Shown: positions 1 through 64,000 of the stretch, piece by piece
Layout: every line of letters starts with the position of its first letter
How positions within the stretch are numbered: position 1 is the first letter of the stretch
Assembly: GCA_965248265.1 (NCBI GenBank)
Contig: CBDFJF010000001.1
Span: 576,001 to 640,000 of the forward strand
Origin: Candidatus Latescibacterota bacterium
GTDB taxonomy: Bacteria; Latescibacterota; UBA2968; UBA8231
Direction of reading: 5' to 3'
Length of the DNA stretch: 64,000 nucleotides
The notes under the pieces: generated by a model
Told to the model about the DNA's origin: nothing
What the model saw: only the letters and a program-made list of their open reading frames with translations
Databases searched by the model: none
Made by a program: the position numbers and the translations under genes

Positions 1-1044
1 GCGCTGGACGAAGAATTCGAGCATATCCCTGAGGCGGTCTCTGGCACCGCTGGCAGGGATGTGTTCCAGATGAGCCAGCGCCTTCGATGTCATCTGTTCA
101 CTAACACCTTCTGCGTATTCCATCGCGCCGTAGCGCTCCGCCAGCTGAATGACTTCCTCTGTTTGAGCTGTCGTCGTCTCCTGCCGCTCACTGTGCAGGA
201 TCTCGAGAACCCGTTCCCCTTCTTGTGCCGAACACTTTCGCAACAGATCGATTATGATCAAAGTGCGTTTGCCCTCGGCGATATCTCCACCTCGCTCCTT
301 GCCGTAGGCGCCCGAAGTTATCCCGGGAGCGTGATCAGCGTCCTGAGCAGAGGCGGTCAGGTTCAGCAGGTCATCACGAATCTGGAAGGCAATCGCCGTT
401 GCCTGACCGAAGGCTGCGATCGAATCACGCTGGGACGACGTCGCCCCGGCGATGATCGCGCCGGCCGTGCAGGGGCCGTGGCCGGTGTACCACCCGGTCT
501 TCTTCCTCAACATGGTCATGAATTCGTCTTCGCTGGGAACGTAGCGCTCACGAATCCAACCCACGTCGTAGGCCTGTCCTTCGAAGGTTTCGCGCGAACC
601 CCGGATCATTTCCTCGATCAGCAGCAGGGTCGTCTCACACCCCAGCAGTTCGCTATTCGCTGCCAGGACCTCGAACACCTTGGCGTAGAGGGCGTCGCCG
701 ATGTTGATGCTGAGTGGAATCCCGTGCAGCTTGTGAATGCAGGGCTTGCCGCGACGAAATTCCGAGTCGTCTTCGATGTCGTCGTGAAGAAGGGCGAACG
801 ACTGAAACATCTCGAAAGCGGCGGCCGTGCGCAGCGCCTTGCCGGTGTCGCCGCCCAGAGCCTCGCAGGCCAGCAGCACCATCGCAGGCCGCGAGCGCTT
901 CCCCCCGCGTTCGGGGTAATCCCGCATCGGCCTGTACATGTAGCCTTCCGGTTCGAGTACCGGAAGGAAGGAGAACATCTCCTTTTCGATCAATGGGATG
1001 AAACGTTCGAGAAACTGCTTGAGTGCCGGCGAGGGATCCGACAT
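1..1044 (-). CDS. Polyprenyl diphosphate synthase (GGPP synthase/IdsA-like); 3' end runs off the window
   Basis: Not in the ORF track. Hand translation from ATG 1044 gives MSDPSPALKQF...GGKRSRP...FALLHDDIEDDSEFRRGKP (first Asp-rich motif), AFQIRDDLLN (second motif), GKERGGDIAEGKRT and ...MLEFFVQR at the edge. It starts 1 bp after the atpC stop. Confidence 0.93.
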   Translation of the reverse strand, partial: MSDPSPALKQFLERFIPLIEKEMFSFLPVLEPEGYMYRPMRDYPERGGKRSRPAMVLLACEALGGDTGKALRTAAAFEMFQSFALLHDDIEDDSEFRRGKPCIHKLHGIPLSINIGDALYAKVFEVLAANSELLGCETTLLLIEEMIRGSRETFEGQAYDVGWIRERYVPSEDEFMTMLRKKTGWYTGHGPCTAGAIIAGATSSQRDSIAAFGQATAIAFQIRDDLLNLTASAQDADHAPGITSGAYGKERGGDIAEGKRTLIIIDLLRKCSAQEGERVLEILHSERQETTTAQTEEVIQLAERYGAMEYAEGVSEQMTSKALAHLEHIPASGARDRLRDMLEFFVQR

Positions 1045-1045
1045 C

Positions 1046-1447
1046 TCAGTCACCGCCGGCGATGCGGAGACGGTTGAGCGCTCTGGTAAGGGCGACCTCT
1101 GCTCGCACCGCATCCACGCCGTCACGCTGATTCAGGCGTTCTTGAGCACGCTCTCGCGCTGCCGAGGCACGGGCTCGATCGATCTCGTCGCCGAACTCGG
1201 CGGCCTCCGCCAGCACGGTGACGCGGTCTCCCCCAACCTCGACGAAGCCGCCGCTGCAGGCGAGAGTGCGTGGCTCGGTGCTGCCTTCTTCGACGAACCC
1301 GAGAGCGCCGACCTTCATCGCCGCGATCATGGGAGCGTGCCGTGCCAGCACTCCGAAGGAGCCCTGGCTGCCCGAGGCCTGCAGGCTTTCAACCGAACCG
1401 GAGTAGATCGTGCGTTCGGGCGTGACGATGTCGAGAGTAAATGCCAT
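1046..1447 (-). CDS. atpC: ATP synthase F1 epsilon subunit
   Basis: MAFTLDIVTPER...GSFGVLARHAPMI...GGFVEV. Start trimmed to ATG 1447. Confidence 0.96.
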   Translation of the reverse strand: MAFTLDIVTPERTIYSGSVESLQASGSQGSFGVLARHAPMIAAMKVGALGFVEEGSTEPRTLACSGGFVEVGGDRVTVLAEAAEFGDEIDRARASAARERAQERLNQRDGVDAVRAEVALTRALNRLRIAGGD

Positions 1448-1451
1448 GCTA

Positions 1452-2882
<1,431 letters not shown>

Positions 2883-3749
2883 CTAATGCGCTACGGCTTC
2901 GGCGCCGCCGATGATATCCATCAATTCGAGTGTGATGGAGGCTTGGCGCTCCTTGTTCATTTCGCGGGTCAAATCCTCGATCAATTCCCCGGCATTCTTC
3001 GTGGCATTGTCCATGGCGGTCATGCGTGCTGCCTGCTCGCAGGCGTTTGATTCCAGCAACGCGCGCCAGATCTGAAAATTGACGTGACGCGGTACCAACT
3101 CCTCGAGCAGCACCCCTGGATCCGGTTCGAACAGATAGTCCAGACTGGTCTCCTCCTCCGCCCCCTCATCGCCTGGAACGATTGGCAGTAACTGCCTCGC
3201 CACCGGTACTTGCTGCGACACGGAGCGGAACTCGCTGAATACGATGGTCACGCGATCGGCTTCGTCTGACAGAAATCGTCGAGTCAGGTCCTGGCCGATC
3301 TGGGCGGCGCGGCTGAACACGAGGGAACCGAACACGTCCTCATGATCGTGGATGACGTTGTAACCTCTGTTGCGAAAAAAATCACGTCCCTTGCGGCCGA
3401 TGGTGATCACTCCGGCGGACTCGCCCCCTGTTTCCTCGCTCAACTCGCCCTGCGCCACGCGGCACAAATTGCCATTGAAACCGCCACACAAACCGCGGTC
3501 GGATGTCACCGTGACGACGATGGTCTTGTTGACGGGCCGCTCCGCCAACAAAGGGCTCTGCGACACGTCGACGCTGCCGTGCAGGCGCCTGAGCACACTG
3601 CTCAGCTGCTGCGCGTACGGACGCGCGCCTTCAATCGCCTCCTGGGCTCGCCGCATCTTGGCGGCGGCAACCATCTGCATGGCGTTGGTGACGCGCTGGA
3701 TGTTGGAGATGCTGGCAACGCGGGTGCGCAGCTCTCGAAGAGTGGCCAT
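2883..3749 (-). CDS. atpG: ATP synthase F1 gamma subunit
   Basis: SDRGLCGGFN, RMTAMDNATKNA, RQASITLELMDI. Confidence 0.98.
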   Translation of the reverse strand: MATLRELRTRVASISNIQRVTNAMQMVAAAKMRRAQEAIEGARPYAQQLSSVLRRLHGSVDVSQSPLLAERPVNKTIVVTVTSDRGLCGGFNGNLCRVAQGELSEETGGESAGVITIGRKGRDFFRNRGYNVIHDHEDVFGSLVFSRAAQIGQDLTRRFLSDEADRVTIVFSEFRSVSQQVPVARQLLPIVPGDEGAEEETSLDYLFEPDPGVLLEELVPRHVNFQIWRALLESNACEQAARMTAMDNATKNAGELIEDLTREMNKERQASITLELMDIIGGAEAVAH

Positions 3750-3775
3750 CGGCTAGTAGGTCATCCCCCGGCAAT

Positions 3776-5302
3776 TCATGATTGCGACGGTTTGAAATGG
3801 CTGACGAAATCGCGGATGGCTGCGTCGAGTTTCTCTCTCATCTCATCGTTCAGTTCGCGACTCGACTGGATCTGCTGCATCAGATCCTGCTGACGATCGC
3901 GCATGTGGGCGAGCAACTCGTCCTCGAAGCGCATCACATCGGCCGTTGGCAACTCCAGCACATGGTCGATGGCGGCCAAAGCCACCGTCTCATCCGCCAG
4001 TGACATCGGCTTGTACTGACCTTGCTTGAGGACCTCGAGCAACTTCTCGCCACGATTGAGCAGATTGCGCGTGGACTGATCGAGATCTGAGGTGCCAAAC
4101 TGGGCGAACGCCTTGACCTCATTGTAGCGCGACACGTCGCCCTTGATGGTCTTGGCAACGGCCTTCATCGCTTTCGTCTGGGCGTTGCTGCCGACGCGTG
4201 ACACCGACGCGCCCACATCCATGGCTGGACGGTTGCCGGCGTAGAACAATTCGGGCTTGAGCAGGATCTGGCCATCGGTGATGGATATGACATTGGTCGG
4301 CACGAAGGTCGAGACATCACCTTCGAGAATCTCGATGATCGGCAGGGCTGTCAGGGAACCCGCTCCCTTGTCGTCACTCATTTTGGCGGCACGCTCGAGC
4401 AACCGCGAATGCAGATAGAACACATCACCAGGATAGGCTTCGCGGCCCGGCGGACGCCGCAGTACAAGTGACATCTCGCGGTAAGCCCAGGCCTGCTTTG
4501 ACAGATCGTCGTAGATGGCCAAGGCGTGCTGACCACTGTCGCGGAAATACTCCCCCATCGAGGCACCCGAATACGGAGCCAGAAACTGCAGCGGCGCCGG
4601 ATCCGAGGCGGTTGCCGACACCACCGTCGTGTAGGACATGGCGCCGTTGGCCTCCAATTCGGCCACCACCTTGGCAACGGTGGATGCCTTTTGCCCGATT
4701 GCCACGTAGATGCACTTAACGTCCTGGTCCTTCTGATTGATGATGGTGTCCACGGCGATGGCCGTCTTGCCCGTCTGTCGGTCACCGATGATCAACTCTC
4801 GCTGGCCGCGCCCGATGGGTACGGTTGAGTCGATGATCTTGATACCGGTCTGCAGGGGCTCCGTCACCGGCTGACGCTCGATCACGCCCGGCGCCTTGCG
4901 CTCTACCGGCAAGGTCTGGTTCGACGCCACCTCCCCTTTGCCATCCAGGGGCTGACCGAGTGGATTCACCACCCGACCGAGCAGGCCCTCGCCGACCGGC
5001 ACCTCGACGATGCGTCCGGTGCGCTTGACCTGGTCACCCTCACTGATCAGGGTGTCGGCGCCAAACAGCACGCAACCGACATTGTCCTCTTCCAGGTTCA
5101 GGGCCATCCCCATGATGCCGTGGGGAAATTCCACCAACTCAGTGGCCCGCACGTTCGACAGGCCGTGAACGCGGGCGATGCCGTCGCCGACGTACAGCAC
5201 GGTGCCGGTCTCGTAGACATCGATCTCCTTTTCGAATCCCAGCAGCTGCTGCTTCAGTATCTGGGATATCTCATCGGGTTGAACCATCGCTTCTGCGGGC
5301 AT
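3776..5302 (-). CDS. atpA: ATP synthase F1 alpha subunit
   Basis: GDRQTGKT and [26 protein letters not shown]. Confidence 0.99.
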
Positions 5303-5317
5303 GTGTCGGTATCCTCT

Positions 5318-5860
5318 TTAGTGTTCGCCGAGCAGTCTTCGGTGCAGGCGCTGCAACTGCGCTTCAACGGTGCCGTCGAAGACCGTGTCTCCGACCGTGG
5401 CGATCAAACCACCGCGCATGGCGTCGTCGACGCTGACCTCGAGCCTTATCTCGCCGCCGAAGTACCCAGACAGCTTTTGCCGCAAGTGGTCGGTTTGACT
5501 CTGATCGAGCGCTGTGGCCGAACGCACGTGAGCCGTGGAGACCCCGGAGCGCTCATCAATGATCTGCAGGCAAGCCTGCGTGGTTTCCTGGAGCATCTCT
5601 GCGCGCCTACGCTGGACCAACAGGCGCATGAAATTCATCGCCAACGCCTCGACCCGCCCTTCAAACACCTTCTCAAGAGCGGCCTGCTTTGAATCAATAC
5701 TGACCAGTCGATTCTGCAGAAAGTCACACAGTTCGCTGGAGCCGTTGAGCGCCGCGTCGATCCCTTCGAGATCACGACGCGTATTATCCAGCGCACCGGT
5801 TTCCTCTGCTGCATCCAGCAGGGTTACGGCGTAACGTCTGACGACTTCGGGAATGTTCAT
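5318..5860 (-). CDS. atpH: ATP synthase delta subunit
   Basis: RRYAVTL N-terminus, GGLIATVGDTVFDGTV C-terminus, and operon position. Confidence 0.95.
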   Translation of the reverse strand: MNIPEVVRRYAVTLLDAAEETGALDNTRRDLEGIDAALNGSSELCDFLQNRLVSIDSKQAALEKVFEGRVEALAMNFMRLLVQRRRAEMLQETTQACLQIIDERSGVSTAHVRSATALDQSQTDHLRQKLSGYFGGEIRLEVSVDDAMRGGLIATVGDTVFDGTVEAQLQRLHRRLLGEH

Positions 5861-6345
5861 GCTTCGGGAACCTGGGCGATCAGATCGTCCACCAGCTTGC
5901 GGTTGCTGTCAGCATCGATGTTGGCGTCGATAATGGCACCCGCCGCCTGCACGGCCAGGTCAGCGACTTCGCGTCGCAACTCGCCGATGGCGGCCGTCTT
6001 TTCACTCTCGATGGTACGCCGTGCCTGTTCCACGGTCTGCTGCGCTTCCGAGCGTGCCTCTTCGACAATCCCCTGACGCACCTTCTCCGCGGCCTCTCGG
6101 GCCTCGGCGATGATCTGCCGGGATTCAGCTTCAGCGCCGGCGAGCAACTTCTGATGCTCCTCCAGTGTTGACTGAGCGTCCTGGCGCGCGCGGTCAGCGC
6201 CTTCCAGCGCATCCCTGATGCGCGCCTCGCGTTCGTCCAGCGCGCCCAGCAACGGCTTCCAGACGGTGCGCTTCAGCACCAGCAGGACGACGACGAAAGT
6301 GACGATCGTCCAGACGATGAGTCCCGCGTGGGGGGTGAGTAACAT
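5857..6345 (-). CDS. atpF: ATP synthase Fo b subunit
   Basis: N-terminal TM helix, then WKPLLGALDEREARI and a long coiled coil. Confidence 0.96.
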   Translation of the reverse strand: MLLTPHAGLIVWTIVTFVVVLLVLKRTVWKPLLGALDEREARIRDALEGADRARQDAQSTLEEHQKLLAGAEAESRQIIAEAREAAEKVRQGIVEEARSEAQQTVEQARRTIESEKTAAIGELRREVADLAVQAAGAIIDANIDADSNRKLVDDLIAQVPEA

Positions 6346-6408
6346 AGTCGTGTCTCTCCCTAGGTAGCTATCCGTGCCACTATGTCGTTACGCTTTCCTT
6401 CCAGACCT

Positions 6409-6455
6409 AGACGTGATCTGCCAGACGTGATCTGCCAGACGTGATCTGATAGACG
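6409..6455. repeat. 14-bp tandem repeat (AGACGTGATCTGCC x3 plus a partial copy) in the atpE-atpF spacer
   Basis: Copies at 6409-6422, 6423-6436 and 6437-6450 (last ends AT), then AGACG. Confidence 0.85.
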
Positions 6456-6486
6456 CGAGCACACGACGTCGAGGTCGGACGAATCG

Positions 6487-6744
<258 letters not shown>

Positions 6745-6777
6745 TCATCACTGTCACCAACCAAACCGCCCACCGCC

Positions 6778-7599
6778 CTAGTGATCGGGATGAGCGGCCA
6801 TGCTGATGAACAGTGCCGAGAGCAGAGTAAAAATGAAGGCTTGGATGAAACCGATGAAAATCTCAAGCATGTAGATGGCTGCTGCGAAGGCGATGGAAAA
6901 CGGGGCCAGATAATAGCTCTTGAGCATTATGATCAGACCCAGAAAAACCAGTATCGCCACGTGTCCGGCGATCATGTTGGCGAACAGACGGATGGCCAGG
7001 GCGAACGGCTTGGACAACAGGCCCATGATTTCGATCGGAATCATGATCGGCAACAGCCAGGTAGGCATTCCAGACGGCACCAGGCTGCGACAGTAGCCGA
7101 CGAATCCGTTGTTGACGATGCCGCTGACCTGAGTGACCGTGAAGGTACACAGGGCCAGCGCCGCGGTAACGCTGATGTTGCCCGTTGCCGTGGCACTGTA
7201 GGGAAACAGGCCGATCAGATTGCAAAACAGGATGAAGAAGAAAACGGTGAGCAGGTACGGCATGTATTTGCGGCCGTCCTCGCCCATGATCGGGAGCACT
7301 ACCTCGTCACGGATGAAAAGGACCATCGCCTCGAACAGGTTGGCCAGCCCGAAGGGCACGGCTTTGGGCCTGCGGAAGGCTACGGTCAACAGCAAAATCA
7401 GCAGGCTGCTGGCCACCCACATCATCAGGACGTGTTTCGAGATGGATAAATCGATGCCGTAGATTGGAGCGAACTGCGGCAAGTTGATGTGCCCGTCGAC
7501 CCAGTTGTGGGCGTTGACGAAGGGCACGTCCAGCTGCTTGGAATCGAGGATGTGCCCGATGATATCTACTTGACCGTCTGACCCTGCGTCACCCGCCAT
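6778..7599 (-). CDS. atpB: ATP synthase Fo a subunit
   Basis: KPFALAIRLFANMIAGH and IQAFIFTLLS; FCB-like N-terminal extension (IIGHILDS). Confidence 0.97.
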   Translation of the reverse strand: MAGDAGSDGQVDIIGHILDSKQLDVPFVNAHNWVDGHINLPQFAPIYGIDLSISKHVLMMWVASSLLILLLTVAFRRPKAVPFGLANLFEAMVLFIRDEVVLPIMGEDGRKYMPYLLTVFFFILFCNLIGLFPYSATATGNISVTAALALCTFTVTQVSGIVNNGFVGYCRSLVPSGMPTWLLPIMIPIEIMGLLSKPFALAIRLFANMIAGHVAILVFLGLIIMLKSYYLAPFSIAFAAAIYMLEIFIGFIQAFIFTLLSALFISMAAHPDH

Positions 7600-7630
7600 T
7601 CAATCACTCAGCCAATATCGTCAGTGTTAT

Positions 7631-7659
7631 CTATCAGTTGATCTTGCTATCAGTTGATC
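7631..7659. repeat. Direct repeat CTATCAGTTGATC x2 in the atpI-atpB spacer
   Basis: Identical 13-mers at 7631-7643 and 7647-7659. Confidence 0.75.
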
Positions 7660-7697
7660 CGGTAGACGACTGATCGTCACCTACCAAACGTTCAAAA

Positions 7698-8033
7698 TTA
7701 TGACGCTTGATTGCTCTGGTCAACCCGAGCAGGATCGATCGGCTGTCGCCTCTCGCGCTCGTTGCGGCGCACGACCGCTACGATCTCGACGATCATAGCC
7801 AGGATGCAGGTCGTCCCCAGGCCGGCGACGAAATAGCCCGGATGGATTGGCGTCACCAGGAGCAGGATGGCGGAGGCGGCCGCCATCAGCACCAGCCGGA
7901 GCGCCATGCCTCCCAGAAACACCTTGACGAAAAGTTGCGGCCGGCTGTTCCAGGTCCACCGGATACTCAACCAAGCTATGGCCCCGTTGACGAGCGCCAG
8001 CCCGATACCACAGGCCAACCCTGCCCATATCAT
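7698..8033 (-). CDS. AtpI-like membrane protein
   Basis: Hydrophobic protein with FLGGMALRLVL between atpZ and atpB. Start set at ATG 8033 (ATGA overlap). Confidence 0.8.
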   Translation of the reverse strand: MIWAGLACGIGLALVNGAIAWLSIRWTWNSRPQLFVKVFLGGMALRLVLMAAASAILLLVTPIHPGYFVAGLGTTCILAMIVEIVAVVRRNERERRQPIDPARVDQSNQAS

Positions 8034-8320
8034 TCTGTTTCCTCTCCTTTGGCTTGAGGGTCCTGGTTCGTCGCAGGCCCATCGCCGTCCTCGCTGTCTG
8101 GACGGGTCAGCATCCGGTAAAGATGGTAGAAGGCCGCCGTCGCCCCAAAGAGCATGCCGGCGATCAACAGTAAGGGAGATGTAGATAGCTTGTCGTCCAG
8201 CCACCATCCTCCGATGGTCGCGATGATGATGGTAACGGCAAACTGCAATCCCGCTCCCAGCAACAGGCCGGCCTGGGCCATGCCTGCCTGTTTCTTTGTC
8301 CGCTTGTCATCAGCGGTCAT
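8030..8320 (-). CDS. AtpZ/AtpI family protein
   Basis: Two TM helices with the GWWLDDKLSTSP motif; first gene of the atp cluster. Confidence 0.88.
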   Translation of the reverse strand: MTADDKRTKKQAGMAQAGLLLGAGLQFAVTIIIATIGGWWLDDKLSTSPLLLIAGMLFGATAAFYHLYRMLTRPDSEDGDGPATNQDPQAKGEETE

Positions 8321-8339
8321 GGCTGCTTACCACTATTCC

Positions 8340-9752
8340 TCACCAACCGATCAAGCCGGCCTGGCGAGCGGCACTTACCAATGGTTCTGACCACACACCA
8401 CCTCCTACCGAAAACAAGAGCATCAATACCAGGGCGGCGGCGAGTGGGGGGTCGACATGGACGGCCACCGACTCGCCAGCACCGGGAGGCGATAGTACTC
8501 GGACGATCAACCGCGCATACACGTAAGCCATCAGCAGACTGTTGATCAATATGCCTAGGGCGAGCCCGCCAAAGCCGGCATCCAACACCGAACTCAATAC
8601 CCAGTAGCGGGCAGTGAATCCCATCGTCGGCGGCACCCCGACCAGCGCCAGTAGCAGGACCAGCAGCGTCCCTGCCAGCAGTGGGTGTCTACGTGCCAGG
8701 CCCAGACAGTCGTCGATCTCCAGCTCCGTTTCCCGCTGACGGCAAAGCGCCAGCAGCACGGCGCAGCAACCACATACCGCCATGCCGTAAAAGGACAGAT
8801 AGAACACAACCCCGCCACCACCGCGACTGCCCATCGCGCAGAGCCCGGCCAGGGCGTAGCCGATATGAGCGAGTGAGGCGTAGCCCAGCAGGCGCTTTAG
8901 CCGGCGCTGATTCATCGCCAGCAGATTGCCCACCGTCATCGTCAACACGGCAGCAACCCAGGTCAAGGCGACCGCATACTCCTCGACCAGGTCGAAGCCG
9001 ACGGCGCACAGGCGCATCGCCACGGCAACGGCCGAAGCCGTGCCAGCGGAGGCCAGCAGCGCCGATACCGGTGCGGGCGCGCCATGAAAAACGTCGGCAA
9101 ACCACATGTGTAAAGGGACGACGCCGATGCGGGCGCCGACAGCAACCGCGAGCAGGGCCATTCCCGCCAGCGTCAACCGGCTCACGGTGACGTCCGTACC
9201 GTGATACGCGGCGACGAGTTCCGCCAGGTCGGTCGTACCGGTCGCCCCGTACACGAGGACAAGCCCGAGAAGGAAGAACGCACTGGCGACGGCTCCCGTC
9301 ATCGCCAATCGGAGACCGGCCTCCACGGCGATCCGGCTCGACTTCCCGCAGATGATGAGAGCCTGTAGGGACAGGACAGCCAGCTCGAGACTGACAAACA
9401 GCAGCAACAGGTCATTTGCGCGCACCATCACCATCATCCCCAGCACCGAACACAACAGCAGAGGATAAAACGCCAAGCCCGGGGAATCTGTGTCTGCGCC
9501 GCGGTGGCGAGAGAGAGACATGAGGATGGTCAAGCAGGCAAAGCTCAGGATCAGGACGGTGCAGTAGGAGTAAAATTCGGCGGCGAAGCTCTGTCTGAGC
9601 GCAACGGCGAGAATGGCGAGACTACCGAAAAGACTGGTATAGCCCATGCTTGCCGTCACCCTGGAGCCCAGCGACGTAAAGAAGGCTTCGAGCAGGACCA
9701 CGGCGACGATCAGAGCTGCCAGCAGTAGCTCCGGAGTTGAGAAGAAATCCAT
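8340..9752 (-). CDS. nuoN: NADH-quinone oxidoreductase subunit N-like (divergent)
   Basis: NDLLLLFVSLEL, VPLHMWFADVFHGAPAP, KRLLGYASLAHIGY. Start at ATG 9752 (TAATG overlap). Confidence 0.9.
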   Translation of the reverse strand: MDFFSTPELLLAALIVAVVLLEAFFTSLGSRVTASMGYTSLFGSLAILAVALRQSFAAEFYSYCTVLILSFACLTILMSLSRHRGADTDSPGLAFYPLLLCSVLGMMVMVRANDLLLLFVSLELAVLSLQALIICGKSSRIAVEAGLRLAMTGAVASAFFLLGLVLVYGATGTTDLAELVAAYHGTDVTVSRLTLAGMALLAVAVGARIGVVPLHMWFADVFHGAPAPVSALLASAGTASAVAVAMRLCAVGFDLVEEYAVALTWVAAVLTMTVGNLLAMNQRRLKRLLGYASLAHIGYALAGLCAMGSRGGGGVVFYLSFYGMAVCGCCAVLLALCRQRETELEIDDCLGLARRHPLLAGTLLVLLLALVGVPPTMGFTARYWVLSSVLDAGFGGLALGILINSLLMAYVYARLIVRVLSPPGAGESVAVHVDPPLAAALVLMLLFSVGGGVWSEPLVSAARQAGLIGW

Positions 9753-11362
9753 TAAGGATTCTCCTCGATATTGACTGGATGCTGAGTGCTGTCCGTAGTC
9801 GCCGGTGCCAGCGGAGGCGCCGACTCGTCGTTTCCAACTCTGATGACGGAATACCCGGTCGTCGGCAGCCAACCGGTGATGTGGTCGACGGCCGGTGCCG
9901 TAACCTGCACTAGTGGCGCAGGGTGGAGGCCCAGAAACAGAACCAGTCCCAGGATGGCTACCGCCATCCCGGTGAGCGCGCCCCTGGAGCCGCCGGCTCC
10001 AGTCGAGTCGGCCCCAGTTGTGGCGGACAGCAGGGTGTAGGCAGCGACTGACAACCCCAGGAGCGTTGCTACAGTGTGGCCTGGAAACGCCGCGAAGCCG
10101 GCGACCATGCACAGGATAGCTCCGCTGAACGGGGCCGATGCTGGAAAGCCGAGGAAGGCGACGACAGCACTCCACCACAGCAGCGCTTGCCATCGCCCGA
10201 TCCGCTCGCCGCCCGCGGCCAGAGAAACTGAGAGGGCAAGCGCAACCAACAGCGCCCGCACGAGACCGTGACTGAGAGCATACAGGAAACTGCCCTGGAT
10301 ACCCTCACCCGTGAGCGTCCACAGGCCCAGCAAAATGACTCCGTTGAAGCCCAGGCACAGGTAAGCCAGCCGGCGACGCAAGGAAGAGCGCTGCCCGAGA
10401 GCAAGAGCCCCACCGTACAGAGCAACCCAGGCGGCCAGTGCACCTCCCCAGTGAGCACCGATCTGCTCGACGGGTTCGGGACACAGTGGCATGGCAAACC
10501 GCAGTATCACGTAAGTGGCTATCAGGGGCCAGCCGCCAACGACCACGACCGCGACCAGCGGATTTTTCGTGCGTAGCGCCAATAGATCCACCAACCAACC
10601 ATGAAACGGCGCGATCGGCAGCTGGATGACCAGGTACAATCCGAAGGCGGCGGCGATCCACATCTGCGCCTCAGCGGGCAGCGCAAGCGTCAGCAACTGC
10701 TCTGGATCGAGTTGGGGGCTGCCTGTCTTTTGCTGAGCCGTCGAGCGCACCGACAGGGCTGCAGCCAACAGCGCCAGTGTGGCCGCGTAGTTAAAGAGGA
10801 GAAACCTCAATGCGACCCGGCGGCGCTCACTGCTGCGCACGCCACCCCCTGCCTCGTCATCCTTGGCCATACAAAGAGCGAAAAACAGAGCGAAAACGGC
10901 GGCCTGAGAGAACAGCGTCAGCAGCAGGAGGTTGGCCGCGACGAAGACGCCCTGGAGCGATGCCATAGCCACCAGCAATCCCATGCTTGCCCCCCTACCG
11001 CCGACGGAATTTGCTGACATGGCGATGAGAAACAGGAGTGGGATGACAACCAGCGCGAAGACATTGAGATGGTCGATCCCCAGCTGCAGGTCGAGGCCCA
11101 GTGAAGGCGCCCATGGTACGCTGCCGGCGACCCCCACGGCCTGCGATCCTGCTGATCCGAACAATTCAACGGTTGAGTGGAACTGTTCCGGTAGATCCAG
11201 GAAGTTGCCAACAGCCAGTAACCCTAACGCCAATTCCAGAAAGGTCACGGCCAGCAGGACCAGACGGCGGCCCTGCCCCGACGCGGGTGGCAGGAGAGCG
11301 ACAACGGCTGCGCCGATCAGAGGCACGACCACGAAACTCGACAGGATCAGGGCGGGCATCAT
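9752..11362 (-). CDS. nuoM: NADH-quinone oxidoreductase subunit M-like (highly divergent)
   Basis: PWAPSLGLDLQLGID, PIAPFHGWL, RRRLAY and ALSHGL; lies between nuoL and nuoN. Start at ATG 11362. Confidence 0.85.
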   Translation of the reverse strand: MMPALILSSFVVVPLIGAAVVALLPPASGQGRRLVLLAVTFLELALGLLAVGNFLDLPEQFHSTVELFGSAGSQAVGVAGSVPWAPSLGLDLQLGIDHLNVFALVVIPLLFLIAMSANSVGGRGASMGLLVAMASLQGVFVAANLLLLTLFSQAAVFALFFALCMAKDDEAGGGVRSSERRRVALRFLLFNYAATLALLAAALSVRSTAQQKTGSPQLDPEQLLTLALPAEAQMWIAAAFGLYLVIQLPIAPFHGWLVDLLALRTKNPLVAVVVVGGWPLIATYVILRFAMPLCPEPVEQIGAHWGGALAAWVALYGGALALGQRSSLRRRLAYLCLGFNGVILLGLWTLTGEGIQGSFLYALSHGLVRALLVALALSVSLAAGGERIGRWQALLWWSAVVAFLGFPASAPFSGAILCMVAGFAAFPGHTVATLLGLSVAAYTLLSATTGADSTGAGGSRGALTGMAVAILGLVLFLGLHPAPLVQVTAPAVDHITGWLPTTGYSVIRVGNDESAPPLAPATTDSTQHPVNIEENP

Positions 11363-13197
11363 CGGCTCGTCAACCACACAACAGCCACAAGAGTGATGGC
11401 AGCGCTCAGCACGGCGGCCGTGACGGCCGAGGAAAAACGGCCGTCGTGCAGGGTTCCGATCAACCAACCGCAGACGCGAACGCCTGCGCCGATCCCGCGC
11501 AGGCACAGCAACTCGACGGCCACATCGACGAACGTCGATACCCGGTCCGCCAACCAACAGACGGACCGCGCAATGGCCGTGTAGAGATCGTCGAACAGCA
11601 ATCCATTTCCTAGCAGATGCCTCAGGAGGTGCGGCGGACGGCCGGTGACACCCCTGGGGCTCGGTCTCAGGCGCCCCACCAGGACCCACGCCCATCCACA
11701 TCCGGCGAGCGTGAGCACGACGCAGGCGATTCCGACCGTGGACTCCACCAGCACCGCCGAGGGCATCGCGCCGACGTCAGCGAAAGCCCGCGGGATTGCA
11801 GCCGCCAGACGGATCGGAGAAGCCTGGTGACTGATTAACATCGCAATGACAGCAAGACCGGACAGACAGGCCATGAAGGCGACAGGAACTGTGGTCGAGC
11901 CCTCGCGGATCACAGTACGGGGATTGACACCCGTGAAAATGCCGAACAGCAGGCGGAAAAGGTGGAGGGAGGTAAGCAGCACGACCAGGCTTCCCAGAAT
12001 CGCGAAGGGAGTGCTCTCTGCCGCAGCTGCCTCCAGGAACGACAGCTGCACCCAGAAACTCGCGAACGGGGGCAACACCAACACGATGGTGGCTACCAGA
12101 GTGAACCGGTACGCCGTCTTCAAGTGGACCCGCAGACCACCAAGTGTGGACAGCTCAAAGGCCGCCGAACTCGCGCGCTCGGCCAGGCCGGTGGTGAGCA
12201 GGAGTACACATTTGACACAGGTATGAATCGACAACTGCAGCAATGCCACGGCCGGCATTCCCATGGACGCGAGGGTCAGGGCGATCGCGCCCTGGCTTGA
12301 GGTGGAATAGGCCAGCGACCGGCGGGGGTCGCGAGCGGCCGCGGCACAAGCCGCCATCAGCGCGGCACCGGCCAATCCAATGCCCGACAAACCTTCCGGA
12401 GACATCAGCTGCCAGGATCGAACCAGCAGGTAGAGACCGAGCGGGACCGCGAAGACGACCTGGATGAAGGTGGCTGCCGGCGTCCCTAACGACGCGCTTC
12501 GCTCCAACCAGGGATGCAACGGCCACATGCCAGTCCGGGCAATACCAGCCACCGCAATCGACAGGCCGATGACGGCAGTTGTCGAACCCCCCAAGACCTC
12601 CACGAAGGCGACGGAACCCAGGTGCAAGAGCATGAACACGAGCGCGCTCAGGAGTCCCAGCGAGGCGAGGCCCTGGAAGACCAAAGTCCGCGCCGCGGCC
12701 GGACCGTCGCCGCGCAAACGGACCAGCAGCCAGGTCGACAACGCGACTCCCTCCCAACCGGCATACAGCATACCGTAATTGTTGGCGATCACCGCCAAGA
12801 GTGCACAGGACACTCCGAAGTGGACGACGGCGTCCTGGCGGCGCTGCTGATGGAGTTCCTCAGTCTCAAATGCCGATTTGCATACATGGACCGCCAGGTT
12901 GGTCGAGGCCACGACGAAGGCTGTGATCGCGGACATTGGATCGATGAGAAAACCGGCCGTTATGACGGTGTCCTGCCCCAGGACGATCCAGGTCATGACA
13001 TCCCAGTTTGCTGTCACCGCTGTACCGCAGCTCAAGACCAGAAGCACCAGCGCACACAGCCAGGTGAGGGCGGCAGTATTGATACCACGCATGCGCAACG
13101 CGCCTGTAGATCGCGCGCCCGCTGTGGCGACGGCTCCTGCCAGTGGCGTGAGCAGAAGACCGTATGCGGCTATTTTCGTTAGCAGAACCAACTGCAT
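11359..13197 (-). CDS. nuoL: NADH-quinone oxidoreductase subunit L-like (divergent)
   Basis: GFLIDPMS, GWEGV, PLHPWL, LAYSTSSQ, IHTCVK and a C-terminal FDDLY lateral-helix region. Confidence 0.88.
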   Translation of the reverse strand: MQLVLLTKIAAYGLLLTPLAGAVATAGARSTGALRMRGINTAALTWLCALVLLVLSCGTAVTANWDVMTWIVLGQDTVITAGFLIDPMSAITAFVVASTNLAVHVCKSAFETEELHQQRRQDAVVHFGVSCALLAVIANNYGMLYAGWEGVALSTWLLVRLRGDGPAAARTLVFQGLASLGLLSALVFMLLHLGSVAFVEVLGGSTTAVIGLSIAVAGIARTGMWPLHPWLERSASLGTPAATFIQVVFAVPLGLYLLVRSWQLMSPEGLSGIGLAGAALMAACAAAARDPRRSLAYSTSSQGAIALTLASMGMPAVALLQLSIHTCVKCVLLLTTGLAERASSAAFELSTLGGLRVHLKTAYRFTLVATIVLVLPPFASFWVQLSFLEAAAAESTPFAILGSLVVLLTSLHLFRLLFGIFTGVNPRTVIREGSTTVPVAFMACLSGLAVIAMLISHQASPIRLAAAIPRAFADVGAMPSAVLVESTVGIACVVLTLAGCGWAWVLVGRLRPSPRGVTGRPPHLLRHLLGNGLLFDDLYTAIARSVCWLADRVSTFVDVAVELLCLRGIGAGVRVCGWLIGTLHDGRFSSAVTAAVLSAAITLVAVVWLTSR

Positions 13198-13509
13198 TTA
13201 GCCCTCGAACTCCGGCGATCGCTTGTCGAGATCGGTGTCACCACCGCGACGGTGGCGCAGGCACAGCAATGACAGCAGGACGACGGCTTGCCCTACACCG
13301 GCGGCCAACGTGATCAGGGCCATCACCTGGCCGGAATCGTCAGCATGAAAGTGTGCGAAGGCTGCGAGGGTGACGACGGCTCCCAACCCCATCAGCTGAA
13401 ACCCCAGGATGACGGCCAGAACGTTGCGCCGCAGGACGATGCCCGTTAGCCCGAGCCCGAACAGGAGCAAACCAAAAAGCGTAGTCACCTGCAGGATCGC
13501 CGCGCTCAT
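13198..13509 (-). CDS. nuoK: NADH-quinone oxidoreductase subunit K-like
   Basis: LFGLGLTGIVLRRN and GQVM motifs; both conserved Glu appear as Gln. Confidence 0.9.
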   Translation of the reverse strand: MSAAILQVTTLFGLLLFGLGLTGIVLRRNVLAVILGFQLMGLGAVVTLAAFAHFHADDSGQVMALITLAAGVGQAVVLLSLLCLRHRRGGDTDLDKRSPEFEG

Positions 13510-14093
13510 GGACCCTCCCCGGTACTGGCAGGATCATCTACCCGATTGGATTCGACAATCGCCAGCGTGGTGGCGAAAAGGACGAAGCCGATGACGATGA
13601 ATGACACCAAGTGTCTCCTCACCAGTAGACCGGTGAGTGACTCGCTATCGGCAACCACGCCATCGGCGACGATGGCGGCAGTGGTCTCCCCTTGGACGGC
13701 GACCGTTGGAGCTATCCCTGGAGTCGCCGCAATGACACCGAGCGCGACTACCAGGATTGCGGCCGCGCACAAGATCAGCCTTCGCCTCTTGGAATCCGAG
13801 GCGGCTCGCGGACCTTGCCGCGAGTGTCCCACGAGCGGAGTGCCCGATTCTTCTTGATTGACAACCATGTGACCTACGAGATAGACGGCGGCGATGACAC
13901 CACCCTGCATCAGGACTAGCCCGATGGCAACCAGTGGCGCATTCGCGAAGATCCCCACGATGCCGGCTGCGGCCAGGACCACCACGCCGAGAGCGAGAGC
14001 AGACCGAGTCACCGATCGACTGGTGGCGACGACGACGGCGGCGGCCACGGCGAGTGCTGCCAGTAACACGTACAGGACCAGACCGGAGATCAC
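13506..14093 (-). CDS. nuoJ: NADH-quinone oxidoreductase subunit J-like
   Basis: Multi-TM protein between nuoH and nuoK. GTG start at 14093 overlaps the nuoH stop (GTGA). Confidence 0.8.
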   Translation of the reverse strand: MISGLVLYVLLAALAVAAAVVVATSRSVTRSALALGVVVLAAAGIVGIFANAPLVAIGLVLMQGGVIAAVYLVGHMVVNQEESGTPLVGHSRQGPRAASDSKRRRLILCAAAILVVALGVIAATPGIAPTVAVQGETTAAIVADGVVADSESLTGLLVRRHLVSFIVIGFVLFATTLAIVESNRVDDPASTGEGP

Positions 14094-15115
14094 GCGTTTG
14101 TCATCATTTTCAGGAGCCGCGAACCGACCGCTACCATCAGCAGATTGGCAAAAGCCAGCGGCAGCAGGTATTTCCAGCCGACGGTGGCTGCGCGCTCGAG
14201 TACCAGCGACGGCAGGCTCGAACGGACCCAGAGAAACAGCAGGACGACAGCGGCGGTTTTGATGACGGTTGCGCTGGCCTGCACATGCGGCACTTCCCCG
14301 TTGCCGACGAGTCCGGGAATGTGCCACCCCCCCAGGTACAGGGTGACGAGGAAGGCGCTGGCGGCTATCAGATGCACCCGCTCCGCCACCAGCATCAAGG
14401 CCAAGTGGCGGCCGCTGTAGAGGCTGCCGAGGCGGCCGCCTCTGGTCGGGTCTCGCTGGGTGAGTGGACGCCAGGGGATAATCTGCAGGAGGGCGGCGAA
14501 GCAGACGACGAAACCCAACGGTTGAACCATCAGGTTCCAGGCGAGGATGACGTGTCCGTCGATCGCTGTCTGGGCGGCGATGATCTGGTCAAAACGAGCT
14601 GTTCCGCCGGCCGTTATGACTCCGAAAACGGCGACCCCGAGCGCCAGGTAACAGCTCAGCTGGCGCGCCACCAGACGCAGTCCTCCGAAATCACGAAAGC
14701 CTCCTATTTGAGCGCGGGTTCCGGCGATCAGACCAACCTGGAGAGCGATGAAGCCCAGGGCCATGACGTAGACGACCCCCAGGCTGGTGTGCCCTCCCCA
14801 CGCCGCCAGCGCTGTCCAGAGCCCACCACCATCACTCTGGCAAAACGGAACCACGGCGAGGGCGGTGAACGAAATGGCCAACAACAGAGGGGCGGCCCAC
14901 TTGCCGCCAGCTCCAGCCGCGGCCCGTGGCGATCTCTTTGACGCCAGCTTGATCAGATCGGCTACGGGGCGCAATCCGAAACCCGCCCGCTGGCGCCTGC
15001 CCGGCGCGGTCCGGTACTCAGCGAGCATGATCGCCATGACTCCGATCGCCGTACATAACAGCAGCGCGCCGTTGGAGCCCAGCGCGTTGATGAGTGGAAG
15101 GTCCTGGAAGGCCAA
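14090..15115 (-). CDS. nuoH: NADH-quinone oxidoreductase subunit H-like (divergent)
   Basis: PVADLIKL, GGLR, YSG, LYLGGW, WVRSSLP, GWKYLLPL. The TTG start at 15115 is approximate. Confidence 0.87.
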   Translation of the reverse strand: MAFQDLPLINALGSNGALLLCTAIGVMAIMLAEYRTAPGRRQRAGFGLRPVADLIKLASKRSPRAAAGAGGKWAAPLLLAISFTALAVVPFCQSDGGGLWTALAAWGGHTSLGVVYVMALGFIALQVGLIAGTRAQIGGFRDFGGLRLVARQLSCYLALGVAVFGVITAGGTARFDQIIAAQTAIDGHVILAWNLMVQPLGFVVCFAALLQIIPWRPLTQRDPTRGGRLGSLYSGRHLALMLVAERVHLIAASAFLVTLYLGGWHIPGLVGNGEVPHVQASATVIKTAAVVLLFLWVRSSLPSLVLERAATVGWKYLLPLAFANLLMVAVGSRLLKMMTNA

Positions 15116-15116
15116 T

Positions 15117-16796
15117 TCAGTCGGTATCCGCCGGCCGCTGTCTCGACAGCCAGTCTCGTTTGTTGTGATCGTCAACGGCCAGAAAACCACGTCGTTGCAG
15201 AGCGGTGGACCATCCACCGCCGTAGGCCTGTGCGATACCTGCCGCACCGAGCCCCGCACCCGGGTCCCCCTGATTCTGATCGAGGACAGTCTCGGCTTCC
15301 GCTATGACGGAGTTCGGCGCCGCGAATCGAACCGCCACTCGTTTGAGAATCTCGATATCGTCCAGGCACCCGGGAGCGGGTCCAACGGCCTTTTGCAACC
15401 GCTGAAGGTGCCCGTCGGCGTTGGTCATGGTACCGGCTTTTTCTGGGAAACTGCATCCTGGCAGCACGACCCGCGCCAGGGCGGCCAGTTCGTCCTGCAG
15501 GATATCCAGGACGACCAGATTGTCGGCAACAGCACCCAGGGCGCTGAGCTCGATGTCGTCCGGCCGAACGCCCGGTCCCCCACCCACAACGAAGGCCGCA
15601 CCGATCAATCCCTCCTGCAGTGCTTCCACCATCTGATCCATCCCCAGCAAACTCTGGCCCAGCTCTGCCGCCACCCCTTTGATGCCATGCGAATTCGCCG
15701 CCTTGTCGCCTCGAATCGTGAATCCACTCGGGTAGATCGTGTCGCCTTCCGTAGCGAGGGACTGCCGCAAGGATATCAATTCGGTGTCCCAGCCTTGAGC
15801 AAGGCGAATCAACAGACGGGCTTCCTCGTTCGTCATCTGGCCGCCGAGTATGACTCCGATCTGCTGTCCCTGAGAGCGGCAGGCGGTAAAAGCGAGATGA
15901 ATGGCCTCGCACGCGTCCTCCCAAGATGCGACAACGTCTGCAACGCCATCAGCTGACTGGATCAGGGGATGCGTCAACCGCTCCGAACTGTGGACGTAGT
16001 GCCATCCGTGACGTCCATCATCGCACATCCAGTACTCGTTGACATCCATGTTCACGCGGGGCTTGAGTCTCTTCACCTGATCGCCGGCAACATCGATGCG
16101 GATGTTGCATCCGGAGGAACAGCCGGTGCAGATCGAGTCGACACCGCGCAATCTCCAGGCCGGCTGCAGCTGGAAACGCTTGTCGATCAGAGCACCGGCC
16201 GGACACAGATCCACGGTGTTGCCGGACAGCCGATTGTCCATCTTTGACCCGGGAAAGGTAGCGACTTCGAGGCGGTCACCTCGATCGAACATCGACAGCT
16301 CTTCCGTACCGGTGACCTCCGCGCAGAAACGGACGCAACGGGTACAATGGATGCATTTCCCCGGGTCTATGGCAACGTGATCTCCCAGATCCCGAATTTC
16401 ACTCGCGCCCTTTTCGGGAAGCACGTATGGACCGTCGCCGCCGTAGGCGAAGCTGAATTCCTGTAACTCGCACTCTCCCGAATTGTCGCACGATGGACAT
16501 TCCAATGGGTGCCGCACCAGCTGGAACTCAAGCGCTGTAGCTCGCGCCTGCCTTACGGCCTCCGATTCCGTGCGCACCACCATGCTGTCCTGTACCTGCG
16601 CATCGCACGCCGTCGTCAAACGCCAGCCGTCGTCGTCTCGCACCTCTATCGCACATAGCCGACACAGTGCCGGAGTAGACAGGGCCGGATGAAAACACAG
16701 ATGGGGGACGAAAATTTCAGCCTCGAGAGCGCCCATGAGCAGATTGGCCCCGTCCTCGATCTCCAGCGCTCTGCCGTCCCATGTTATTCGGGCCAT
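15117..16796 (-). CDS. nuoG: NADH-quinone oxidoreductase subunit G-like (short form)
   Basis: Motifs for N1b (LCFHP...CRLC...TAC), N5 (HPLECPSCDNSGEC), N4 (CIHCTRC...CP) and N7 (CTGCSSGC...C). Confidence 0.93.
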   Translation of the reverse strand: MARITWDGRALEIEDGANLLMGALEAEIFVPHLCFHPALSTPALCRLCAIEVRDDDGWRLTTACDAQVQDSMVVRTESEAVRQARATALEFQLVRHPLECPSCDNSGECELQEFSFAYGGDGPYVLPEKGASEIRDLGDHVAIDPGKCIHCTRCVRFCAEVTGTEELSMFDRGDRLEVATFPGSKMDNRLSGNTVDLCPAGALIDKRFQLQPAWRLRGVDSICTGCSSGCNIRIDVAGDQVKRLKPRVNMDVNEYWMCDDGRHGWHYVHSSERLTHPLIQSADGVADVVASWEDACEAIHLAFTACRSQGQQIGVILGGQMTNEEARLLIRLAQGWDTELISLRQSLATEGDTIYPSGFTIRGDKAANSHGIKGVAAELGQSLLGMDQMVEALQEGLIGAAFVVGGGPGVRPDDIELSALGAVADNLVVLDILQDELAALARVVLPGCSFPEKAGTMTNADGHLQRLQKAVGPAPGCLDDIEILKRVAVRFAAPNSVIAEAETVLDQNQGDPGAGLGAAGIAQAYGGGWSTALQRRGFLAVDDHNKRDWLSRQRPADTD

Positions 16797-16797
16797 G

Positions 16798-18156
16798 TTA
16801 GTAACGCACGCTTACGCTATCCGGCACCCTGAACCCGGGGTCTTTCAGCTCCTGCATTGGGCAGGCTCCTGCCGTAGCGTGCGCCTCGAATTCGGCTCTG
16901 AACGAATGGAAGAAATCCTGCACGGTCCAAGCGAAGGCGCTACCGAATCCACACAGCGCCGTGGTCTGCTCAGGCCGGAGCCGGGGGGCGATCTGACGCG
17001 CCACGGATTCGATCAGCTTCACCTCGTCGGCGTCACCCCCCTTACCCTCCTCCAGTCGTTGCAGCAACTGGAGGATCCAACTCGAGCCCTCCCTGCACGG
17101 CGCGCACTGCCCGCACGATTCCACCGCATAGAAGCGCATCATCTGGATCGCCGTGTCCACCATGCAGGTGGTATCATCCAGGACGATGACCGCGCCGTTG
17201 CCGAAGGCTCCATCGATCGGTCCTGCGCCGGGTATCGCCCATTGTTGGGGGTCGAGATCGACATCGAGCTGCTGTGGCTGCAGAACCGTCGACAGTGTGC
17301 CACCGACGATGACCGCCTTGAGCGAGCGACCATCGGGTACACCACCGGCGTAGTCGTCTACCAACTCCCTCAGCGTCGCCTCGCCCAAAGCCAGTTCGTA
17401 CAAACCTGGACGACGCACGTGCCCGCTGACACAAAACACGCACGTACCTGGATAGGCATGCGTGCCGATGGTCCTGAACTCGACCGCACCGGCTGACAGA
17501 ATGTCAGGTAGATAGGCCAGGGTGCCGACGTTGTGGACAACGGCCGGCTCGCCAAAGAGGGTGCGTGGGGACGACGCCGGTGCCGGCTCAGGTCGTCCCC
17601 CTTCGAGCCCCTGTAGCAAGGCCGATTCCTCGGCGGCAATATGGGCACCACCCCCTGGATGCACGTAGACATCCAGGTCGAAACCACTGCCGGCAATATC
17701 ACGCCCCAGCCAGTTGGCTTTGTAGGCCTCGTCTATTGCCTGGTTGATGACGGTGGTTGGACGGGCAAGTTCACCTCTCACGCATAGATAGGCGACCCGT
17801 GCGCCAAGAGCTCGGGCGGCGATGAGTATACCTTCGAGAAGGCGATGAGGTACGCGCTCCATGAGCTTGCGGTCACGAAACAGACCCGGATCGGCATCGT
17901 AGGCATTGACACACAGGTAGGGCGGCGGTGCCGACGTCATCGCCGGCTGCGCCGACCGCCGCCACTTATCCGCGACCGGCTCCCAACCGCCGCCACGACC
18001 GCGCAGACCACTGGCGGCGACTTCCTCCAGCAGCTGCTGTTGGGTCATGGCCAACGCCTTGGCCGCTCCCCGATAGCCGCCGTGGGTGAGGTAGGCCTGG
18101 ATGCCCTCGATGTCGGGGATCTCGATATTCTTGAGGAGCAGTCTGTGCTCAGCCAT
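16798..18156 (-). CDS. nuoF: NADH-quinone oxidoreductase subunit F-like (remodelled nucleotide site)
   Basis: SGLRGRGG, PHRLLEG, SGHVRRPGLYE and the N3 motif ESCGQCAPCREG...LCGFG. Confidence 0.93.
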   Translation of the reverse strand: MAEHRLLLKNIEIPDIEGIQAYLTHGGYRGAAKALAMTQQQLLEEVAASGLRGRGGGWEPVADKWRRSAQPAMTSAPPPYLCVNAYDADPGLFRDRKLMERVPHRLLEGILIAARALGARVAYLCVRGELARPTTVINQAIDEAYKANWLGRDIAGSGFDLDVYVHPGGGAHIAAEESALLQGLEGGRPEPAPASSPRTLFGEPAVVHNVGTLAYLPDILSAGAVEFRTIGTHAYPGTCVFCVSGHVRRPGLYELALGEATLRELVDDYAGGVPDGRSLKAVIVGGTLSTVLQPQQLDVDLDPQQWAIPGAGPIDGAFGNGAVIVLDDTTCMVDTAIQMMRFYAVESCGQCAPCREGSSWILQLLQRLEEGKGGDADEVKLIESVARQIAPRLRPEQTTALCGFGSAFAWTVQDFFHSFRAEFEAHATAGACPMQELKDPGFRVPDSVSVRY

Positions 18157-18160
18157 GGCC

Positions 18161-18667
18161 TCAGTCCTCGATACGCTCTACGGTACGCTCTAGTAATTGA
18201 GTCAGTTTCTCGAGACTCAGGCTTTCATGCAGCTCGTCGTCTACGAGCATCACCGGAGCCGTGCTGCAGGATGCCAGACACGGAACACGTTCGAGGGTGA
18301 AATGGCCGTCCAGGGCCGTGTCCCCCGGCTCAATGCCGAGCGCGACACGCAGTTGGCCCAGAACCGTTTCAGCACCCATCAAGCGGCAGGAGAGGCCATC
18401 GCACACCCGCAGCCGGCTTCTACCAGCCGGCTTGTCAGTCCTCAGCAGGGGATAGAAACTGGCCACGCCGGCAGCTCGAACTGGAGGTATTGCCAACAGG
18501 TCGGCCACGTGGCCGATCACAGACGGTGAGCACCAGCCCCACTCTCGCTGTGCCAGCAGCAGGACCGGAAGAAGCGCACCGCCAGCCTCGGGATAGCGCT
18601 CCCGGATGCGCTGGTACTCGGCCTCCGTGTCCGGACCGAAAGCCAATTTGTCGATGGTCTGCTCCAT
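18161..18667 (-). CDS. nuoE: NADH-quinone oxidoreductase subunit E-like
   Basis: GVASFY and the 2Fe-2S motif CDGLSC...CLASC. Start at ATG 18667 (TGATG overlap). Confidence 0.93.
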   Translation of the reverse strand: MEQTIDKLAFGPDTEAEYQRIRERYPEAGGALLPVLLLAQREWGWCSPSVIGHVADLLAIPPVRAAGVASFYPLLRTDKPAGRSRLRVCDGLSCRLMGAETVLGQLRVALGIEPGDTALDGHFTLERVPCLASCSTAPVMLVDDELHESLSLEKLTQLLERTVERIED

Positions 18668-20319
18668 CACCGGTCCATCTCCGCAGGCACCACATTGAGA
18701 CTGCACAGAGCCTGGCGCGCTTGTGCCATCGGCAGATCGGCGACCAGGCCTCCGGCGACCTGAAAGTTCAACAACGAAGGCGAGCGCAGGTGGAGCCGGT
18801 AGGGCCGGTCGGTGCCGTCTGCGCACAAGAACACGCCGAGCTCGCCATTCGGACTCTCGGTCGCTTGGTAACACTGGGCGCCCGCCGGCAGGCGAAGGCC
18901 ATGCCCCTCCGTCCACAACTGCATGTGGCGGATCATTACCTCCACGCGTTCGCGCACTTGCTCGGACGTGCCCGGAAAAACGCGGGCGTCCTCGGTGCGC
19001 CAGGCACCGGTCGGCATCGACCGCAAAGCCCGTTCGATGAGGCCGGTACTCTCCACCATCTCCTCCATGCGCACCCGGCAGCGATCCAGCGCGTCGCCGT
19101 TCGAGCCAACGGGCACCTCGAAATCCAGCTCGCCATACGCCAGGTACGGCGTCGTCTTGCGCAGATCCGACTCCGTGCCGCAGGCACGCTGGACCGGACC
19201 ACTCAAACCCCATTCGGCGGCTTCATGGGCGCTCAGCGCTGCCACTCCGTCGACCAGGTCACGCCACAGGCGATTGCCCATGAGCTGCTTGTGCAACCGT
19301 GCCACCGCAACTCGTATCGACCGCGACAAGGCCAGCGCGCAGTTCATGAAATCATCCGGAAAATCGGCTGCCTGTCCCCCGATAGCCAGTAATCCGGTAC
19401 CGGTACCCACACCTCTCAACCGACCCATCGTCTCCAGTACTGCAGCACGCAGCTGCATGGCTTGTCGCCAAACTCTGTCGGCGCCGGCCGTCTCGGTTTG
19501 GATCGACAGCCAAGCCAGGTGTCCCGCGAGGCGGGAAAGCTCGGCGATGACGACACGCTGAAAGTTGCCTCTCGGTGGCACCTCGATTCCCAGCATCGCC
19601 TCGACCGCCAGTGCGAGGGTCAAGCTGGCGGCGTGAGGGGACTGGTCGTTCAGGCGTTCGCACACAACCATGTTCTGTATACAAGTCAACGACTCGGAGA
19701 GCTTCTCGATGCCACTGTGGGCAAATCCAGGCACCGGAGCAGCACGCACCACCCGGCCGGCCACCACCTCGAGGCGCATGCGCAGTGTCGGTATCGGCGC
19801 GACCAGAGCCGCGGTGTCCGGGCCAGTTGGCACAGGATTACCGGTTTCGCCCTCACCGAGCAAGGGATAGCGCTTGCGCAGCGGGTGAACGGAGGAGGGG
19901 GAGTGCAGGATCAGGGCTCGGGTCGTGGATCTGCCGGTAAAGCGGACCCCGAACATCTCCGCCACCTCACGCTCCTGCCAGTCTGCGCCCGGAAACAGAT
20001 CGGTGACGCTGGCCAGCGTGGTTTCTTCTGGATCGAAATCAGCACTCAATTGCAAACACGCAAAGGGTGTCTGGACTGACCGCAACTGGTAGACTATCCG
20101 CAGAGGCGCCGCCTCACCGGCGAGAGCGGACAGATCGACTGCAGTCATATCTGCGAGGGTGTAGCTTCCGTCCGTCCTCAGCGAGGTGAGCACCTCGTGC
20201 ACGGCATCCGCTTCCAGTACCAGCAATGTGCGTCCAGCAACTTCACGGATCTCGGCCGTCGGAAAGTTGACATGCAAGGTGGACAGCACGGTGTCGGCCT
20301 CGGCGAGTGTTTCAGCCAT
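18667..20319 (-). CDS. nuoCD: Fused NuoC/NuoD-like protein (quinone site degenerate)
   Basis: NuoC part WQEREVAEMFG...HPLRK. NuoD part GFAHSGIEK, GLSGPVQRA, ESPNGELG, RSPS and C-terminal EMDR. Start at ATG 20319. Confidence 0.9.
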   Translation of the reverse strand: MAETLAEADTVLSTLHVNFPTAEIREVAGRTLLVLEADAVHEVLTSLRTDGSYTLADMTAVDLSALAGEAAPLRIVYQLRSVQTPFACLQLSADFDPEETTLASVTDLFPGADWQEREVAEMFGVRFTGRSTTRALILHSPSSVHPLRKRYPLLGEGETGNPVPTGPDTAALVAPIPTLRMRLEVVAGRVVRAAPVPGFAHSGIEKLSESLTCIQNMVVCERLNDQSPHAASLTLALAVEAMLGIEVPPRGNFQRVVIAELSRLAGHLAWLSIQTETAGADRVWRQAMQLRAAVLETMGRLRGVGTGTGLLAIGGQAADFPDDFMNCALALSRSIRVAVARLHKQLMGNRLWRDLVDGVAALSAHEAAEWGLSGPVQRACGTESDLRKTTPYLAYGELDFEVPVGSNGDALDRCRVRMEEMVESTGLIERALRSMPTGAWRTEDARVFPGTSEQVRERVEVMIRHMQLWTEGHGLRLPAGAQCYQATESPNGELGVFLCADGTDRPYRLHLRSPSLLNFQVAGGLVADLPMAQARQALCSLNVVPAEMDR

Positions 20320-20713
20320 CGGAATCCGTGACGGGCGAGCGCTCTTCCCAGTCGAAGGCCCGTCGACGGGCAGCGTACACGAAGGCGCAGAGCAGGACGA
20401 TGATGAAAACGGCAACGACACCGAGCACGGCCGCATCACCATCCAGCAACTGATTGAACCCGAGAGCCCATGGCAACAGCAGGACGAGCCCTGCTTGAAA
20501 AACCGCTGCGATGAGCGCGATTCGGTAGAAGGGCAGGATTTGAGCCGGTGTGGACTGCGTTTGAGAGTCCCGCGCGGACGCCGTGTCATCGGCTCTATCG
20601 CGGCTGAGCAAGCGTGCCCCGAACAAGAAAGCCGCCGCAAACAGAAGGATTGCGACGGCTGAGATCACGGCAGCTGGAATTTCGATTGCGACCTCGTAGG
20701 CGGGAAGAGCCAC
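20312..20713 (-). CDS. nuoA: NADH-quinone oxidoreductase subunit A-like
   Basis: Three TM helices, FYRIAL...LLPWA and a C-terminal RRAFDW; first gene of the nuo cluster. Confidence 0.82.
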   Translation of the reverse strand: MALPAYEVAIEIPAAVISAVAILLFAAAFLFGARLLSRDRADDTASARDSQTQSTPAQILPFYRIALIAAVFQAGLVLLLPWALGFNQLLDGDAAVLGVVAVFIIVLLCAFVYAARRRAFDWEERSPVTDSDG

Positions 20714-20789
20714 TGGTGCCGGGTCAACCGTCTCGCCGACACTCGGTCACGACTGTGTCAGGCTGTAATGTGGGGAACGGCCATGGAAC

Positions 20790-21038
20790 TCATTGGGCGG
20801 CGCCCACAGCCGCCGGCACGGCCTCAGGCGTGAATACCGCGTCCTTGGCGGCGTCCTCCGAGGCGCAGGAGTCGCCGGGAGACGCGCCGCAGTCGCACAT
20901 CGGCATGCCCAACTCGTCACGCATGTTTCCCAGACCACCGCAGGTGCCCTTCAAGGGTCTGTCACGAAAAATCACGCCCACAGCCATGCCGGCCATGACG
21001 ATGCCGATGATGATGAAGGCTGGAATGAGGAGTTCCAT
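20790..21038 (-). CDS. nqrM: Na+-NQR maturation protein NqrM (DUF539)
   Basis: TM helix, then GMAVGVIF...PLKGTCGGL and further Cys; lies downstream of nqrF. Confidence 0.88.
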   Translation of the reverse strand: MELLIPAFIIIGIVMAGMAVGVIFRDRPLKGTCGGLGNMRDELGMPMCDCGASPGDSCASEDAAKDAVFTPEAVPAAVGAAQ

Positions 21039-21060
21039 CGACCCGCTCCCTGCTATTACC

Positions 21061-22299
21061 CTAACCGAAGTCGTCGAAGCGGATCATCTCTTCTTCCACT
21101 CCGAGCTCGTCCAGCATGTTCATCACTGCTTGCAGCATCATCGGTGGACCGCACAGATAGTACTCGATGTCTTCCGGAGCCGCGTGGGAGCTCAGATAGT
21201 GGTCGAGGACGACCTGGTGAATGAAACCCTGGTACCCGGTCCAGTTGTCTTCTGGCAGAGGCTCCGACATGGCCACATGCCACGAGAAGTTCGGGAACTC
21301 CTCGGCGATAGCCTCGAAGTGGTCCTCGTAGAACAATTCCTTGGAGGATCGAGCCCCGTACCAATACGACACCTTGCGACCGGTCCTCAAGGTGTGGAAC
21401 AGGTGAAAAATGTGCGACCGCAACGGTGCCATGCCAGCGCCGCCACCGATGTAGACCATCTCGCGCTCGGTTTCCTGGATGAAGAACTCCCCGTAGGGAC
21501 CGGAAATGGTAGCCTTGTCTCCAGCCTTCAGATTGAACACGAAGGAAGACACGATGCCGGGGTTGACCTTCATCCAGCCGCCGATGCTCGGATCGAATGG
21601 CGGCGTGGCGATACGGATGTTGAGCATGACGATGTTGCCCTCGGCCGGGTGATTCGCCATCGAGTAGGCACGAAAAACCGTATCGGCGTTCACCGTTCGC
21701 AGATCCCACACCTTGAAACGGTCCCAGTCGCCGTGAAAACGCTCGTCGACTTCGAAATCCCTGAAGGAGCACTGGAAGGACGGTACTTCTATTTGGATGA
21801 AGCCGCCGGATTCGAAATTCAGGTTCTCGCCTTCTGGTAATTTGAGGACGAGTTCCTTGATAAAGGTTGCGACGTTCTTATTGGAGATGACCTCGCATTC
21901 CCAGCGTTTGACCGAGAACACCTCGGGCGGCACTTCGATCTTCAAGCTCTCCTTGACGGCGACCTGACATGAGAGCCGATCCCCTTCGCGGGCTTCACGC
22001 TTGGTGATCTGTTCCAGCTCCGTGGCCAGAATCTCACCGCCCCCCTCGTGTATCTTCACGACACACTGGCCACAGGTACCGCCCCCACCGCATGCCGATG
22101 AAACGAAAAGCTGGTTATCTGCCAGCACGTTGAGCAGCTTGCCGCCCGCTGGCGTGGTCAGGGTGCGTTCATCGTTGATGACGATCTCGACGTCGCCGCT
22201 GGCAACCAGCTTGGAACGGGCTGCCAGGATGACGCCCACCAGCGCCAGCACGACCATCGTGAACATGCCGACACCGGCGGTTATTTCCACGGCCATCAT
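21061..22299 (-). CDS. nqrF: Na+-translocating NADH:quinone reductase subunit F
   Basis: [42 protein letters not shown] and a C-terminal DDFG. Confidence 0.98.
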
Positions 22300-22907
22300 A
22301 GTTGAATACCCGAGAAGGCCATGAAGGCCATCGCCATCAGGCCAACGGTCATGAAGGTAATCCCCAGACCCCGCAGGCCGGGGGGAACGTCACTGTAGCG
22401 CATCTTCTCGCGGATACCTGCCAACGCCACGAGGGCGAGGGCCCAACCGATGCCCGACCCCAGGCCGTAGACGACGCTCTCTCCGAAGTCGTAGTCGCGT
22501 TCCACCATGAACAGCGATCCACCCAGGATGGCGCAGTTGACGGTGATCAAGGGCAGAAAAATGCCCAACGCGTTGTAGAGCTTGGGAACGTACTTGTCCA
22601 GGAACATCTCGAGAATCTGGACGCTGGCCGCGATAACGCCGATGTAGCTGATGAGACCGACGAAGGTCAGGTCGACCCCTTCCAGGCCCAGCCATACCAG
22701 CGCGTTTTCTTTGAGCAGATAGTTGTAGACGAGGTTGTTGATCGGCACGGTCAGTGTCTGTACCACGATTACAGCCACACCGAGCCCGAAGGCGGTGGAA
22801 ACTCGCTTGGAAATGGCCAGGAAGGTGCACATGCCCAGGAAGAAGGCGAGGGCGATGTTCTCGACGAAGATCGCCTTGACGAAGAGATTCAGATAGGCCT
22901 CAAACAT
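22296..22907 (-). CDS. nqrE: Na+-NQR subunit E
   Basis: [29 protein letters not shown]. Confidence 0.97.
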
Positions 22908-22911
22908 CGGC

Positions 22912-23535
22912 TCAAGCCTCCTCTTCGATCTGTTCGGTCTTGAAGGAACGCAGCACCCAGATGAAACCGCCGATTATGAAGAAGGCACTGGGAGGCAGCA
23001 GCATCAATCCGTTGGGGACGTACCAGCCGCCCTCGGTGTTGAGGGCCAGAATCTCCAGACCGAAGAAATTGCCGGCGCCGAACAGCTCCCGCAACACTCC
23101 CACGCACAGCAGTATGACACTGTAGCCGAGGGCGTTGCCCAGGCCGTCCAGCATGCTCATGCCGACACCATTCTTCATGGCAAATGCTTCGGCGCGCCCC
23201 ATGACGATGCAGTTGGTGATGATCAGCCCGACGAACACGGACAGCTGCTTGCTGATATCGAAGGCGTAAGCCCGCAGAAACTGGTCCACGATGATGACGA
23301 GTGAGGCGATGATCGTCATCTGCATGATCATGCGGATGTTCGACGGCATGTGATTGCGAATCAGACTGACGGCGCCGTTGCTGAACACGAGTACGAAGAT
23401 GACCGCCAGACACATGGTCACGGCCGTTTCCATCTTGCTGGTCACCGCCAGCGCCGAACAGATTCCGAGAATCTGCAGAGCGATCGGGTTGTCGTCGAGA
23501 ACGGGACCGAGGAGAGTTTCCCGTGCCTTACCCAT
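22912..23535 (-). CDS. nqrD: Na+-NQR subunit D
   Basis: [17 protein letters not shown] and [16 protein letters not shown]. Confidence 0.97.
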
Positions 23536-23547
23536 TGGGTTTTCCCG

Positions 23548-23571
23548 TGTTTGATACCATGTTTGATACCA
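23548..23571. repeat. 12-bp tandem duplication TGTTTGATACCA x2 in the nqrC-nqrD spacer
   Basis: Identical copies at 23548-23559 and 23560-23571. Confidence 0.75.
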
Positions 23572-23575
23572 TTGT

Positions 23576-24349
23576 CTATCCGGCTCCTTGCGTCTTCAGT
23601 TTGGCCAGGTAAGGACCGTAGCCGTCTGCACTCAACCAGTAACGCAGCATGTAGTGAACACCGCGTGATGTAATCGTGGCCCCGGAAAGGCCGTCCACCT
23701 TGAATTCGGATCCCTTGTCGGCGGGATTGACGCGGCCCTTGATGACTGAAATTTTCGCCTTCCCCGTGGCATCAAACGCCTGCTTGCCGTTCCACAACGC
23801 CTTCCACGTGGGATTGTCGACCTCGCCGCCCAGACCGGGAGTCTCTGCGTGCTCGTAGAAGACGAGGCCCTTGATCGTGGTCAGATCAGCGGCATCGAGA
23901 GCCAGGAATCCGTAGAGGGTCGACCATAGCCCCTTGCCATGAACGGGAAGGATGACTTTGTCGAGCCGGTCACCCTTGCTCACGATATAGACGGACGCGT
24001 TTTTAGCGCGCCGTTTGATTCCAGCCCGCTCCAAGTCCGAGGTCTCCTGACTCGTGGCCGGGTCAGCAGCCGCCTTGCGCGTGTCGTAGGTCGACGCGTC
24101 GATATCCTCAGCATACTGCCCCGTAGACAGGTCGACGACCTTGGGCTCGATGCTCTGGTAGGCGGCGTCGATGTCGATTCCCTCTTCGTACAGTCCGGCG
24201 GCGGTGAGGATGTTGCGTTTTTTATCGAGCGCCTTGTTGATATTCTGCGTTGGCCGCAGCACTACCGCCGCACTCGACACCAGCACCGAGCAGGCAACGC
24301 AAAGCAGAAAGGCGACCGTGAAGGTCTTGGTGATCGTATCTCGCGGCAC
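23576..24349 (-). CDS. nqrC: Na+-NQR subunit C
   Basis: [16 protein letters not shown] and the FMN-Thr motif VDGLSGAT. Confidence 0.97.
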
Positions 24350-24364
24350 AGGAATCGTCCCCTG

Positions 24365-25594
24365 TTAGGCGGCGGTGCGGACAAGCCGCCGTTTGATGTT
24401 CGCCTGGACGACGAAATAGTCGAAGACCGGGGCGAACACGTTGCCGAACAAAATTGCCAGCATCACACCCTCGGGAAAAGCCGGGTTGACGACGCGAATC
24501 AGGGCCGTCATGATGCCGATGACACCTCCGTAAATCCACTTACCGCTGTTGGTGAACGAGGCAGATACCGGGTCCGTCGCCATGAAAACGCACCCGAAGG
24601 CGAAACCACCCAGCACCATGTGCCACAGTGCGCTCATACCGAACATCGGGTTTGTCGAACTGTCGACAGTGGCCAACAGGGCTGAGAGCACAAACGTAGT
24701 CAATGTCATACTCAGCATGATGCGCCATGATCCAAGGCCGGTCGCGATCAGAATGAAGGCTCCGATCAAACACGCCAGCACCGAAGTCTCTCCCATGGAT
24801 CCTGGTTGGAGACCGAGAAAACCATCCCACAGGGTTACCGCGCTACCCGAAACCGATCCGCTGTCCATCGCGCCCATGCCCTCGGCCGCGACCAGGCCCA
24901 ACGGCGTGGCGTGAGAGAATCCATCGACGGCGACCCAAACCTTGTCACCGGTGATCTCAGCGGGATAAGCGAAATATAGAAATGCGCGAGCGGTTAGCGC
25001 TGGATTGAGAAAATTCTTGCCCGTTCCCCCGAAAATCTCCTTGCCGATGACGACACCGAAACTGATCCCAACAGCCACCTGCCACAGCGGTATTGTGGGC
25101 GGGAGCGTCAGCGGAAACAGCATACCGGTAACCAGGAAACCCTCGTTGATCTCGTGGCGGCGTATGATCGAAAACAGAGCTTCCCAGAAGCCGCCGGCCA
25201 TCTGACAAACGAGGAACACAGGTATGAAATAGAGGGCACCGTGGAAGATGTTGGCGAAGAAACTGTTGGGACTGTAGCCGATCTCCAGCGCGTCGATGAT
25301 GACGCCGCGCCAGCCCCCGGCCGTTTCCGCTCCGAGACTGGCCAGCGCCAGATTGGTCTGGTAGCCGGTGTTCCACATGGCCATGAAAATGCAAGGCACC
25401 AATGCCCCCACGACCATGATCATGGTACGCTTGAGGTCTAGGCTGTCGCGTACGTGCGAAGCACCCTTGGTGACGTCGGCCGGCGTGTACAGGAAGGTGT
25501 CTATCATCTCGAACGCGGGGTACAACCGTTCGAGCGGCGCGCCTTTCTTGAACGCCGGCTCGGCCTGATCCAACATCTGCCTTAGCAGCTTCAT
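24365..25594 (-). CDS. nqrB: Na+-NQR subunit B
   Basis: [18 protein letters not shown] and the FMN-Thr motif DGFSHAT. Start at ATG 25594 (TGATG overlap). Confidence 0.97.
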
Positions 25595-26958
25595 CAGCCT
25601 TCTTTCTCGAGAATGTCCAGACTGGAGCGCAACAGTGGGCCGTACTCGGTCTTCCCTGGACAGACGAAGGTGCACAGACCCAGATCCTCTTCATCCAGTT
25701 CCAGGCAACCCAGATCCTGGGCCCTGTCGACGTCGCCGACGATGAGCGCCCGCAAAAGGAAGGTGGGCAGAATATCGAGAGGCATGACCGTTTCGTAGGA
25801 TCCGATCGGTACCATGGCCCTGACGCTGCCTTCCGTCGAAGTCGTGAAATCAAACCTCTTGCCGTTGCCGAGAAACTTGGAGAGGAAGACGCTCTTCACC
25901 GAGAACTTGTCCAGACCCGGATCCTGCCAGCCCAGAAACTCGCGCTGCGTCCCCTCGCTGACCGCACCCACCTGTAGATGGTATCGACCCAGGAAATCAC
26001 CCGAACCTTCGGCCGTCCTCCCTGACAGTGCAGGGCCACTGATCAAACGGTTGTGACCGGCCTCCACCTGCCCGGCTGCAAGTTCGCTGATGCAGGCCCC
26101 TACCCGGGTGCGCAACAGCCTCGGCCTGTTGACGACCGGCCCGCTCAGTGCGATGACGCGCTCGGTCCAGATGCTGCCGGTGGTCAGCAACTTACCGATG
26201 GCGATGGTGTCCTGGTAGTTGATCCAGAAAACGGTCTTGTTGACGCCTGCTGCTTCCAGAAAATGGATGTGAGTGCCGGCCAGTCCCGCGGGATGAGGAC
26301 CACCGAATTCCGCGATGGAGATGTTGGGACCCTCCGGCTCCGGCATACCTGAGCCCGGCGCCTTGCAGACAAAGAGCTCGCCCTCGGTGAGCTTCGCCAG
26401 TGCGCGTACGCCAGTGGCGAAGTCCTCTTCATGGCCGGCGGCGGCGATGCTGGGATCAGCTGCCAGCGGATTTGTGTCCATGGCAGTGACGAAGATGGCC
26501 CGCGGAGCCGTGTCTGGTGTCGGCACCTTGCTGAAGGGACGTGCCCGCAACGCCGTCCACAATCCCGATTCGACCAACAGGTCCTTGATCTGGTCGGCCG
26601 TGAGATCTGCAGGTGCGGCCGGAATGTCGAAAGTCTGCGCCCTCTCTTGACTGGGTAGGCTCAGTTCAACGACAACCGACAGCAGTGCCCGCTTGGCGCC
26701 GCGATTGATCGCCACCACTTTGCCGCCACCCGGCGAGGTGAACTTGACTCCCGGGGTGCGCTTGTCTTCGAACAGGAGCTGACCGGTTGCGACATCATCA
26801 CCTTCCTGAACGGCCATGGTCGGTCGGAGCCCGTGATGATCGGGGCCGACGACGGCGACCTGCGTCACGGCGGGCGCATCATCGATGGCCTGGGCGCAGT
26901 CTCCGGAAATTGGCAGATCAAGACCCTTCTTCAGGGAAAAGGATCGACGCTCACCCAT
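25594..26958 (-). CDS. nqrA: Na+-NQR subunit A
   Basis: [35 protein letters not shown]. Confidence 0.97.
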
Positions 26959-27077
26959 ACGTGACTGTCAGACCTCCACAGATCGCCTCGCGGACACGGT
27001 ATCCAGCCCAGGAACCATGGCGGTTGCTATTATTGTCGGAAAGAGAAAGATTGGAATCGCTAAATCGCACTGAACGC

Positions 27078-27178
27078 TGTGACCATGGTTGTGACCAAGG
27101 GCAGTGATCAAAAGGCAGTGATCAACAATGGTGGGCTCGTGGAAATACCGGCCGTAAATACCGTAAGTGCCGTAAATA
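27078..27178. repeat. Cluster of short direct repeats in the nqrA leader
   Basis: TGTGACCA x2 (27078, 27090), GGCAGTGATCAA x2 (27100, 27114) and CCGTAA x3 with 9-bp period (27152, 27161, 27170). Confidence 0.7.
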
Positions 27179-27208
27179 AAACAACCTAAGTGCAGTTGAT
27201 AACATCCT

Positions 27209-27237
27209 ATCCTAAGGCGATTTAGGGCTGATGTCAA
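27209..27237 (-). promoter_or_regulatory. Sigma70-type promoter for the nqr-nuo-atp run
   Basis: Minus strand TTGACA (27237-27232), 17-nt spacer, TAGGAT (27214-27209). Confidence 0.75.
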
Positions 27238-27366
27238 GGAGTGTTAAAGAGCGCTGGCCTCGTGGTAGTTTTGCTTTCCCTGCGAACATCCAGGGCTCAG
27301 CCGGTGTCTACCGAAAATAAGCCCTGTTGAGCCAATACTTTCCCGCAACCGGATGGATTAGGACTG

Positions 27367-29256
27367 ATGATTCGATCCTTGCTCATGTGCCGAAGTGGCA
27401 TGGCTGTGTGTTTGGTAGGCATTTTTGCCACCTCGAATGCCGTTACTTCCGAAACACCGCCTCAACGTGAGGCTTACCTGCTGCCAACCGTCTACGTCAG
27501 TGCCTCACGCATGCCTGTCGACGGGGAAGGGGCGCGAAACGTCCTCGTCATCGATAGCGACGAGATCTCCCGGATGGCTCCAGAAAGCATTACCGACCTG
27601 CTCGCCGGCCTACCTGGTGTCGACGCCCGGACCCGAGGACCCTTTGGAGTGCAGACCGACCTGGAGGTGAATGGCGCGACCTACAGTCAGGTGCTCGTCC
27701 TCGTCGACGGTATGCGAGTGAACGATCCGCAGACTGGTCACCACACCATGAACCTGCCGTTTACTCCTCAGGATCTCGAACGAGTGGAAATCACTTACGG
27801 ACAGGGGTCCGCCGTCCACGGACCGGACGCCCTGGGTGCTGTCGTCAATCTGGTCCCTCGGGACGATGCAGCCAATCGGCTCAGTCTGACTGGTCATTGG
27901 GGCGACACCCAGGGGGGTAACACCTTCGACGATGCGCTGGAGGTGGCTCGCGGCGGCCAGGATGCCAGCCTGAACTACGGACTGCGGGGAGAGTGGGGGT
28001 CCGTCTGGGCGGCGGTGGGAAAAAGTCGCTCGGGCGGTTATCGCCCCGACACCGACTTCGACGCGGATCGGGCGATGGCGTCAGCACGCCTGCCCCTCGC
28101 CGCGGGACACTTGAGCTTGCTCTGGGGTGTGCAGGACAAGGCATTCGGAGCCAATCAGTTTTACGGTGACTCCAACTCAGTGGAGTGGACGAGGAACTGG
28201 CTGTACAGCGCCCGGTACCGTAGAGCCACCGCGAGTTCGCGCTCGATTGAGGCCGCCATTTCCTACAAACGGCATCGCGATCGCTTTGTCTGGATCAGGG
28301 GCAATCCAGCTTATTCCGAAAACATCCACACCAGCGAGTTGGTCACGGCGCAGGTCCATGCAACGGTGGCTTCTGGGTCTTGGGGAGCCGTGGTTGCTGG
28401 CAGCGAGGTCGCTCAGGAAAAGATCGACAGTAACAACCTCGGCGATAGACAGCAAAACCGGGGCGGCGTGTTCTCCGAGTACGTCGGCGGCGCGGGTCGC
28501 TGGAGCTACAGCGCGGGCGCACGCTTGGACAACCACGAGGAATTCGGCTGGGAAAGCTCGCCGTCGCTGGCTCTGAGCCTTCGGCACACCCCGAAAACCA
28601 GGTATTTCGCCTCGGCTGGACGTTCTTTCCGGGCTCCGGACTTCACCGAGCGATTTCTGAATTCTCCCGCGAACACCGGCAATCCCGATCTCGAAGCGGA
28701 GAACGCCTGGTCCTACGAACTTGGTGCCCAGATCACCCCAGCCAAGGCAGTACAGGTAACGACGACGGGGTTCGCCCGTTTCGAGAAAAACCGGGTCGAC
28801 TACATCAGCCGCGTGGACCCAGTGCAGTGGAAGGCAGAAAATTTGGGCGAGATGCGCACCCTGGGTATGCAACTGTCTGCTTCCGGAAGCTGGCCGGTCG
28901 TGCGCACACGGCTCGACTATACACTCGTGGACAAGGAACAGACTCTGGAGAACGGCGTACAGTCAAAGTACGTGTTCACCCAACCACGCCATCAGTTGGG
29001 CCTGCGATTCGACCACGCCCTTCGCGCCGGATTCGAAGCGGGTTGGATCCTGACTGCGAAAGAACGCAGTGTGCAGGAAGACTACATGGTGATAGATCTG
29101 ATCGTGCAACGGCGTTTTGCCCATGGCCGCTCGTTGCTGCGCATCCGCAATCTGACGAATCGGCACTACGAATCTGCCCTCTATAATTCACATCCACCCC
29201 GCGGCATACCGATGCCGGGGCGCTGGTTCAGTCTGGAGACTCAGATCGACCTGTAA
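27367..29256 (+). CDS. TonB-dependent receptor (plug plus barrel, BtuB-like family)
   Basis: Signal peptide; TVYVSASR TonB-box region; VLVLVDGMRVNDPQTGHH plug; GNPDLEAE; PMPGR near the C-terminus. Confidence 0.92.
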   Translation: MIRSLLMCRSGMAVCLVGIFATSNAVTSETPPQREAYLLPTVYVSASRMPVDGEGARNVLVIDSDEISRMAPESITDLLAGLPGVDARTRGPFGVQTDLEVNGATYSQVLVLVDGMRVNDPQTGHHTMNLPFTPQDLERVEITYGQGSAVHGPDALGAVVNLVPRDDAANRLSLTGHWGDTQGGNTFDDALEVARGGQDASLNYGLRGEWGSVWAAVGKSRSGGYRPDTDFDADRAMASARLPLAAGHLSLLWGVQDKAFGANQFYGDSNSVEWTRNWLYSARYRRATASSRSIEAAISYKRHRDRFVWIRGNPAYSENIHTSELVTAQVHATVASGSWGAVVAGSEVAQEKIDSNNLGDRQQNRGGVFSEYVGGAGRWSYSAGARLDNHEEFGWESSPSLALSLRHTPKTRYFASAGRSFRAPDFTERFLNSPANTGNPDLEAENAWSYELGAQITPAKAVQVTTTGFARFEKNRVDYISRVDPVQWKAENLGEMRTLGMQLSASGSWPVVRTRLDYTLVDKEQTLENGVQSKYVFTQPRHQLGLRFDHALRAGFEAGWILTAKERSVQEDYMVIDLIVQRRFAHGRSLLRIRNLTNRHYESALYNSHPPRGIPMPGRWFSLETQIDL

Positions 29257-29293
29257 CGGTTCAGCATCCAGGCACAGTAGCGGTACGTGATTC

Positions 29294-29322
29294 TTGACCC
29301 GTGCAAAGCGGGGATCTATTAT
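29294..29322 (+). promoter_or_regulatory. Sigma70-type promoter upstream of the AgcS symporter
   Basis: TTGACC, 17-nt spacer, TATTAT. Confidence 0.6.
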
Positions 29323-29419
29323 TGGCCAACGCCGCAAAACGAGCCTGCCTGTGCTGCAGGCCGGCGTGCCCACGACCATCCCTTTTTGTGCTAATCCTGT
29401 CCAGTAATTTTCCACAAGG

Positions 29420-30964
29420 ATGAAAATGCCGATGCTGCCGCGCGTGCTGATGCTGTTGATGCTCCTGTTGATTGTGACTGGGGACTCGACTCCCGCATGG
29501 AGCGCCACCGGAGAAGAAGCAACGACCTTGACCGAAGATCTGGACGCGGCCTTCGGTTCCATCGTGAAAGCCCTCATCTTCGTCATCTTTGCCGACTTCG
29601 GCACTGGACTGCCTCTCGTCGTCGCCGTGCTGTTGGGAGGTGGCATCTTCTACAGCTTTTACTTTCGCTGGTTGCCGATCCGCGGCTTCCGCCACGCCAT
29701 CGACGTGGTCCGCGGACGCTATGACGAGCCGGATGACCCGGGGGAAATCAGCCACTTTCAAGCACTGAGCAGCGCCTTGTCCGCAACCATTGGACTGGGC
29801 AACATCGCCGGCGTCGCTATCGCCGTGAGCCTGGGCGGTCCGGGCGCCGTGTTCTGGATGCTGATCACGGCCGTGTTCGGCATGTCCTCCAAGCTCGCCT
29901 CGTGCACCCTGGCGGTGATGTATCGGAAGATCAACCCGGACGGTCATGTATCGGGTGGGCCGATGTATTACCTGGAACAGGGGCTGGCGGCCAAGGGTCC
30001 AGCCTGGGGCGTTCTCGGGCGCACACTGGCCGTCATCTTTGCGATCCTGACCATCGGCGGCAGCCTTGGGGGCGGCAACATGTTCCAGGCCAATCAGACC
30101 CTCGAGATCTTGAGCACCGTTTCCCCGGTGTTTCGTGAGTACAACTGGGTGGTCGGCATCGTCCTGGCCTCCTTCGTGGCCCTCGTCATCATCGGCGGCA
30201 TTCGCCGCATCGGTCACGTGACCTCCCGCATAGTACCGTTCATGTGTGTGTTGTACCTGTTGACGTCGGCACTGATCGTCCTGTCACACGCATCCCTGAT
30301 ACCGGACATGATCGCCAAGATCGTCTCCGATGCTTTCACCGGGCCGGCGATGTATGGAGGATTCGTCGGAGTGTTGGTGATGGGCATTCGCCGCGCTTCG
30401 TTTTCCAACGAGGCCGGCCTCGGATCGGCCGCGTTCGCCCATGCGGCGGCGCGCACCAATGAGCCGGCGCGCGAGGGCATGGTTGCCATGCTCGGTCCGT
30501 TCATCGACACCATCGTCGTGTGCATGATGACGGCGATGGTTTGTATGATCACTGGGGTGTACGCTGACCCGGAGTTCCAGGCCTCTCAGGGATTTTTGGT
30601 CGGCTCCAAAATGACCGCCGCCGCGTTCGAGTCCTTCATACCGGGTGCCCGGTATGTTCTGGCCGTGGCGGTTTTGCTGTTTGCCTACTCGACGATGATC
30701 TCCTGGTCATACTACGGTGAGCGCGCCTGGGAGTACTTGTTCGGCATGGGCTCCACGCTGATCTATCGGATCATCTTCGTCTGCTTCGTGTTCGTAGGCG
30801 CCGTAACGGCCCTCAGCAACGTCCTCGATTTCTCCGACATGATGATCCTGGGTATGGCCTTCCCCAATATTGTCGGCGGGGTGATACTGAGTCCGCGGAT
30901 CAAGGCCTGTCTGAACGAGTACTGGGATCGCTACAAGAGCGGTGAGATGGTGCGCATCAAGTAG
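29420..30964 (+). CDS. Alanine/glycine:cation symporter (AgcS family)
   Basis: GEISHFQAL, GLGNIAGVA, GGPGAVFWM, GGPMYY, FSNEAGLGS. Confidence 0.96.
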   Translation: MKMPMLPRVLMLLMLLLIVTGDSTPAWSATGEEATTLTEDLDAAFGSIVKALIFVIFADFGTGLPLVVAVLLGGGIFYSFYFRWLPIRGFRHAIDVVRGRYDEPDDPGEISHFQALSSALSATIGLGNIAGVAIAVSLGGPGAVFWMLITAVFGMSSKLASCTLAVMYRKINPDGHVSGGPMYYLEQGLAAKGPAWGVLGRTLAVIFAILTIGGSLGGGNMFQANQTLEILSTVSPVFREYNWVVGIVLASFVALVIIGGIRRIGHVTSRIVPFMCVLYLLTSALIVLSHASLIPDMIAKIVSDAFTGPAMYGGFVGVLVMGIRRASFSNEAGLGSAAFAHAAARTNEPAREGMVAMLGPFIDTIVVCMMTAMVCMITGVYADPEFQASQGFLVGSKMTAAAFESFIPGARYVLAVAVLLFAYSTMISWSYYGERAWEYLFGMGSTLIYRIIFVCFVFVGAVTALSNVLDFSDMMILGMAFPNIVGGVILSPRIKACLNEYWDRYKSGEMVRIK

Positions 30965-32372
30965 AGTCCAGGTGCTCGCCCATGACGTCCGGGCCATCGG
31001 CGGGCTTGGCCTCGACCTCCTCGAACTCAAGGTCCACGGCGTCTGCTCGGGGCGTGGGGGAGGAAGAAAGGAAATACCGCATCGCCTCCAGGGCGGCCTC
31101 GTACCGATTGCTCGGATTCCACAGCAACCAACCGGAAGCCCCGCCTTCTCTGGCCGCCCGTAGTTGTTCCGCTACGTAGAGGGCCGAGTAGTCGGTTACC
31201 CCCCAGGGAAACGCCTGGATCCACGGGCGCAGCGTGACACCGTGATGGGCGGCCGTGGCACGGGTTCGTACACACCCTCGGTAGACCAGGTCGAAAGGCC
31301 GTTGCGAGGGATCTTCTATCTCGCCAAACCCAGCGGAAAAATGAGAAGGGTACAGCATCGGGCTGACGATGTCGAGAAACGGCAGCATGCGTTGCAGATC
31401 CTGACCGGTCCGGTGAGAGTCCTCCTCGTGCGCCCAGGCGGCAACACCGAAGACATCGGCCGACATCTGTACTCCATGCGCCTCAGCCACGGCAGAAGCC
31501 TTCTCCACGAAGTCGGTAATGATATCGGCCCGTGAGGGCTCCGAGTGCCCGGGCAGCGCACCGTCGCCGACCGTGGGAAAACGCACGTAGTCAAGTTGAA
31601 GCTCGTCGACTCCCAGCGACGCCGCTTCCTGTATGAGCTCGAAGAGATAACCCTGAACCTCTGGCAGATCCGGATCAACCCACCTCGAAGACCCGTGCTG
31701 GGACCACGCCTGTCCTGTCGCCGTGAGGGGGACCAGGTCAGGCCGGGACGCCGCCAAATGGACGTCTTGGAAGCATACCAGGCGGGCGATCACGTACAGA
31801 CCGAGCTCGTGCAGTCGCTGAACGAAAACACGGGGATCGGCGATTACCGTCTCCCCGGTGGCGCCGAAATCCACGGCGAAATCCACGCGTGAATGGTAGG
31901 TCAGCATGCCATCCCGGTCTTTGATGTCGAAGACGATGGCGTTACCCCCCGCCTCCTTCAGCCGCCGGGCCATGCCAATGCCACCGGTCTCCCCGGACCG
32001 ACGCACGTTGATGTAGATGCCGCGTACGGTTTCACCGCCGATGGTCGAGTCTCGCTCCTGCGTTGGACGGGGATTCAGTCCGAGCGGACCCAGTGGTATG
32101 CGCAGGGACTGTCCCGTGGTCAACACATCGCTGGTCAAGCGGTTGTGGTAGCGTGTCCAGTCCAGCATCTCATGGGCGGTGGCATAGTCGCTTGTTAGAA
32201 AATGCCGCATCACGACTTGAGACAGACTCTGCCCCCGGCGAACGATTACCAGCGTGTCCCGCACGGCCGACAGACTGCCGTCCGCAACCACCGGAGCTCG
32301 CGCGGCGACCTCAGGAGTGCTCACCGCGAGGCCTAGAAGAAGCAAGGCCTGACAGCGGAGTGACGCCTTCAT
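30957..32372 (-). CDS. Exported putative glycoside hydrolase (DUF4015-like TIM barrel) with a LysM-like N-terminus
   Basis: Signal peptide; NAIVFDIKD, ELQLDYVRFP, SPMLYPSH, RPWIQAF, WLLWNPSNRY. Start at ATG 32372 (ATGA overlap). Confidence 0.8.
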   Translation of the reverse strand: MKASLRCQALLLLGLAVSTPEVAARAPVVADGSLSAVRDTLVIVRRGQSLSQVVMRHFLTSDYATAHEMLDWTRYHNRLTSDVLTTGQSLRIPLGPLGLNPRPTQERDSTIGGETVRGIYINVRRSGETGGIGMARRLKEAGGNAIVFDIKDRDGMLTYHSRVDFAVDFGATGETVIADPRVFVQRLHELGLYVIARLVCFQDVHLAASRPDLVPLTATGQAWSQHGSSRWVDPDLPEVQGYLFELIQEAASLGVDELQLDYVRFPTVGDGALPGHSEPSRADIITDFVEKASAVAEAHGVQMSADVFGVAAWAHEEDSHRTGQDLQRMLPFLDIVSPMLYPSHFSAGFGEIEDPSQRPFDLVYRGCVRTRATAAHHGVTLRPWIQAFPWGVTDYSALYVAEQLRAAREGGASGWLLWNPSNRYEAALEAMRYFLSSSPTPRADAVDLEFEEVEAKPADGPDVMGEHLDST

Positions 32373-34162
32373 GGCATCCAGCCCTCGGCGAGAAAACGCT
32401 CTTCGATGGTCAGGTCCGCGAAACTGGTGAGCCACTGCTCCGGTGCTACGAGCTCTTGCTGCTGCTTCATCGTCAGGCGTGAAAACATGATCACCCGGTT
32501 CATGGCAAAAGTCACCGTGGACACCTTGCCACCCTCTAGAAGAACATCAAGATCGTGCCTCTTACCCTGGTACCAAAGTTGGAGGGAGTGGGGGCCGGCG
32601 CTGAGATTGTGCAGCAGCAAACCGTTGGTCGCCTCCATTGTCGAGTCGATGGCGTTGCCGTCGTCGAGTCGTAGGCGCAGTCCGTTGCTTATCAAAGACC
32701 CCAGCGGCGAGAGGACTACGGCCAGCGACGCGTCCAGGGTCTCCAGCATCTCCGGGTCCATCCAGGATTCGGTGGTACCCGCCAGCTCTTCTCGGTACGC
32801 GCCGGGTGTGCGCTGTTCCGGTCGTGACTGCATCCAGGATGGCGGTGACCGGCGCACTACCGGACCATCGGTGCGTTGCAGAGCGTGGGCGACGATATTC
32901 ACAGCCGCCATGAGGGAGGGGCCGGTGGTGACTTCTTCCCCTTCAGCGTCCACACCACCAACCCAATTGCTGTGCAGACCGAGATCACTGACCAGTGCGA
33001 CCAGACGTCCGTCGAGTTCGGCTCCGTAGAGGCCGAGCGCGGGCAGGGTCGGCTGCGCCGGTGGCGCCGGTGTGACGTCTCGTCGGCGCCGGACTCGGAC
33101 ATCGACGGTCGCCGTCGGGGCCAGCCTGCCGGGCCGAAAAGCCCCGGGATAATACCACGAGGTCCCCGGTAGCGAAGCGAAATCAGCAGTTTCCTCTTTG
33201 TAGTACTCGCCCGGAAAGCCCGCGTCGAAATCGTAGTACGAGTGATAAACCGGGTGCGTGGTTGGCAGTGGCGCGAGTCGAGCACCGGGTCCGAGTACCT
33301 CGTGCAGCACGGCCAGCGTCTGGGTGAGAAAGCGATAGCCGTGTGGGCTTACAGGATTCGACTCGATGAACAGGAATCCCCCCTCTCTCAGATAGCGCCC
33401 CAGTAACGTCTTCTCAGCCTGGTTGAAGTTTACAAGAATCGCATCCTGCGAGATCGGCATTCCCCCACCTTCCAACAAAAAGTGAATGGGGTCCTTCAAC
33501 AATTGTTCAGACACGAAATGGCGGTGCTGGACTCCCCGAACCCGGGCAAATATTCCAGTGTAGTCGCGCAAATGACGGGCCACGCCTTCCAACTCACCTG
33601 TACGGCCCGCGCCCACCCCGTAGAGGTTGAGACGCGTGAAGTTGATGAAACCGCGCGTATCCCGACGTCCGAGGGCGCCGACGATTATGGCGGCTCGATA
33701 TCCGTCTGCTTCGGCGAGATCCTGAATACGAAGCAGATCCATGGCGGTCTCCCCCTCTGCCAGCCCTCCAGGCCCGTGCCTGCCCGGAGACATCATACGC
33801 TGGCTGGTGATCGCCAGGGTATCGGCTCGCATTCCCGGGTTCGGTGCAACCAGATCCGTCGCCAGGACGGTTGACGCATCCAGAGATAGTCGCGGCGGTG
33901 GTGCCTCATCAGCATCCTCAGCCTTGCGGGACATCGGCTCTGATGGCACGTATGCAATCTGGGGTGCCGGGCGCGATTTCGGACGCACAGTGGTCAGTCG
34001 TCGGGGTTCGAAGCGGGGGGTCAATGCCAATCGGTAGCGGAATGCCTCGCCCTGCCGTACCTCGCTCCACCAGATATCGGCGAACCAGATCACCAGAACA
34101 TGCAGGAGCGCGGAGGCGGCGATACCCACCACCACTGCACGGTCACGGGGAGATCGTTTCAC
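32369..34162 (-). CDS. Membrane-anchored DUF4159-like protein
   Basis: N-terminal TM (ASALLHVL); YLREGGFLFIE, HPVYHSYYDF, LDGRLVALVS, AVNIVAHAL. Confidence 0.65.
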   Translation of the reverse strand: MKRSPRDRAVVVGIAASALLHVLVIWFADIWWSEVRQGEAFRYRLALTPRFEPRRLTTVRPKSRPAPQIAYVPSEPMSRKAEDADEAPPPRLSLDASTVLATDLVAPNPGMRADTLAITSQRMMSPGRHGPGGLAEGETAMDLLRIQDLAEADGYRAAIIVGALGRRDTRGFINFTRLNLYGVGAGRTGELEGVARHLRDYTGIFARVRGVQHRHFVSEQLLKDPIHFLLEGGGMPISQDAILVNFNQAEKTLLGRYLREGGFLFIESNPVSPHGYRFLTQTLAVLHEVLGPGARLAPLPTTHPVYHSYYDFDAGFPGEYYKEETADFASLPGTSWYYPGAFRPGRLAPTATVDVRVRRRRDVTPAPPAQPTLPALGLYGAELDGRLVALVSDLGLHSNWVGGVDAEGEEVTTGPSLMAAVNIVAHALQRTDGPVVRRSPPSWMQSRPEQRTPGAYREELAGTTESWMDPEMLETLDASLAVVLSPLGSLISNGLRLRLDDGNAIDSTMEATNGLLLHNLSAGPHSLQLWYQGKRHDLDVLLEGGKVSTVTFAMNRVIMFSRLTMKQQQELVAPEQWLTSFADLTIEERFLAEGWMP

Positions 34163-34192
34163 TTGCTATGCCATTCTGACTTCGTGAACACG

Positions 34193-34210
34193 GGCGTGCG
34201 ATCGCACGCC
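34193..34210. promoter_or_regulatory. Perfect 18-bp palindrome in a divergent promoter region
   Basis: GGCGTGCGATCGCACGCC is its own reverse complement. Confidence 0.45.
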
Positions 34211-34309
34211 AGCCCGACACCGAAGATATGCTGCTAACGTTAATAAAATCAATTTTTTATCGATCGGCGCAAGAGCGCTTCAGGGCCGTTTTCGGCTGCC
34301 TTACGACCC

Positions 34310-34337
34310 TTGCACGACAAGGCCCCTCCCGTATATT
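34310..34337 (+). promoter_or_regulatory. Possible sigma70 promoter for the PDH operon
   Basis: TTGCAC, 16-nt spacer, TATATT. Confidence 0.5.
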
Positions 34338-34388
34338 GTCTTGCTCTCGCAGACCCCGTCCTCGCGATCATCAAGATGATCAGTCACC

Positions 34389-34554
34389 AGGAGCCTGTCC
34401 GAGTATTCGCTTTGATAGGCGAGGGGGCGTCATTGTCGTCGATGGCAAGGCGCGTGATCGATCTGAATTGATGAATTCAGAGAGAGAAACGGAACGCTGG
34501 CAGCGGCGGCAATGACGCCCCCGCAGCCCAAATGGGATACTCGGACAGGCTCCT
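34389..34554. mobile_element. MITE-like long hairpin element in the aceE leader
   Basis: Perfect 18-bp terminal inverted repeats (AGGAGCCTGTCCGAGTAT / ATACTCGGACAGGCTCCT), an inner 13-bp inverted repeat and a central hairpin; no transposase. Confidence 0.6.
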
Positions 34555-34572
34555 AGAGAGGTTGGATCCGAA

Positions 34573-37251
34573 TTGAGTCAGGAATCGAAACCGGATACCC
34601 ACGAGTACGCGCTGGAAGAGCAGGAGTGGCTGGAGTCTCTGGATTATGTCCTCGCCACCCATCCGGCGGAGCGAGTTCAGCAATTGTTGCGGCAATTGCT
34701 CGACCGCGCCGAACAGACGGGCGTCCAGTTCCCCTTTTCGGCCAACAGGCCTTACGTCAATACGATCAGACGGTCTGAGCAGCCGGCCTTCCCCGGCGAT
34801 CGAGAGATCGAGCGGCGAATCAAGAGCCTGATTCGCTGGAACGCCATGGCGATGGTGGTGCGAGCCAATCGGGATGCCGAGGCGTCTCCTGGAGGGCACA
34901 TTTCAACCTATGCCTCCCTGGCCACCCTCTACGAGGTCGGCTTCAATCACTTCTTCAAAGCCCGCGGCGACGGGCACAGCGGCGATCAGATCTATTTCCA
35001 GGGGCACTCCACCCCGGGGATTTACGCCCGCGCTTTTCTCGAGGGACGGCTGACGGAGCGCCATCTCGAAAACTTCCGGCGCGAACTGCGAGAAGAGGGC
35101 GGTCTGTCATCCTATCCACACCCGTGGTTGATGCCCGATTTCTGGCAATTCCCAACGGTGTCGATGGGGCTGGGACCGATTCTGTCGATCTACCAGGCTC
35201 GTTTCAACAAATACCTGCACGATCGCGACCTGGTGACCACCGATGGTTCGAAGGTATGGGCCTTTTTGGGAGACGGAGAGACCGATGAGCCTGAGGCTCT
35301 GGGTGCCATCAACCTGGCCTCCCGTGAACACCTCGACAATCTGATCTGGGTTATAAACTGCAATCTGCAGCGGCTCGACGGACCAGTCCGCGGCAACAGC
35401 AAGATCATCCAGGAACTCGAGGCGGCCTTCCGGGGCGCTGGCTGGAACGTCATCAAGGTGGTCTGGGGTGACGACTGGGATCCCCTTCTGGAGCGAGACA
35501 GCGAGGGCGCCCTGATGAAGCGCATGGGTGAGGTGGTGGATGGCGAGTACCAGAAATACACCGTCTCCGATGGCGCCTACATCCGCGAGCACTTTTTCGG
35601 CACGGACCCGAGGATGCTCAAGCTGGTCGAGCATCTGACGGACGATCAGCTACAGAAGATGCGCCGCGGCGGACATGATCCGGAGAAGGTCTACTCCGCC
35701 TTCAAGGCCGCGGTGGAAAACAGCGGATCGCCAACAGTCATTCTTGCGAAAACGGTCAAGGGATACGGGTTGGGAGAGGCGGGTGAGGGCAAGAACATTA
35801 CGCATCAACAGAAAAAACTCAACGAGGAAGAACTCGGCGAGTTTCGTTCCCGCTTCGGCATACCGATCTCGGATGACGACGTTGCCGCCGCGCCGTTCTA
35901 CCGCCCTCCAGAAGACAGCCCGGAGATCCGCTACTTGCATGAAAGGCGGGAAGCGCTCGGAGGATACTTGCCCGATCGCAAGGTGCTGGCGCAACCGCTG
36001 AAGACCCCGCCGACCGATTTCTTCGAGGAGTTCAAGGAAGGCTCGGGCGAGCGCGAGATTGCCACGACCATGGCTTTCGCCCGGGTGCTGACGAAGCTGA
36101 TGCGGCACGAGGAGATCGGCAAGCTGATCGTCCCCATCATCCCGGACGAGGCCCGCACCTTTGGCCTGGACGCCCTGTTCAGACCATTCGGCATCTACTC
36201 CCACGCCGGGCAGCTCTACGAGCCGGTGGACCGGGATACCCTGTCCTATTACAAAGAGGCCAAGGACGGGCAGGTTCTCGAGGAAGGCATCACGGAAGCC
36301 GGAGCCATGTCATCGTTCATCGCCGCCGGCACGGCCTACTCGACACACGGCGTCAACACCATCCCGTTTTTCGTCTACTACAGCATGTTCGGCATGCAAC
36401 GCATCGGCGACCAGGTCTGGTTGGCCGGGGACATGCGCTGCCGCGGCTTCATGATCGGAGGCACGGCCGGCCGCACCAGCTTGAGCGGCGAAGGCCTGCA
36501 GCACAACGACGGCAACAGCCATCTGCTGGCCTATCCAGTTCCGAACCTGATGGCCTACGATCTGGCCTTTGCCTACGAAATCGAGGTGGTCATCCGCGAC
36601 GGCATCCGGCGGATGTACGAGGAGCAGGAAAGCATCTTCTATTACCTGACGGTGGAGAACGAGAACTACGTCATGCCACCGATGCCGGAGGGTTGCGAGG
36701 AGGGCATTCTCCGCGGCCTCTATAAGTTCAAGCCGTCGACGAAAAAACGCTCAAAGCTGAAGGCCCATCTGCTGGGCAGCGGTGCCATCGTCAACATGGC
36801 TCTCGAAGCCCAGGATATTCTGGAGGAGCGCTATGGCGTCGCCACCGACGTATGGAGTGTGACCAGCTTCAAGCAACTACATTACGATGGAATCGAATGC
36901 GACCGCTGGAATCGAATGCACCCGGGAGAGGAGCCGCGTGTGCCTCACGTTGCTTTCTGTGTCGGCGGCGAAAAAGGAGTGTTCGTCGTCGCTTCCGACT
37001 ACGTCAAAGCTCTGTCGGAATCGATTGCCCGCTGGTTCCCGAAACCGCCGGTGTCACTGGGCACTGATGGCTTCGGGCGCAGCGAAGGACGTCGCGAGTT
37101 GCGAGATTTCTTCGAGGTCGACGCCCGCTTCATCGTGCTTTCCGCCCTCAGTGCCCTCGCCTCCGAAGACAGCATCGAGGAAAACGTCGTAGTTGACGCC
37201 ATGAAGGACATGGGTATCGACCCGGAAAAGCCCAACCCCGTTATCAGCTGA
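34573..37251 (+). CDS. aceE: Pyruvate dehydrogenase E1 (homodimeric type)
   Basis: GGHISTYAS, SSYPHPWLMP, TPP motif GDGETDE...N, DEARTFG. Confidence 0.98.
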   Translation: MSQESKPDTHEYALEEQEWLESLDYVLATHPAERVQQLLRQLLDRAEQTGVQFPFSANRPYVNTIRRSEQPAFPGDREIERRIKSLIRWNAMAMVVRANRDAEASPGGHISTYASLATLYEVGFNHFFKARGDGHSGDQIYFQGHSTPGIYARAFLEGRLTERHLENFRRELREEGGLSSYPHPWLMPDFWQFPTVSMGLGPILSIYQARFNKYLHDRDLVTTDGSKVWAFLGDGETDEPEALGAINLASREHLDNLIWVINCNLQRLDGPVRGNSKIIQELEAAFRGAGWNVIKVVWGDDWDPLLERDSEGALMKRMGEVVDGEYQKYTVSDGAYIREHFFGTDPRMLKLVEHLTDDQLQKMRRGGHDPEKVYSAFKAAVENSGSPTVILAKTVKGYGLGEAGEGKNITHQQKKLNEEELGEFRSRFGIPISDDDVAAAPFYRPPEDSPEIRYLHERREALGGYLPDRKVLAQPLKTPPTDFFEEFKEGSGEREIATTMAFARVLTKLMRHEEIGKLIVPIIPDEARTFGLDALFRPFGIYSHAGQLYEPVDRDTLSYYKEAKDGQVLEEGITEAGAMSSFIAAGTAYSTHGVNTIPFFVYYSMFGMQRIGDQVWLAGDMRCRGFMIGGTAGRTSLSGEGLQHNDGNSHLLAYPVPNLMAYDLAFAYEIEVVIRDGIRRMYEEQESIFYYLTVENENYVMPPMPEGCEEGILRGLYKFKPSTKKRSKLKAHLLGSGAIVNMALEAQDILEERYGVATDVWSVTSFKQLHYDGIECDRWNRMHPGEEPRVPHVAFCVGGEKGVFVVASDYVKALSESIARWFPKPPVSLGTDGFGRSEGRRELRDFFEVDARFIVLSALSALASEDSIEENVVVDAMKDMGIDPEKPNPVIS

Positions 37252-37264
37252 TGGCATCGTCTCT

Positions 37265-38902
37265 ATGAGTTCGATTGAGTTCAAACTCCCCGATCTGGGA
37301 GAAAACATCGAGGCCGGAGAAGTCTTGAGTGTACTAGTCAGTGCCGGCGATCAATTGGAAGAAAACCAACCGGTAGTCGAACTGGAGACCGACAAGGCCG
37401 TGATCGAGGTGCCCTCATCCGTGAGCGGGCGGGTCACCGAGGTCCATGTGAGTCAGGGTGACCGGGCCGCGGTGGGACAGCTGATCCTGACCGTGGATGG
37501 AGCGGCTGAGGGTGACTCCGAACCCCCGAGCGCGGCAGCGGAACCGGCCACCTCAACCTCCGACGAGACGCCTGAGCTGCCAGCACCGGCGCCAGAGCCG
37601 GTTGCCTCAGCCGCAACGGCCGGGGGCTCGCGCGCCGAATTGCATCTCCCGGAACTGGGCGAGGGCGTGGATGGCGGTGATGTTATCGGCATTCTCGTCA
37701 ATGTCGGGGACAGCATCGCCGTGGATCAGCCGGTAATCGAAATCGAGATCGACAAAGGAGTGGTGGAGATGCCCGCGACGGTGGCCGGCATCGTTGAAGA
37801 GATCCATGTGAAGAAAGGAGACCGCGCCACGGAGGGACAGCTGATCCTCGTGATCAATGCTGCCGGCGTCTCCCCAGCTGTCGAAGCCGTTGCGCCCGTG
37901 GAAGCAAAAACCGCGACGCCGTCCCCTGCACCGGCTGTGCCACCGCCGGCTGCTCCAGCACCGGTGGCTGCTCCGGCACCAGCAACAGCCCCAGCTCGAA
38001 AGTTGATCCCCGCCGCACCTTCCGTACGACGTTTCGCGCGCGAGATCGGCATCGACATCGCACAGGTGACTGGGTCAGGTTCACGAGGACGGCTGTCGAT
38101 CCAGGACGTTAAGACCCACGCCAAGGGGCTGAACACCGGCCGTACTCAGGGGACCTCCTCCACCGTTGAAGCGGCGCCGCTTCCTGATTTCACCAAATGG
38201 GGTGAGATCGAGCGCGAACCGATGAGCAACGTCCGCCGAATTACTGCTAACCACATGGCGCGAGCCTGGGCGACGATCCCGCACGTGACCCAGTTCGACA
38301 AGGCCGACGTCACTCAGCTGGAGGTGTGGCGCAAGCAATTCGCCAAGCGAGCGGAGGCCGCCGGTGGCAAGCTGACGCCAACGGCAATCGTGCTCAAAAT
38401 CGCCGCCGCCGCACTGCACCGGTTTCCGCAGTTTTGCGCCAGCATCGATATGGCTGGTGAAGAGGTGATCTACAAAAAGTATTGCCACATCGGTGTCGCC
38501 GTCGACACACCCAGAGGACTGCTGGTACCGGTCGTTCGTGATGTCGACCGCAAGAATATCATCGAATTGGCAGTCGAATTGACTTCGATTGCCGAGAAGG
38601 CACGCACCGGTAAGCTCTCCATCGATGACATGCAGGGTGGCTGCTTTACCATCAGCAATCTCGGGGGAATCGGCGGCACCGCCTTCACCCCGATCGTCAA
38701 CGCACCGGAGGTGGGCATCCTCGGTATCGCGCGCAGCAACCACGAGCCGGTACTCACGGACGGACAGTTTGAGCCGCGCCTCATGATGCCACTGTCACTG
38801 TCGTTCGACCACCGTCTCATCGATGGGGCGGACGGGGCGCGCTTCCTGCGCTGGCTCTGCGAAGCCGTCGAGAATCCGTTCCTGCTGGCCCTCGAGGGTT
38901 GA
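37265..38902 (+). CDS. aceF: Dihydrolipoamide acetyltransferase E2 with two lipoyl domains
   Basis: Lipoyl-Lys motifs ETDKA and EIDKG, E3-binding PSVRRFARE, catalytic DHRLIDG. Confidence 0.96.
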   Translation: MSSIEFKLPDLGENIEAGEVLSVLVSAGDQLEENQPVVELETDKAVIEVPSSVSGRVTEVHVSQGDRAAVGQLILTVDGAAEGDSEPPSAAAEPATSTSDETPELPAPAPEPVASAATAGGSRAELHLPELGEGVDGGDVIGILVNVGDSIAVDQPVIEIEIDKGVVEMPATVAGIVEEIHVKKGDRATEGQLILVINAAGVSPAVEAVAPVEAKTATPSPAPAVPPPAAPAPVAAPAPATAPARKLIPAAPSVRRFAREIGIDIAQVTGSGSRGRLSIQDVKTHAKGLNTGRTQGTSSTVEAAPLPDFTKWGEIEREPMSNVRRITANHMARAWATIPHVTQFDKADVTQLEVWRKQFAKRAEAAGGKLTPTAIVLKIAAAALHRFPQFCASIDMAGEEVIYKKYCHIGVAVDTPRGLLVPVVRDVDRKNIIELAVELTSIAEKARTGKLSIDDMQGGCFTISNLGGIGGTAFTPIVNAPEVGILGIARSNHEPVLTDGQFEPRLMMPLSLSFDHRLIDGADGARFLRWLCEAVENPFLLALEG

Positions 38903-38905
38903 GGG

Positions 38906-40333
38906 TTGATGGGAAACAGCACTCAACTGGTCGTCATCGGCGCTGGACCCGGAGGCTACGTCGCCGCCTTCAAAGCAGCGGACCTCGGCCTCGACGTCAC
39001 CCTGATCGATCTGGACCCCAACCCCGGAGGCGTCTGCCTCTACCGGGGATGCATCCCATCCAAAGCCCTGTTGCACGTTTCGCGCCTGCTGACCGAGTCG
39101 CGGGAAGCAGAAGAGTGGGGCATCAAGTTCGCCGAACCCGAAGTCGATCTGGACCAATTGAGGGCGTTCAAGGATCGCGTTGTCGCGCGCATGACCGGCG
39201 GCCTGGGGCAACTGTCCAAAGCCCGTAAGGTCACCTACATCCAGGGCCGCGCGCGTTTCAGTGGCCCGCACTCAGTGCAGATCGAAAAGCAGGACGGCAG
39301 CGAATCCGAGTTGACCTTCGAGCACGCCATCCTGGCTACGGGATCACGACCGGCCATGCCGAGACTGTTCGACATCGGTGACGACGTCGGTAGAGTCATG
39401 GATTCGACCGACGCCCTCGAACTGACTGACATTCCAGCGCGTCTTCTGGTAGTCGGCGGCGGCATCATCGGGGTGGAGCTGGGATCCGTCTACGCCGCCC
39501 TGGGCTCGGCTGTGTCCGTTGTCGAGATGATGCCGGGCTTGGTACCTCCGGCTGACCGCGACCTGGTGAAGCCGCTGCATTCGATGCTCGACAAGCGCTT
39601 TGAGAGCATCATGGTGGACACCAAGGTCACCCGCGTGGAGGCGGAGGGCGATTCCATCAGCGTCGAGATGGAGGCAGCCGACGGCACCAAATCATCTGCC
39701 CAGTATGACAAACTGCTGATCTCGGTAGGGAGAATCCCCAACTCGCAGGACCTGGGCCTGGAGACGACGGCCGTCGCCGTCGATGAGGCTGGCTACGTGC
39801 AGGTCGATGGACAACGTCGCACCGCGGAAACCTCGATTTTCGCCATCGGCGACATCATCGGTTCGGGCCTGGCCCACACGGCATCCCATGAGGGCACGGT
39901 CGCGGCGGAGGTGATCGCCGGCCATCAGAGAGTCGTCTTCGAACCCAACGCCATCCCCAGCGTCGTTTACACGGATCCGGAGGTCGCCTGGTGCGGGTTG
40001 ACGGAGGAGGAGGCCAGAATAGAGGGCCGCGAGATCGTCGTGTCCCGCTTCCCCTGGGCAGCATCGGGAAGAGCCACGACCGTCGACCGCAACGAGGGCC
40101 TGACCAAGATCATCGTCGATCCCGAAACGGATCGGGTGCTTGGGGTCGGTATCGTCGGCGTCGGCGCCGGCGAACTCATTGCCGAGGGCGTTCTGGCCGT
40201 CGAAATGGCTGCCCTGGTCAGCGACCTGCAGCTGACCATTCACCCACATCCCACCCTGTCGGAGACCGTGATGGAAGCCGCTGAGGCCCACTACGGCCAG
40301 AGCCCCCATATCTACGCCCCAAAGAAGAAGTAG
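38906..40333 (+). CDS. lpdA: Dihydrolipoamide dehydrogenase E3
   Basis: IGAGPGGY, GGVCLYRGCIPSK, HPHPTLSE. Confidence 0.97.
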   Translation: MMGNSTQLVVIGAGPGGYVAAFKAADLGLDVTLIDLDPNPGGVCLYRGCIPSKALLHVSRLLTESREAEEWGIKFAEPEVDLDQLRAFKDRVVARMTGGLGQLSKARKVTYIQGRARFSGPHSVQIEKQDGSESELTFEHAILATGSRPAMPRLFDIGDDVGRVMDSTDALELTDIPARLLVVGGGIIGVELGSVYAALGSAVSVVEMMPGLVPPADRDLVKPLHSMLDKRFESIMVDTKVTRVEAEGDSISVEMEAADGTKSSAQYDKLLISVGRIPNSQDLGLETTAVAVDEAGYVQVDGQRRTAETSIFAIGDIIGSGLAHTASHEGTVAAEVIAGHQRVVFEPNAIPSVVYTDPEVAWCGLTEEEARIEGREIVVSRFPWAASGRATTVDRNEGLTKIIVDPETDRVLGVGIVGVGAGELIAEGVLAVEMAALVSDLQLTIHPHPTLSETVMEAAEAHYGQSPHIYAPKKK

Positions 40334-40447
40334 CTACACCAACACCCATCGCCCACAGCCCGCCTGCCCCGGCAAGGTTTTCCCACACCAGATGCTGGAT
40401 AGTGGGAAATCGATTCCACTGCCATCGACCCGACTGGGTTCTAGGTA

Positions 40448-40461
40448 GGTCTATTAAGACC
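40448..40461. promoter_or_regulatory. Palindrome GGTCT-N4-AGACC, candidate enhancer site
   Basis: Inverted repeat in an AT-rich spacer about 140 bp upstream of a sigma54 motif. Confidence 0.4.
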
Positions 40462-40595
40462 AATAAAAACAAGAGGTTGTATTATTTACGTCCTGTCCCC
40501 CAGTCAATCTGATGAAGGGCACGGTTTTTGCGGGTTTTTGCGATTGAGAAGAGTGATTGACAGATACTACCGGTCCGCCCGGGCGATTGGGCCTC

Positions 40596-40611
40596 TGGCG
40601 CTAGGATTGCT
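40596..40611 (+). promoter_or_regulatory. Sigma54 (-24/-12) promoter motif
   Basis: TGGCGCT-AGGA-TTGCT with exact GG-N10-GC spacing, just upstream of a small ORF. Confidence 0.6.
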
Positions 40612-40625
40612 CTGGATTCCTGACC

Positions 40626-40865
40626 GTGCAAACTGAGATGAATACTTCGAACACCAACGTCATCGGACGCAGGCTGGACGAGCTGGATCGCCAGATCCAT
40701 ACCTGCCTCAAGGACATCCGCAAGAACCTGAAGGAACTTGAACAGGTGTCCAGCCAAGACGATTCCACTCCAGCCGGCGGCTCGGCCAAGACCGGTGCCG
40801 ACAAGCGTTTCTCTACCCTGTTCAAGGCCGCTCTGCAGGATCAAGACCCCCCGGCACCCGAATAG
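40626..40865 (+). CDS. Small hypothetical coiled-coil protein
   Basis: 79-aa ORF with a heptad-like segment LDELDRQIHTCLKDIRKNLKELEQ, directly behind the sigma54 motif. The start may be ATG 40638. Confidence 0.6.
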   Translation: MQTEMNTSNTNVIGRRLDELDRQIHTCLKDIRKNLKELEQVSSQDDSTPAGGSAKTGADKRFSTLFKAALQDQDPPAPE

Positions 40866-41050
40866 CCACCACCCCCCACAGACCGGTCGCCAGGGTCATC
40901 CTTCGCTGGCGGCCAAATTATTGCCTCACGGTCTTCTTCCATATATCCGATAAGTTTGTTGTCGGGGGTAACGGCACCTACTTATCTTTGGCCACCCGTC
41001 TTCAGGCTGTATCTCGAAACGCTCCATCCTCGAAACGCGAGCATCCGTCG

Positions 41051-43207
41051 ATGCCCCCCAAATCCTCGAATATGCGGCTGGCTCTTGGAACCGTGGGGTT
41101 GATGCTGATCGTCCTGCTGCCGTTCGCCGGACGCGTGTTCCTCTTCGACGCTGGGGTCGGTAAGAGGTCGACTCCGAGTGTGGCAGGCCAGGAGAGCACG
41201 GCCTCAGAGCTTATGGCTGCTCATCGTTACCAAGAAGGCTGTGGCGATCTGGCTGACTTGAGCGAGCAAGGTGTCAGCCAGCAACAGCAGGTTCTGGCCT
41301 TTCAGCACGCCATCTGCGACCAGCTTCTGGGCAGACCGGAAAAGTCATACGTACGCTATCATCGGCTGCACGGGGTATTGCCGCTGCTCGACGACCATCG
41401 ACGGCTGTGGATGGGACGGGCCCTCAACAGTCTTGGCGATCAGGACGCCGCGCGCCTGTTGTACGAGGATCTGTTGCTGAGTTCCCGCAGTCAGGCAGTC
41501 GCCGACTCGGCGCGCATCTACCTGGCTGGCATGATCGGTGAGCTTGGTGAGTATCACCGCGCTCTCGAACTGTACACCGATTATGCCGAAGCCAATCCAG
41601 CCAGTTGGCCCGAAATCCTGTACCGTATGATCGAGGTGCACGACGCCACGTCTGACGACGAGGCATCGCGCCAGACTCGACTGCGGTTGATGGAAAAATA
41701 CCCTGCCCATCGCAGTGCCCTGGATGCGCTCAGGTTCGGCAAGAGCTCCGGCACCGACCGCGAGCAATACGCACGGGCTATGGTGTATTACCGTCACGGA
41801 CAACAGAGTCGTGCCCGCAAGACCCTCGACCGCTTGTTGCGCTCCGACCCCGATCATGCGATCAAGGAAAAGGCGCGTTACCTGCAGGCGCGCTGCTATC
41901 TCAAGAGCGGCGAGTACCAGCGCGCGCGCACGGGCTTCGATCGGCTGTTCCATGAGTACGGCAGCGCCGCTGCTCTCTACCGCATCGGCGGCATCGAGAT
42001 CAGGCTCGACCAGGAACAGCGTGCCATCGAAACCTACGCCCGTTTCGTGCGCTCCTTTCCACGCCATGAGCTCGCCGATGACGCCTTGTGGCAAGCGGCA
42101 AAGGCGGCGGAGCGCCACAGTCACTTCGACCAGGCCCAAAAAATCTACCGCCAGCTGGCCACCGAGTACCCGGAAGGCGATTACTCCGATGAAGCCCGTT
42201 GGGGCATAGGCTTCATGCAGTACTGCCGGCTGGAGTTCTCTGAAGCTCTGACCTATTTCAAGGCCGCTGGTAGCAGCGCCAGGGAGCCTCACATCGTCGA
42301 CCAGTCCCTGTTCTGGGCCGCCAAGAGCGCCTTCAAGCTGAACCGACTCGAAGAAGCTCAGCAGCTGTACGAGTCAGCGGCGAAAGGCTTCCCGCGATCT
42401 TACTACTCGACGCGGGCGGTCCAGATGGGCTATGGCGGCGGCGATCTGCCGCTGCAGGCGAAGAGTATCACCCAAAACGCGGCGTCGACACGAAAACTGG
42501 CAGGGCGCGACTATCTCGAGCGCGCCGAACTGCTCCGGGTGTTGGGCATGCGCTCGCATGCGGAAGCCGAACTCTTGCGTGCAGAGCGGCTGAACAAAGG
42601 TGACAGCCCGGCGCTGCGAGTCATCCGCGACCATTATGAGCGTGCCGGCATCTTGAACCGCGCTTTGGTGCTGTCAGTGAAGATATTCGCGGCCGAGGGC
42701 GACGACATGGAGATCGCCAGGGTCTATCCCAGCTACTACTGGGATCAGGTCGCCGCCGCCTCCAGGGAGGCCTCCGTCGACCCCTACCTGGTGCTCTCAG
42801 TGATTCGCCAGGAGAGCTTCTTCAACGAAGATGCCGTGTCCCACGCCGGAGCCATCGGCCTGATGCAGATCATGCCACAGACGGGCCGCAGACTTGCCCG
42901 CAGACTGGGCATGGGCCCTTTCGACCGCAGGCAACTGTTCAATCCGCAGCAGTCCATCCGCATGGGCAGTTATTTTCTGGCTGGTCAGGTGCGTGACTTC
43001 ATGGAGGGTCCTACCAGGACGGTGGGTTTCGAACTGGGACTCGCCGCCTATAACGCGGGGCCGCATGTCGCGCGGCAGTGGGTGGACCGGTTTCCCTTCG
43101 AGGACCCGGATACCTTCGTGGAACGCATTCCGTACCGGGAGACACGTCTTTACGTGAAGAAGGTGCTCAAGAATTACACCATCTATAAATCACTGGCGCA
43201 GGCATAG
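41051..43207 (+). CDS. TPR-containing lytic murein transglycosylase (Slt family)
   Basis: N-terminal TM and TPR-like repeats; catalytic IRQES, GAIGLMQIMP, AAYNAG, ETRLYVKKV. Start approximate. Confidence 0.92.
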   Translation: MPPKSSNMRLALGTVGLMLIVLLPFAGRVFLFDAGVGKRSTPSVAGQESTASELMAAHRYQEGCGDLADLSEQGVSQQQQVLAFQHAICDQLLGRPEKSYVRYHRLHGVLPLLDDHRRLWMGRALNSLGDQDAARLLYEDLLLSSRSQAVADSARIYLAGMIGELGEYHRALELYTDYAEANPASWPEILYRMIEVHDATSDDEASRQTRLRLMEKYPAHRSALDALRFGKSSGTDREQYARAMVYYRHGQQSRARKTLDRLLRSDPDHAIKEKARYLQARCYLKSGEYQRARTGFDRLFHEYGSAAALYRIGGIEIRLDQEQRAIETYARFVRSFPRHELADDALWQAAKAAERHSHFDQAQKIYRQLATEYPEGDYSDEARWGIGFMQYCRLEFSEALTYFKAAGSSAREPHIVDQSLFWAAKSAFKLNRLEEAQQLYESAAKGFPRSYYSTRAVQMGYGGGDLPLQAKSITQNAASTRKLAGRDYLERAELLRVLGMRSHAEAELLRAERLNKGDSPALRVIRDHYERAGILNRALVLSVKIFAAEGDDMEIARVYPSYYWDQVAAASREASVDPYLVLSVIRQESFFNEDAVSHAGAIGLMQIMPQTGRRLARRLGMGPFDRRQLFNPQQSIRMGSYFLAGQVRDFMEGPTRTVGFELGLAAYNAGPHVARQWVDRFPFEDPDTFVERIPYRETRLYVKKVLKNYTIYKSLAQA

Positions 43208-43214
43208 CGAGCCG

Positions 43215-43469
43215 ATGGCGGAAACTCCACAGACACCACAGACACCTGAAGAAAAGAGGGCGAAGGTAGTACGTCTGATTGAGGACGCCTTCATCCTGCT
43301 CTGTATCCTGACGTTGTGGCCGGTGATTCTGGGTTGGACCGGTGTGATCTACGAGGTCCTTCTATATGTTGCACTCGCCGGGCTGGTTTTCATCTTCGTG
43401 CGCCGCATCAGACGCTTCCGCGCGTCGCGTTTGGAATTGGAGAACGACTCGGCCCAGTCCCCCGGCTGA
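43215..43469 (+). CDS. Small membrane protein
   Basis: 84 aa with two hydrophobic segments, 7 bp after the slt-like gene. Confidence 0.7.
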   Translation: MAETPQTPQTPEEKRAKVVRLIEDAFILLCILTLWPVILGWTGVIYEVLLYVALAGLVFIFVRRIRRFRASRLELENDSAQSPG

Positions 43470-43536
43470 AAGCTGACGCCACCTGGTCCGCCGTACCGCG
43501 ACCAGACCTGCCGACATGTTCCCCGGTACCATGCTG

Positions 43537-44478
43537 TCAACCTTGTTCCACGCCAGCTGTACGCCCCAGTCGTTCAAGCAACAACACAGCCGCGATTCCG
43601 ACGAGCATCAGCAACACCGTGACGATGACCTCACCATCGAGGCGGTCCGGGAAAACGCAGTCGTAGTATTGCGTCGTCGAATCTGTCGTCTGCCCATCGA
43701 CATTCTGGTAGCGTTTGAACGGCCACACCCGCCGTACCGAACCCGCCATTAACCCCACCAGCAGCGTCATCGTCAGTGCGTGATAGCGCGCGAGCAGGAA
43801 CTTGAGCACGCGCGAGAACGCCAGTATGCCACCGCCAAAGCCGATCCCGAATACGATCAAGACACCGAGATCGAACTCGTGCACCGCGCGCATCACCTGA
43901 CCGTACTTCCCCATGATCACGAGCAGAAACGAGCCGCTTATTCCGGGCAGGATCATGGCGACACTGGCGATGCTCCCAGACAGCAGGAACTTGTACCACT
44001 CGCTTCCGGTTTCCATCGGCCACAACAGCGTCACGCCGTAACCGGCCGCGGTACCGGCGATCAGCAGCGCCAGCCCAGCCGCGGTCCATCCCTGTACCCG
44101 GCGGCTGACGACCAGCGCGCTGGCCAGGATGAGACCGGTGAGAAAACCCCACAACGGTACCGGATGATGTTCCAACAGATAAGTGATGCCGCGTGCGAGT
44201 GAGACCACGGCGGCGGCGATCCCGCACAACAGGGGCACCAGGAAACCGGCGTTGACGTGAGCCCATAAGCCAGCGATACGACCGCGAAGCACGAGGCCGA
44301 TCAGCCGGGTGTCGATGCCGGCAATGGTGCGGATGAGTTCGTCGTAGATACCCGTGATCAGGGCCACGGTGCCGCCGGAGACGCCCGGAATCACATCCGC
44401 AGTACCCATGGCGAAGCCGCGGACAAACAAACCTGGAGTTCGCCGGCGCAGTTCAGCCGGTGCGTTTTCAACAGCCAC
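43537..44478 (-). CDS. DUF368 family membrane protein (putative undecaprenyl-phosphate translocase)
   Basis: Two family motifs: MGTADVIPGVSGGT and AMILPGISGS. Confidence 0.9.
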   Translation of the reverse strand: MAVENAPAELRRRTPGLFVRGFAMGTADVIPGVSGGTVALITGIYDELIRTIAGIDTRLIGLVLRGRIAGLWAHVNAGFLVPLLCGIAAAVVSLARGITYLLEHHPVPLWGFLTGLILASALVVSRRVQGWTAAGLALLIAGTAAGYGVTLLWPMETGSEWYKFLLSGSIASVAMILPGISGSFLLVIMGKYGQVMRAVHEFDLGVLIVFGIGFGGGILAFSRVLKFLLARYHALTMTLLVGLMAGSVRRVWPFKRYQNVDGQTTDSTTQYYDCVFPDRLDGEVIVTVLLMLVGIAAVLLLERLGRTAGVEQG

Positions 44479-45616
44479 GGATTTTCCTCTCGGTGTATGA
44501 CATCGGCAGCAGGTCCCGCTCGCCCTTGTCAGCGAGCCCCTCTAGAATACGGCGATCGGCGCGCGGCATCGGATAGTCTTGCAGTTGCGACGGCCGAATC
44601 CATTTCAGGTCAGCGCAGCCCAGTGCCCGCGGCCGTCCTGAAAGATAGTGAGCCTCGAAGGCGTGCAGGGTGATGCTGAAATGGGAGTAGGCGTGGTCGA
44701 CCTGGGCGAGGTGCACTCCGACTTCGATGTCGAAATCGAGCTCCTCCCTGATCTCTCGCTTCAAGCATCCGGCCAGGGATTCTCCGTCTTCCTGCTTGCC
44801 GCCGGGAAATTCCCACAATCCGCCGAGCATGCCGTCTGCCGGTCGTTGGGCGATCAGCAACCAGCCCCCGCGCTTCCAGATCATGCCGGCCGTAACCTCG
44901 AAATGCGGGCGCGGTTTTCTTCGACCCTTCACGGGCAGCTGAGCCGGATCATTCAACTCCGCTCGGGCGCGGCACATGGAGTTTACCGGGCAATTCGTAC
45001 AGTCGGCCCTGGCCGGCTTGCACACGCGCGCGCCCAGTTCCATCAGGGCCTGGTTAAAGTCGCCCGGCCGCTTGCGCGCCAGCAGCCGTTCGGCAGCGGC
45101 GATCAATTCGGTCTTTACCGCTGCGGTGCGCGGTTCCTCTTCAATTCGCAGAAGACGGCACAACACGCGAGTGACGTTGCCGTCCAGTACCGGGTGGGGA
45201 GCGTCGAAGGCGATGCTGCTGATGGCAGCCGCGGTGTAGCTACCGATCCCGGGCAGACGCAGCAGCTCGTCGTGATCGCGCGGCAGGCTGCCGTCGCCAT
45301 CGTCCACGAGACTGCGGGCAGCCCGATGCAGATTGCGTGCCCGGCTGTAGTATCCCAGCCCTTCCCAGGCCTTGAGCACCTCAGCTTCGGTGGCGTCGGC
45401 GAGCGCGCGAACGGTCGGGAAGAGGCTGATGAAGCGCTCGTAGTAGGGCGCCATCTGGTCGACGCGAGTCTGCTGCAGCATGGTCTCGGAAACCCAGACC
45501 TGGTAGGAGTTGTCCTTATCGCGCCAGGGCAGATGTCGTTTGTTGTGATCGTACCAGCGCAGTAGGCGAGCGCGAAACTGGCTGCAGGCCTTGCCGTCGT
45601 CGAGCAGCCCGGTCAT
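44468..45616 (-). CDS. mutY: A/G-specific adenine glycosylase with a C-terminal NUDIX domain
   Basis: WVSETMLQQT, WEGLGYYSRARN, HhH LPGIGSYTA, LDGNV and 4Fe-4S C-X6-C-X2-C-X5-C. Start at ATG 45616. Confidence 0.96.
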   Translation of the reverse strand: MTGLLDDGKACSQFRARLLRWYDHNKRHLPWRDKDNSYQVWVSETMLQQTRVDQMAPYYERFISLFPTVRALADATEAEVLKAWEGLGYYSRARNLHRAARSLVDDGDGSLPRDHDELLRLPGIGSYTAAAISSIAFDAPHPVLDGNVTRVLCRLLRIEEEPRTAAVKTELIAAAERLLARKRPGDFNQALMELGARVCKPARADCTNCPVNSMCRARAELNDPAQLPVKGRRKPRPHFEVTAGMIWKRGGWLLIAQRPADGMLGGLWEFPGGKQEDGESLAGCLKREIREELDFDIEVGVHLAQVDHAYSHFSITLHAFEAHYLSGRPRALGCADLKWIRPSQLQDYPMPRADRRILEGLADKGERDLLPMSYTERKIRGC

Positions 45617-45620
45617 GTGC

Positions 45621-46733
45621 TCAACGGACGCGGCGTTGCCGGTGAGTACGGACCAGCTGCGGCCATGTCGACGTCGGCAGCGTACGGTGAGCATTGACGA
45701 GCCCCGGTCGATCGGGAGTCTGGGGTATATCTAGTAGCACATCTGATAGTGGCCGGGCGGCAAGCAGCCCGTTCAGGACCGCCTCCTCGCAGGCTTCGGC
45801 GGCCGCCGCAAACAACGCTGGCAACTGCCGCTCCGATGTCGTCTTCATCGATGAAGTAACCCCGGACTCACCCCCGGCGTCATCGAGACCCGTCGTCGAC
45901 AGCGCAATGACGAGTCCATCCGTGGTGAATGCGTCGAGCAAGCCAACCCGGGTGAGGCCAAGTGCTGCTCGGCCCGCCAGGCGATTCAGTTGCCCGGGAT
46001 CACAGGGCGCATCGGTGGCGACGACAGCGGTGGCCGTTCTCGGCACGCCGGGCGCCGCCGGAATGATTGATAGTTCGCCCCCGGCCGGCACACCATCGAC
46101 GCTGAGCTTCTCGGGCTCTCCAGCGTTGGCAGCCACCAGTACCCCAACGTGAATCCGCTTGCCGTCCAGCTCCACCCAGCGGGATGCCGTACCGACGCCG
46201 CCGCGCACGCCAAACGAGACCAGGCCTGCGCCGATGCCGACGGCACCCTCCTCAACTTCCCCTGTCCGCGCATTCGCCAATGCGGCGTCGAGATGACCCT
46301 GTGCAATACTGGCATGCGCGACCATCGGGTCGTTGATGCCACTGTCATCGACGCCGATGACGACGGGCGGCCAGCCGGCATCCTCTGGCAGGCCTTCGGC
46401 CAGGCCGAGACCGTAGCGGATGAGTCCGTCGTAGACCTTGCCGACGGCGGCAGCCGGCGCCAGCACGATGGGGGTGGACAGAGCGCCGAAATCCTCGGTG
46501 ACACCGAGTCCGGTGAAGCCGTCCCCACCGTCCAGGGCGTAACGGCCGGCGAAGAAACGCCGGGGTGTGCGCGGGTACGGGATTACCGCCGTTATGCCAG
46601 TCGCCAGGCTGGAGATTGTGTTGTTGGCAACAATATCCGCGTGTCCGACGCGAACACCCGGTACATCCGTTATGGCATTGGCCGGGCCGGGTTGACCGCT
46701 TCCAACAGCGATATCGAAATCCCGCAACCGCAT
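45621..46733 (-). CDS. P1/S58 (DmpA-like) peptidase paralog, no signal peptide, divergent active site
   Basis: NAITDVPGVRVGH, EEGAVGIGAG, VATDAP, EEAVLN. Confidence 0.85.
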   Translation of the reverse strand: MRLRDFDIAVGSGQPGPANAITDVPGVRVGHADIVANNTISSLATGITAVIPYPRTPRRFFAGRYALDGGDGFTGLGVTEDFGALSTPIVLAPAAAVGKVYDGLIRYGLGLAEGLPEDAGWPPVVIGVDDSGINDPMVAHASIAQGHLDAALANARTGEVEEGAVGIGAGLVSFGVRGGVGTASRWVELDGKRIHVGVLVAANAGEPEKLSVDGVPAGGELSIIPAAPGVPRTATAVVATDAPCDPGQLNRLAGRAALGLTRVGLLDAFTTDGLVIALSTTGLDDAGGESGVTSSMKTTSERQLPALFAAAAEACEEAVLNGLLAARPLSDVLLDIPQTPDRPGLVNAHRTLPTSTWPQLVRTHRQRRVR

Positions 46734-47977
46734 TACTTCAACCGGCCGTGCCGTCTCATGGCGTCGACGAAGCGATCCAAGGGCAGAGCGAAGATGCGGT
46801 TGTCGTCGCGGCCGACCATCGTACGGGCGGCCGTCAACGCGTTGAGGATGGCCTCTTCGGTGGCTTCGACGACGGCCTGGTGCAGACTGGTAATCTGAGA
46901 GAAATGGAGCATCTCCCCCTTGATAATGCCGGCATTCACGCTCTCTGTCGTCGCTGTCGAGAAGGCGATCAACAGGTCACCACTGCCATGCGTTGAAATA
47001 CCCCCGGTGCGCGCCATGCCAAGGGCAGCCCGCTTGCACAGGCGCTGCAGCTGAATCGGCAACAGAGGTGCGTCGGTGGCGATGGCGATGAGGAGCGAAT
47101 GGCCAGTGGCAGCGGCCTTGCCCGGGGTCGGCAGCAGATCCGGAATCTCGGTGCCGACGGGGACTCCCTGAACCGTGAGTTGGTGGCGGCGACCGTGGTT
47201 GGCCTGCACCAGGACGCCGACGGTGTACTGCCGGGCCCGGGCTTCCTCGTCCTCGCCGTCCGGGGCACAGGTGACAACTCTCGAGGAAGTGCCGATGCCG
47301 GCTTTGAAGCCGTACGCCCGCATTCCGGTCCCACCACCCACGGAGCCTTCCGCAACCACGCCATTCCCGTCACGCTCGGCGGCGGCGAGCGCGGCCCGCA
47401 CCTCGGTTCTACCGACGTGGCGGCCTGCCGTGTCGTTGAGAAAACCGGCCCAGGTCTCGCCGACCACCGGCTCAGGCCTGAATAACTGCGAGAACACCTG
47501 TGGGTTGCTCTCCAGCAGGTGCCCCATGGCAGCGTCGTACACGGTGCCGATGCACCCGGTATCGGTAAAATAGATCGGGCTTCCCAACAGTCCCTGCCGG
47601 CGCACAGGTCCCAGGCCGGTGAGTTCGCCATTGCCATTGAGCGTCCAGTCCGCCGCGCGCACGGGATGGCGCGAAACATCGTCAGCGCGAGGCAGAATCA
47701 CCGTTACCCCGGTGCGCACGGGACCTTCCCCAGCGACCAACGGGCCGTCCCCGCGGATGATCGTGGCGTGGCCGACGAGAACTCCAGGAACGTCAGTGAT
47801 GGCGTTGTACCTGGCGGTGGGCAACGATCCGATAGCGATGCCGAGATCGCGCAGGCGAGGGCGCTCACCGACACCCGCCGTCACCGCCATGACCTGACCG
47901 ACCTCGAACGGCATCCCACCCAGAATGGGTACGGAGGCGGCAGCCAGGCCAGTGCGCAGAAAGTGGCGTCGCTTCAT
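46733..47977 (-). CDS. P1/S58 (DmpA-like) aminopeptidase with a Tat signal
   Basis: MKRRHFL Tat motif; NAITDVPGV, NGNGELTG, EGSVGGGTGM, SLLIAIATDAP, GSGD. Confidence 0.9.
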   Translation of the reverse strand: MKRRHFLRTGLAAASVPILGGMPFEVGQVMAVTAGVGERPRLRDLGIAIGSLPTARYNAITDVPGVLVGHATIIRGDGPLVAGEGPVRTGVTVILPRADDVSRHPVRAADWTLNGNGELTGLGPVRRQGLLGSPIYFTDTGCIGTVYDAAMGHLLESNPQVFSQLFRPEPVVGETWAGFLNDTAGRHVGRTEVRAALAAAERDGNGVVAEGSVGGGTGMRAYGFKAGIGTSSRVVTCAPDGEDEEARARQYTVGVLVQANHGRRHQLTVQGVPVGTEIPDLLPTPGKAAATGHSLLIAIATDAPLLPIQLQRLCKRAALGMARTGGISTHGSGDLLIAFSTATTESVNAGIIKGEMLHFSQITSLHQAVVEATEEAILNALTAARTMVGRDDNRIFALPLDRFVDAMRRHGRLK

Positions 47978-47993
47978 TTCATAGAGCCGCCAC

Positions 47994-49082
47994 TCATAGA
48001 ACTGCCACGATCGCCTGACCCATCTGGCTGGTCGTCATGCGTCCGCCCAAATCAGGGGTGGCGTTGTCGGGAGAGGTCAGTACGCTTTGCACCGCCTCCT
48101 CAATCCGGGCTCCGGCCGCGGTGGATGCGTCGTCGTCGTGGCGCTGTCCGAGCCAGCGCAGCATCATGGCGGCCGACAGGATGGTCCCCACCGGGTTGGC
48201 CACCCCCTTGCCGGCGATGTCGGGGGCAGTACCGTGAGAAGGCTGGAACACGGCCGCATCCTCGCCGATGTCCCCGGAGGGCGCCATGCCCATGCCGCCG
48301 ATGAGGCCGGCGGCCAGGTCCGAGAGGATGTCCCCGTACATGTTCTCCGTGACCATGACATCATACAACTGTGGCTGTTCGACCAGGTGGAAAGCCATAG
48401 CGTCGACGTACTCGTACGCACGGGCGATGTCGGGATAACCGGCCGCAACCTCGTCGAAGACGCTGCGAAAGAAGGCCATGGACCGGAAGATGTTGGCTTT
48501 GTCAACGCAGGTTACCATGGCCTGGCGTTGCGAATTCCCGGTCTCCTGTCGTCCGCGCGCCAACTCGAAGGCGTAGCGGGCGATGCGCTCGGTGCCCGAA
48601 CGCGTAATCACCATCGAGTCGACGGCGACCTCACCCCGCAGTTCGATGCCGGCGTCCATCGAGGCGAACAGGCCTTCCACGTTCTCACGCAAGATGACCA
48701 GGTCGATGGCGCCCGGACCCAAGCCCTTTAGCGGCGTCAGGTGCTCCGCGTACAGGTAGATCGGGCGAACGCCAGCGTATAGATCCAGCTTGATGCGCAA
48801 ATCCACCTGAGGGCGCATCTCGGTGCCGTCCGGCCACCGGATATCGGGCCGGCCCATCGCACCCAGCAGCACAGCGTCTGCAGTACGACACGCCCCCAGA
48901 GTCTCATCCGGCAACGGTGTGCCGCATTCCAGGTAGCAATCGGCCCCGGATGGGTACTCACAAAACTCGAAACTGACTGCACTGCTGTTGCCCAGCGCGG
49001 TGAGAACGCGGAGGGCCTCGTCGACGACATCGGGACCTATGCCGTCCCCCTTCAACACAGCAATACGGTAATTCGAGCTCAT
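47994..49082 (-). CDS. Isocitrate/isopropylmalate/tartrate dehydrogenase family protein
   Basis: GDGIGPDV, VDKANIF, NMYGDILSD, HGTAPDIAG. Confidence 0.92.
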   Translation of the reverse strand: MSSNYRIAVLKGDGIGPDVVDEALRVLTALGNSSAVSFEFCEYPSGADCYLECGTPLPDETLGACRTADAVLLGAMGRPDIRWPDGTEMRPQVDLRIKLDLYAGVRPIYLYAEHLTPLKGLGPGAIDLVILRENVEGLFASMDAGIELRGEVAVDSMVITRSGTERIARYAFELARGRQETGNSQRQAMVTCVDKANIFRSMAFFRSVFDEVAAGYPDIARAYEYVDAMAFHLVEQPQLYDVMVTENMYGDILSDLAAGLIGGMGMAPSGDIGEDAAVFQPSHGTAPDIAGKGVANPVGTILSAAMMLRWLGQRHDDDASTAAGARIEEAVQSVLTSPDNATPDLGGRMTTSQMGQAIVAVL

Positions 49083-49162
49083 GTGTTCTGGCTTTTACGG
49101 GGAGTGGGGGGAGAGAGCCAAAGGGTACGGCGGCCACGAACGACCGTCAACAGGAGTCATAC

Positions 49163-49178
49163 TGGCCTGTCGTTTGCT
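49163..49178 (+). promoter_or_regulatory. Possible sigma54 motif upstream of the NtrC-family gene
   Basis: TGGCCTG-TCGT-TTGCT with GG-N10-GC spacing. Confidence 0.4.
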
Positions 49179-49183
49179 GTACT

Positions 49184-49223
49184 CAAGTATCAGGCTTTAC
49201 TGCAAGTGTCAGGCTTTACTCAA
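49184..49223. repeat. 19-bp-period direct repeat CAAGT(A/G)TCAGGCTTTACT
   Basis: Copies at 49184-49201 and 49203-49220 with one mismatch. Confidence 0.7.
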
Positions 49224-49273
49224 CTCTCCAATGGTTGCTCAGGTGTACCGTGCAGCAGACATTAATGAACACA

Positions 49274-50683
49274 ATGACTGAACAGACTAACATGACGACG
49301 GCCGTCGCCGAGGAGCGCCAGATCAAGATCCTCCTGGTCGATGACGATGAGATGATCCGCAAGAGCGCGGGCGCTTTTCTGCGCAAAATGGGGCACGAAG
49401 TCATCTTCGCCACCAACGGGCGAGAGGGCCTCGAACGTTTTGAGCAGGAAGGGGCCGATATAGTCATCAGCGATATCATGATGCCTGACGTGGATGGCCT
49501 CGATTTCATGCGTTCGCTCAAGGAGCGTGGCTCCGACGTCGAGGTCATTCTGGTCACGGGACATGGGGATCTCGAGACGGCGGTCGAGGCATTGCGAGAG
49601 GGGGCGTTCGACTTCTTTACTAAACCAGTACGGCTCGAAGAACTCAAGGCTGCTCTCGAGCGTACCCGTCGCTACCAGTCCATTCGCCGGGAGAAAGATC
49701 GTATCCAGGCCCGGCTCGAGTCACTGACGCGGGCATCCGACTTCGACCAGTCGGACATCATCGGTGAGAGCGACGCCATGGGGCAGGTCGGGGAGTTGGT
49801 AGAAAAGGTCGCCCGCACCGAACGCACCACCGTGCTCATCCGCGGTGAGAGCGGCACGGGCAAGGAACTCGTGGCCCGTGCCATTCACCGCTCCAGTCCG
49901 CGGGCCAACGCCGCCTTTATCAGTATCAACTGCACGGCGGTGCCTGATAGCCTGTTCGAGAGCGAGTTGTTCGGCCACGAGAAGGGCTCCTTCACCGACG
50001 CCACGCAATCTCGCAAAGGCATGTTCGAACTCAGCCATGGCGGCACCCTGTTCCTGGACGAGGTCGGCGACATGAGCCCGGCGTCTCAAGGCAAGATTCT
50101 GCGCGCCCTCGAGGAGCGGGTGATCCGGCGTGTCGGCGGCGTCGAGGAAATCCCCGTCGACGTGCGTCTGGTGGCGGCTACCAATCAGGATCTCGACGAG
50201 CTCTTGAGCAACGGTGCCTTTCGCCAGGACCTGTTTTTCCGTCTGAACGTATTCACCATTGACCTCCCGCCTCTGAGAGAACGCGGTGACGACGTCCTGT
50301 TGCTGGCCTATCACTATCTGGGCCGCTACGCCAGAGAATTCCGCAAAGACATTTCCGGCATAGACAAGGAGGCGACCCGCCTCTTGCGTGGCTACGAATT
50401 CCCCGGCAATGTCCGCGAGCTGCGCAATCTGGTGGAGCGGGCCGTCATCCTGGCGGACGGTCCATCGCTCACGGTGAGCGAGTTAGCCGATCTGCAGACG
50501 ACCACAACCACGACGGACGCCGCAGGAAGTGACCCCGGCCAGCCGCTGACGCTGGTCGAGTTCGAACGTCGCGCCATCGTGCAGGCTCTCGAGAGCAGCG
50601 GTGGCAACCAGACTGAAGCCGCCCGCCGTCTGGGAATCGGTACCGACGCCCTCCGGTACCGCCTCAAGAAGCACAACCTGTAA
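49274..50683 (+). CDS. Sigma54-interacting response regulator (NtrC family: REC, AAA+, HTH)
   Basis: REC (VDDD, SDIMMP), GESGTGKE, ESELFGHEKGSFTDA, FRQDLFFRL, PGNVREL and Fis-type HTH. Start uncertain between 49265 and 49292. Confidence 0.95.
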   Translation: MTEQTNMTTAVAEERQIKILLVDDDEMIRKSAGAFLRKMGHEVIFATNGREGLERFEQEGADIVISDIMMPDVDGLDFMRSLKERGSDVEVILVTGHGDLETAVEALREGAFDFFTKPVRLEELKAALERTRRYQSIRREKDRIQARLESLTRASDFDQSDIIGESDAMGQVGELVEKVARTERTTVLIRGESGTGKELVARAIHRSSPRANAAFISINCTAVPDSLFESELFGHEKGSFTDATQSRKGMFELSHGGTLFLDEVGDMSPASQGKILRALEERVIRRVGGVEEIPVDVRLVAATNQDLDELLSNGAFRQDLFFRLNVFTIDLPPLRERGDDVLLLAYHYLGRYAREFRKDISGIDKEATRLLRGYEFPGNVRELRNLVERAVILADGPSLTVSELADLQTTTTTTDAAGSDPGQPLTLVEFERRAIVQALESSGGNQTEAARRLGIGTDALRYRLKKHNL

Positions 50684-50761
50684 GCAGCCAAATCACCGCC
50701 TCGATTCCGCTATTTGGCCGGATTCGGCCTCGATTCACCTGCCATTGCCCCTGAAAGCTCC

Positions 50762-50777
50762 TGGCACATCAATTGCG
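50762..50777 (+). promoter_or_regulatory. Sigma54 (-24/-12) promoter motif
   Basis: TGGCACA-TCAA-TTGCG, close to the consensus TGGCACG-N4-TTGC. Confidence 0.7.
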
Positions 50778-50848
50778 TCCGTTAACGCAAGTCCACGGAT
50801 CTTTGGGTGGACCTGACCGCCATCTCCCCGAAATGGAGCTGAATCCCC

Positions 50849-51262
50849 GTGCGAGTACTGATCGTCGACGACGAACCCACAATCAGGGAGTTCTTCACGC
50901 AGATGGCACGCAATCGGGGGTGCGATACGGCACACTCGGTTGATTCGGCTGAGGCAGCGCTCTCCACCGTACTGCGTCAGTCGTATGACCTCATCACCCT
51001 GGATATCCTGATGCCAGGCCTGAGCGGGCTGGAGATCATCGCGGTGTTGCGAAACATGAATCCTCACGCCGTCATCGCAGTGATTTCGGGCTTTATCCCT
51101 GAACAGATTCCCGAAGAAGTGGAAGGCTGCATCGACGTACTGCTGCCCAAACCGATCAGTGTCGAAACCTTCTCCGAGCTCATCGACATAGCGAGCCGGA
51201 TCTCCCAAATGCTGGAGGAGTTACAAACGCTGGGCGTATCCACGGAGGTCTCGGTTCGATGA
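50849..51262 (+). CDS. Single-domain response regulator
   Basis: LIVDDE, LDILMPGLSG, LPKP. Confidence 0.9.
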   Translation: MRVLIVDDEPTIREFFTQMARNRGCDTAHSVDSAEAALSTVLRQSYDLITLDILMPGLSGLEIIAVLRNMNPHAVIAVISGFIPEQIPEEVEGCIDVLLPKPISVETFSELIDIASRISQMLEELQTLGVSTEVSVR

Positions 51263-51314
51263 AGCCAATCCGCTAACCACCACATCTCCCACCCACCCAC
51301 TCACACACGCTCTC

Positions 51315-52499
51315 ATGCCCTCCCCCCTGGCAGGCAGATCCCCAGCGGCCTCGGAGTTGTTCGATATCCAGACCGTGGCCGCGGCAGTGATGCGATCATC
51401 CGCGTTGACGGAGACGTCGTTCGATGGCTCGGACGGCTCGTCGACCTTCGTCGACGCGGGTGATGCGGATCTATTGATCCGTGAGGACATATCGGGGCCG
51501 GTGCTGATAAAGGGCAAAGGCTCCGTTCTGATTGAAGGTGACCTCATCGGCGAGCCGGGTGCTCCCTGTCGCATCGAGGTTACAGGGGACGCGGTGGTCA
51601 ACGGTGAGGTCAGCCACGCCGCAGTCACCGCGGAGCGTGTCTTCGTCAAGAGCGACGTTTCCGAGGTGCACTTCACGGCCGGAGAGACCGTCCGCATTGG
51701 AGGAAATCTCACAGCTTCGCGGTTGACATTGGGAAGCTATGACGAGAATCGCCGCCGGATCGACCGCTGCGGTGTCGTCATCGACCGTGCCAAAGAGAGT
51801 GCGGAGGGAATCAGCCGGCGAGTCGACCACGAAGAGAAACGCATGGACAAGGCCTGCAGGGCCTTGCGGGTCCCACTCGACTTCAACGTCGGCAACGTGG
51901 TCCAGCATGATGAGGGCCGTGTCCGCGTGGACCTGAGTAATTTCTACCGCTCGGTCGAGGACAAGGAAGCCCGGCCGGAAATCGCCCTGGCTGAATTCTT
52001 CGCTAAAGGGGTTGTTGGAGTAGTCGCACGCACCAATCGCAAGTACCTCCTCAACTACCCGGCTCGCGAGAAAGTCTTCATGCAGTTACTCAAGAGTCTG
52101 CGTGAACTCCTCGAAATAGTCATGGAGCGGGACCGCCTGCTGGAGGAAGTGTCGACCTCGCGGGCCGAGTTGCAGGACCTGATAAGCGACCTCGCCCAGC
52201 GTCAGCCGACCGTGGCAATCCGGGGACGCGTTGCACCGGATCTCGAAATCGAGTTCATTCTCCCGCAGTCGATCCCTCTGACCGGCGGTGGATACGACTT
52301 CGCTCACAAGAGCGCGGGACTGCAGGCGCATCAGAGCAGCCTTCCCGGTCAGCTCGATTTCATCACCAGAACCGCCTCCGGCGAGCGCCGAAATGTCCTT
52401 CCTTCCGATGTGCCAGACCTGCGTGGCATCCAGCTGTTCGTCCGCGATGGTCATATCCGCTGGGACAACATCAACACCATGGAAATGCAGCACGCCTGA
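51315..52499 (+). CDS. Hypothetical protein with a beta-solenoid (FapA/DUF342-like) region and a coiled coil
   Basis: Repeated V/I-x-G-D/N strands (VLIEGDL, EVTGDAVVNGEV, VRIGGNL) followed by helical regions. Confidence 0.55.
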   Translation: MPSPLAGRSPAASELFDIQTVAAAVMRSSALTETSFDGSDGSSTFVDAGDADLLIREDISGPVLIKGKGSVLIEGDLIGEPGAPCRIEVTGDAVVNGEVSHAAVTAERVFVKSDVSEVHFTAGETVRIGGNLTASRLTLGSYDENRRRIDRCGVVIDRAKESAEGISRRVDHEEKRMDKACRALRVPLDFNVGNVVQHDEGRVRVDLSNFYRSVEDKEARPEIALAEFFAKGVVGVVARTNRKYLLNYPAREKVFMQLLKSLRELLEIVMERDRLLEEVSTSRAELQDLISDLAQRQPTVAIRGRVAPDLEIEFILPQSIPLTGGGYDFAHKSAGLQAHQSSLPGQLDFITRTASGERRNVLPSDVPDLRGIQLFVRDGHIRWDNINTMEMQHA

Positions 52500-52556
52500 C
52501 GTCAACCCGGGACGACCAACCTCCCCCTCCTCCCGCAACACAGGAGTTGCGGTGCC

Positions 52557-53132
52557 GTGCGCATCGTAACGGGCACCCTGAAGGGAAGGGTCATCCCCTT
52601 CAACCCGCGGCGCCACGGCGATGTCCGGGGCACCTCGTCTCGTCTCAAGGAGTCCCTCTTCGCCATGCTGGGCGCTGACCTCGACGCCACGGCCTTCCTG
52701 GATCTGTGCGCCGGCACCGGTCAGATGGCTCTGGAAGCCGCCAGCCGCGGATCCCGCGTCGTCGCCTCCGAGCCGGACCAGAGACGGTATGGGTTTCTGA
52801 AGAAGCTGGTCAGCGAGTGGAATGTTGAAGCCATTGAGCTGATCAACGCCAAGGCTCAGACTGTGATCGAGCGCCTCCAGGAGCAGGAGGAAGGGGCATT
52901 CCATTGCGTCTTTATCGATCCCCCCTACGAGGCCACGGCCGCAGGAGAACCGCTATCTGTGGTCCTGTTGAACCGTGTCGCCGAGGCCAACCTGTGCGCC
53001 GCTGACAGCATCGTCGCCGTGCAACACTTCAAGCGACTGGAGCTGCCCGAAAGCAGCGGCCGGCTACGCCTGCAACGCCAGCGGCGTTTCGGTGACTCGC
53101 TGTTGAGCCTGTACGAAATGGGCCCTTCTTGA
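52557..53132 (+). CDS. rsmD: RsmD-family rRNA methyltransferase
   Basis: MRIVTGTLKGR, FLDLCAGTGQMALEAASRG, FIDPPY. Confidence 0.88.
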   Translation: MRIVTGTLKGRVIPFNPRRHGDVRGTSSRLKESLFAMLGADLDATAFLDLCAGTGQMALEAASRGSRVVASEPDQRRYGFLKKLVSEWNVEAIELINAKAQTVIERLQEQEEGAFHCVFIDPPYEATAAGEPLSVVLLNRVAEANLCAADSIVAVQHFKRLELPESSGRLRLQRQRRFGDSLLSLYEMGPS

Positions 53133-53164
53133 TCCCGAAACGGCGCTCCAGTATCCTTGCCTGA

Positions 53165-54253
53165 ATGAAGATCACTTCCGTCACCGCTACGGCCGTGAGC
53201 GTGCCGAGGGTGCAATCATTCCTGAGCAGTCTCGGAACCCACACCTACACCGAGAATGCGGTGGTCGAAGTCACCACGGACGAGGGCATTTCCGGTTTTG
53301 GTGAGGCCGCCAGCGTCTGGGAACGCAAGGGCCGCGGTGAGGCCGATTCCATCAACGATGCGTTGGCCAACGTCGTCATCGGCACTGATCCCTTCCGCAT
53401 CAACCAGACGGTGGCGCTCATGAACCAGCGCCTGCCAGATGCCTGGCCCGCCAAATCCGGAATCGAGATGGCCTTGTTCGACGTCGTCGGCAAGGCTTTG
53501 GGCCGGCCGGTCTACGATCTGCTGGGAGGCTGTGTTCGTGACCGTCTGCCGCTGAGTCGCTCCCTGTCGATGGGTCCCGTCGACGACGTCGTCGCTCAGG
53601 CGCGTCTCCTCGCGGACGAAGGCTACAAGACGCTGAAAGCAAAAATCGGCCGGGATGCGGTAGCAGACCGGGCCATTGTCGCCGCCCTGCGTGAGGCCTT
53701 CCCGGAAATCATATTGCGTGTCGACGCCAACATGGGCTGGCAGCCTGATGATGCGGTGCGCCACATCCGCGCCCTCGAGGAGTTCGATCTGGAACTGGTT
53801 GAGCAACCAGTACCCGGTGACGACCTTGATGGCATGCGATTGATCCGGGAGGCCGTCGAAGTACCGATCATGGCGGACGAATCCGTGTGGACATCCGCCC
53901 ACGCGCTCGCCTGTATCAAGGCCAATGCCGCGGATATCTTCAATGTCTATGTCGCAGAAGCCGGCGGTCTCGCTGCTGCGACTGCCGTTTTTACCCTCGC
54001 GGAAGCAGCGGGTATCCCCTGCGTGATCGGCTCGATGCCGGAACTCGGCATCGGCACCGCCGCCCAGGCCCATCTCGCCTTCGCCATGCGCAACATCGGT
54101 TTTGGTTGTGACGTCAATGGGTTCGTCTATCAGAGCGACGATGTCTGTGACCATGGGTTGAGGATCGAAGACGGCTATCTTTACCCCCCTCGCGGTCCGG
54201 GACTTGGCGTCGATGTCGACAGGGCCCGGGTCGACCAGTACCGCGTCGCCTGA
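53165..54253 (+). CDS. Enolase superfamily enzyme (muconate lactonizing enzyme subgroup)
   Basis: KAKIG, metal ligands VDAN / EQP / ADES, and GPGLG. Confidence 0.9.
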   Translation: MKITSVTATAVSVPRVQSFLSSLGTHTYTENAVVEVTTDEGISGFGEAASVWERKGRGEADSINDALANVVIGTDPFRINQTVALMNQRLPDAWPAKSGIEMALFDVVGKALGRPVYDLLGGCVRDRLPLSRSLSMGPVDDVVAQARLLADEGYKTLKAKIGRDAVADRAIVAALREAFPEIILRVDANMGWQPDDAVRHIRALEEFDLELVEQPVPGDDLDGMRLIREAVEVPIMADESVWTSAHALACIKANAADIFNVYVAEAGGLAAATAVFTLAEAAGIPCVIGSMPELGIGTAAQAHLAFAMRNIGFGCDVNGFVYQSDDVCDHGLRIEDGYLYPPRGPGLGVDVDRARVDQYRVA

Positions 54254-54265
54254 GGCAGCTGCACT

Positions 54266-55027
54266 ATGCGCTTTCGACCTTGCATCGACCTCCACCAGGG
54301 GGTGGTGAAGCAGATCGTCGGTTCGACTCTGGAGAATGGCACGGACACGCCGGAGACCAATTTCGCTTCCAGCGAGCACTCTGCCGCCGATTTTGCCGCT
54401 CTTTATCGGCGTGACAACCTGTCAGGCGGCCACGTCATCAAGCTGGGGCCCGGCAATGATGAGGCCGCTGCCGCTGCCCTGGCGGCATACCCGGCAGGTC
54501 TGCATCTGGGTGGTGGTATCACGGGCGACAACGCTGAAGACTGGTTGAGCAAGGGTGCCGCGGCCATCATCGTCACCTCATACGTGTTCAGCGATGGCCA
54601 GCTCAATCGAGACCATCTCGAGCAGCTGGCGCATAGTGTAGGGACCGACAAACTGGTGCTGGACCTGAGCTGTACCCGACGTGGCGATCAGTATGTCGTG
54701 GCCACGGAGCGCTGGCAGAATCTGACGGATTTCGTCGTCGATGGGGCAAACCTGAAGTTCCTCGCGGATTATTGTTGCGAGTTTCTCGTCCACGCCACCG
54801 AGCGCGAAGGTAAGCAGGAAGGGATCGATGCGGAGCTGGTGCGACTACTGGGCGCGGAGTCACCGATCGCGACTGTCTACGCCGGCGGCATCCGCAGTAT
54901 GGAGGATATCGAGACGGTGAGACAGCAAGGTGGAGGCCGCCTCGACTATACCGTCGGCAGCGCCCTGGACATCTTCGGTGGCAACGGCGTCCGCTACGAC
55001 GACCTCGTCAGCCTGAATCGGAGTTGA
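54266..55027 (+). CDS. hisA: ProFAR isomerase, eukaryotic His6-type
   Basis: MRFRPCIDLHQGVVKQIVGSTL, GGHVIKLG, TVGSALDIFGG. Confidence 0.93.
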   Translation: MRFRPCIDLHQGVVKQIVGSTLENGTDTPETNFASSEHSAADFAALYRRDNLSGGHVIKLGPGNDEAAAAALAAYPAGLHLGGGITGDNAEDWLSKGAAAIIVTSYVFSDGQLNRDHLEQLAHSVGTDKLVLDLSCTRRGDQYVVATERWQNLTDFVVDGANLKFLADYCCEFLVHATEREGKQEGIDAELVRLLGAESPIATVYAGGIRSMEDIETVRQQGGGRLDYTVGSALDIFGGNGVRYDDLVSLNRS

Positions 55028-55031
55028 CGGC

Positions 55032-56390
55032 TCAGCTGCCGCCCGTCCATTTGAGGTAGAGGTTGATGGCGGTGAAGTTGATGATCACCCAAATCGTCAG
55101 CATCAAGCCCAGTTCCGCCCACATCGGCATGCGAACCTTGCTGGCCGTGCGCATGGCTAGGTGTACGATGCCGTACGCCAACGGGATCAACAACAGGTTG
55201 TTGGCGTTGGCCCCCAGCAGCAGCAGAAAGAACGGATTCTTACCGTACCCCCAGAGCACGAACAACCACAACAGCGGAAATCCGATCTGCAGCGCACGCA
55301 GAGTCATCCGCCGGGCTTCTTCGCGATCCAATGCAGCAACCCCTATGTGGCGCAGGAAGTCAATACCGATACGACCAGAGCTGGCGGCGAAGACAAGCAG
55401 CGTCGAGAACAGGGTACAGAAGGCACCGAAAAGGAAGACTCCTTCCGCCCAAGTCCCGATCGATTCGGTGAATATCAGCGAGACCTGTTCAACGACCTTG
55501 AAGCCCTCGGGAATGACGTTGAGCTTGTTCAATATGGATGCACCCAACAGGTAATAGGCACACGTGATCACCAGGGCGATCGCCGTGCACACAGAGGCGT
55601 CGGCGACCAGCACACGCATCCAGCCGCGATAGCGATCCCGCCAGACATCTGTATCCTCCTGAGGCCCGACGAAATCGGGGTAGCCCTTTTCCCGGATCCA
55701 GTAGGGATACATGAACAGCTCGACAGCCGTGGCTCCCACTGACCCCATCACGGCCAGTGCCACGAAGGCACCTTCGGCTGGCATGGCAAAGCGAAAGCCA
55801 GATAGCAATTGCGCGCCTGTGATCGAGTGCTCCGTCGCCTGCAGCATCAGTACGGAGCCGATGACGATCAGACTGAAGGCGGCCACCAGGAAGGTTACCA
55901 TCTTCTCCAGGTCGTTGTAGAGGCCTCGCCATAGCAGGATTGACAATAGAATCACGACAGGTAACGCCCACGCCTCTTTGCTGATGCCGTCGAAGACCGT
56001 GTTCATCAAACCGGAGACGGCGCCGAGAATGCCGACCAGAGCGAGCATGACGCCCAGGTAACCCGCCGAGCACAGCCAGGCGACCCACGAGGTGTTGCGA
56101 AAGCGGAATCCGGCTATCCGGTCGAGTGCCTGAATCGTCGTCTGATTGTGCAGCACGCACTGCCGTCCGAGCTCGACCTGGATGAAGAACTTGACCAGAC
56201 AAGCGACGATGATGCCCCACAGAAACACGAACCCGACCTCCGCCCCCATGCGTGTGGTCACCAGTAACTCGCCGGAACCCACCACGGATCCGGAGACCAC
56301 GACCCCGGGACCGATGTTGCGCAATAGTCCAAGAAGGCCACGCGGTGCTTCGCGAATCTCTCTTGCTACTGGCTCGACTCGATCTGACAT
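55032..56390 (-). CDS. Nramp-like (APC fold) transporter
   Basis: IGPGVVVSGSVVGSGEL, KFFIQVELGR and many TM helices. Start at ATG 56390. Confidence 0.85.
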   Translation of the reverse strand: MSDRVEPVAREIREAPRGLLGLLRNIGPGVVVSGSVVGSGELLVTTRMGAEVGFVFLWGIIVACLVKFFIQVELGRQCVLHNQTTIQALDRIAGFRFRNTSWVAWLCSAGYLGVMLALVGILGAVSGLMNTVFDGISKEAWALPVVILLSILLWRGLYNDLEKMVTFLVAAFSLIVIGSVLMLQATEHSITGAQLLSGFRFAMPAEGAFVALAVMGSVGATAVELFMYPYWIREKGYPDFVGPQEDTDVWRDRYRGWMRVLVADASVCTAIALVITCAYYLLGASILNKLNVIPEGFKVVEQVSLIFTESIGTWAEGVFLFGAFCTLFSTLLVFAASSGRIGIDFLRHIGVAALDREEARRMTLRALQIGFPLLWLFVLWGYGKNPFFLLLLGANANNLLLIPLAYGIVHLAMRTASKVRMPMWAELGLMLTIWVIINFTAINLYLKWTGGS

Positions 56391-56470
56391 CGTCTTAGTC
56401 CTGTGCAGGGTTGGTTGTGATTGCGCTATCCACTCGCGGAATACCTGCGCGTGTTCCCTTTCGCTCGGAG

Positions 56471-57151
56471 CTACTCGGCGAACAATTGGGCGTTGCCGCG
56501 CTTGCCGGTCACCTGCAGGGCGCCCATGCGCCTGAGGCAATAGGTCATCTTGCCGGCGAGCGCCAGGCGATAGCGCGTGGCCTCGGCGAGCTCTCGATTG
56601 GTAAACGGCCGCGGCAGGTCTGCCGGCACAAAGGCGAGGAAATCGTCGGCCTTCTCGAAGATGCGTCGTTCCTCGACATCCACCAGGCGGCGGTCGTGTC
56701 GCCGCCACTCCGGGTGACGCCAGCTCCCCTTACCGTCGTAGCAGCGGACCTCTTCTTCCTGAATCAGCAACAGCTCCAACGAAAAACTGTCATGGTTGAT
56801 CAAGTCCGGAATGCTGACCAGCTCTTCGAATATGTGCTCGGCCCGCCCGCGCTTGGGTGAACGGCGGCGTCCGATCTCTTTTACCCCGTCCGCCGCGACG
56901 CGCACGATCCACTTCATGGCCGCGATCGGATGCACGAGACGCACCGTGTAGTCAGCGGTCAATTCCCGCAGCTTGCGCTTGAGCGGTGCAAACCCTCCCG
57001 TCTGGATCTCGATCAGGGTGGTTTCGTCGCGCACGATGTCGACGACATAACCGTCCACCGCGTGCTCGAGACGGTCCCCCGGACTGGCGTACCAGTCTTT
57101 GACGGCGGCGTGCAGGGACTTCTCCTGCAGCGTACCGATGCCGTTGGTCAA
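56471..57151 (-). CDS. Hypothetical PD-(D/E)XK-like protein
   Basis: IGTLQEKSLHAAVK, VDGYVVDI, IEIQT and a possible C-terminal winged helix. Start approximate (the ORF extends to 57217). Confidence 0.6.
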   Translation of the reverse strand: MTNGIGTLQEKSLHAAVKDWYASPGDRLEHAVDGYVVDIVRDETTLIEIQTGGFAPLKRKLRELTADYTVRLVHPIAAMKWIVRVAADGVKEIGRRRSPKRGRAEHIFEELVSIPDLINHDSFSLELLLIQEEEVRCYDGKGSWRHPEWRRHDRRLVDVEERRIFEKADDFLAFVPADLPRPFTNRELAEATRYRLALAGKMTYCLRRMGALQVTGKRGNAQLFAE

Positions 57152-57255
57152 ATGATTCCTGGCCTGCGATTGCGGAGAGAGAAAACGTTGAGGGAGTGCA
57201 GCCACTCGAGTGAGCAACTGCTGAACTGAAAGGTAAGGTCAGTTGTGCAGGGCTG

Positions 57256-58809
57256 TCACGCCGCCTTCCCCGTCACCGGCAGGATGATGGTGAAGGTGGA
57301 GCCCTTTCCCGGCTCGCTTTCGACGTCGATCCGACCAGCGTGATCCTGCATGATCTGGTAGCAGATCGACAGTCCGAGACCCGTTCCCATGCCCACAGCC
57401 TTTGTGGTGTAACCCGCATCGAAGATCCTGTCGATGCGCTCGGGGTCGATACCGACTCCGTCGTCAGCGATGGCAACGTGGACTTCGTCATCGGCCGCCG
57501 ATGTGGTGATGGTGATCAGGCCGGTGCCGTCGATGGCCTGCTGTGCGTTGTTGAGAATATTGAGGAAAACCTGGTTGATGCGTCCCGCGTGGCAGGAAAC
57601 CAGGGGCAGTTGCCCGTACTGCTTAACCACTTCGATCCTGGTCTTCGTCGCATGATGAATCAGCATCAATGAATCCTCGAGGCCCTGGTGTAGATCAGCA
57701 TCCTGCATCTCGTCATCGTCGTCACGGGCGAAGTTGCGCAGGCTGCGCACGATCGTGGCGACGCGTTTGGACCCGGTCTCGATCACCTTGTGCGAATCGT
57801 CGATGACCTTCAGTGCGCGCTCCAACGGGCCACCTTCGCGACAGGCCTCCGGGCTCTTCTCCTCCACCTTACACCTGAGCTTGCCGACGGCGCGCATCAG
57901 CGTCTCGTGCATGCTGTGGATGGCGCCCACCGGGGTGTTGATCTCATGCGCGATGCCGGCGATGAGATTGCCCAGCGCGGCCATTTTTTCCGAACGCACC
58001 AACCGGTCCTTCATCTGCAGAAGCTGGGTGTTGGTCCGCCGAAGCTCCTCGCGCTCTTCCTGTCGCAGGCGCTCCTGCTGCTTGCGTTCCGTTATATCGC
58101 GCGCGAAACCGACGACGCAGTTCAGCTTTTCGTCGCTGCCCATGACCGGAAAGGCGCTGATCTCTATCTCGATCTCACGTCCATCCTTCGTCTTCGACGT
58201 TACTTCACCACGGTAGCCGCCCTGCTCCAGTTCCTTGCCGACTTCCTCGTAACTTTCCTGACCGCAATGACAGGCAGGTGTCTGGCCCTTGAGCTCCTCG
58301 GACGTGTACCCGAGCATGCGCTCGTGGGCAGGATTGACCTCCAGGTAGCGCCCTTCACAATCGTATATGGCGACGGCATCCTGGGAGTTCGTGATGATCT
58401 CTTTGTAGCGCTGCAGCTGTAGTTCAGTCTCTTTGTGCTCGGTCACATCGCGGGCGATGCCCTCGCCGCGAACGAACTCTCCGTCTTCGAACACCAGCCG
58501 CCGGTGCACCTCGTAGTGATGGGTTTCGCCCTCCTTGTCGACCATGCGCGCCTCGATGGTGCGCACCTCCTCATCCCGGCGCCGGACACTCTCCTCTATT
58601 CCGGCTCGGGCTTTCTCGAGTTCATCAGGATGGAGCAAGTCGAAGATGGACTTGCCGATCAGCTCGGAGGGAGCATACCCGAGAATCGGACCGGCCGACT
58701 CGTTGATGGATGTCAGCTTACCCTCGGCATCCATCGTGTAGACGACGTCGGGAGCGCTGTCGAGTATCAACGATATCTGGCTTTCTACATCCATATGCAC
58801 ATCACACAA
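57256..58809 (-). CDS. PAS-PAS sensor histidine kinase (cytoplasmic)
   Basis: Two PAS/PAC domains (ARDVTE, ARDITE), H-box AHEINTP, N-box NQVFLNILNNA and G-boxes. Confidence 0.95.
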   Translation of the reverse strand: MCDVHMDVESQISLILDSAPDVVYTMDAEGKLTSINESAGPILGYAPSELIGKSIFDLLHPDELEKARAGIEESVRRRDEEVRTIEARMVDKEGETHHYEVHRRLVFEDGEFVRGEGIARDVTEHKETELQLQRYKEIITNSQDAVAIYDCEGRYLEVNPAHERMLGYTSEELKGQTPACHCGQESYEEVGKELEQGGYRGEVTSKTKDGREIEIEISAFPVMGSDEKLNCVVGFARDITERKQQERLRQEEREELRRTNTQLLQMKDRLVRSEKMAALGNLIAGIAHEINTPVGAIHSMHETLMRAVGKLRCKVEEKSPEACREGGPLERALKVIDDSHKVIETGSKRVATIVRSLRNFARDDDDEMQDADLHQGLEDSLMLIHHATKTRIEVVKQYGQLPLVSCHAGRINQVFLNILNNAQQAIDGTGLITITTSAADDEVHVAIADDGVGIDPERIDRIFDAGYTTKAVGMGTGLGLSICYQIMQDHAGRIDVESEPGKGSTFTIILPVTGKAA

Positions 58810-59284
58810 AGGCTTTGAGAATATCCGTCTGAATCCCCTGCAGATCGGAATACGCTTTGTTGATTTTGTCGATTTTCTCTCGCAGGGTGCTCAGTAATTC
58901 TTGCTTATCGAGGCCATTTCGTATTACCAGAAGCAGGTCGTCGTTATCCCAGGGCTTTTCGAGGTACTGGAAGAGCCCGACATCGTTGATCGCCTTGATC
59001 GCGTTCTCCTTGTCGGCGTATCCCGTCAGTATGATACGCGTCACGTCGGGCTTGAGATCGCGCAGCTGTCCGAGAAAGGAGATTCCGTCCATGTCCGGCA
59101 TCAGGTAGTCGGAGATCACCAGGTGGATGTCATTTTCCTTCGCGTACTCCAACGCCTCCAGTGGTGACAGAAAGGTCTGAACCTGGTAGTCCGTTTCCAG
59201 CGAAAGAAAGGACTCCAGACTGGTGAGAACCATCTGCTCGTCGTCGACGATCAGTATGCTCGGGATGCGTTCCTGTTCACTCAT
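58802..59284 (-). CDS. Response regulator (REC plus coiled-coil tail), copy 2
   Basis: IVDDE, SDYLMP, LTGY, EKPW. Confidence 0.93.
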   Translation of the reverse strand: MSEQERIPSILIVDDEQMVLTSLESFLSLETDYQVQTFLSPLEALEYAKENDIHLVISDYLMPDMDGISFLGQLRDLKPDVTRIILTGYADKENAIKAINDVGLFQYLEKPWDNDDLLLVIRNGLDKQELLSTLREKIDKINKAYSDLQGIQTDILKAFV

Positions 59285-59787
59285 GAGAACGCCTTCAAGA
59301 TCTCCGTCTGGATTCCCTGCAGATCGGAGTGCGCCTTGTTGATCGCATCGATCTTGGTCCGCAACTCCTTTATCAGCTGCTGCTTCTCCAGGCCGTTGCG
59401 TATGATCAGGTGCAAGCGATCATTGTCCCACGGCTTTTCGACGTACTGGAACAAACCAACCTCGTTTATCGCCTTGATGGCATTCTCTTTATCAGAATAC
59501 CCGGTCAGAATGATGCGCGGTACGTCAGGTTGAACGGCTTTCACTTTGCCGAGAAAGGTGATGCCATCCATCTGCGGCATCAGGTAGTCCGAGATCACCA
59601 TGTCCACAGGATTCTGTGCAACGTGCTCGAGAGCTTCCTCGGGGTTGGTGAAGGTCCGGACCTCGTAGTCTGTCTCCAACATCAGGAAGGAATTGAGACT
59701 GTTGAGGACCATCTCCTCATCGTCGACGATGAGGACCACTTCGTTGGCTGGTGAGCCGTTGCTGCTACTTCCGTTCCCTTCGCTCAT
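59281..59787 (-). CDS. Response regulator (REC plus coiled-coil tail), copy 1
   Basis: IVDDE, SDYLMP, LTGY, EKPW; a paralog of the next gene. Confidence 0.93.
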   Translation of the reverse strand: MSEGNGSSSNGSPANEVVLIVDDEEMVLNSLNSFLMLETDYEVRTFTNPEEALEHVAQNPVDMVISDYLMPQMDGITFLGKVKAVQPDVPRIILTGYSDKENAIKAINEVGLFQYVEKPWDNDRLHLIIRNGLEKQQLIKELRTKIDAINKAHSDLQGIQTEILKAFS

Positions 59788-59820
59788 GTCAGATATCCTA
59801 TTGGGTTTTCCTTATGTCCG

Positions 59821-60237
59821 CTACCGCTCGCCGCCGACACGACCGATCAGACCTCGCACGCGCGAGACCAGGGCCTTCAACACGCCCTGGGTGATCTCGA
59901 CGTTGTCGGCGAGCAAGTCTATGAAGTCATCCTTGTCGAGGCGCAGCACCATGGCATCTTCGCGTGCGGTCGCAGCCGATACCCTCGGTTCCTCGTCGAA
60001 CAGGGCCCATGTGCCGAAGGCCTGGCCGGGACCGGATTCGGTGATATCGAGCTCCTCTTTGTGCAGCCGCACCTTCCCCTCGACAACCAGGTACATCGAA
60101 TCGGCGGCGTCTTTGTCGTTGTAGGCGGCGTAGTCGTGCTCCGTGACGATGGCAGCCAGGTAGGCCAACTCCTCCGCCGAAACCTGCGAGAAGATGTCCA
60201 CGTCCTGCAGGGCGATGACTTTTTCAATTGTCGTCAT
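59821..60237 (-). CDS. Cyclic nucleotide-binding domain protein
   Basis: TTIEKVIALQDVDIF, MYLVVEGKV, FGTWALFDEEPR. Confidence 0.88.
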   Translation of the reverse strand: MTTIEKVIALQDVDIFSQVSAEELAYLAAIVTEHDYAAYNDKDAADSMYLVVEGKVRLHKEELDITESGPGQAFGTWALFDEEPRVSAATAREDAMVLRLDKDDFIDLLADNVEITQGVLKALVSRVRGLIGRVGGER

Positions 60238-60283
60238 AACTTCATCATAATTAATCGTTTGGCAAGGTCAACTGGACCGGCCC

Positions 60284-63028
60284 TCAGGACTGTTGTCCCT
60301 GGATCAGCTCAGCGGCCTCACGCACTACGATATGTCGATCCTCTGCCAGGCGCCGGACGTGGTCTCCGTATCTGTGTGCAGAATCGCTGCAAAGACTGAA
60401 GGTGGCGCATGCCCGCAGCCATGGATCGCGATCGGACAACAGGAACTCGAGAGCCTCGTCCACGTCCGAGAAACGGTTCCCGAATGTGCGTTGCCCGTGA
60501 CTGATGGCGGCTGCGAGTGAAGTCATTTCCAGTAGAGGCATCAGCAGCTCCTTGGTTCCGCGGTCGAGGACATTCTCCAGGAATTCGAGGGCGCTGGCCC
60601 GTGTCGATCGCTCGCCACTGACGAATCCCATGTACGCGTTGAGCATGTCCTTGGGCGGATGCCGCAAAGCGAGCAGGCGAAATATGCGCTCGACCTGTTG
60701 GTCTCGCTTCTCTCCAAGCGATCTGGTCAACAGGCGCACAGGGGGACCGTCGGCGATGCCTTCGTACAGGTGCAATATCTGTAGTTGATCGGAATAGGTC
60801 TTCGCAGAATGCCGCAGTGCGGCGTCCACTTCACCTGCGGCAAACTCCAGGCGCGTACTCTTGTTGCGCAATTTATTGAGAGACTTGATGATACCGTACT
60901 GCAGTTGCGGCTCTACACGCTCGAGTTGCTCCAACAGGACATCGACCGTTTCCTGCTCGACGATCTCCGCCAGCACCCGTGCCGCACGCATGCGCCTGGG
61001 CGTATCGAGTTCAACAGCGGCCAGGCGCTCTCGCAGAACCGGGAGCACCTGGGTGCCGAAGCGCGCCAACGCCTCCCTGGCCGCGCGGCGAAACCTGCGG
61101 TCATCCAGCCGATCCAGCAGCCATGAAACATGCTGAGGATCCCTGAGCTCACCGAGACTCTGGATCGTCTCCAGAACGACGGGAGGATCCGGCATTTCCA
61201 TCAGCTGGCGAATCGTCTCCTGCAGGTAGGGACGGTCGCTGTCGACGAGCGTGCCGACGAGTCGTGCCGCCTGCACCCGGACCTGGGTACCACCCTCGGC
61301 ATCGGCGAACAGTTGTCGAATGAAGGACTCGTCGATCAGATCGTGCTCTTCGTCGGTGCCGTAACCGGCTATGCAGCCGACCGCCGCCTGTCTCATGCGC
61401 AGATCGGAGTGAACCAACGCGGCATGCAGGCGCTCACTGCGATCCCCTTCTCCGTGCAGACACATACAGTAGAGGGCCTCCACCCGCACCTGGAGATCCT
61501 CGTCCAGTTGCAGAGCCTCGATTTGCGCCAGCGGCAGGGCTGCCGATTCCTGATTCTGCAGGACCTCGATTGCCCGCCTGCGCACCTCGGCGGACGGATG
61601 GCCCAGCAGCGCGCTGACCGGGTCGACCAACGGTGCCGCGACAACTCCCGAAAGCATGTCCAGCCCGTAGACAAGACGTCGTTCGTTCGGACTCTCCAGC
61701 AGCTTGACGATACTCTCCATGGCGGCCGCTTCGGTGATATCGACCGTGTAGTCTCCGAGATCGATCTCCCGACGTTCCAGCGCCTGACGGAAAGAGTCCA
61801 CGTAGGCGCGCCGGCTGCGGGCGCTCAAGCCGAACCACAGGGCGATCAAGCCCAGGGTTAGGTAACTGAGATGTTGGTACGGCATGCCGAACAGCTTCAG
61901 AGCGATCAGCACCAGCACGGCGCCCGCTCCTGTAGCCAGATTGTCGACGGTGGTGTCCAGGAAAACCTTGGCGCGGCGCTTGATGTGCGCCGGTATGGGC
62001 AGGTAGAGAATCTCCGTCGCCGATTTGTGGATGGAATGGCGAAAGGCTCCATCCCCGAACTTTACCAGCACTCCGGCCAGCAGCCCGGGCACCAACAGGA
62101 TGGCGAACGAACCCAGGGCCATGCTCAAGGGCAGGAACATCAAGGCCGAGGCAACTCCCCAGCGACGCAAGACCCGTGACGTGACTACCAGCTGAAACAC
62201 GAAGGCGAAGGCGCTCAGGAAGGCGAAGAACTGTGCGAAGAAGGCGGTCTTGGCGTCGGTGCTGGGAAACGCCTCATCAACGATTTGATTGAACTGCACA
62301 TCGATGATGGCGGCGATCATGGCCACCAGAGCCGCCACCCCGCCCAACATCTGCACCAGTTCAGAGCCTTTGATGGCATCGACGATGCCGCCGCCCCGTT
62401 CCGCATCAGCCTTGGTACCGGTCTCTCGCACCCGCACCGGATAGAGGGTCAGCAGGCAGGCACCAAGCACCGCGGCGCATACCAGCAGCAGGTTCTCGGT
62501 GCCGACGATACTGACCGCCCAGCTGGTGAAGGCACCGCCGATCACGGCCCCGAGTATGCCGGAAGTACCGATCAAGCCGAACAGCCGGCGCCCTTCCCTG
62601 GCGTTGAACACGGCGTTGGCCAACAGCCAAATTAGTGAAGTAGCCAGCAAACCGTAGATGTTCACCCAGACGTAAAACAGGTAATAACTCCACGACCACT
62701 GCTGCGGCAGGATGAAACGAAAACCGATCAGGCAGACGATGAGAACGAGGTAAGTCCCCAGAACCAGGCGGTCGATGCGCAACCTGGAGGTGAAGCGGGT
62801 GAATACCAGAGCGGTGGCAGCGCCGATGGCGGCGACCAGGATCAACACGAACGGCAGCTGGTCGATGCCGAGCCGATCGAGAAACAGGGCGTTGCGCGCA
62901 GGCTTGAGGATGTAGAGCGAGGCCATCACCAGGCCGTAGGCCGTCGTCAACGGCAGGATCCGATAGACCTCTCTTCGGCGCACACCGAAGAAACGCTCCA
63001 GGAATCGTGCTATCGAAAGACCGGCCAT
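60284..63028 (-). CDS. Npt/TLC-family nucleotide transporter fused to HEAT repeats
   Basis: YILKPARNALFL, FYVWVNIY, REGRRLFG, EILYLPIP, followed by HEAT-like helical repeats. Confidence 0.88.
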   Translation of the reverse strand: MAGLSIARFLERFFGVRRREVYRILPLTTAYGLVMASLYILKPARNALFLDRLGIDQLPFVLILVAAIGAATALVFTRFTSRLRIDRLVLGTYLVLIVCLIGFRFILPQQWSWSYYLFYVWVNIYGLLATSLIWLLANAVFNAREGRRLFGLIGTSGILGAVIGGAFTSWAVSIVGTENLLLVCAAVLGACLLTLYPVRVRETGTKADAERGGGIVDAIKGSELVQMLGGVAALVAMIAAIIDVQFNQIVDEAFPSTDAKTAFFAQFFAFLSAFAFVFQLVVTSRVLRRWGVASALMFLPLSMALGSFAILLVPGLLAGVLVKFGDGAFRHSIHKSATEILYLPIPAHIKRRAKVFLDTTVDNLATGAGAVLVLIALKLFGMPYQHLSYLTLGLIALWFGLSARSRRAYVDSFRQALERREIDLGDYTVDITEAAAMESIVKLLESPNERRLVYGLDMLSGVVAAPLVDPVSALLGHPSAEVRRRAIEVLQNQESAALPLAQIEALQLDEDLQVRVEALYCMCLHGEGDRSERLHAALVHSDLRMRQAAVGCIAGYGTDEEHDLIDESFIRQLFADAEGGTQVRVQAARLVGTLVDSDRPYLQETIRQLMEMPDPPVVLETIQSLGELRDPQHVSWLLDRLDDRRFRRAAREALARFGTQVLPVLRERLAAVELDTPRRMRAARVLAEIVEQETVDVLLEQLERVEPQLQYGIIKSLNKLRNKSTRLEFAAGEVDAALRHSAKTYSDQLQILHLYEGIADGPPVRLLTRSLGEKRDQQVERIFRLLALRHPPKDMLNAYMGFVSGERSTRASALEFLENVLDRGTKELLMPLLEMTSLAAAISHGQRTFGNRFSDVDEALEFLLSDRDPWLRACATFSLCSDSAHRYGDHVRRLAEDRHIVVREAAELIQGQQS

Positions 63029-63031
63029 GAC

Positions 63032-64000
63032 TTACGGATTGTACTGAAATCCCTTGAAGCGAACCCGGAAGAACAGGGAGTACAACACCGGCACGACGCC
63101 CAGGGTCAGTGCCGTCGCGAACAACAAACCGAAGATGATGGCGACCGCCATCGGTTGAAACATCGGCCCCCCGCCGTACCACAGCGGCAGCATGCCGCCG
63201 ATGGTCGTGCACGTCGTCAGTACGATCGGACGCAGACGGCGTTGCGCCGCCTCGATTATGGCTTGCTGGGGCTCCAGGCCGTTCACCTCAATCTCGATCT
63301 TGATACGGTCCAGCAGAACGATGGCATTGTTGATAACGATACCGCTGAGTGAGATGATTCCGAGAAAGGTCATGAACCCCATGACTGAGCGCGCGACCAG
63401 CAGACCGATGACGACGCCGATCAACCCCAGCGGGATCGCCATCAAGATAATCGCCGGCCGCCGCAATGAGTTGAACTGGCCGACGAGGAGCAGCAGTATG
63501 ATGAGCCCGGCAATCGGCATCTTCACACCGATGGACTCGTTCGCTTTCACCGAGGCCTCGTACTCGCCGCCGAACTCCCAGCGGTAGCCGAGCGGCCAGT
63601 TCGGGCTCGCCCCGTCCAGCCAGATTCCCAGTTGACTGAAAATCGCCAGCGCAGTCACCTCCCCTTCGATCGCGGATGACACCGTCACGGTCTTGAGGCG
63701 ATCGCGGCGCAGAACCTTCGACGGTTGCCAAACGACCTCGATGTCGGCGACCTGCTTGAGCGGCACCGATTGCCCCGTCAACTGCGAGAAAATGTTCAAG
63801 CTCTCCAGCTTGCCGATGTCCTTGCGATCCGCCTTGACCGATCGCAGGGTCACCGGAATCAACTCGTCCCCCTCGCGGTACTCGGTGGTCTGAAAGCCGC
63901 TCAGAACTGTCTGCAGAGACACCGCCACGTCGCGACTGGTCAAGCCTGCCCGCCGGGCCCGCGCCTGGTCGATGTTGACGACCAGCTTCTTGGTTCTTGC
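63032..64000 (-). CDS. RND efflux permease (AcrB family), 5' part outside the window
   Basis: QFNSLRRPAII, GIVINNAIVLLD, RLRPIVLT, FQPMAVAIIFGL. Confidence 0.95.
   Translation of the reverse strand, partial: ARTKKLVVNIDQARARRAGLTSRDVAVSLQTVLSGFQTTEYREGDELIPVTLRSVKADRKDIGKLESLNIFSQLTGQSVPLKQVADIEVVWQPSKVLRRDRLKTVTVSSAIEGEVTALAIFSQLGIWLDGASPNWPLGYRWEFGGEYEASVKANESIGVKMPIAGLIILLLLVGQFNSLRRPAIILMAIPLGLIGVVIGLLVARSVMGFMTFLGIISLSGIVINNAIVLLDRIKIEIEVNGLEPQQAIIEAAQRRLRPIVLTTCTTIGGMLPLWYGGGPMFQPMAVAIIFGLLFATALTLGVVPVLYSLFFRVRFKGFQYNP

Follow-up and report, generated by a model that had tools for sequence, protein, structure and literature searches.

The nuoEFG genes located in the window (i.e., the whole stretch of 64,000 nucleotides analyzed in this work) raise the question of what a complex I might still do when the site at which NADH should bind has changed. 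According to a first-pass annotation, the module had kept its Fe-S wire and would use a different donor or acceptor through a remodeled NADH/FMN pocket. The residues lost suggest to us a vestigial or repurposed complex I, which has probably stopped oxidizing NADH.

Organization of the nqr, nuo, and atp Genes

The genes are arranged in the order nqrABCDEF, nuoA-CD-E-F-G-H-J-K-L-M-N, and the atp operon (Table 1; the nuo genes of this operon and their products are marked with a prime). The nqr genes were recognized by the Pfam families NQRA_N/NQRA_2nd, NQR2_RnfD_RnfE, FMN_bind, Rnf-Nqr (twice), and Fer2+FAD_binding_6+NAD_binding_1; as for the atpI-like gene, its homolog in the related locus L159 matches PF09527. 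Neighboring nuo' genes have overlapping starts and stops (the start of nuoE', for instance, overlaps the stop of nuoCD'), and all eleven frames are intact in the window. No nuoI is found between nuoH' and nuoJ'. A scan of positions 7400-21400 retrieved one promoter-like site (2.4 expected) and 12 terminator-like sites (9.0 expected).

The domain architecture of NuoF (Complex1_51K, SLBB, and NADH_4Fe-4S) is present in NuoF', with PF01512 (101 bits), PF10589 (84 bits), and SLBB all above the gathering scores, and NuoG' harbors the Pfam domains Fer2_4, NADH-G_4Fe-4S_3, Fer4_Nqo3, and Molybdop_Fe4S4.

Table 1. Features of the locus and of the other complex I genes of the same genome. Positions refer to the window unless a contig is given; "invariants" are residues identical in at least 95% of the canonical sequences (26-77 sequences per subunit).
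Feature	Position	Strand	Remarks
nqrABCDEF (Na+-NQR)	21061..26958	-	Directly upstream of the nuo' genes; Pfam hits
nuoA' (divergent)	20312..20713	-	PF00507, 37.8 bits; invariants kept 6/13
nuoCD' (fusion)	18667..20319	-	PF00329 and PF00346; NuoD invariants kept 44/58; quinone-site His and Tyr replaced
nuoE'	18161..18667	-	PF01257, 139.5 bits; 2Fe-2S cysteines kept 4/4
nuoF'	16798..18156	-	Degenerate NADH/FMN pocket; N3 cysteines kept; canonical-invariant columns kept 56/80; clade-specific C-terminal tail
nuoG' (559 aa)	15117..16796	-	Fe-S ligand positions kept 16/16; invariants kept 53/59
nuoH' (start uncertain)	14090..15094	-	PF00146, 121 bits; invariants kept 28/53; conserved glutamates lost
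nuoJ' (start uncertain)	13506..14093	-	PF00499, 34.7 bits
nuoK'	13198..13509	-	PF00420; invariants kept 5/12; both conserved glutamates replaced by Gln
nuoL' (degenerate)	11359..13197	-	PF00361, 76 bits; invariants kept 35/85
nuoM' (degenerate)	9752..11362	-	PF00361, 52 bits; invariants kept 23/46
nuoN' (degenerate)	8340..9752	-	PF00361, 183 bits; invariants kept 31/44
F-type ATP synthase genes (atpI-like, atpB, E, F, H, A, G, D)	1452..8207	-	Pfam hits; directly downstream
nuoB'	G000:C2:3819245-3819670		After mrp/NUBPL, away from the window operon; cluster cysteines kept 4/4
nuoI'	G000:C2:3326499-3326930		After rny, away from the window operon; cluster cysteines kept 8/8
nuoABCDHIJKLMN operon	C1:252-262 kb		Canonical, without EFG (11-subunit)

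Fe-S Ligands and the Unlinked nuoB and nuoI Genes

Ligand positions were defined as columns with Cys or His in at least 85% of the canonical sequences. As already annotated, the ligands of NuoEFG' are all present, i.e., four in NuoE', the four cysteines of NuoF', and 16 positions in NuoG', which we take to belong to clusters N1a, N3, N1b, N5, N4, and N7. If the six degenerate operons, which come from five genera, are considered together, 143 of the 144 ligand cells are kept in NuoE, NuoF, and NuoG; the missing one is a Cys of the operon L124, presumably an N4 cysteine. The four N3 cysteines, in particular, are kept in the window and in the five other degenerate operons and are invariant in the NuoF alignment. 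Such near-perfect conservation would be expected if the cofactor chain had a function under selection. In the degenerate operons, though, the off-pathway clusters are conserved as well as the on-pathway ones, so that the retention of ligands may simply mirror folding needs.

The claim that the wire ends at N5, where NuoI would dock, did not survive the search of the rest of the genome: nuoI and nuoB are encoded on another contig with all their cluster cysteines intact, so the wire does not end there. Together with the eleven genes of the window, they complete the set of 14 complex I core subunits, and ligands were found for clusters N1a, N3, N1b, N4, N5, N6a, N6b, and N2, following a position-to-cluster assignment that we assume to be correct. 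NuoB and NuoD are a textbook pair, and the pairing of NuoB' with NuoD' is supported by single-copy genomes, since the relatives with a single NuoD (G099 and G131) also have a single, unlinked NuoB.

The presence of a canonical operon without EFG in the same genome (Table 1) would permit NuoEFG' to act in trans as the input module of the 11-subunit complex. We rejected this candidate, to which hardly any probability can be assigned. G099 and G131 harbor the degenerate operon together with one NuoD and one NuoB homolog, implying that there is no second complex in these organisms; moreover, the genes of NuoEFG' are part of a full operon of their own, in which starts and stops are coupled, and the NADH pocket of NuoF' is degenerate anyway.

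The NADH and Flavin Site of NuoF'

The alignment with relatives and with solved NuoF chains reproduced the motif changes previously quoted (GRGGGWEPVA, NAYDADPG, GGGAHIAAEES, and HNVGT), NuoF' showing GGGWE, NAYDADPG, GGAHIAAEE, and HNVGT where the flavin-site motifs GGAGF, NADESEPG, GAGAY-CGEE, and NNVET are expected. The RxKPPFP segment is indeed absent, with a three-residue deletion and substitutions at that place, and the flavin-contact residues K64, N84, and E176/E177 remain. In the canonical set (77 proteins classed as canonical among the 120 listed), the motifs GGAGF, NADE(S/G)EPG, GAGAY, (K/R)PPFP, and NNVET are near-invariant; the changes of NuoF' therefore far exceed normal variation.

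The NADH contacts of solved NuoF, according to the accessible part of PMC9299107, are F71, K76, F79, E95, E97, D103, Y180, E185, K202, Y205, P206, V207, and G67. We counted these positions from the alignment to 9fii_B/6hl2_B, where the residue types match the contacts in that part of the source. Nine out of 13 are changed in NuoF', including all five adenine contacts, in agreement with the loss of aromatic NADH-stacking residues noted at first pass: F71 is replaced by E, F79 by R, Y205 by A, P206 by S, and V207 by S, K202 is deleted, E95 and E97 are both replaced by D, and Y180 by H; K76, E185, D103, and G67 are kept. The predicted loss of canonical NADH binding in NuoF' is thus well supported. 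Furthermore, NuoF' falls below the cut-offs of TIGR01959 (378.7 vs. 558.65), NF010120 (319.3 vs. 389), and NF008436 (270.2 vs. 749), while the NuoF of the sister operon L125 passes NF010120 (464 vs. 389).

The idea of a pocket re-tuned for another donor, on the other hand, was not borne out. In 38 relatives (a group picked partly by its motifs), 60 of the 126 NuoF columns that are invariant in canonical sequences vary, and only three have switched to a new conserved residue, a pattern that looks like drift. At 17 further positions, conservation in NuoF' is specific to the clade, and its conserved C-terminal tail has no counterpart in canonical and sister sequences. A new electron donor for NuoEFG' seems to us unlikely.

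The Quinone Site and the Membrane Arm

The quinone-site His and Tyr of NuoD, which the accessible text of PMC8357420 gives as E. coli H224 and Y273, align to A and D in NuoCD', and the change from Tyr to Asp is also evident with respect to solved chains. Among 56 canonical sequences, 55 have both residues, as do the seven sister operons; at the Tyr position, three of four operons of the degenerate type have D, E, or E. In the operon L124, the NuoD Tyr is retained, and of two conserved His positions the first still has its His, though E. coli H224 aligns to Thr in this operon.

For the membrane arm, we used a list of key residues that, apart from H224 and Y273, we assume from E. coli mutagenesis work. 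In NuoH', E157 is replaced by Y, E216 by Q, E220 by T, and E228 by L, and D213 aligns to a gap. Y59 of NuoJ and both E36 and E72 of NuoK align to Q. NuoL' shows K229R, H254Q, K399Q, D400L, and D178S and keeps E144, D303, and K342; NuoM' shows E144Q, K234Q, H322F, and E407A, with K265 aligned to a gap; NuoN' shows K217R, K247T, and K395R and keeps E133. Overall, 5 of the 28 key residues of NuoCD, H, J, K, L, M, and N are retained in the window, or 5 of 26 if only the charged proton-path residues of NuoH, J, K, L, M, and N are counted. Each of the 28 is the canonical majority residue, and 26 of them (24 of the proton-path residues) differ in at most one canonical sequence, the least conserved being NuoH E220 (53/56) and NuoM K234 (38/43). 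The loss of the quinone site and of the proton-pumping residues had not been mentioned in the first-pass annotation.

In profile searches, the Nuo' subunits of the window that were scanned (all except A, J, and K) score below all NCBIfam cut-offs, as found for NuoE, G, D, H (102 vs. 305), L (165 vs. 556), M, and N. Of the two unlinked subunits, NuoI' is likewise below cut-off, and NuoB' passes only a subfamily model, NF005012 (135 vs. 116). With PF00146, the score of NuoH' (Table 1) compares with 384 bits for the other NuoH of the same genome. Judging from these alignments, every subunit in this family-level lineage has lost canonical-invariant residues.

Degenerate and Canonical Operons in Related Genomes

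The sister operons of the same class (L125-L131) are ordinary members of canonical complex I, keeping 77-78/80 invariants in NuoF, 56-58/58 in NuoD, 52-53/53 in NuoH, and, in six out of seven, 83-84/85 in NuoL (72/85 in L130); only in NuoN do L125, L130, and L127 drop to 30-34/44. The nqr-nuo'-atp synteny of the window is shared by L124, L132, L133, L159, and L163. Some of these are more extreme, with 44/80 NuoF invariants in L159 and 42/80 in L163, and with NuoH, J, K, and L of L159 no longer recognized by Pfam. The wider search for related loci retrieved mostly canonical NuoF loci, which served as the comparison set, with L014, L015, and L038 as the only clade members.

NqrA adjoins all six degenerate operons examined and is absent from the groups holding the seven sister operons, that is, families f2 (0/3), f3 (0/22), and f9 (0/2) and genus g30 (0/2). 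Moreover, two genomes of the same family as the window (G151 and G153) lack NqrA and have a fully canonical 14-gene operon (NuoF 80/80). G150, having NqrA plus a canonical operon, runs counter to this association. The degenerate operons form one group in a quick tree, so the association represents essentially one evolutionary event; the midpoint root of this tree lies within the long degenerate branches and is not meaningful.

The operon has also been lost. In L160 and L161, atpI-atpB directly follow nqrF, indicating a clean deletion, and NuoF' is present in only 3 of the 31 genomes of their genus. In G098, two adjoining frames share the match to NuoD between them.

Selection and Amino Acid Composition

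Between L132 and L133, the nuo' genes have pN values of 0.13-0.24 and pS values of 0.63-0.72; since pS is saturated in every pair (0.56-0.93), pN and pS rather than dN/dS are reported and their ratios are rough, and the pairs leave out the 76-97% identical proteins P0001-P0007. The pN of NuoE' and NuoF' (0.13-0.15) is no higher than that in sister operons (0.12-0.14). In the same pair, peripheral genes (F 0.13, E 0.15) have lower pN than membrane genes (H 0.21, L 0.24, M 0.22), an order that is reversed in the sister operons.

The amino acid composition of the Nuo' proteins has drifted toward GC-rich codons: compared with the sister operons and with the 11-subunit paralogs of the same genome, Gly+Ala+Arg+Pro are raised and Phe+Tyr+Asn+Lys+Ile halved. 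Most nuo' genes show GC3 > GC1 > GC2, with GC1 equal to or slightly above GC3 in nuoA', nuoE', and nuoJ'. Single open frames were found for all recognized genes in L124, L132, and L133 and for NuoCD, E, F, G, and N in L159 and L163, and the operon has persisted through about 50% amino acid divergence. A useless 12-kb operon should be gone everywhere, which speaks against the reading preferred below.

Possible Scenarios for the Fate of the Complex

In the reading that we prefer, NuoEFG' is part of a complex I that is complete in its genes but degenerate at each site of canonical catalysis: the NADH contacts have disappeared from NuoF together with most invariants of the flavin site, the quinone-binding His and Tyr from NuoD, and the majority of the proton-path Glu, Lys, and His from NuoH, J, K, L, M, and N, with the Fe-S ligands all kept. 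The residue losses would probably reflect a takeover of the job of complex I by the Na+-NQR encoded next door, and we infer that the enzyme has probably ceased NADH oxidation, quinone reduction, and proton pumping. Under a constraint that is relaxed yet real, the complex would still be assembled as an Fe-S protein, perhaps in a residual non-canonical role (structural or minor electron transfer), and would have been lost in many lineages. A tentative extension, which we hold to be rather doubtful, is an electron conduit or scaffold of a new kind, anchored in the membrane, which no longer has NADH, quinone, or pumping chemistry, keeps its nine Fe-S clusters under purifying selection, is tied genetically, and perhaps physically, to Na+-NQR and ATP synthase, and might dock a protein donor through the emptied flavin pocket and the new C-terminal tail of NuoF'.

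The data can also be read, in a wider form of the first-pass idea, in terms of a machine repurposed for electron transfer. Its Fe-S chain would remain conductive between N3 and N2, with NADH replaced as the donor by a ferredoxin, a flavodoxin, or an NQR subunit that docks on NuoE'F', and with something else than quinone in its canonical position as the acceptor; the membrane arm would be no more than an anchor. The retention of the ligands in the six operons (bar the L124 Cys), in NuoB', and in NuoI' is consistent with this, as are the slower evolution of the peripheral arm, the clade-specific positions and tail of NuoF', the acidic residues at the quinone-Tyr position, and the fixed gene order. 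Yet the NuoF' pocket is variable, with no newly conserved motif, off-pathway clusters are equally conserved, which makes ligand retention no proof of electron flux, L124 has lost one N4 cysteine, and no candidate partner gene was added to the operon; composition drift and repeated clean loss fit relaxation better than a new essential role, and we regard this possibility as an unlikely one. That the operon encodes a working NADH:quinone oxidoreductase, in which unusual residues perform the same chemistry, appears very improbable. All 14 subunits are encoded with intact Pfam architectures, K64, N84, E176/E177, and D95 remain at the NuoF site, and L124 keeps the NuoD Tyr and one conserved His; nevertheless, NuoF' lacks K202 and every adenine contact (five in all), NuoD' its quinone His and Tyr, NuoK' both glutamates, and NuoH' five acidic residues, all scanned subunits fall below curated cut-offs, and the mutation of such classes of residues impairs the enzyme, as reported in the accessible part of a review. 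The opposite extreme, a silent pseudo-operon that yields no product, serves no function, and merely awaits deletion, would agree with the loss of catalytic residues throughout, the drifted composition, the frequent deletions, and the split NuoD match of G098. It is quite improbable, given the eleven intact frames, the single open frames in divergent relatives, a pN well below pS, and the near-complete set of ligand cells; in addition, the unlinked nuoB' and nuoI' are kept in operon-bearing genomes and absent from nearly all g12 genomes lacking the operon.

Comparison with Known Systems

The operon shares the 14 core subunits, domains, gene order, and full Fe-S ligand positions (including N7) with canonical complex I with fused NuoCD (13 genes; E. 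coli, Aquifex, and Thermus). It differs in having nuoB and nuoI unlinked and in the replacement of the NADH contacts, the flavin-site invariants, the quinone His/Tyr, the NuoH/NuoK glutamates, and most Lys/Glu/His of NuoL, M, and N. The next-best solved relatives of NuoF', i.e., HydB, HoxF, FdsB, and NfnB, share its fold family and keep the FMN/NAD(H) site, whereas NuoF' is encoded within a nuo operon and clusters with NuoF sequences. To our knowledge, previously described variants of complex I have either an entire catalytic core or no NADH module. In the window lineage, the whole enzyme is retained as intact genes, with the NADH, quinone, and proton sites decayed and the Fe-S chain untouched.

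Among such variants, the 11-subunit enzymes (cyanobacterial NDH-1, Campylobacter, and Fpo) do not receive NADH electrons through NuoF, according to the accessible parts of PMC4453560, PMC3144371, and PMC11238625. They would resemble the complex of the window in not being fed by NADH via NuoF, but in these enzymes the N-module is missing or exchanged for another one while the quinone site and the proton channels persist, whereas the latter has kept the N-module and its clusters and lost the quinone site and the pumping residues. A precedent for an Fe-S site without a main-path role is cluster N7 of NuoG, which is retained in some complex I enzymes and lies off the main electron path (PMC8357420, in its accessible text); in the present case, the same reasoning would cover the whole chain instead of one cluster. 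No complex I operon with these losses is described in the accessible text of the literature searched, which was largely open-access, supplements apart (including PMC4453560, PMC11651109, PMC9426454, PMC8357420, PMC5938582, and PMC9299107).

If the complex is a relic, these operons would provide a rare graded series of a 14-subunit machine being dismantled after its functional replacement by Na+-NQR, from the canonical sister operons to L124, to L132/L133 and the window, to L159/L163, and finally to clean deletion. If it is not, they would represent a novel use of the complex I scaffold. In either case, metabolic reconstructions from genomes would score a complex I in these organisms, although, as far as can be told from the residues lost, the genes probably supply no NADH dehydrogenase activity.

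Organization of the nqr–nuo–atp Region

The window harbors, on the minus strand, nqrABCDEF followed by eleven nuo genes and then by an atpI-like gene and atp genes (table of features; primes mark the degenerate complex I genes of this lineage). Neighbors within the nuo series directly adjoin or overlap at their start and stop codons, and the range 15117..18667 considered in the first-pass annotation corresponds exactly to nuoE'F'G'. The gaps between nuoA' and nuoCD' and between nuoH' and nuoJ' are too small for nuoB and nuoI, respectively. The remaining loci of the window listed in the table represent an ordinary context.

Features of the window and related loci (C1 and C2, contigs of the window's genome, G000; coordinates without contig refer to the window)
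Feature	Coordinates	Strand	Remark
nqrABCDEF	26958-21061	minus	ahead of nuo genes
nuoA'	20713-20312	minus	
nuoCD'	20319-18667	minus	
nuoE'	18667-18161	minus	
nuoF'	18156-16798	minus	
NuoF' C-terminal tail	16798-16830		VP(D/E)SV(S/N)(V/I)R(F/Y)
nuoG'	16796-15117	minus	
nuoH'	about 15094-14090	minus	
nuoJ'	about 14093-13506	minus	
nuoK'	13509-13198	minus	
nuoL'	13197-11359	minus	
nuoM'	11362-9752	minus	
nuoN'	9752-8340	minus	
atpI-like gene and atpBEFHAGD	8207-1452	minus	after nuo genes
TonB-dependent receptor and sodium:alanine symporter	27367-30964		
Pyruvate dehydrogenase complex (E1, E2, E3)	34573-40333	plus	
nuoB'	C2:3819245-3819670		start on stop of mrp/NUBPL-type iron-transfer P-loop ATPase gene; prmA next
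dnaJ-mrp-nuoB'-prmA-rsmE	mrp-nuoB' at C2:3818214-3819670 (locus L134 470-1929)		
nuoI'	C2:3326499-3326930 (locus L146 1501-1935)		start on rny (RNase Y) stop; dxr next
Canonical nuoABCDHIJKLMN	G000:C1:~252000-262000 (locus L005 8974-18630)		11 genes, no nuoEFG
NuoE-NuoF fusion	G000:C2 (locus L007 6056-10585, with the adjoining formate-dehydrogenase-like ORFs)	minus	567 aa, FdsB-like
NuoD (PF00346) match	G098:C1:70224-71029		two adjoining pieces, different open frames

The NADH Pocket and the Fe-S Ligands of NuoE'F'G'

Alignments to relatives and to solved chains confirmed the motif changes previously reported for NuoF' (GRGGGWEPVA, NAYDADPG, GGGAHIAAEES, and HNVGT), while the reported loss of RxKPPFP corresponds to a three-residue deletion with substitutions at its place. 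Canonical NuoF sequences (77 among the best 120 database relatives listed) are near-invariant for GGAGF, NADE(S/G)EPG, GAGAY, (K/R)PPFP, and NNVET.

All Fe-S ligands are kept, with four Cys each for NuoE' and NuoF' and 16 ligand positions for NuoG', the assignment of each position to a given cluster being our assumption. Over six degenerate operons, 143 of the 144 ligand cells are retained; the sole exception is a Cys->Arg replacement in the CxxCxxC...CP cluster, presumably N4, of NuoG' from L124 (genome G099). The C-terminal tail of NuoF' is conserved among the degenerate proteins and absent from canonical and sister NuoF sequences.

Counting positions along the alignment to a solved NuoF chain showed that all five adenine contacts are altered (F71->E, F79->R, Y205->A, P206->S, and V207->S); among the other NADH contacts, K202 is deleted and E95->D, E97->D, and Y180->H are replaced, and K76, E185, D103, and G67 are retained. 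The contacts are those listed in PMC9299107, whose residue types match the counted positions.

Erosion of Conserved Residues in the Whole Operon

The canonical sets were assembled from related loci (17–77 sequences for each subunit, after removal of ORFs with a query coverage below 70%), and the columns at least 95% identical in each set were scored in the window and in the sister operons L125–L131, which belong to the families f2, f3, f4, and f9 (table of invariant residues). The altered NuoF pocket is one symptom of an operon-wide change. Erosion comparable to that of the window was found in L124, L132, and L133, all located behind nqr; L159 and L163 are more eroded (NuoF 44 and 42/80, NuoD 43 and 35/58, NuoN 21/44), and NuoH, J, K, and L of L159 gave no Pfam match. 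Every scanned Nuo' subunit of the window fell below all NCBIfam cut-offs, and one sister NuoF passes.

Canonical-invariant residues retained
Subunit	Window	Sister operons L125–L131
NuoA	6/13	
NuoD	44/58	56-58/58
NuoE	7/7	
NuoF	56/80	77-78/80
NuoG	53/59	56-58/59
NuoH	28/53	52-53/53
NuoK	5/12	11-12/12
NuoL	35/85	83-84/85 in 6/7; L130 72/85
NuoM	23/46	45-46/46
NuoN	31/44	43/44 in L126, L129, L131; 30-34/44 in L125, L130, L127; L128 unscored

Using the numbering of added E. coli K-12 proteins, we also checked 28 positions that we take, from the mutagenesis literature, to be the key residues. Each is carried by most sequences of its canonical set, and 26 are conserved in all sequences or all but one, the other two being NuoH E220 (53/56) and NuoM K234 (38/43). 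Changes in the window are found in NuoCD (H224->A and Y273->D, the latter also against solved chains), NuoH (E157->Y, E216->Q, E220->T, E228->L, with D213 opposite a gap), NuoJ (Y59->Q), NuoK (E36->Q, E72->Q), NuoL (D178->S, K229->R, H254->Q, K399->Q, D400->L), NuoM (E144->Q, K234->Q, H322->F, E407->A, with K265 opposite a gap), and NuoN (K217->R, K247->T, K395->R); NuoL E144, D303, and K342, NuoM H348, and NuoN E133 are retained. The sister operons keep all the key residues except NuoL E144 (L130) and NuoN K247 (L125, L130, L127), and the 11-subunit enzyme of the same genome all except NuoM K234 and NuoL D400. NuoCD H224 and Y273 are quinone-site residues according to PMC8357420, and PMC5938582 describes what the Lys/Glu chain and Tyr87/His38 do in general.

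The Unlinked nuoB' and nuoI' Genes

The idea that the electron wire ends at N5 did not hold, since unlinked nuoB' and nuoI' genes are encoded elsewhere in the genome, with their cluster cysteines intact (4/4 and 8/8, respectively). The genome (7.3 Mb, two contigs) harbors two NuoB and two NuoI homologues, one pair of which lies within the separate canonical operon on C1. That operon retains nearly all invariant residues. The NuoE-NuoF fusion on C2 adjoins a formate-dehydrogenase-like alpha subunit split into two adjoining ORFs (536 and 384 aa), a break that may reflect a selenocysteine TGA, a frameshift, or the way in which ORFs were picked.

Four lines of sequence evidence connect nuoB' and nuoI' with the window operon. 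The genomes G099 (one contig) and G131 possess the same operon, with a single NuoD homologue inside it and a single NuoB homologue elsewhere. Within the genus g12, NuoF' occurs in only three of 31 genomes (G116, G120, and G131), all of which carry NuoB together with a NuoI of the window type; the other 28 yielded one NuoB match (G127, 58% complete) and one weak NuoI-like match (G121). The rny-nuoI' linkage is common to fully canonical sister lineages (L149–L151, L154), so that an unlinked nuoI represents the normal state of the clade, and the presence of this linkage in f2 and f9 as well as in the window's family f1 implies that the linkage is older than the degeneration. Lastly, NuoB' retains 22/31 canonical-invariant residues (31/31 in ten sister NuoB and 30/31 in the other NuoB of the genome), and its erosion is the same lineage-specific pattern as that of the operon. 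In some sister operons (L127, L130), nuoB is still placed between A and CD.

The dnaJ-mrp-nuoB'-prmA-rsmE cluster is the same in G099, G098, and G101. As NUBPL/Ind1 serves eukaryotes as an Fe-S assembly factor for complex I, the pairing of mrp/NUBPL with nuoB' may, by analogy, be functional. According to ORF assignment, several nuo operons of other phyla, among them Acidobacteriota and Leptospira, also show no nuoG or nuoI in the operon while being canonical in other respects (L016, L018, L019, L022, L024, L028, L029, L084); unlinked complex I genes may thus be commoner than usually assumed.

Probable Relaxation of Constraint and Association with Na+-NQR

Several results bear on whether the operon was relaxed or retuned. 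In 38 relatives whose pockets are non-canonical, the 126 canonical-invariant NuoF columns divide into 63 retained, 60 variable, and only three that switched to a new conserved residue, a count that is partly circular because the group comprises, besides the window protein and 33 top-ranked matches, four members picked by motif. One of the three switches, G->W, also occurs in the functional sister group. Composition has drifted along the GC bias of the genome: compared with the 11-subunit paralogues, the share of Gly+Ala+Arg+Pro is 0.32-0.38 vs. 0.24-0.32 and that of Phe+Tyr+Asn+Lys+Ile 0.09-0.14 vs. 0.19-0.25, with Lys down to 0.5-2%, and this drift offers a simple explanation for the many Lys-to-Arg changes.

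L160 (G128) and L161 (G144), which share their genus with L132 and L133, lack the nuo' operon, and the atpI-like gene and atpB come within about 400-500 bases after nqrF. This state looks like the precise excision of about 12 kb, and such a junction indicates that the nuo' operon is dispensable.

NqrA is present in 67 of the 75 other genomes of f1, and nqr lies directly upstream of all six degenerate operons examined. NqrA was not found in f2 (0/3), f3 (0/22), f9 (0/2), and the genera g28–g30, which carry canonical sister operons. Within f1, the genus g15 possesses another operon, which is fully canonical and comprises 14 genes, B and I included at their usual positions (F 80/80 and H 53/53). 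This genus mostly lacks NqrA, which occurs in one of its five genomes (G150), alongside the canonical operon. In a quick tree, a well-supported branch keeps the degenerate NuoF' sequences together on the same side; hence, the association with NQR amounts to about one origin plus the g15 contrast. Strains with nqr and without nuo are described among marine relatives in PMC11651109, which fits the same replacement pattern.

Possible Evolutionary Scenarios

A silent pseudo-operon is improbable. The reading frames are all intact, the Fe-S ligands are retained, and pN is lower than pS between L132 and L133 (0.13-0.24 vs. 0.63-0.72; 0.03-0.13 is the pN of the flanking nqr and atp genes); GC3 > GC1 > GC2 holds for most nuo' genes, GC1 being equal to or slightly above GC3 in nuoA', E', and J'. 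By these sequence features, the nuo' genes do not appear to be dead. The split NuoD match of G098 may result from a frameshift in nuoCD' or from misassembly. A still-normal enzyme is very improbable, and we give hardly any credence to NuoEFG' acting in trans as the input module of the 11-subunit enzyme.

An Fe-S chain still at work with a new donor and a new acceptor is the main alternative, and we regard it as unlikely. It draws support from the near-complete conservation of the ligands and from the slower peripheral arm: between L132 and L133, membrane-arm pN is about twice that of sister pairs and that of E' and F' is not raised, although pS is saturated throughout and such comparisons are rough. 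However, off-pathway clusters are conserved equally well, so ligand retention alone does not separate this scenario from that of a redundant complex I. No description of such an operon was found in the incomplete full-text collection searched.

We consider it probable, on the whole, that a complex I made redundant by Na+-NQR has been losing its sites. An ordinary complex I, with nuoB and nuoI already unlinked, would have become redundant once Na+-NQR was placed alongside; the NADH site, the quinone site, and the proton path would then have decayed, and the operon would have been deleted in many descendants. In those that retain it, it would still be made, under weaker constraint, as an Fe-S protein complex that no longer acts as an NADH dehydrogenase.
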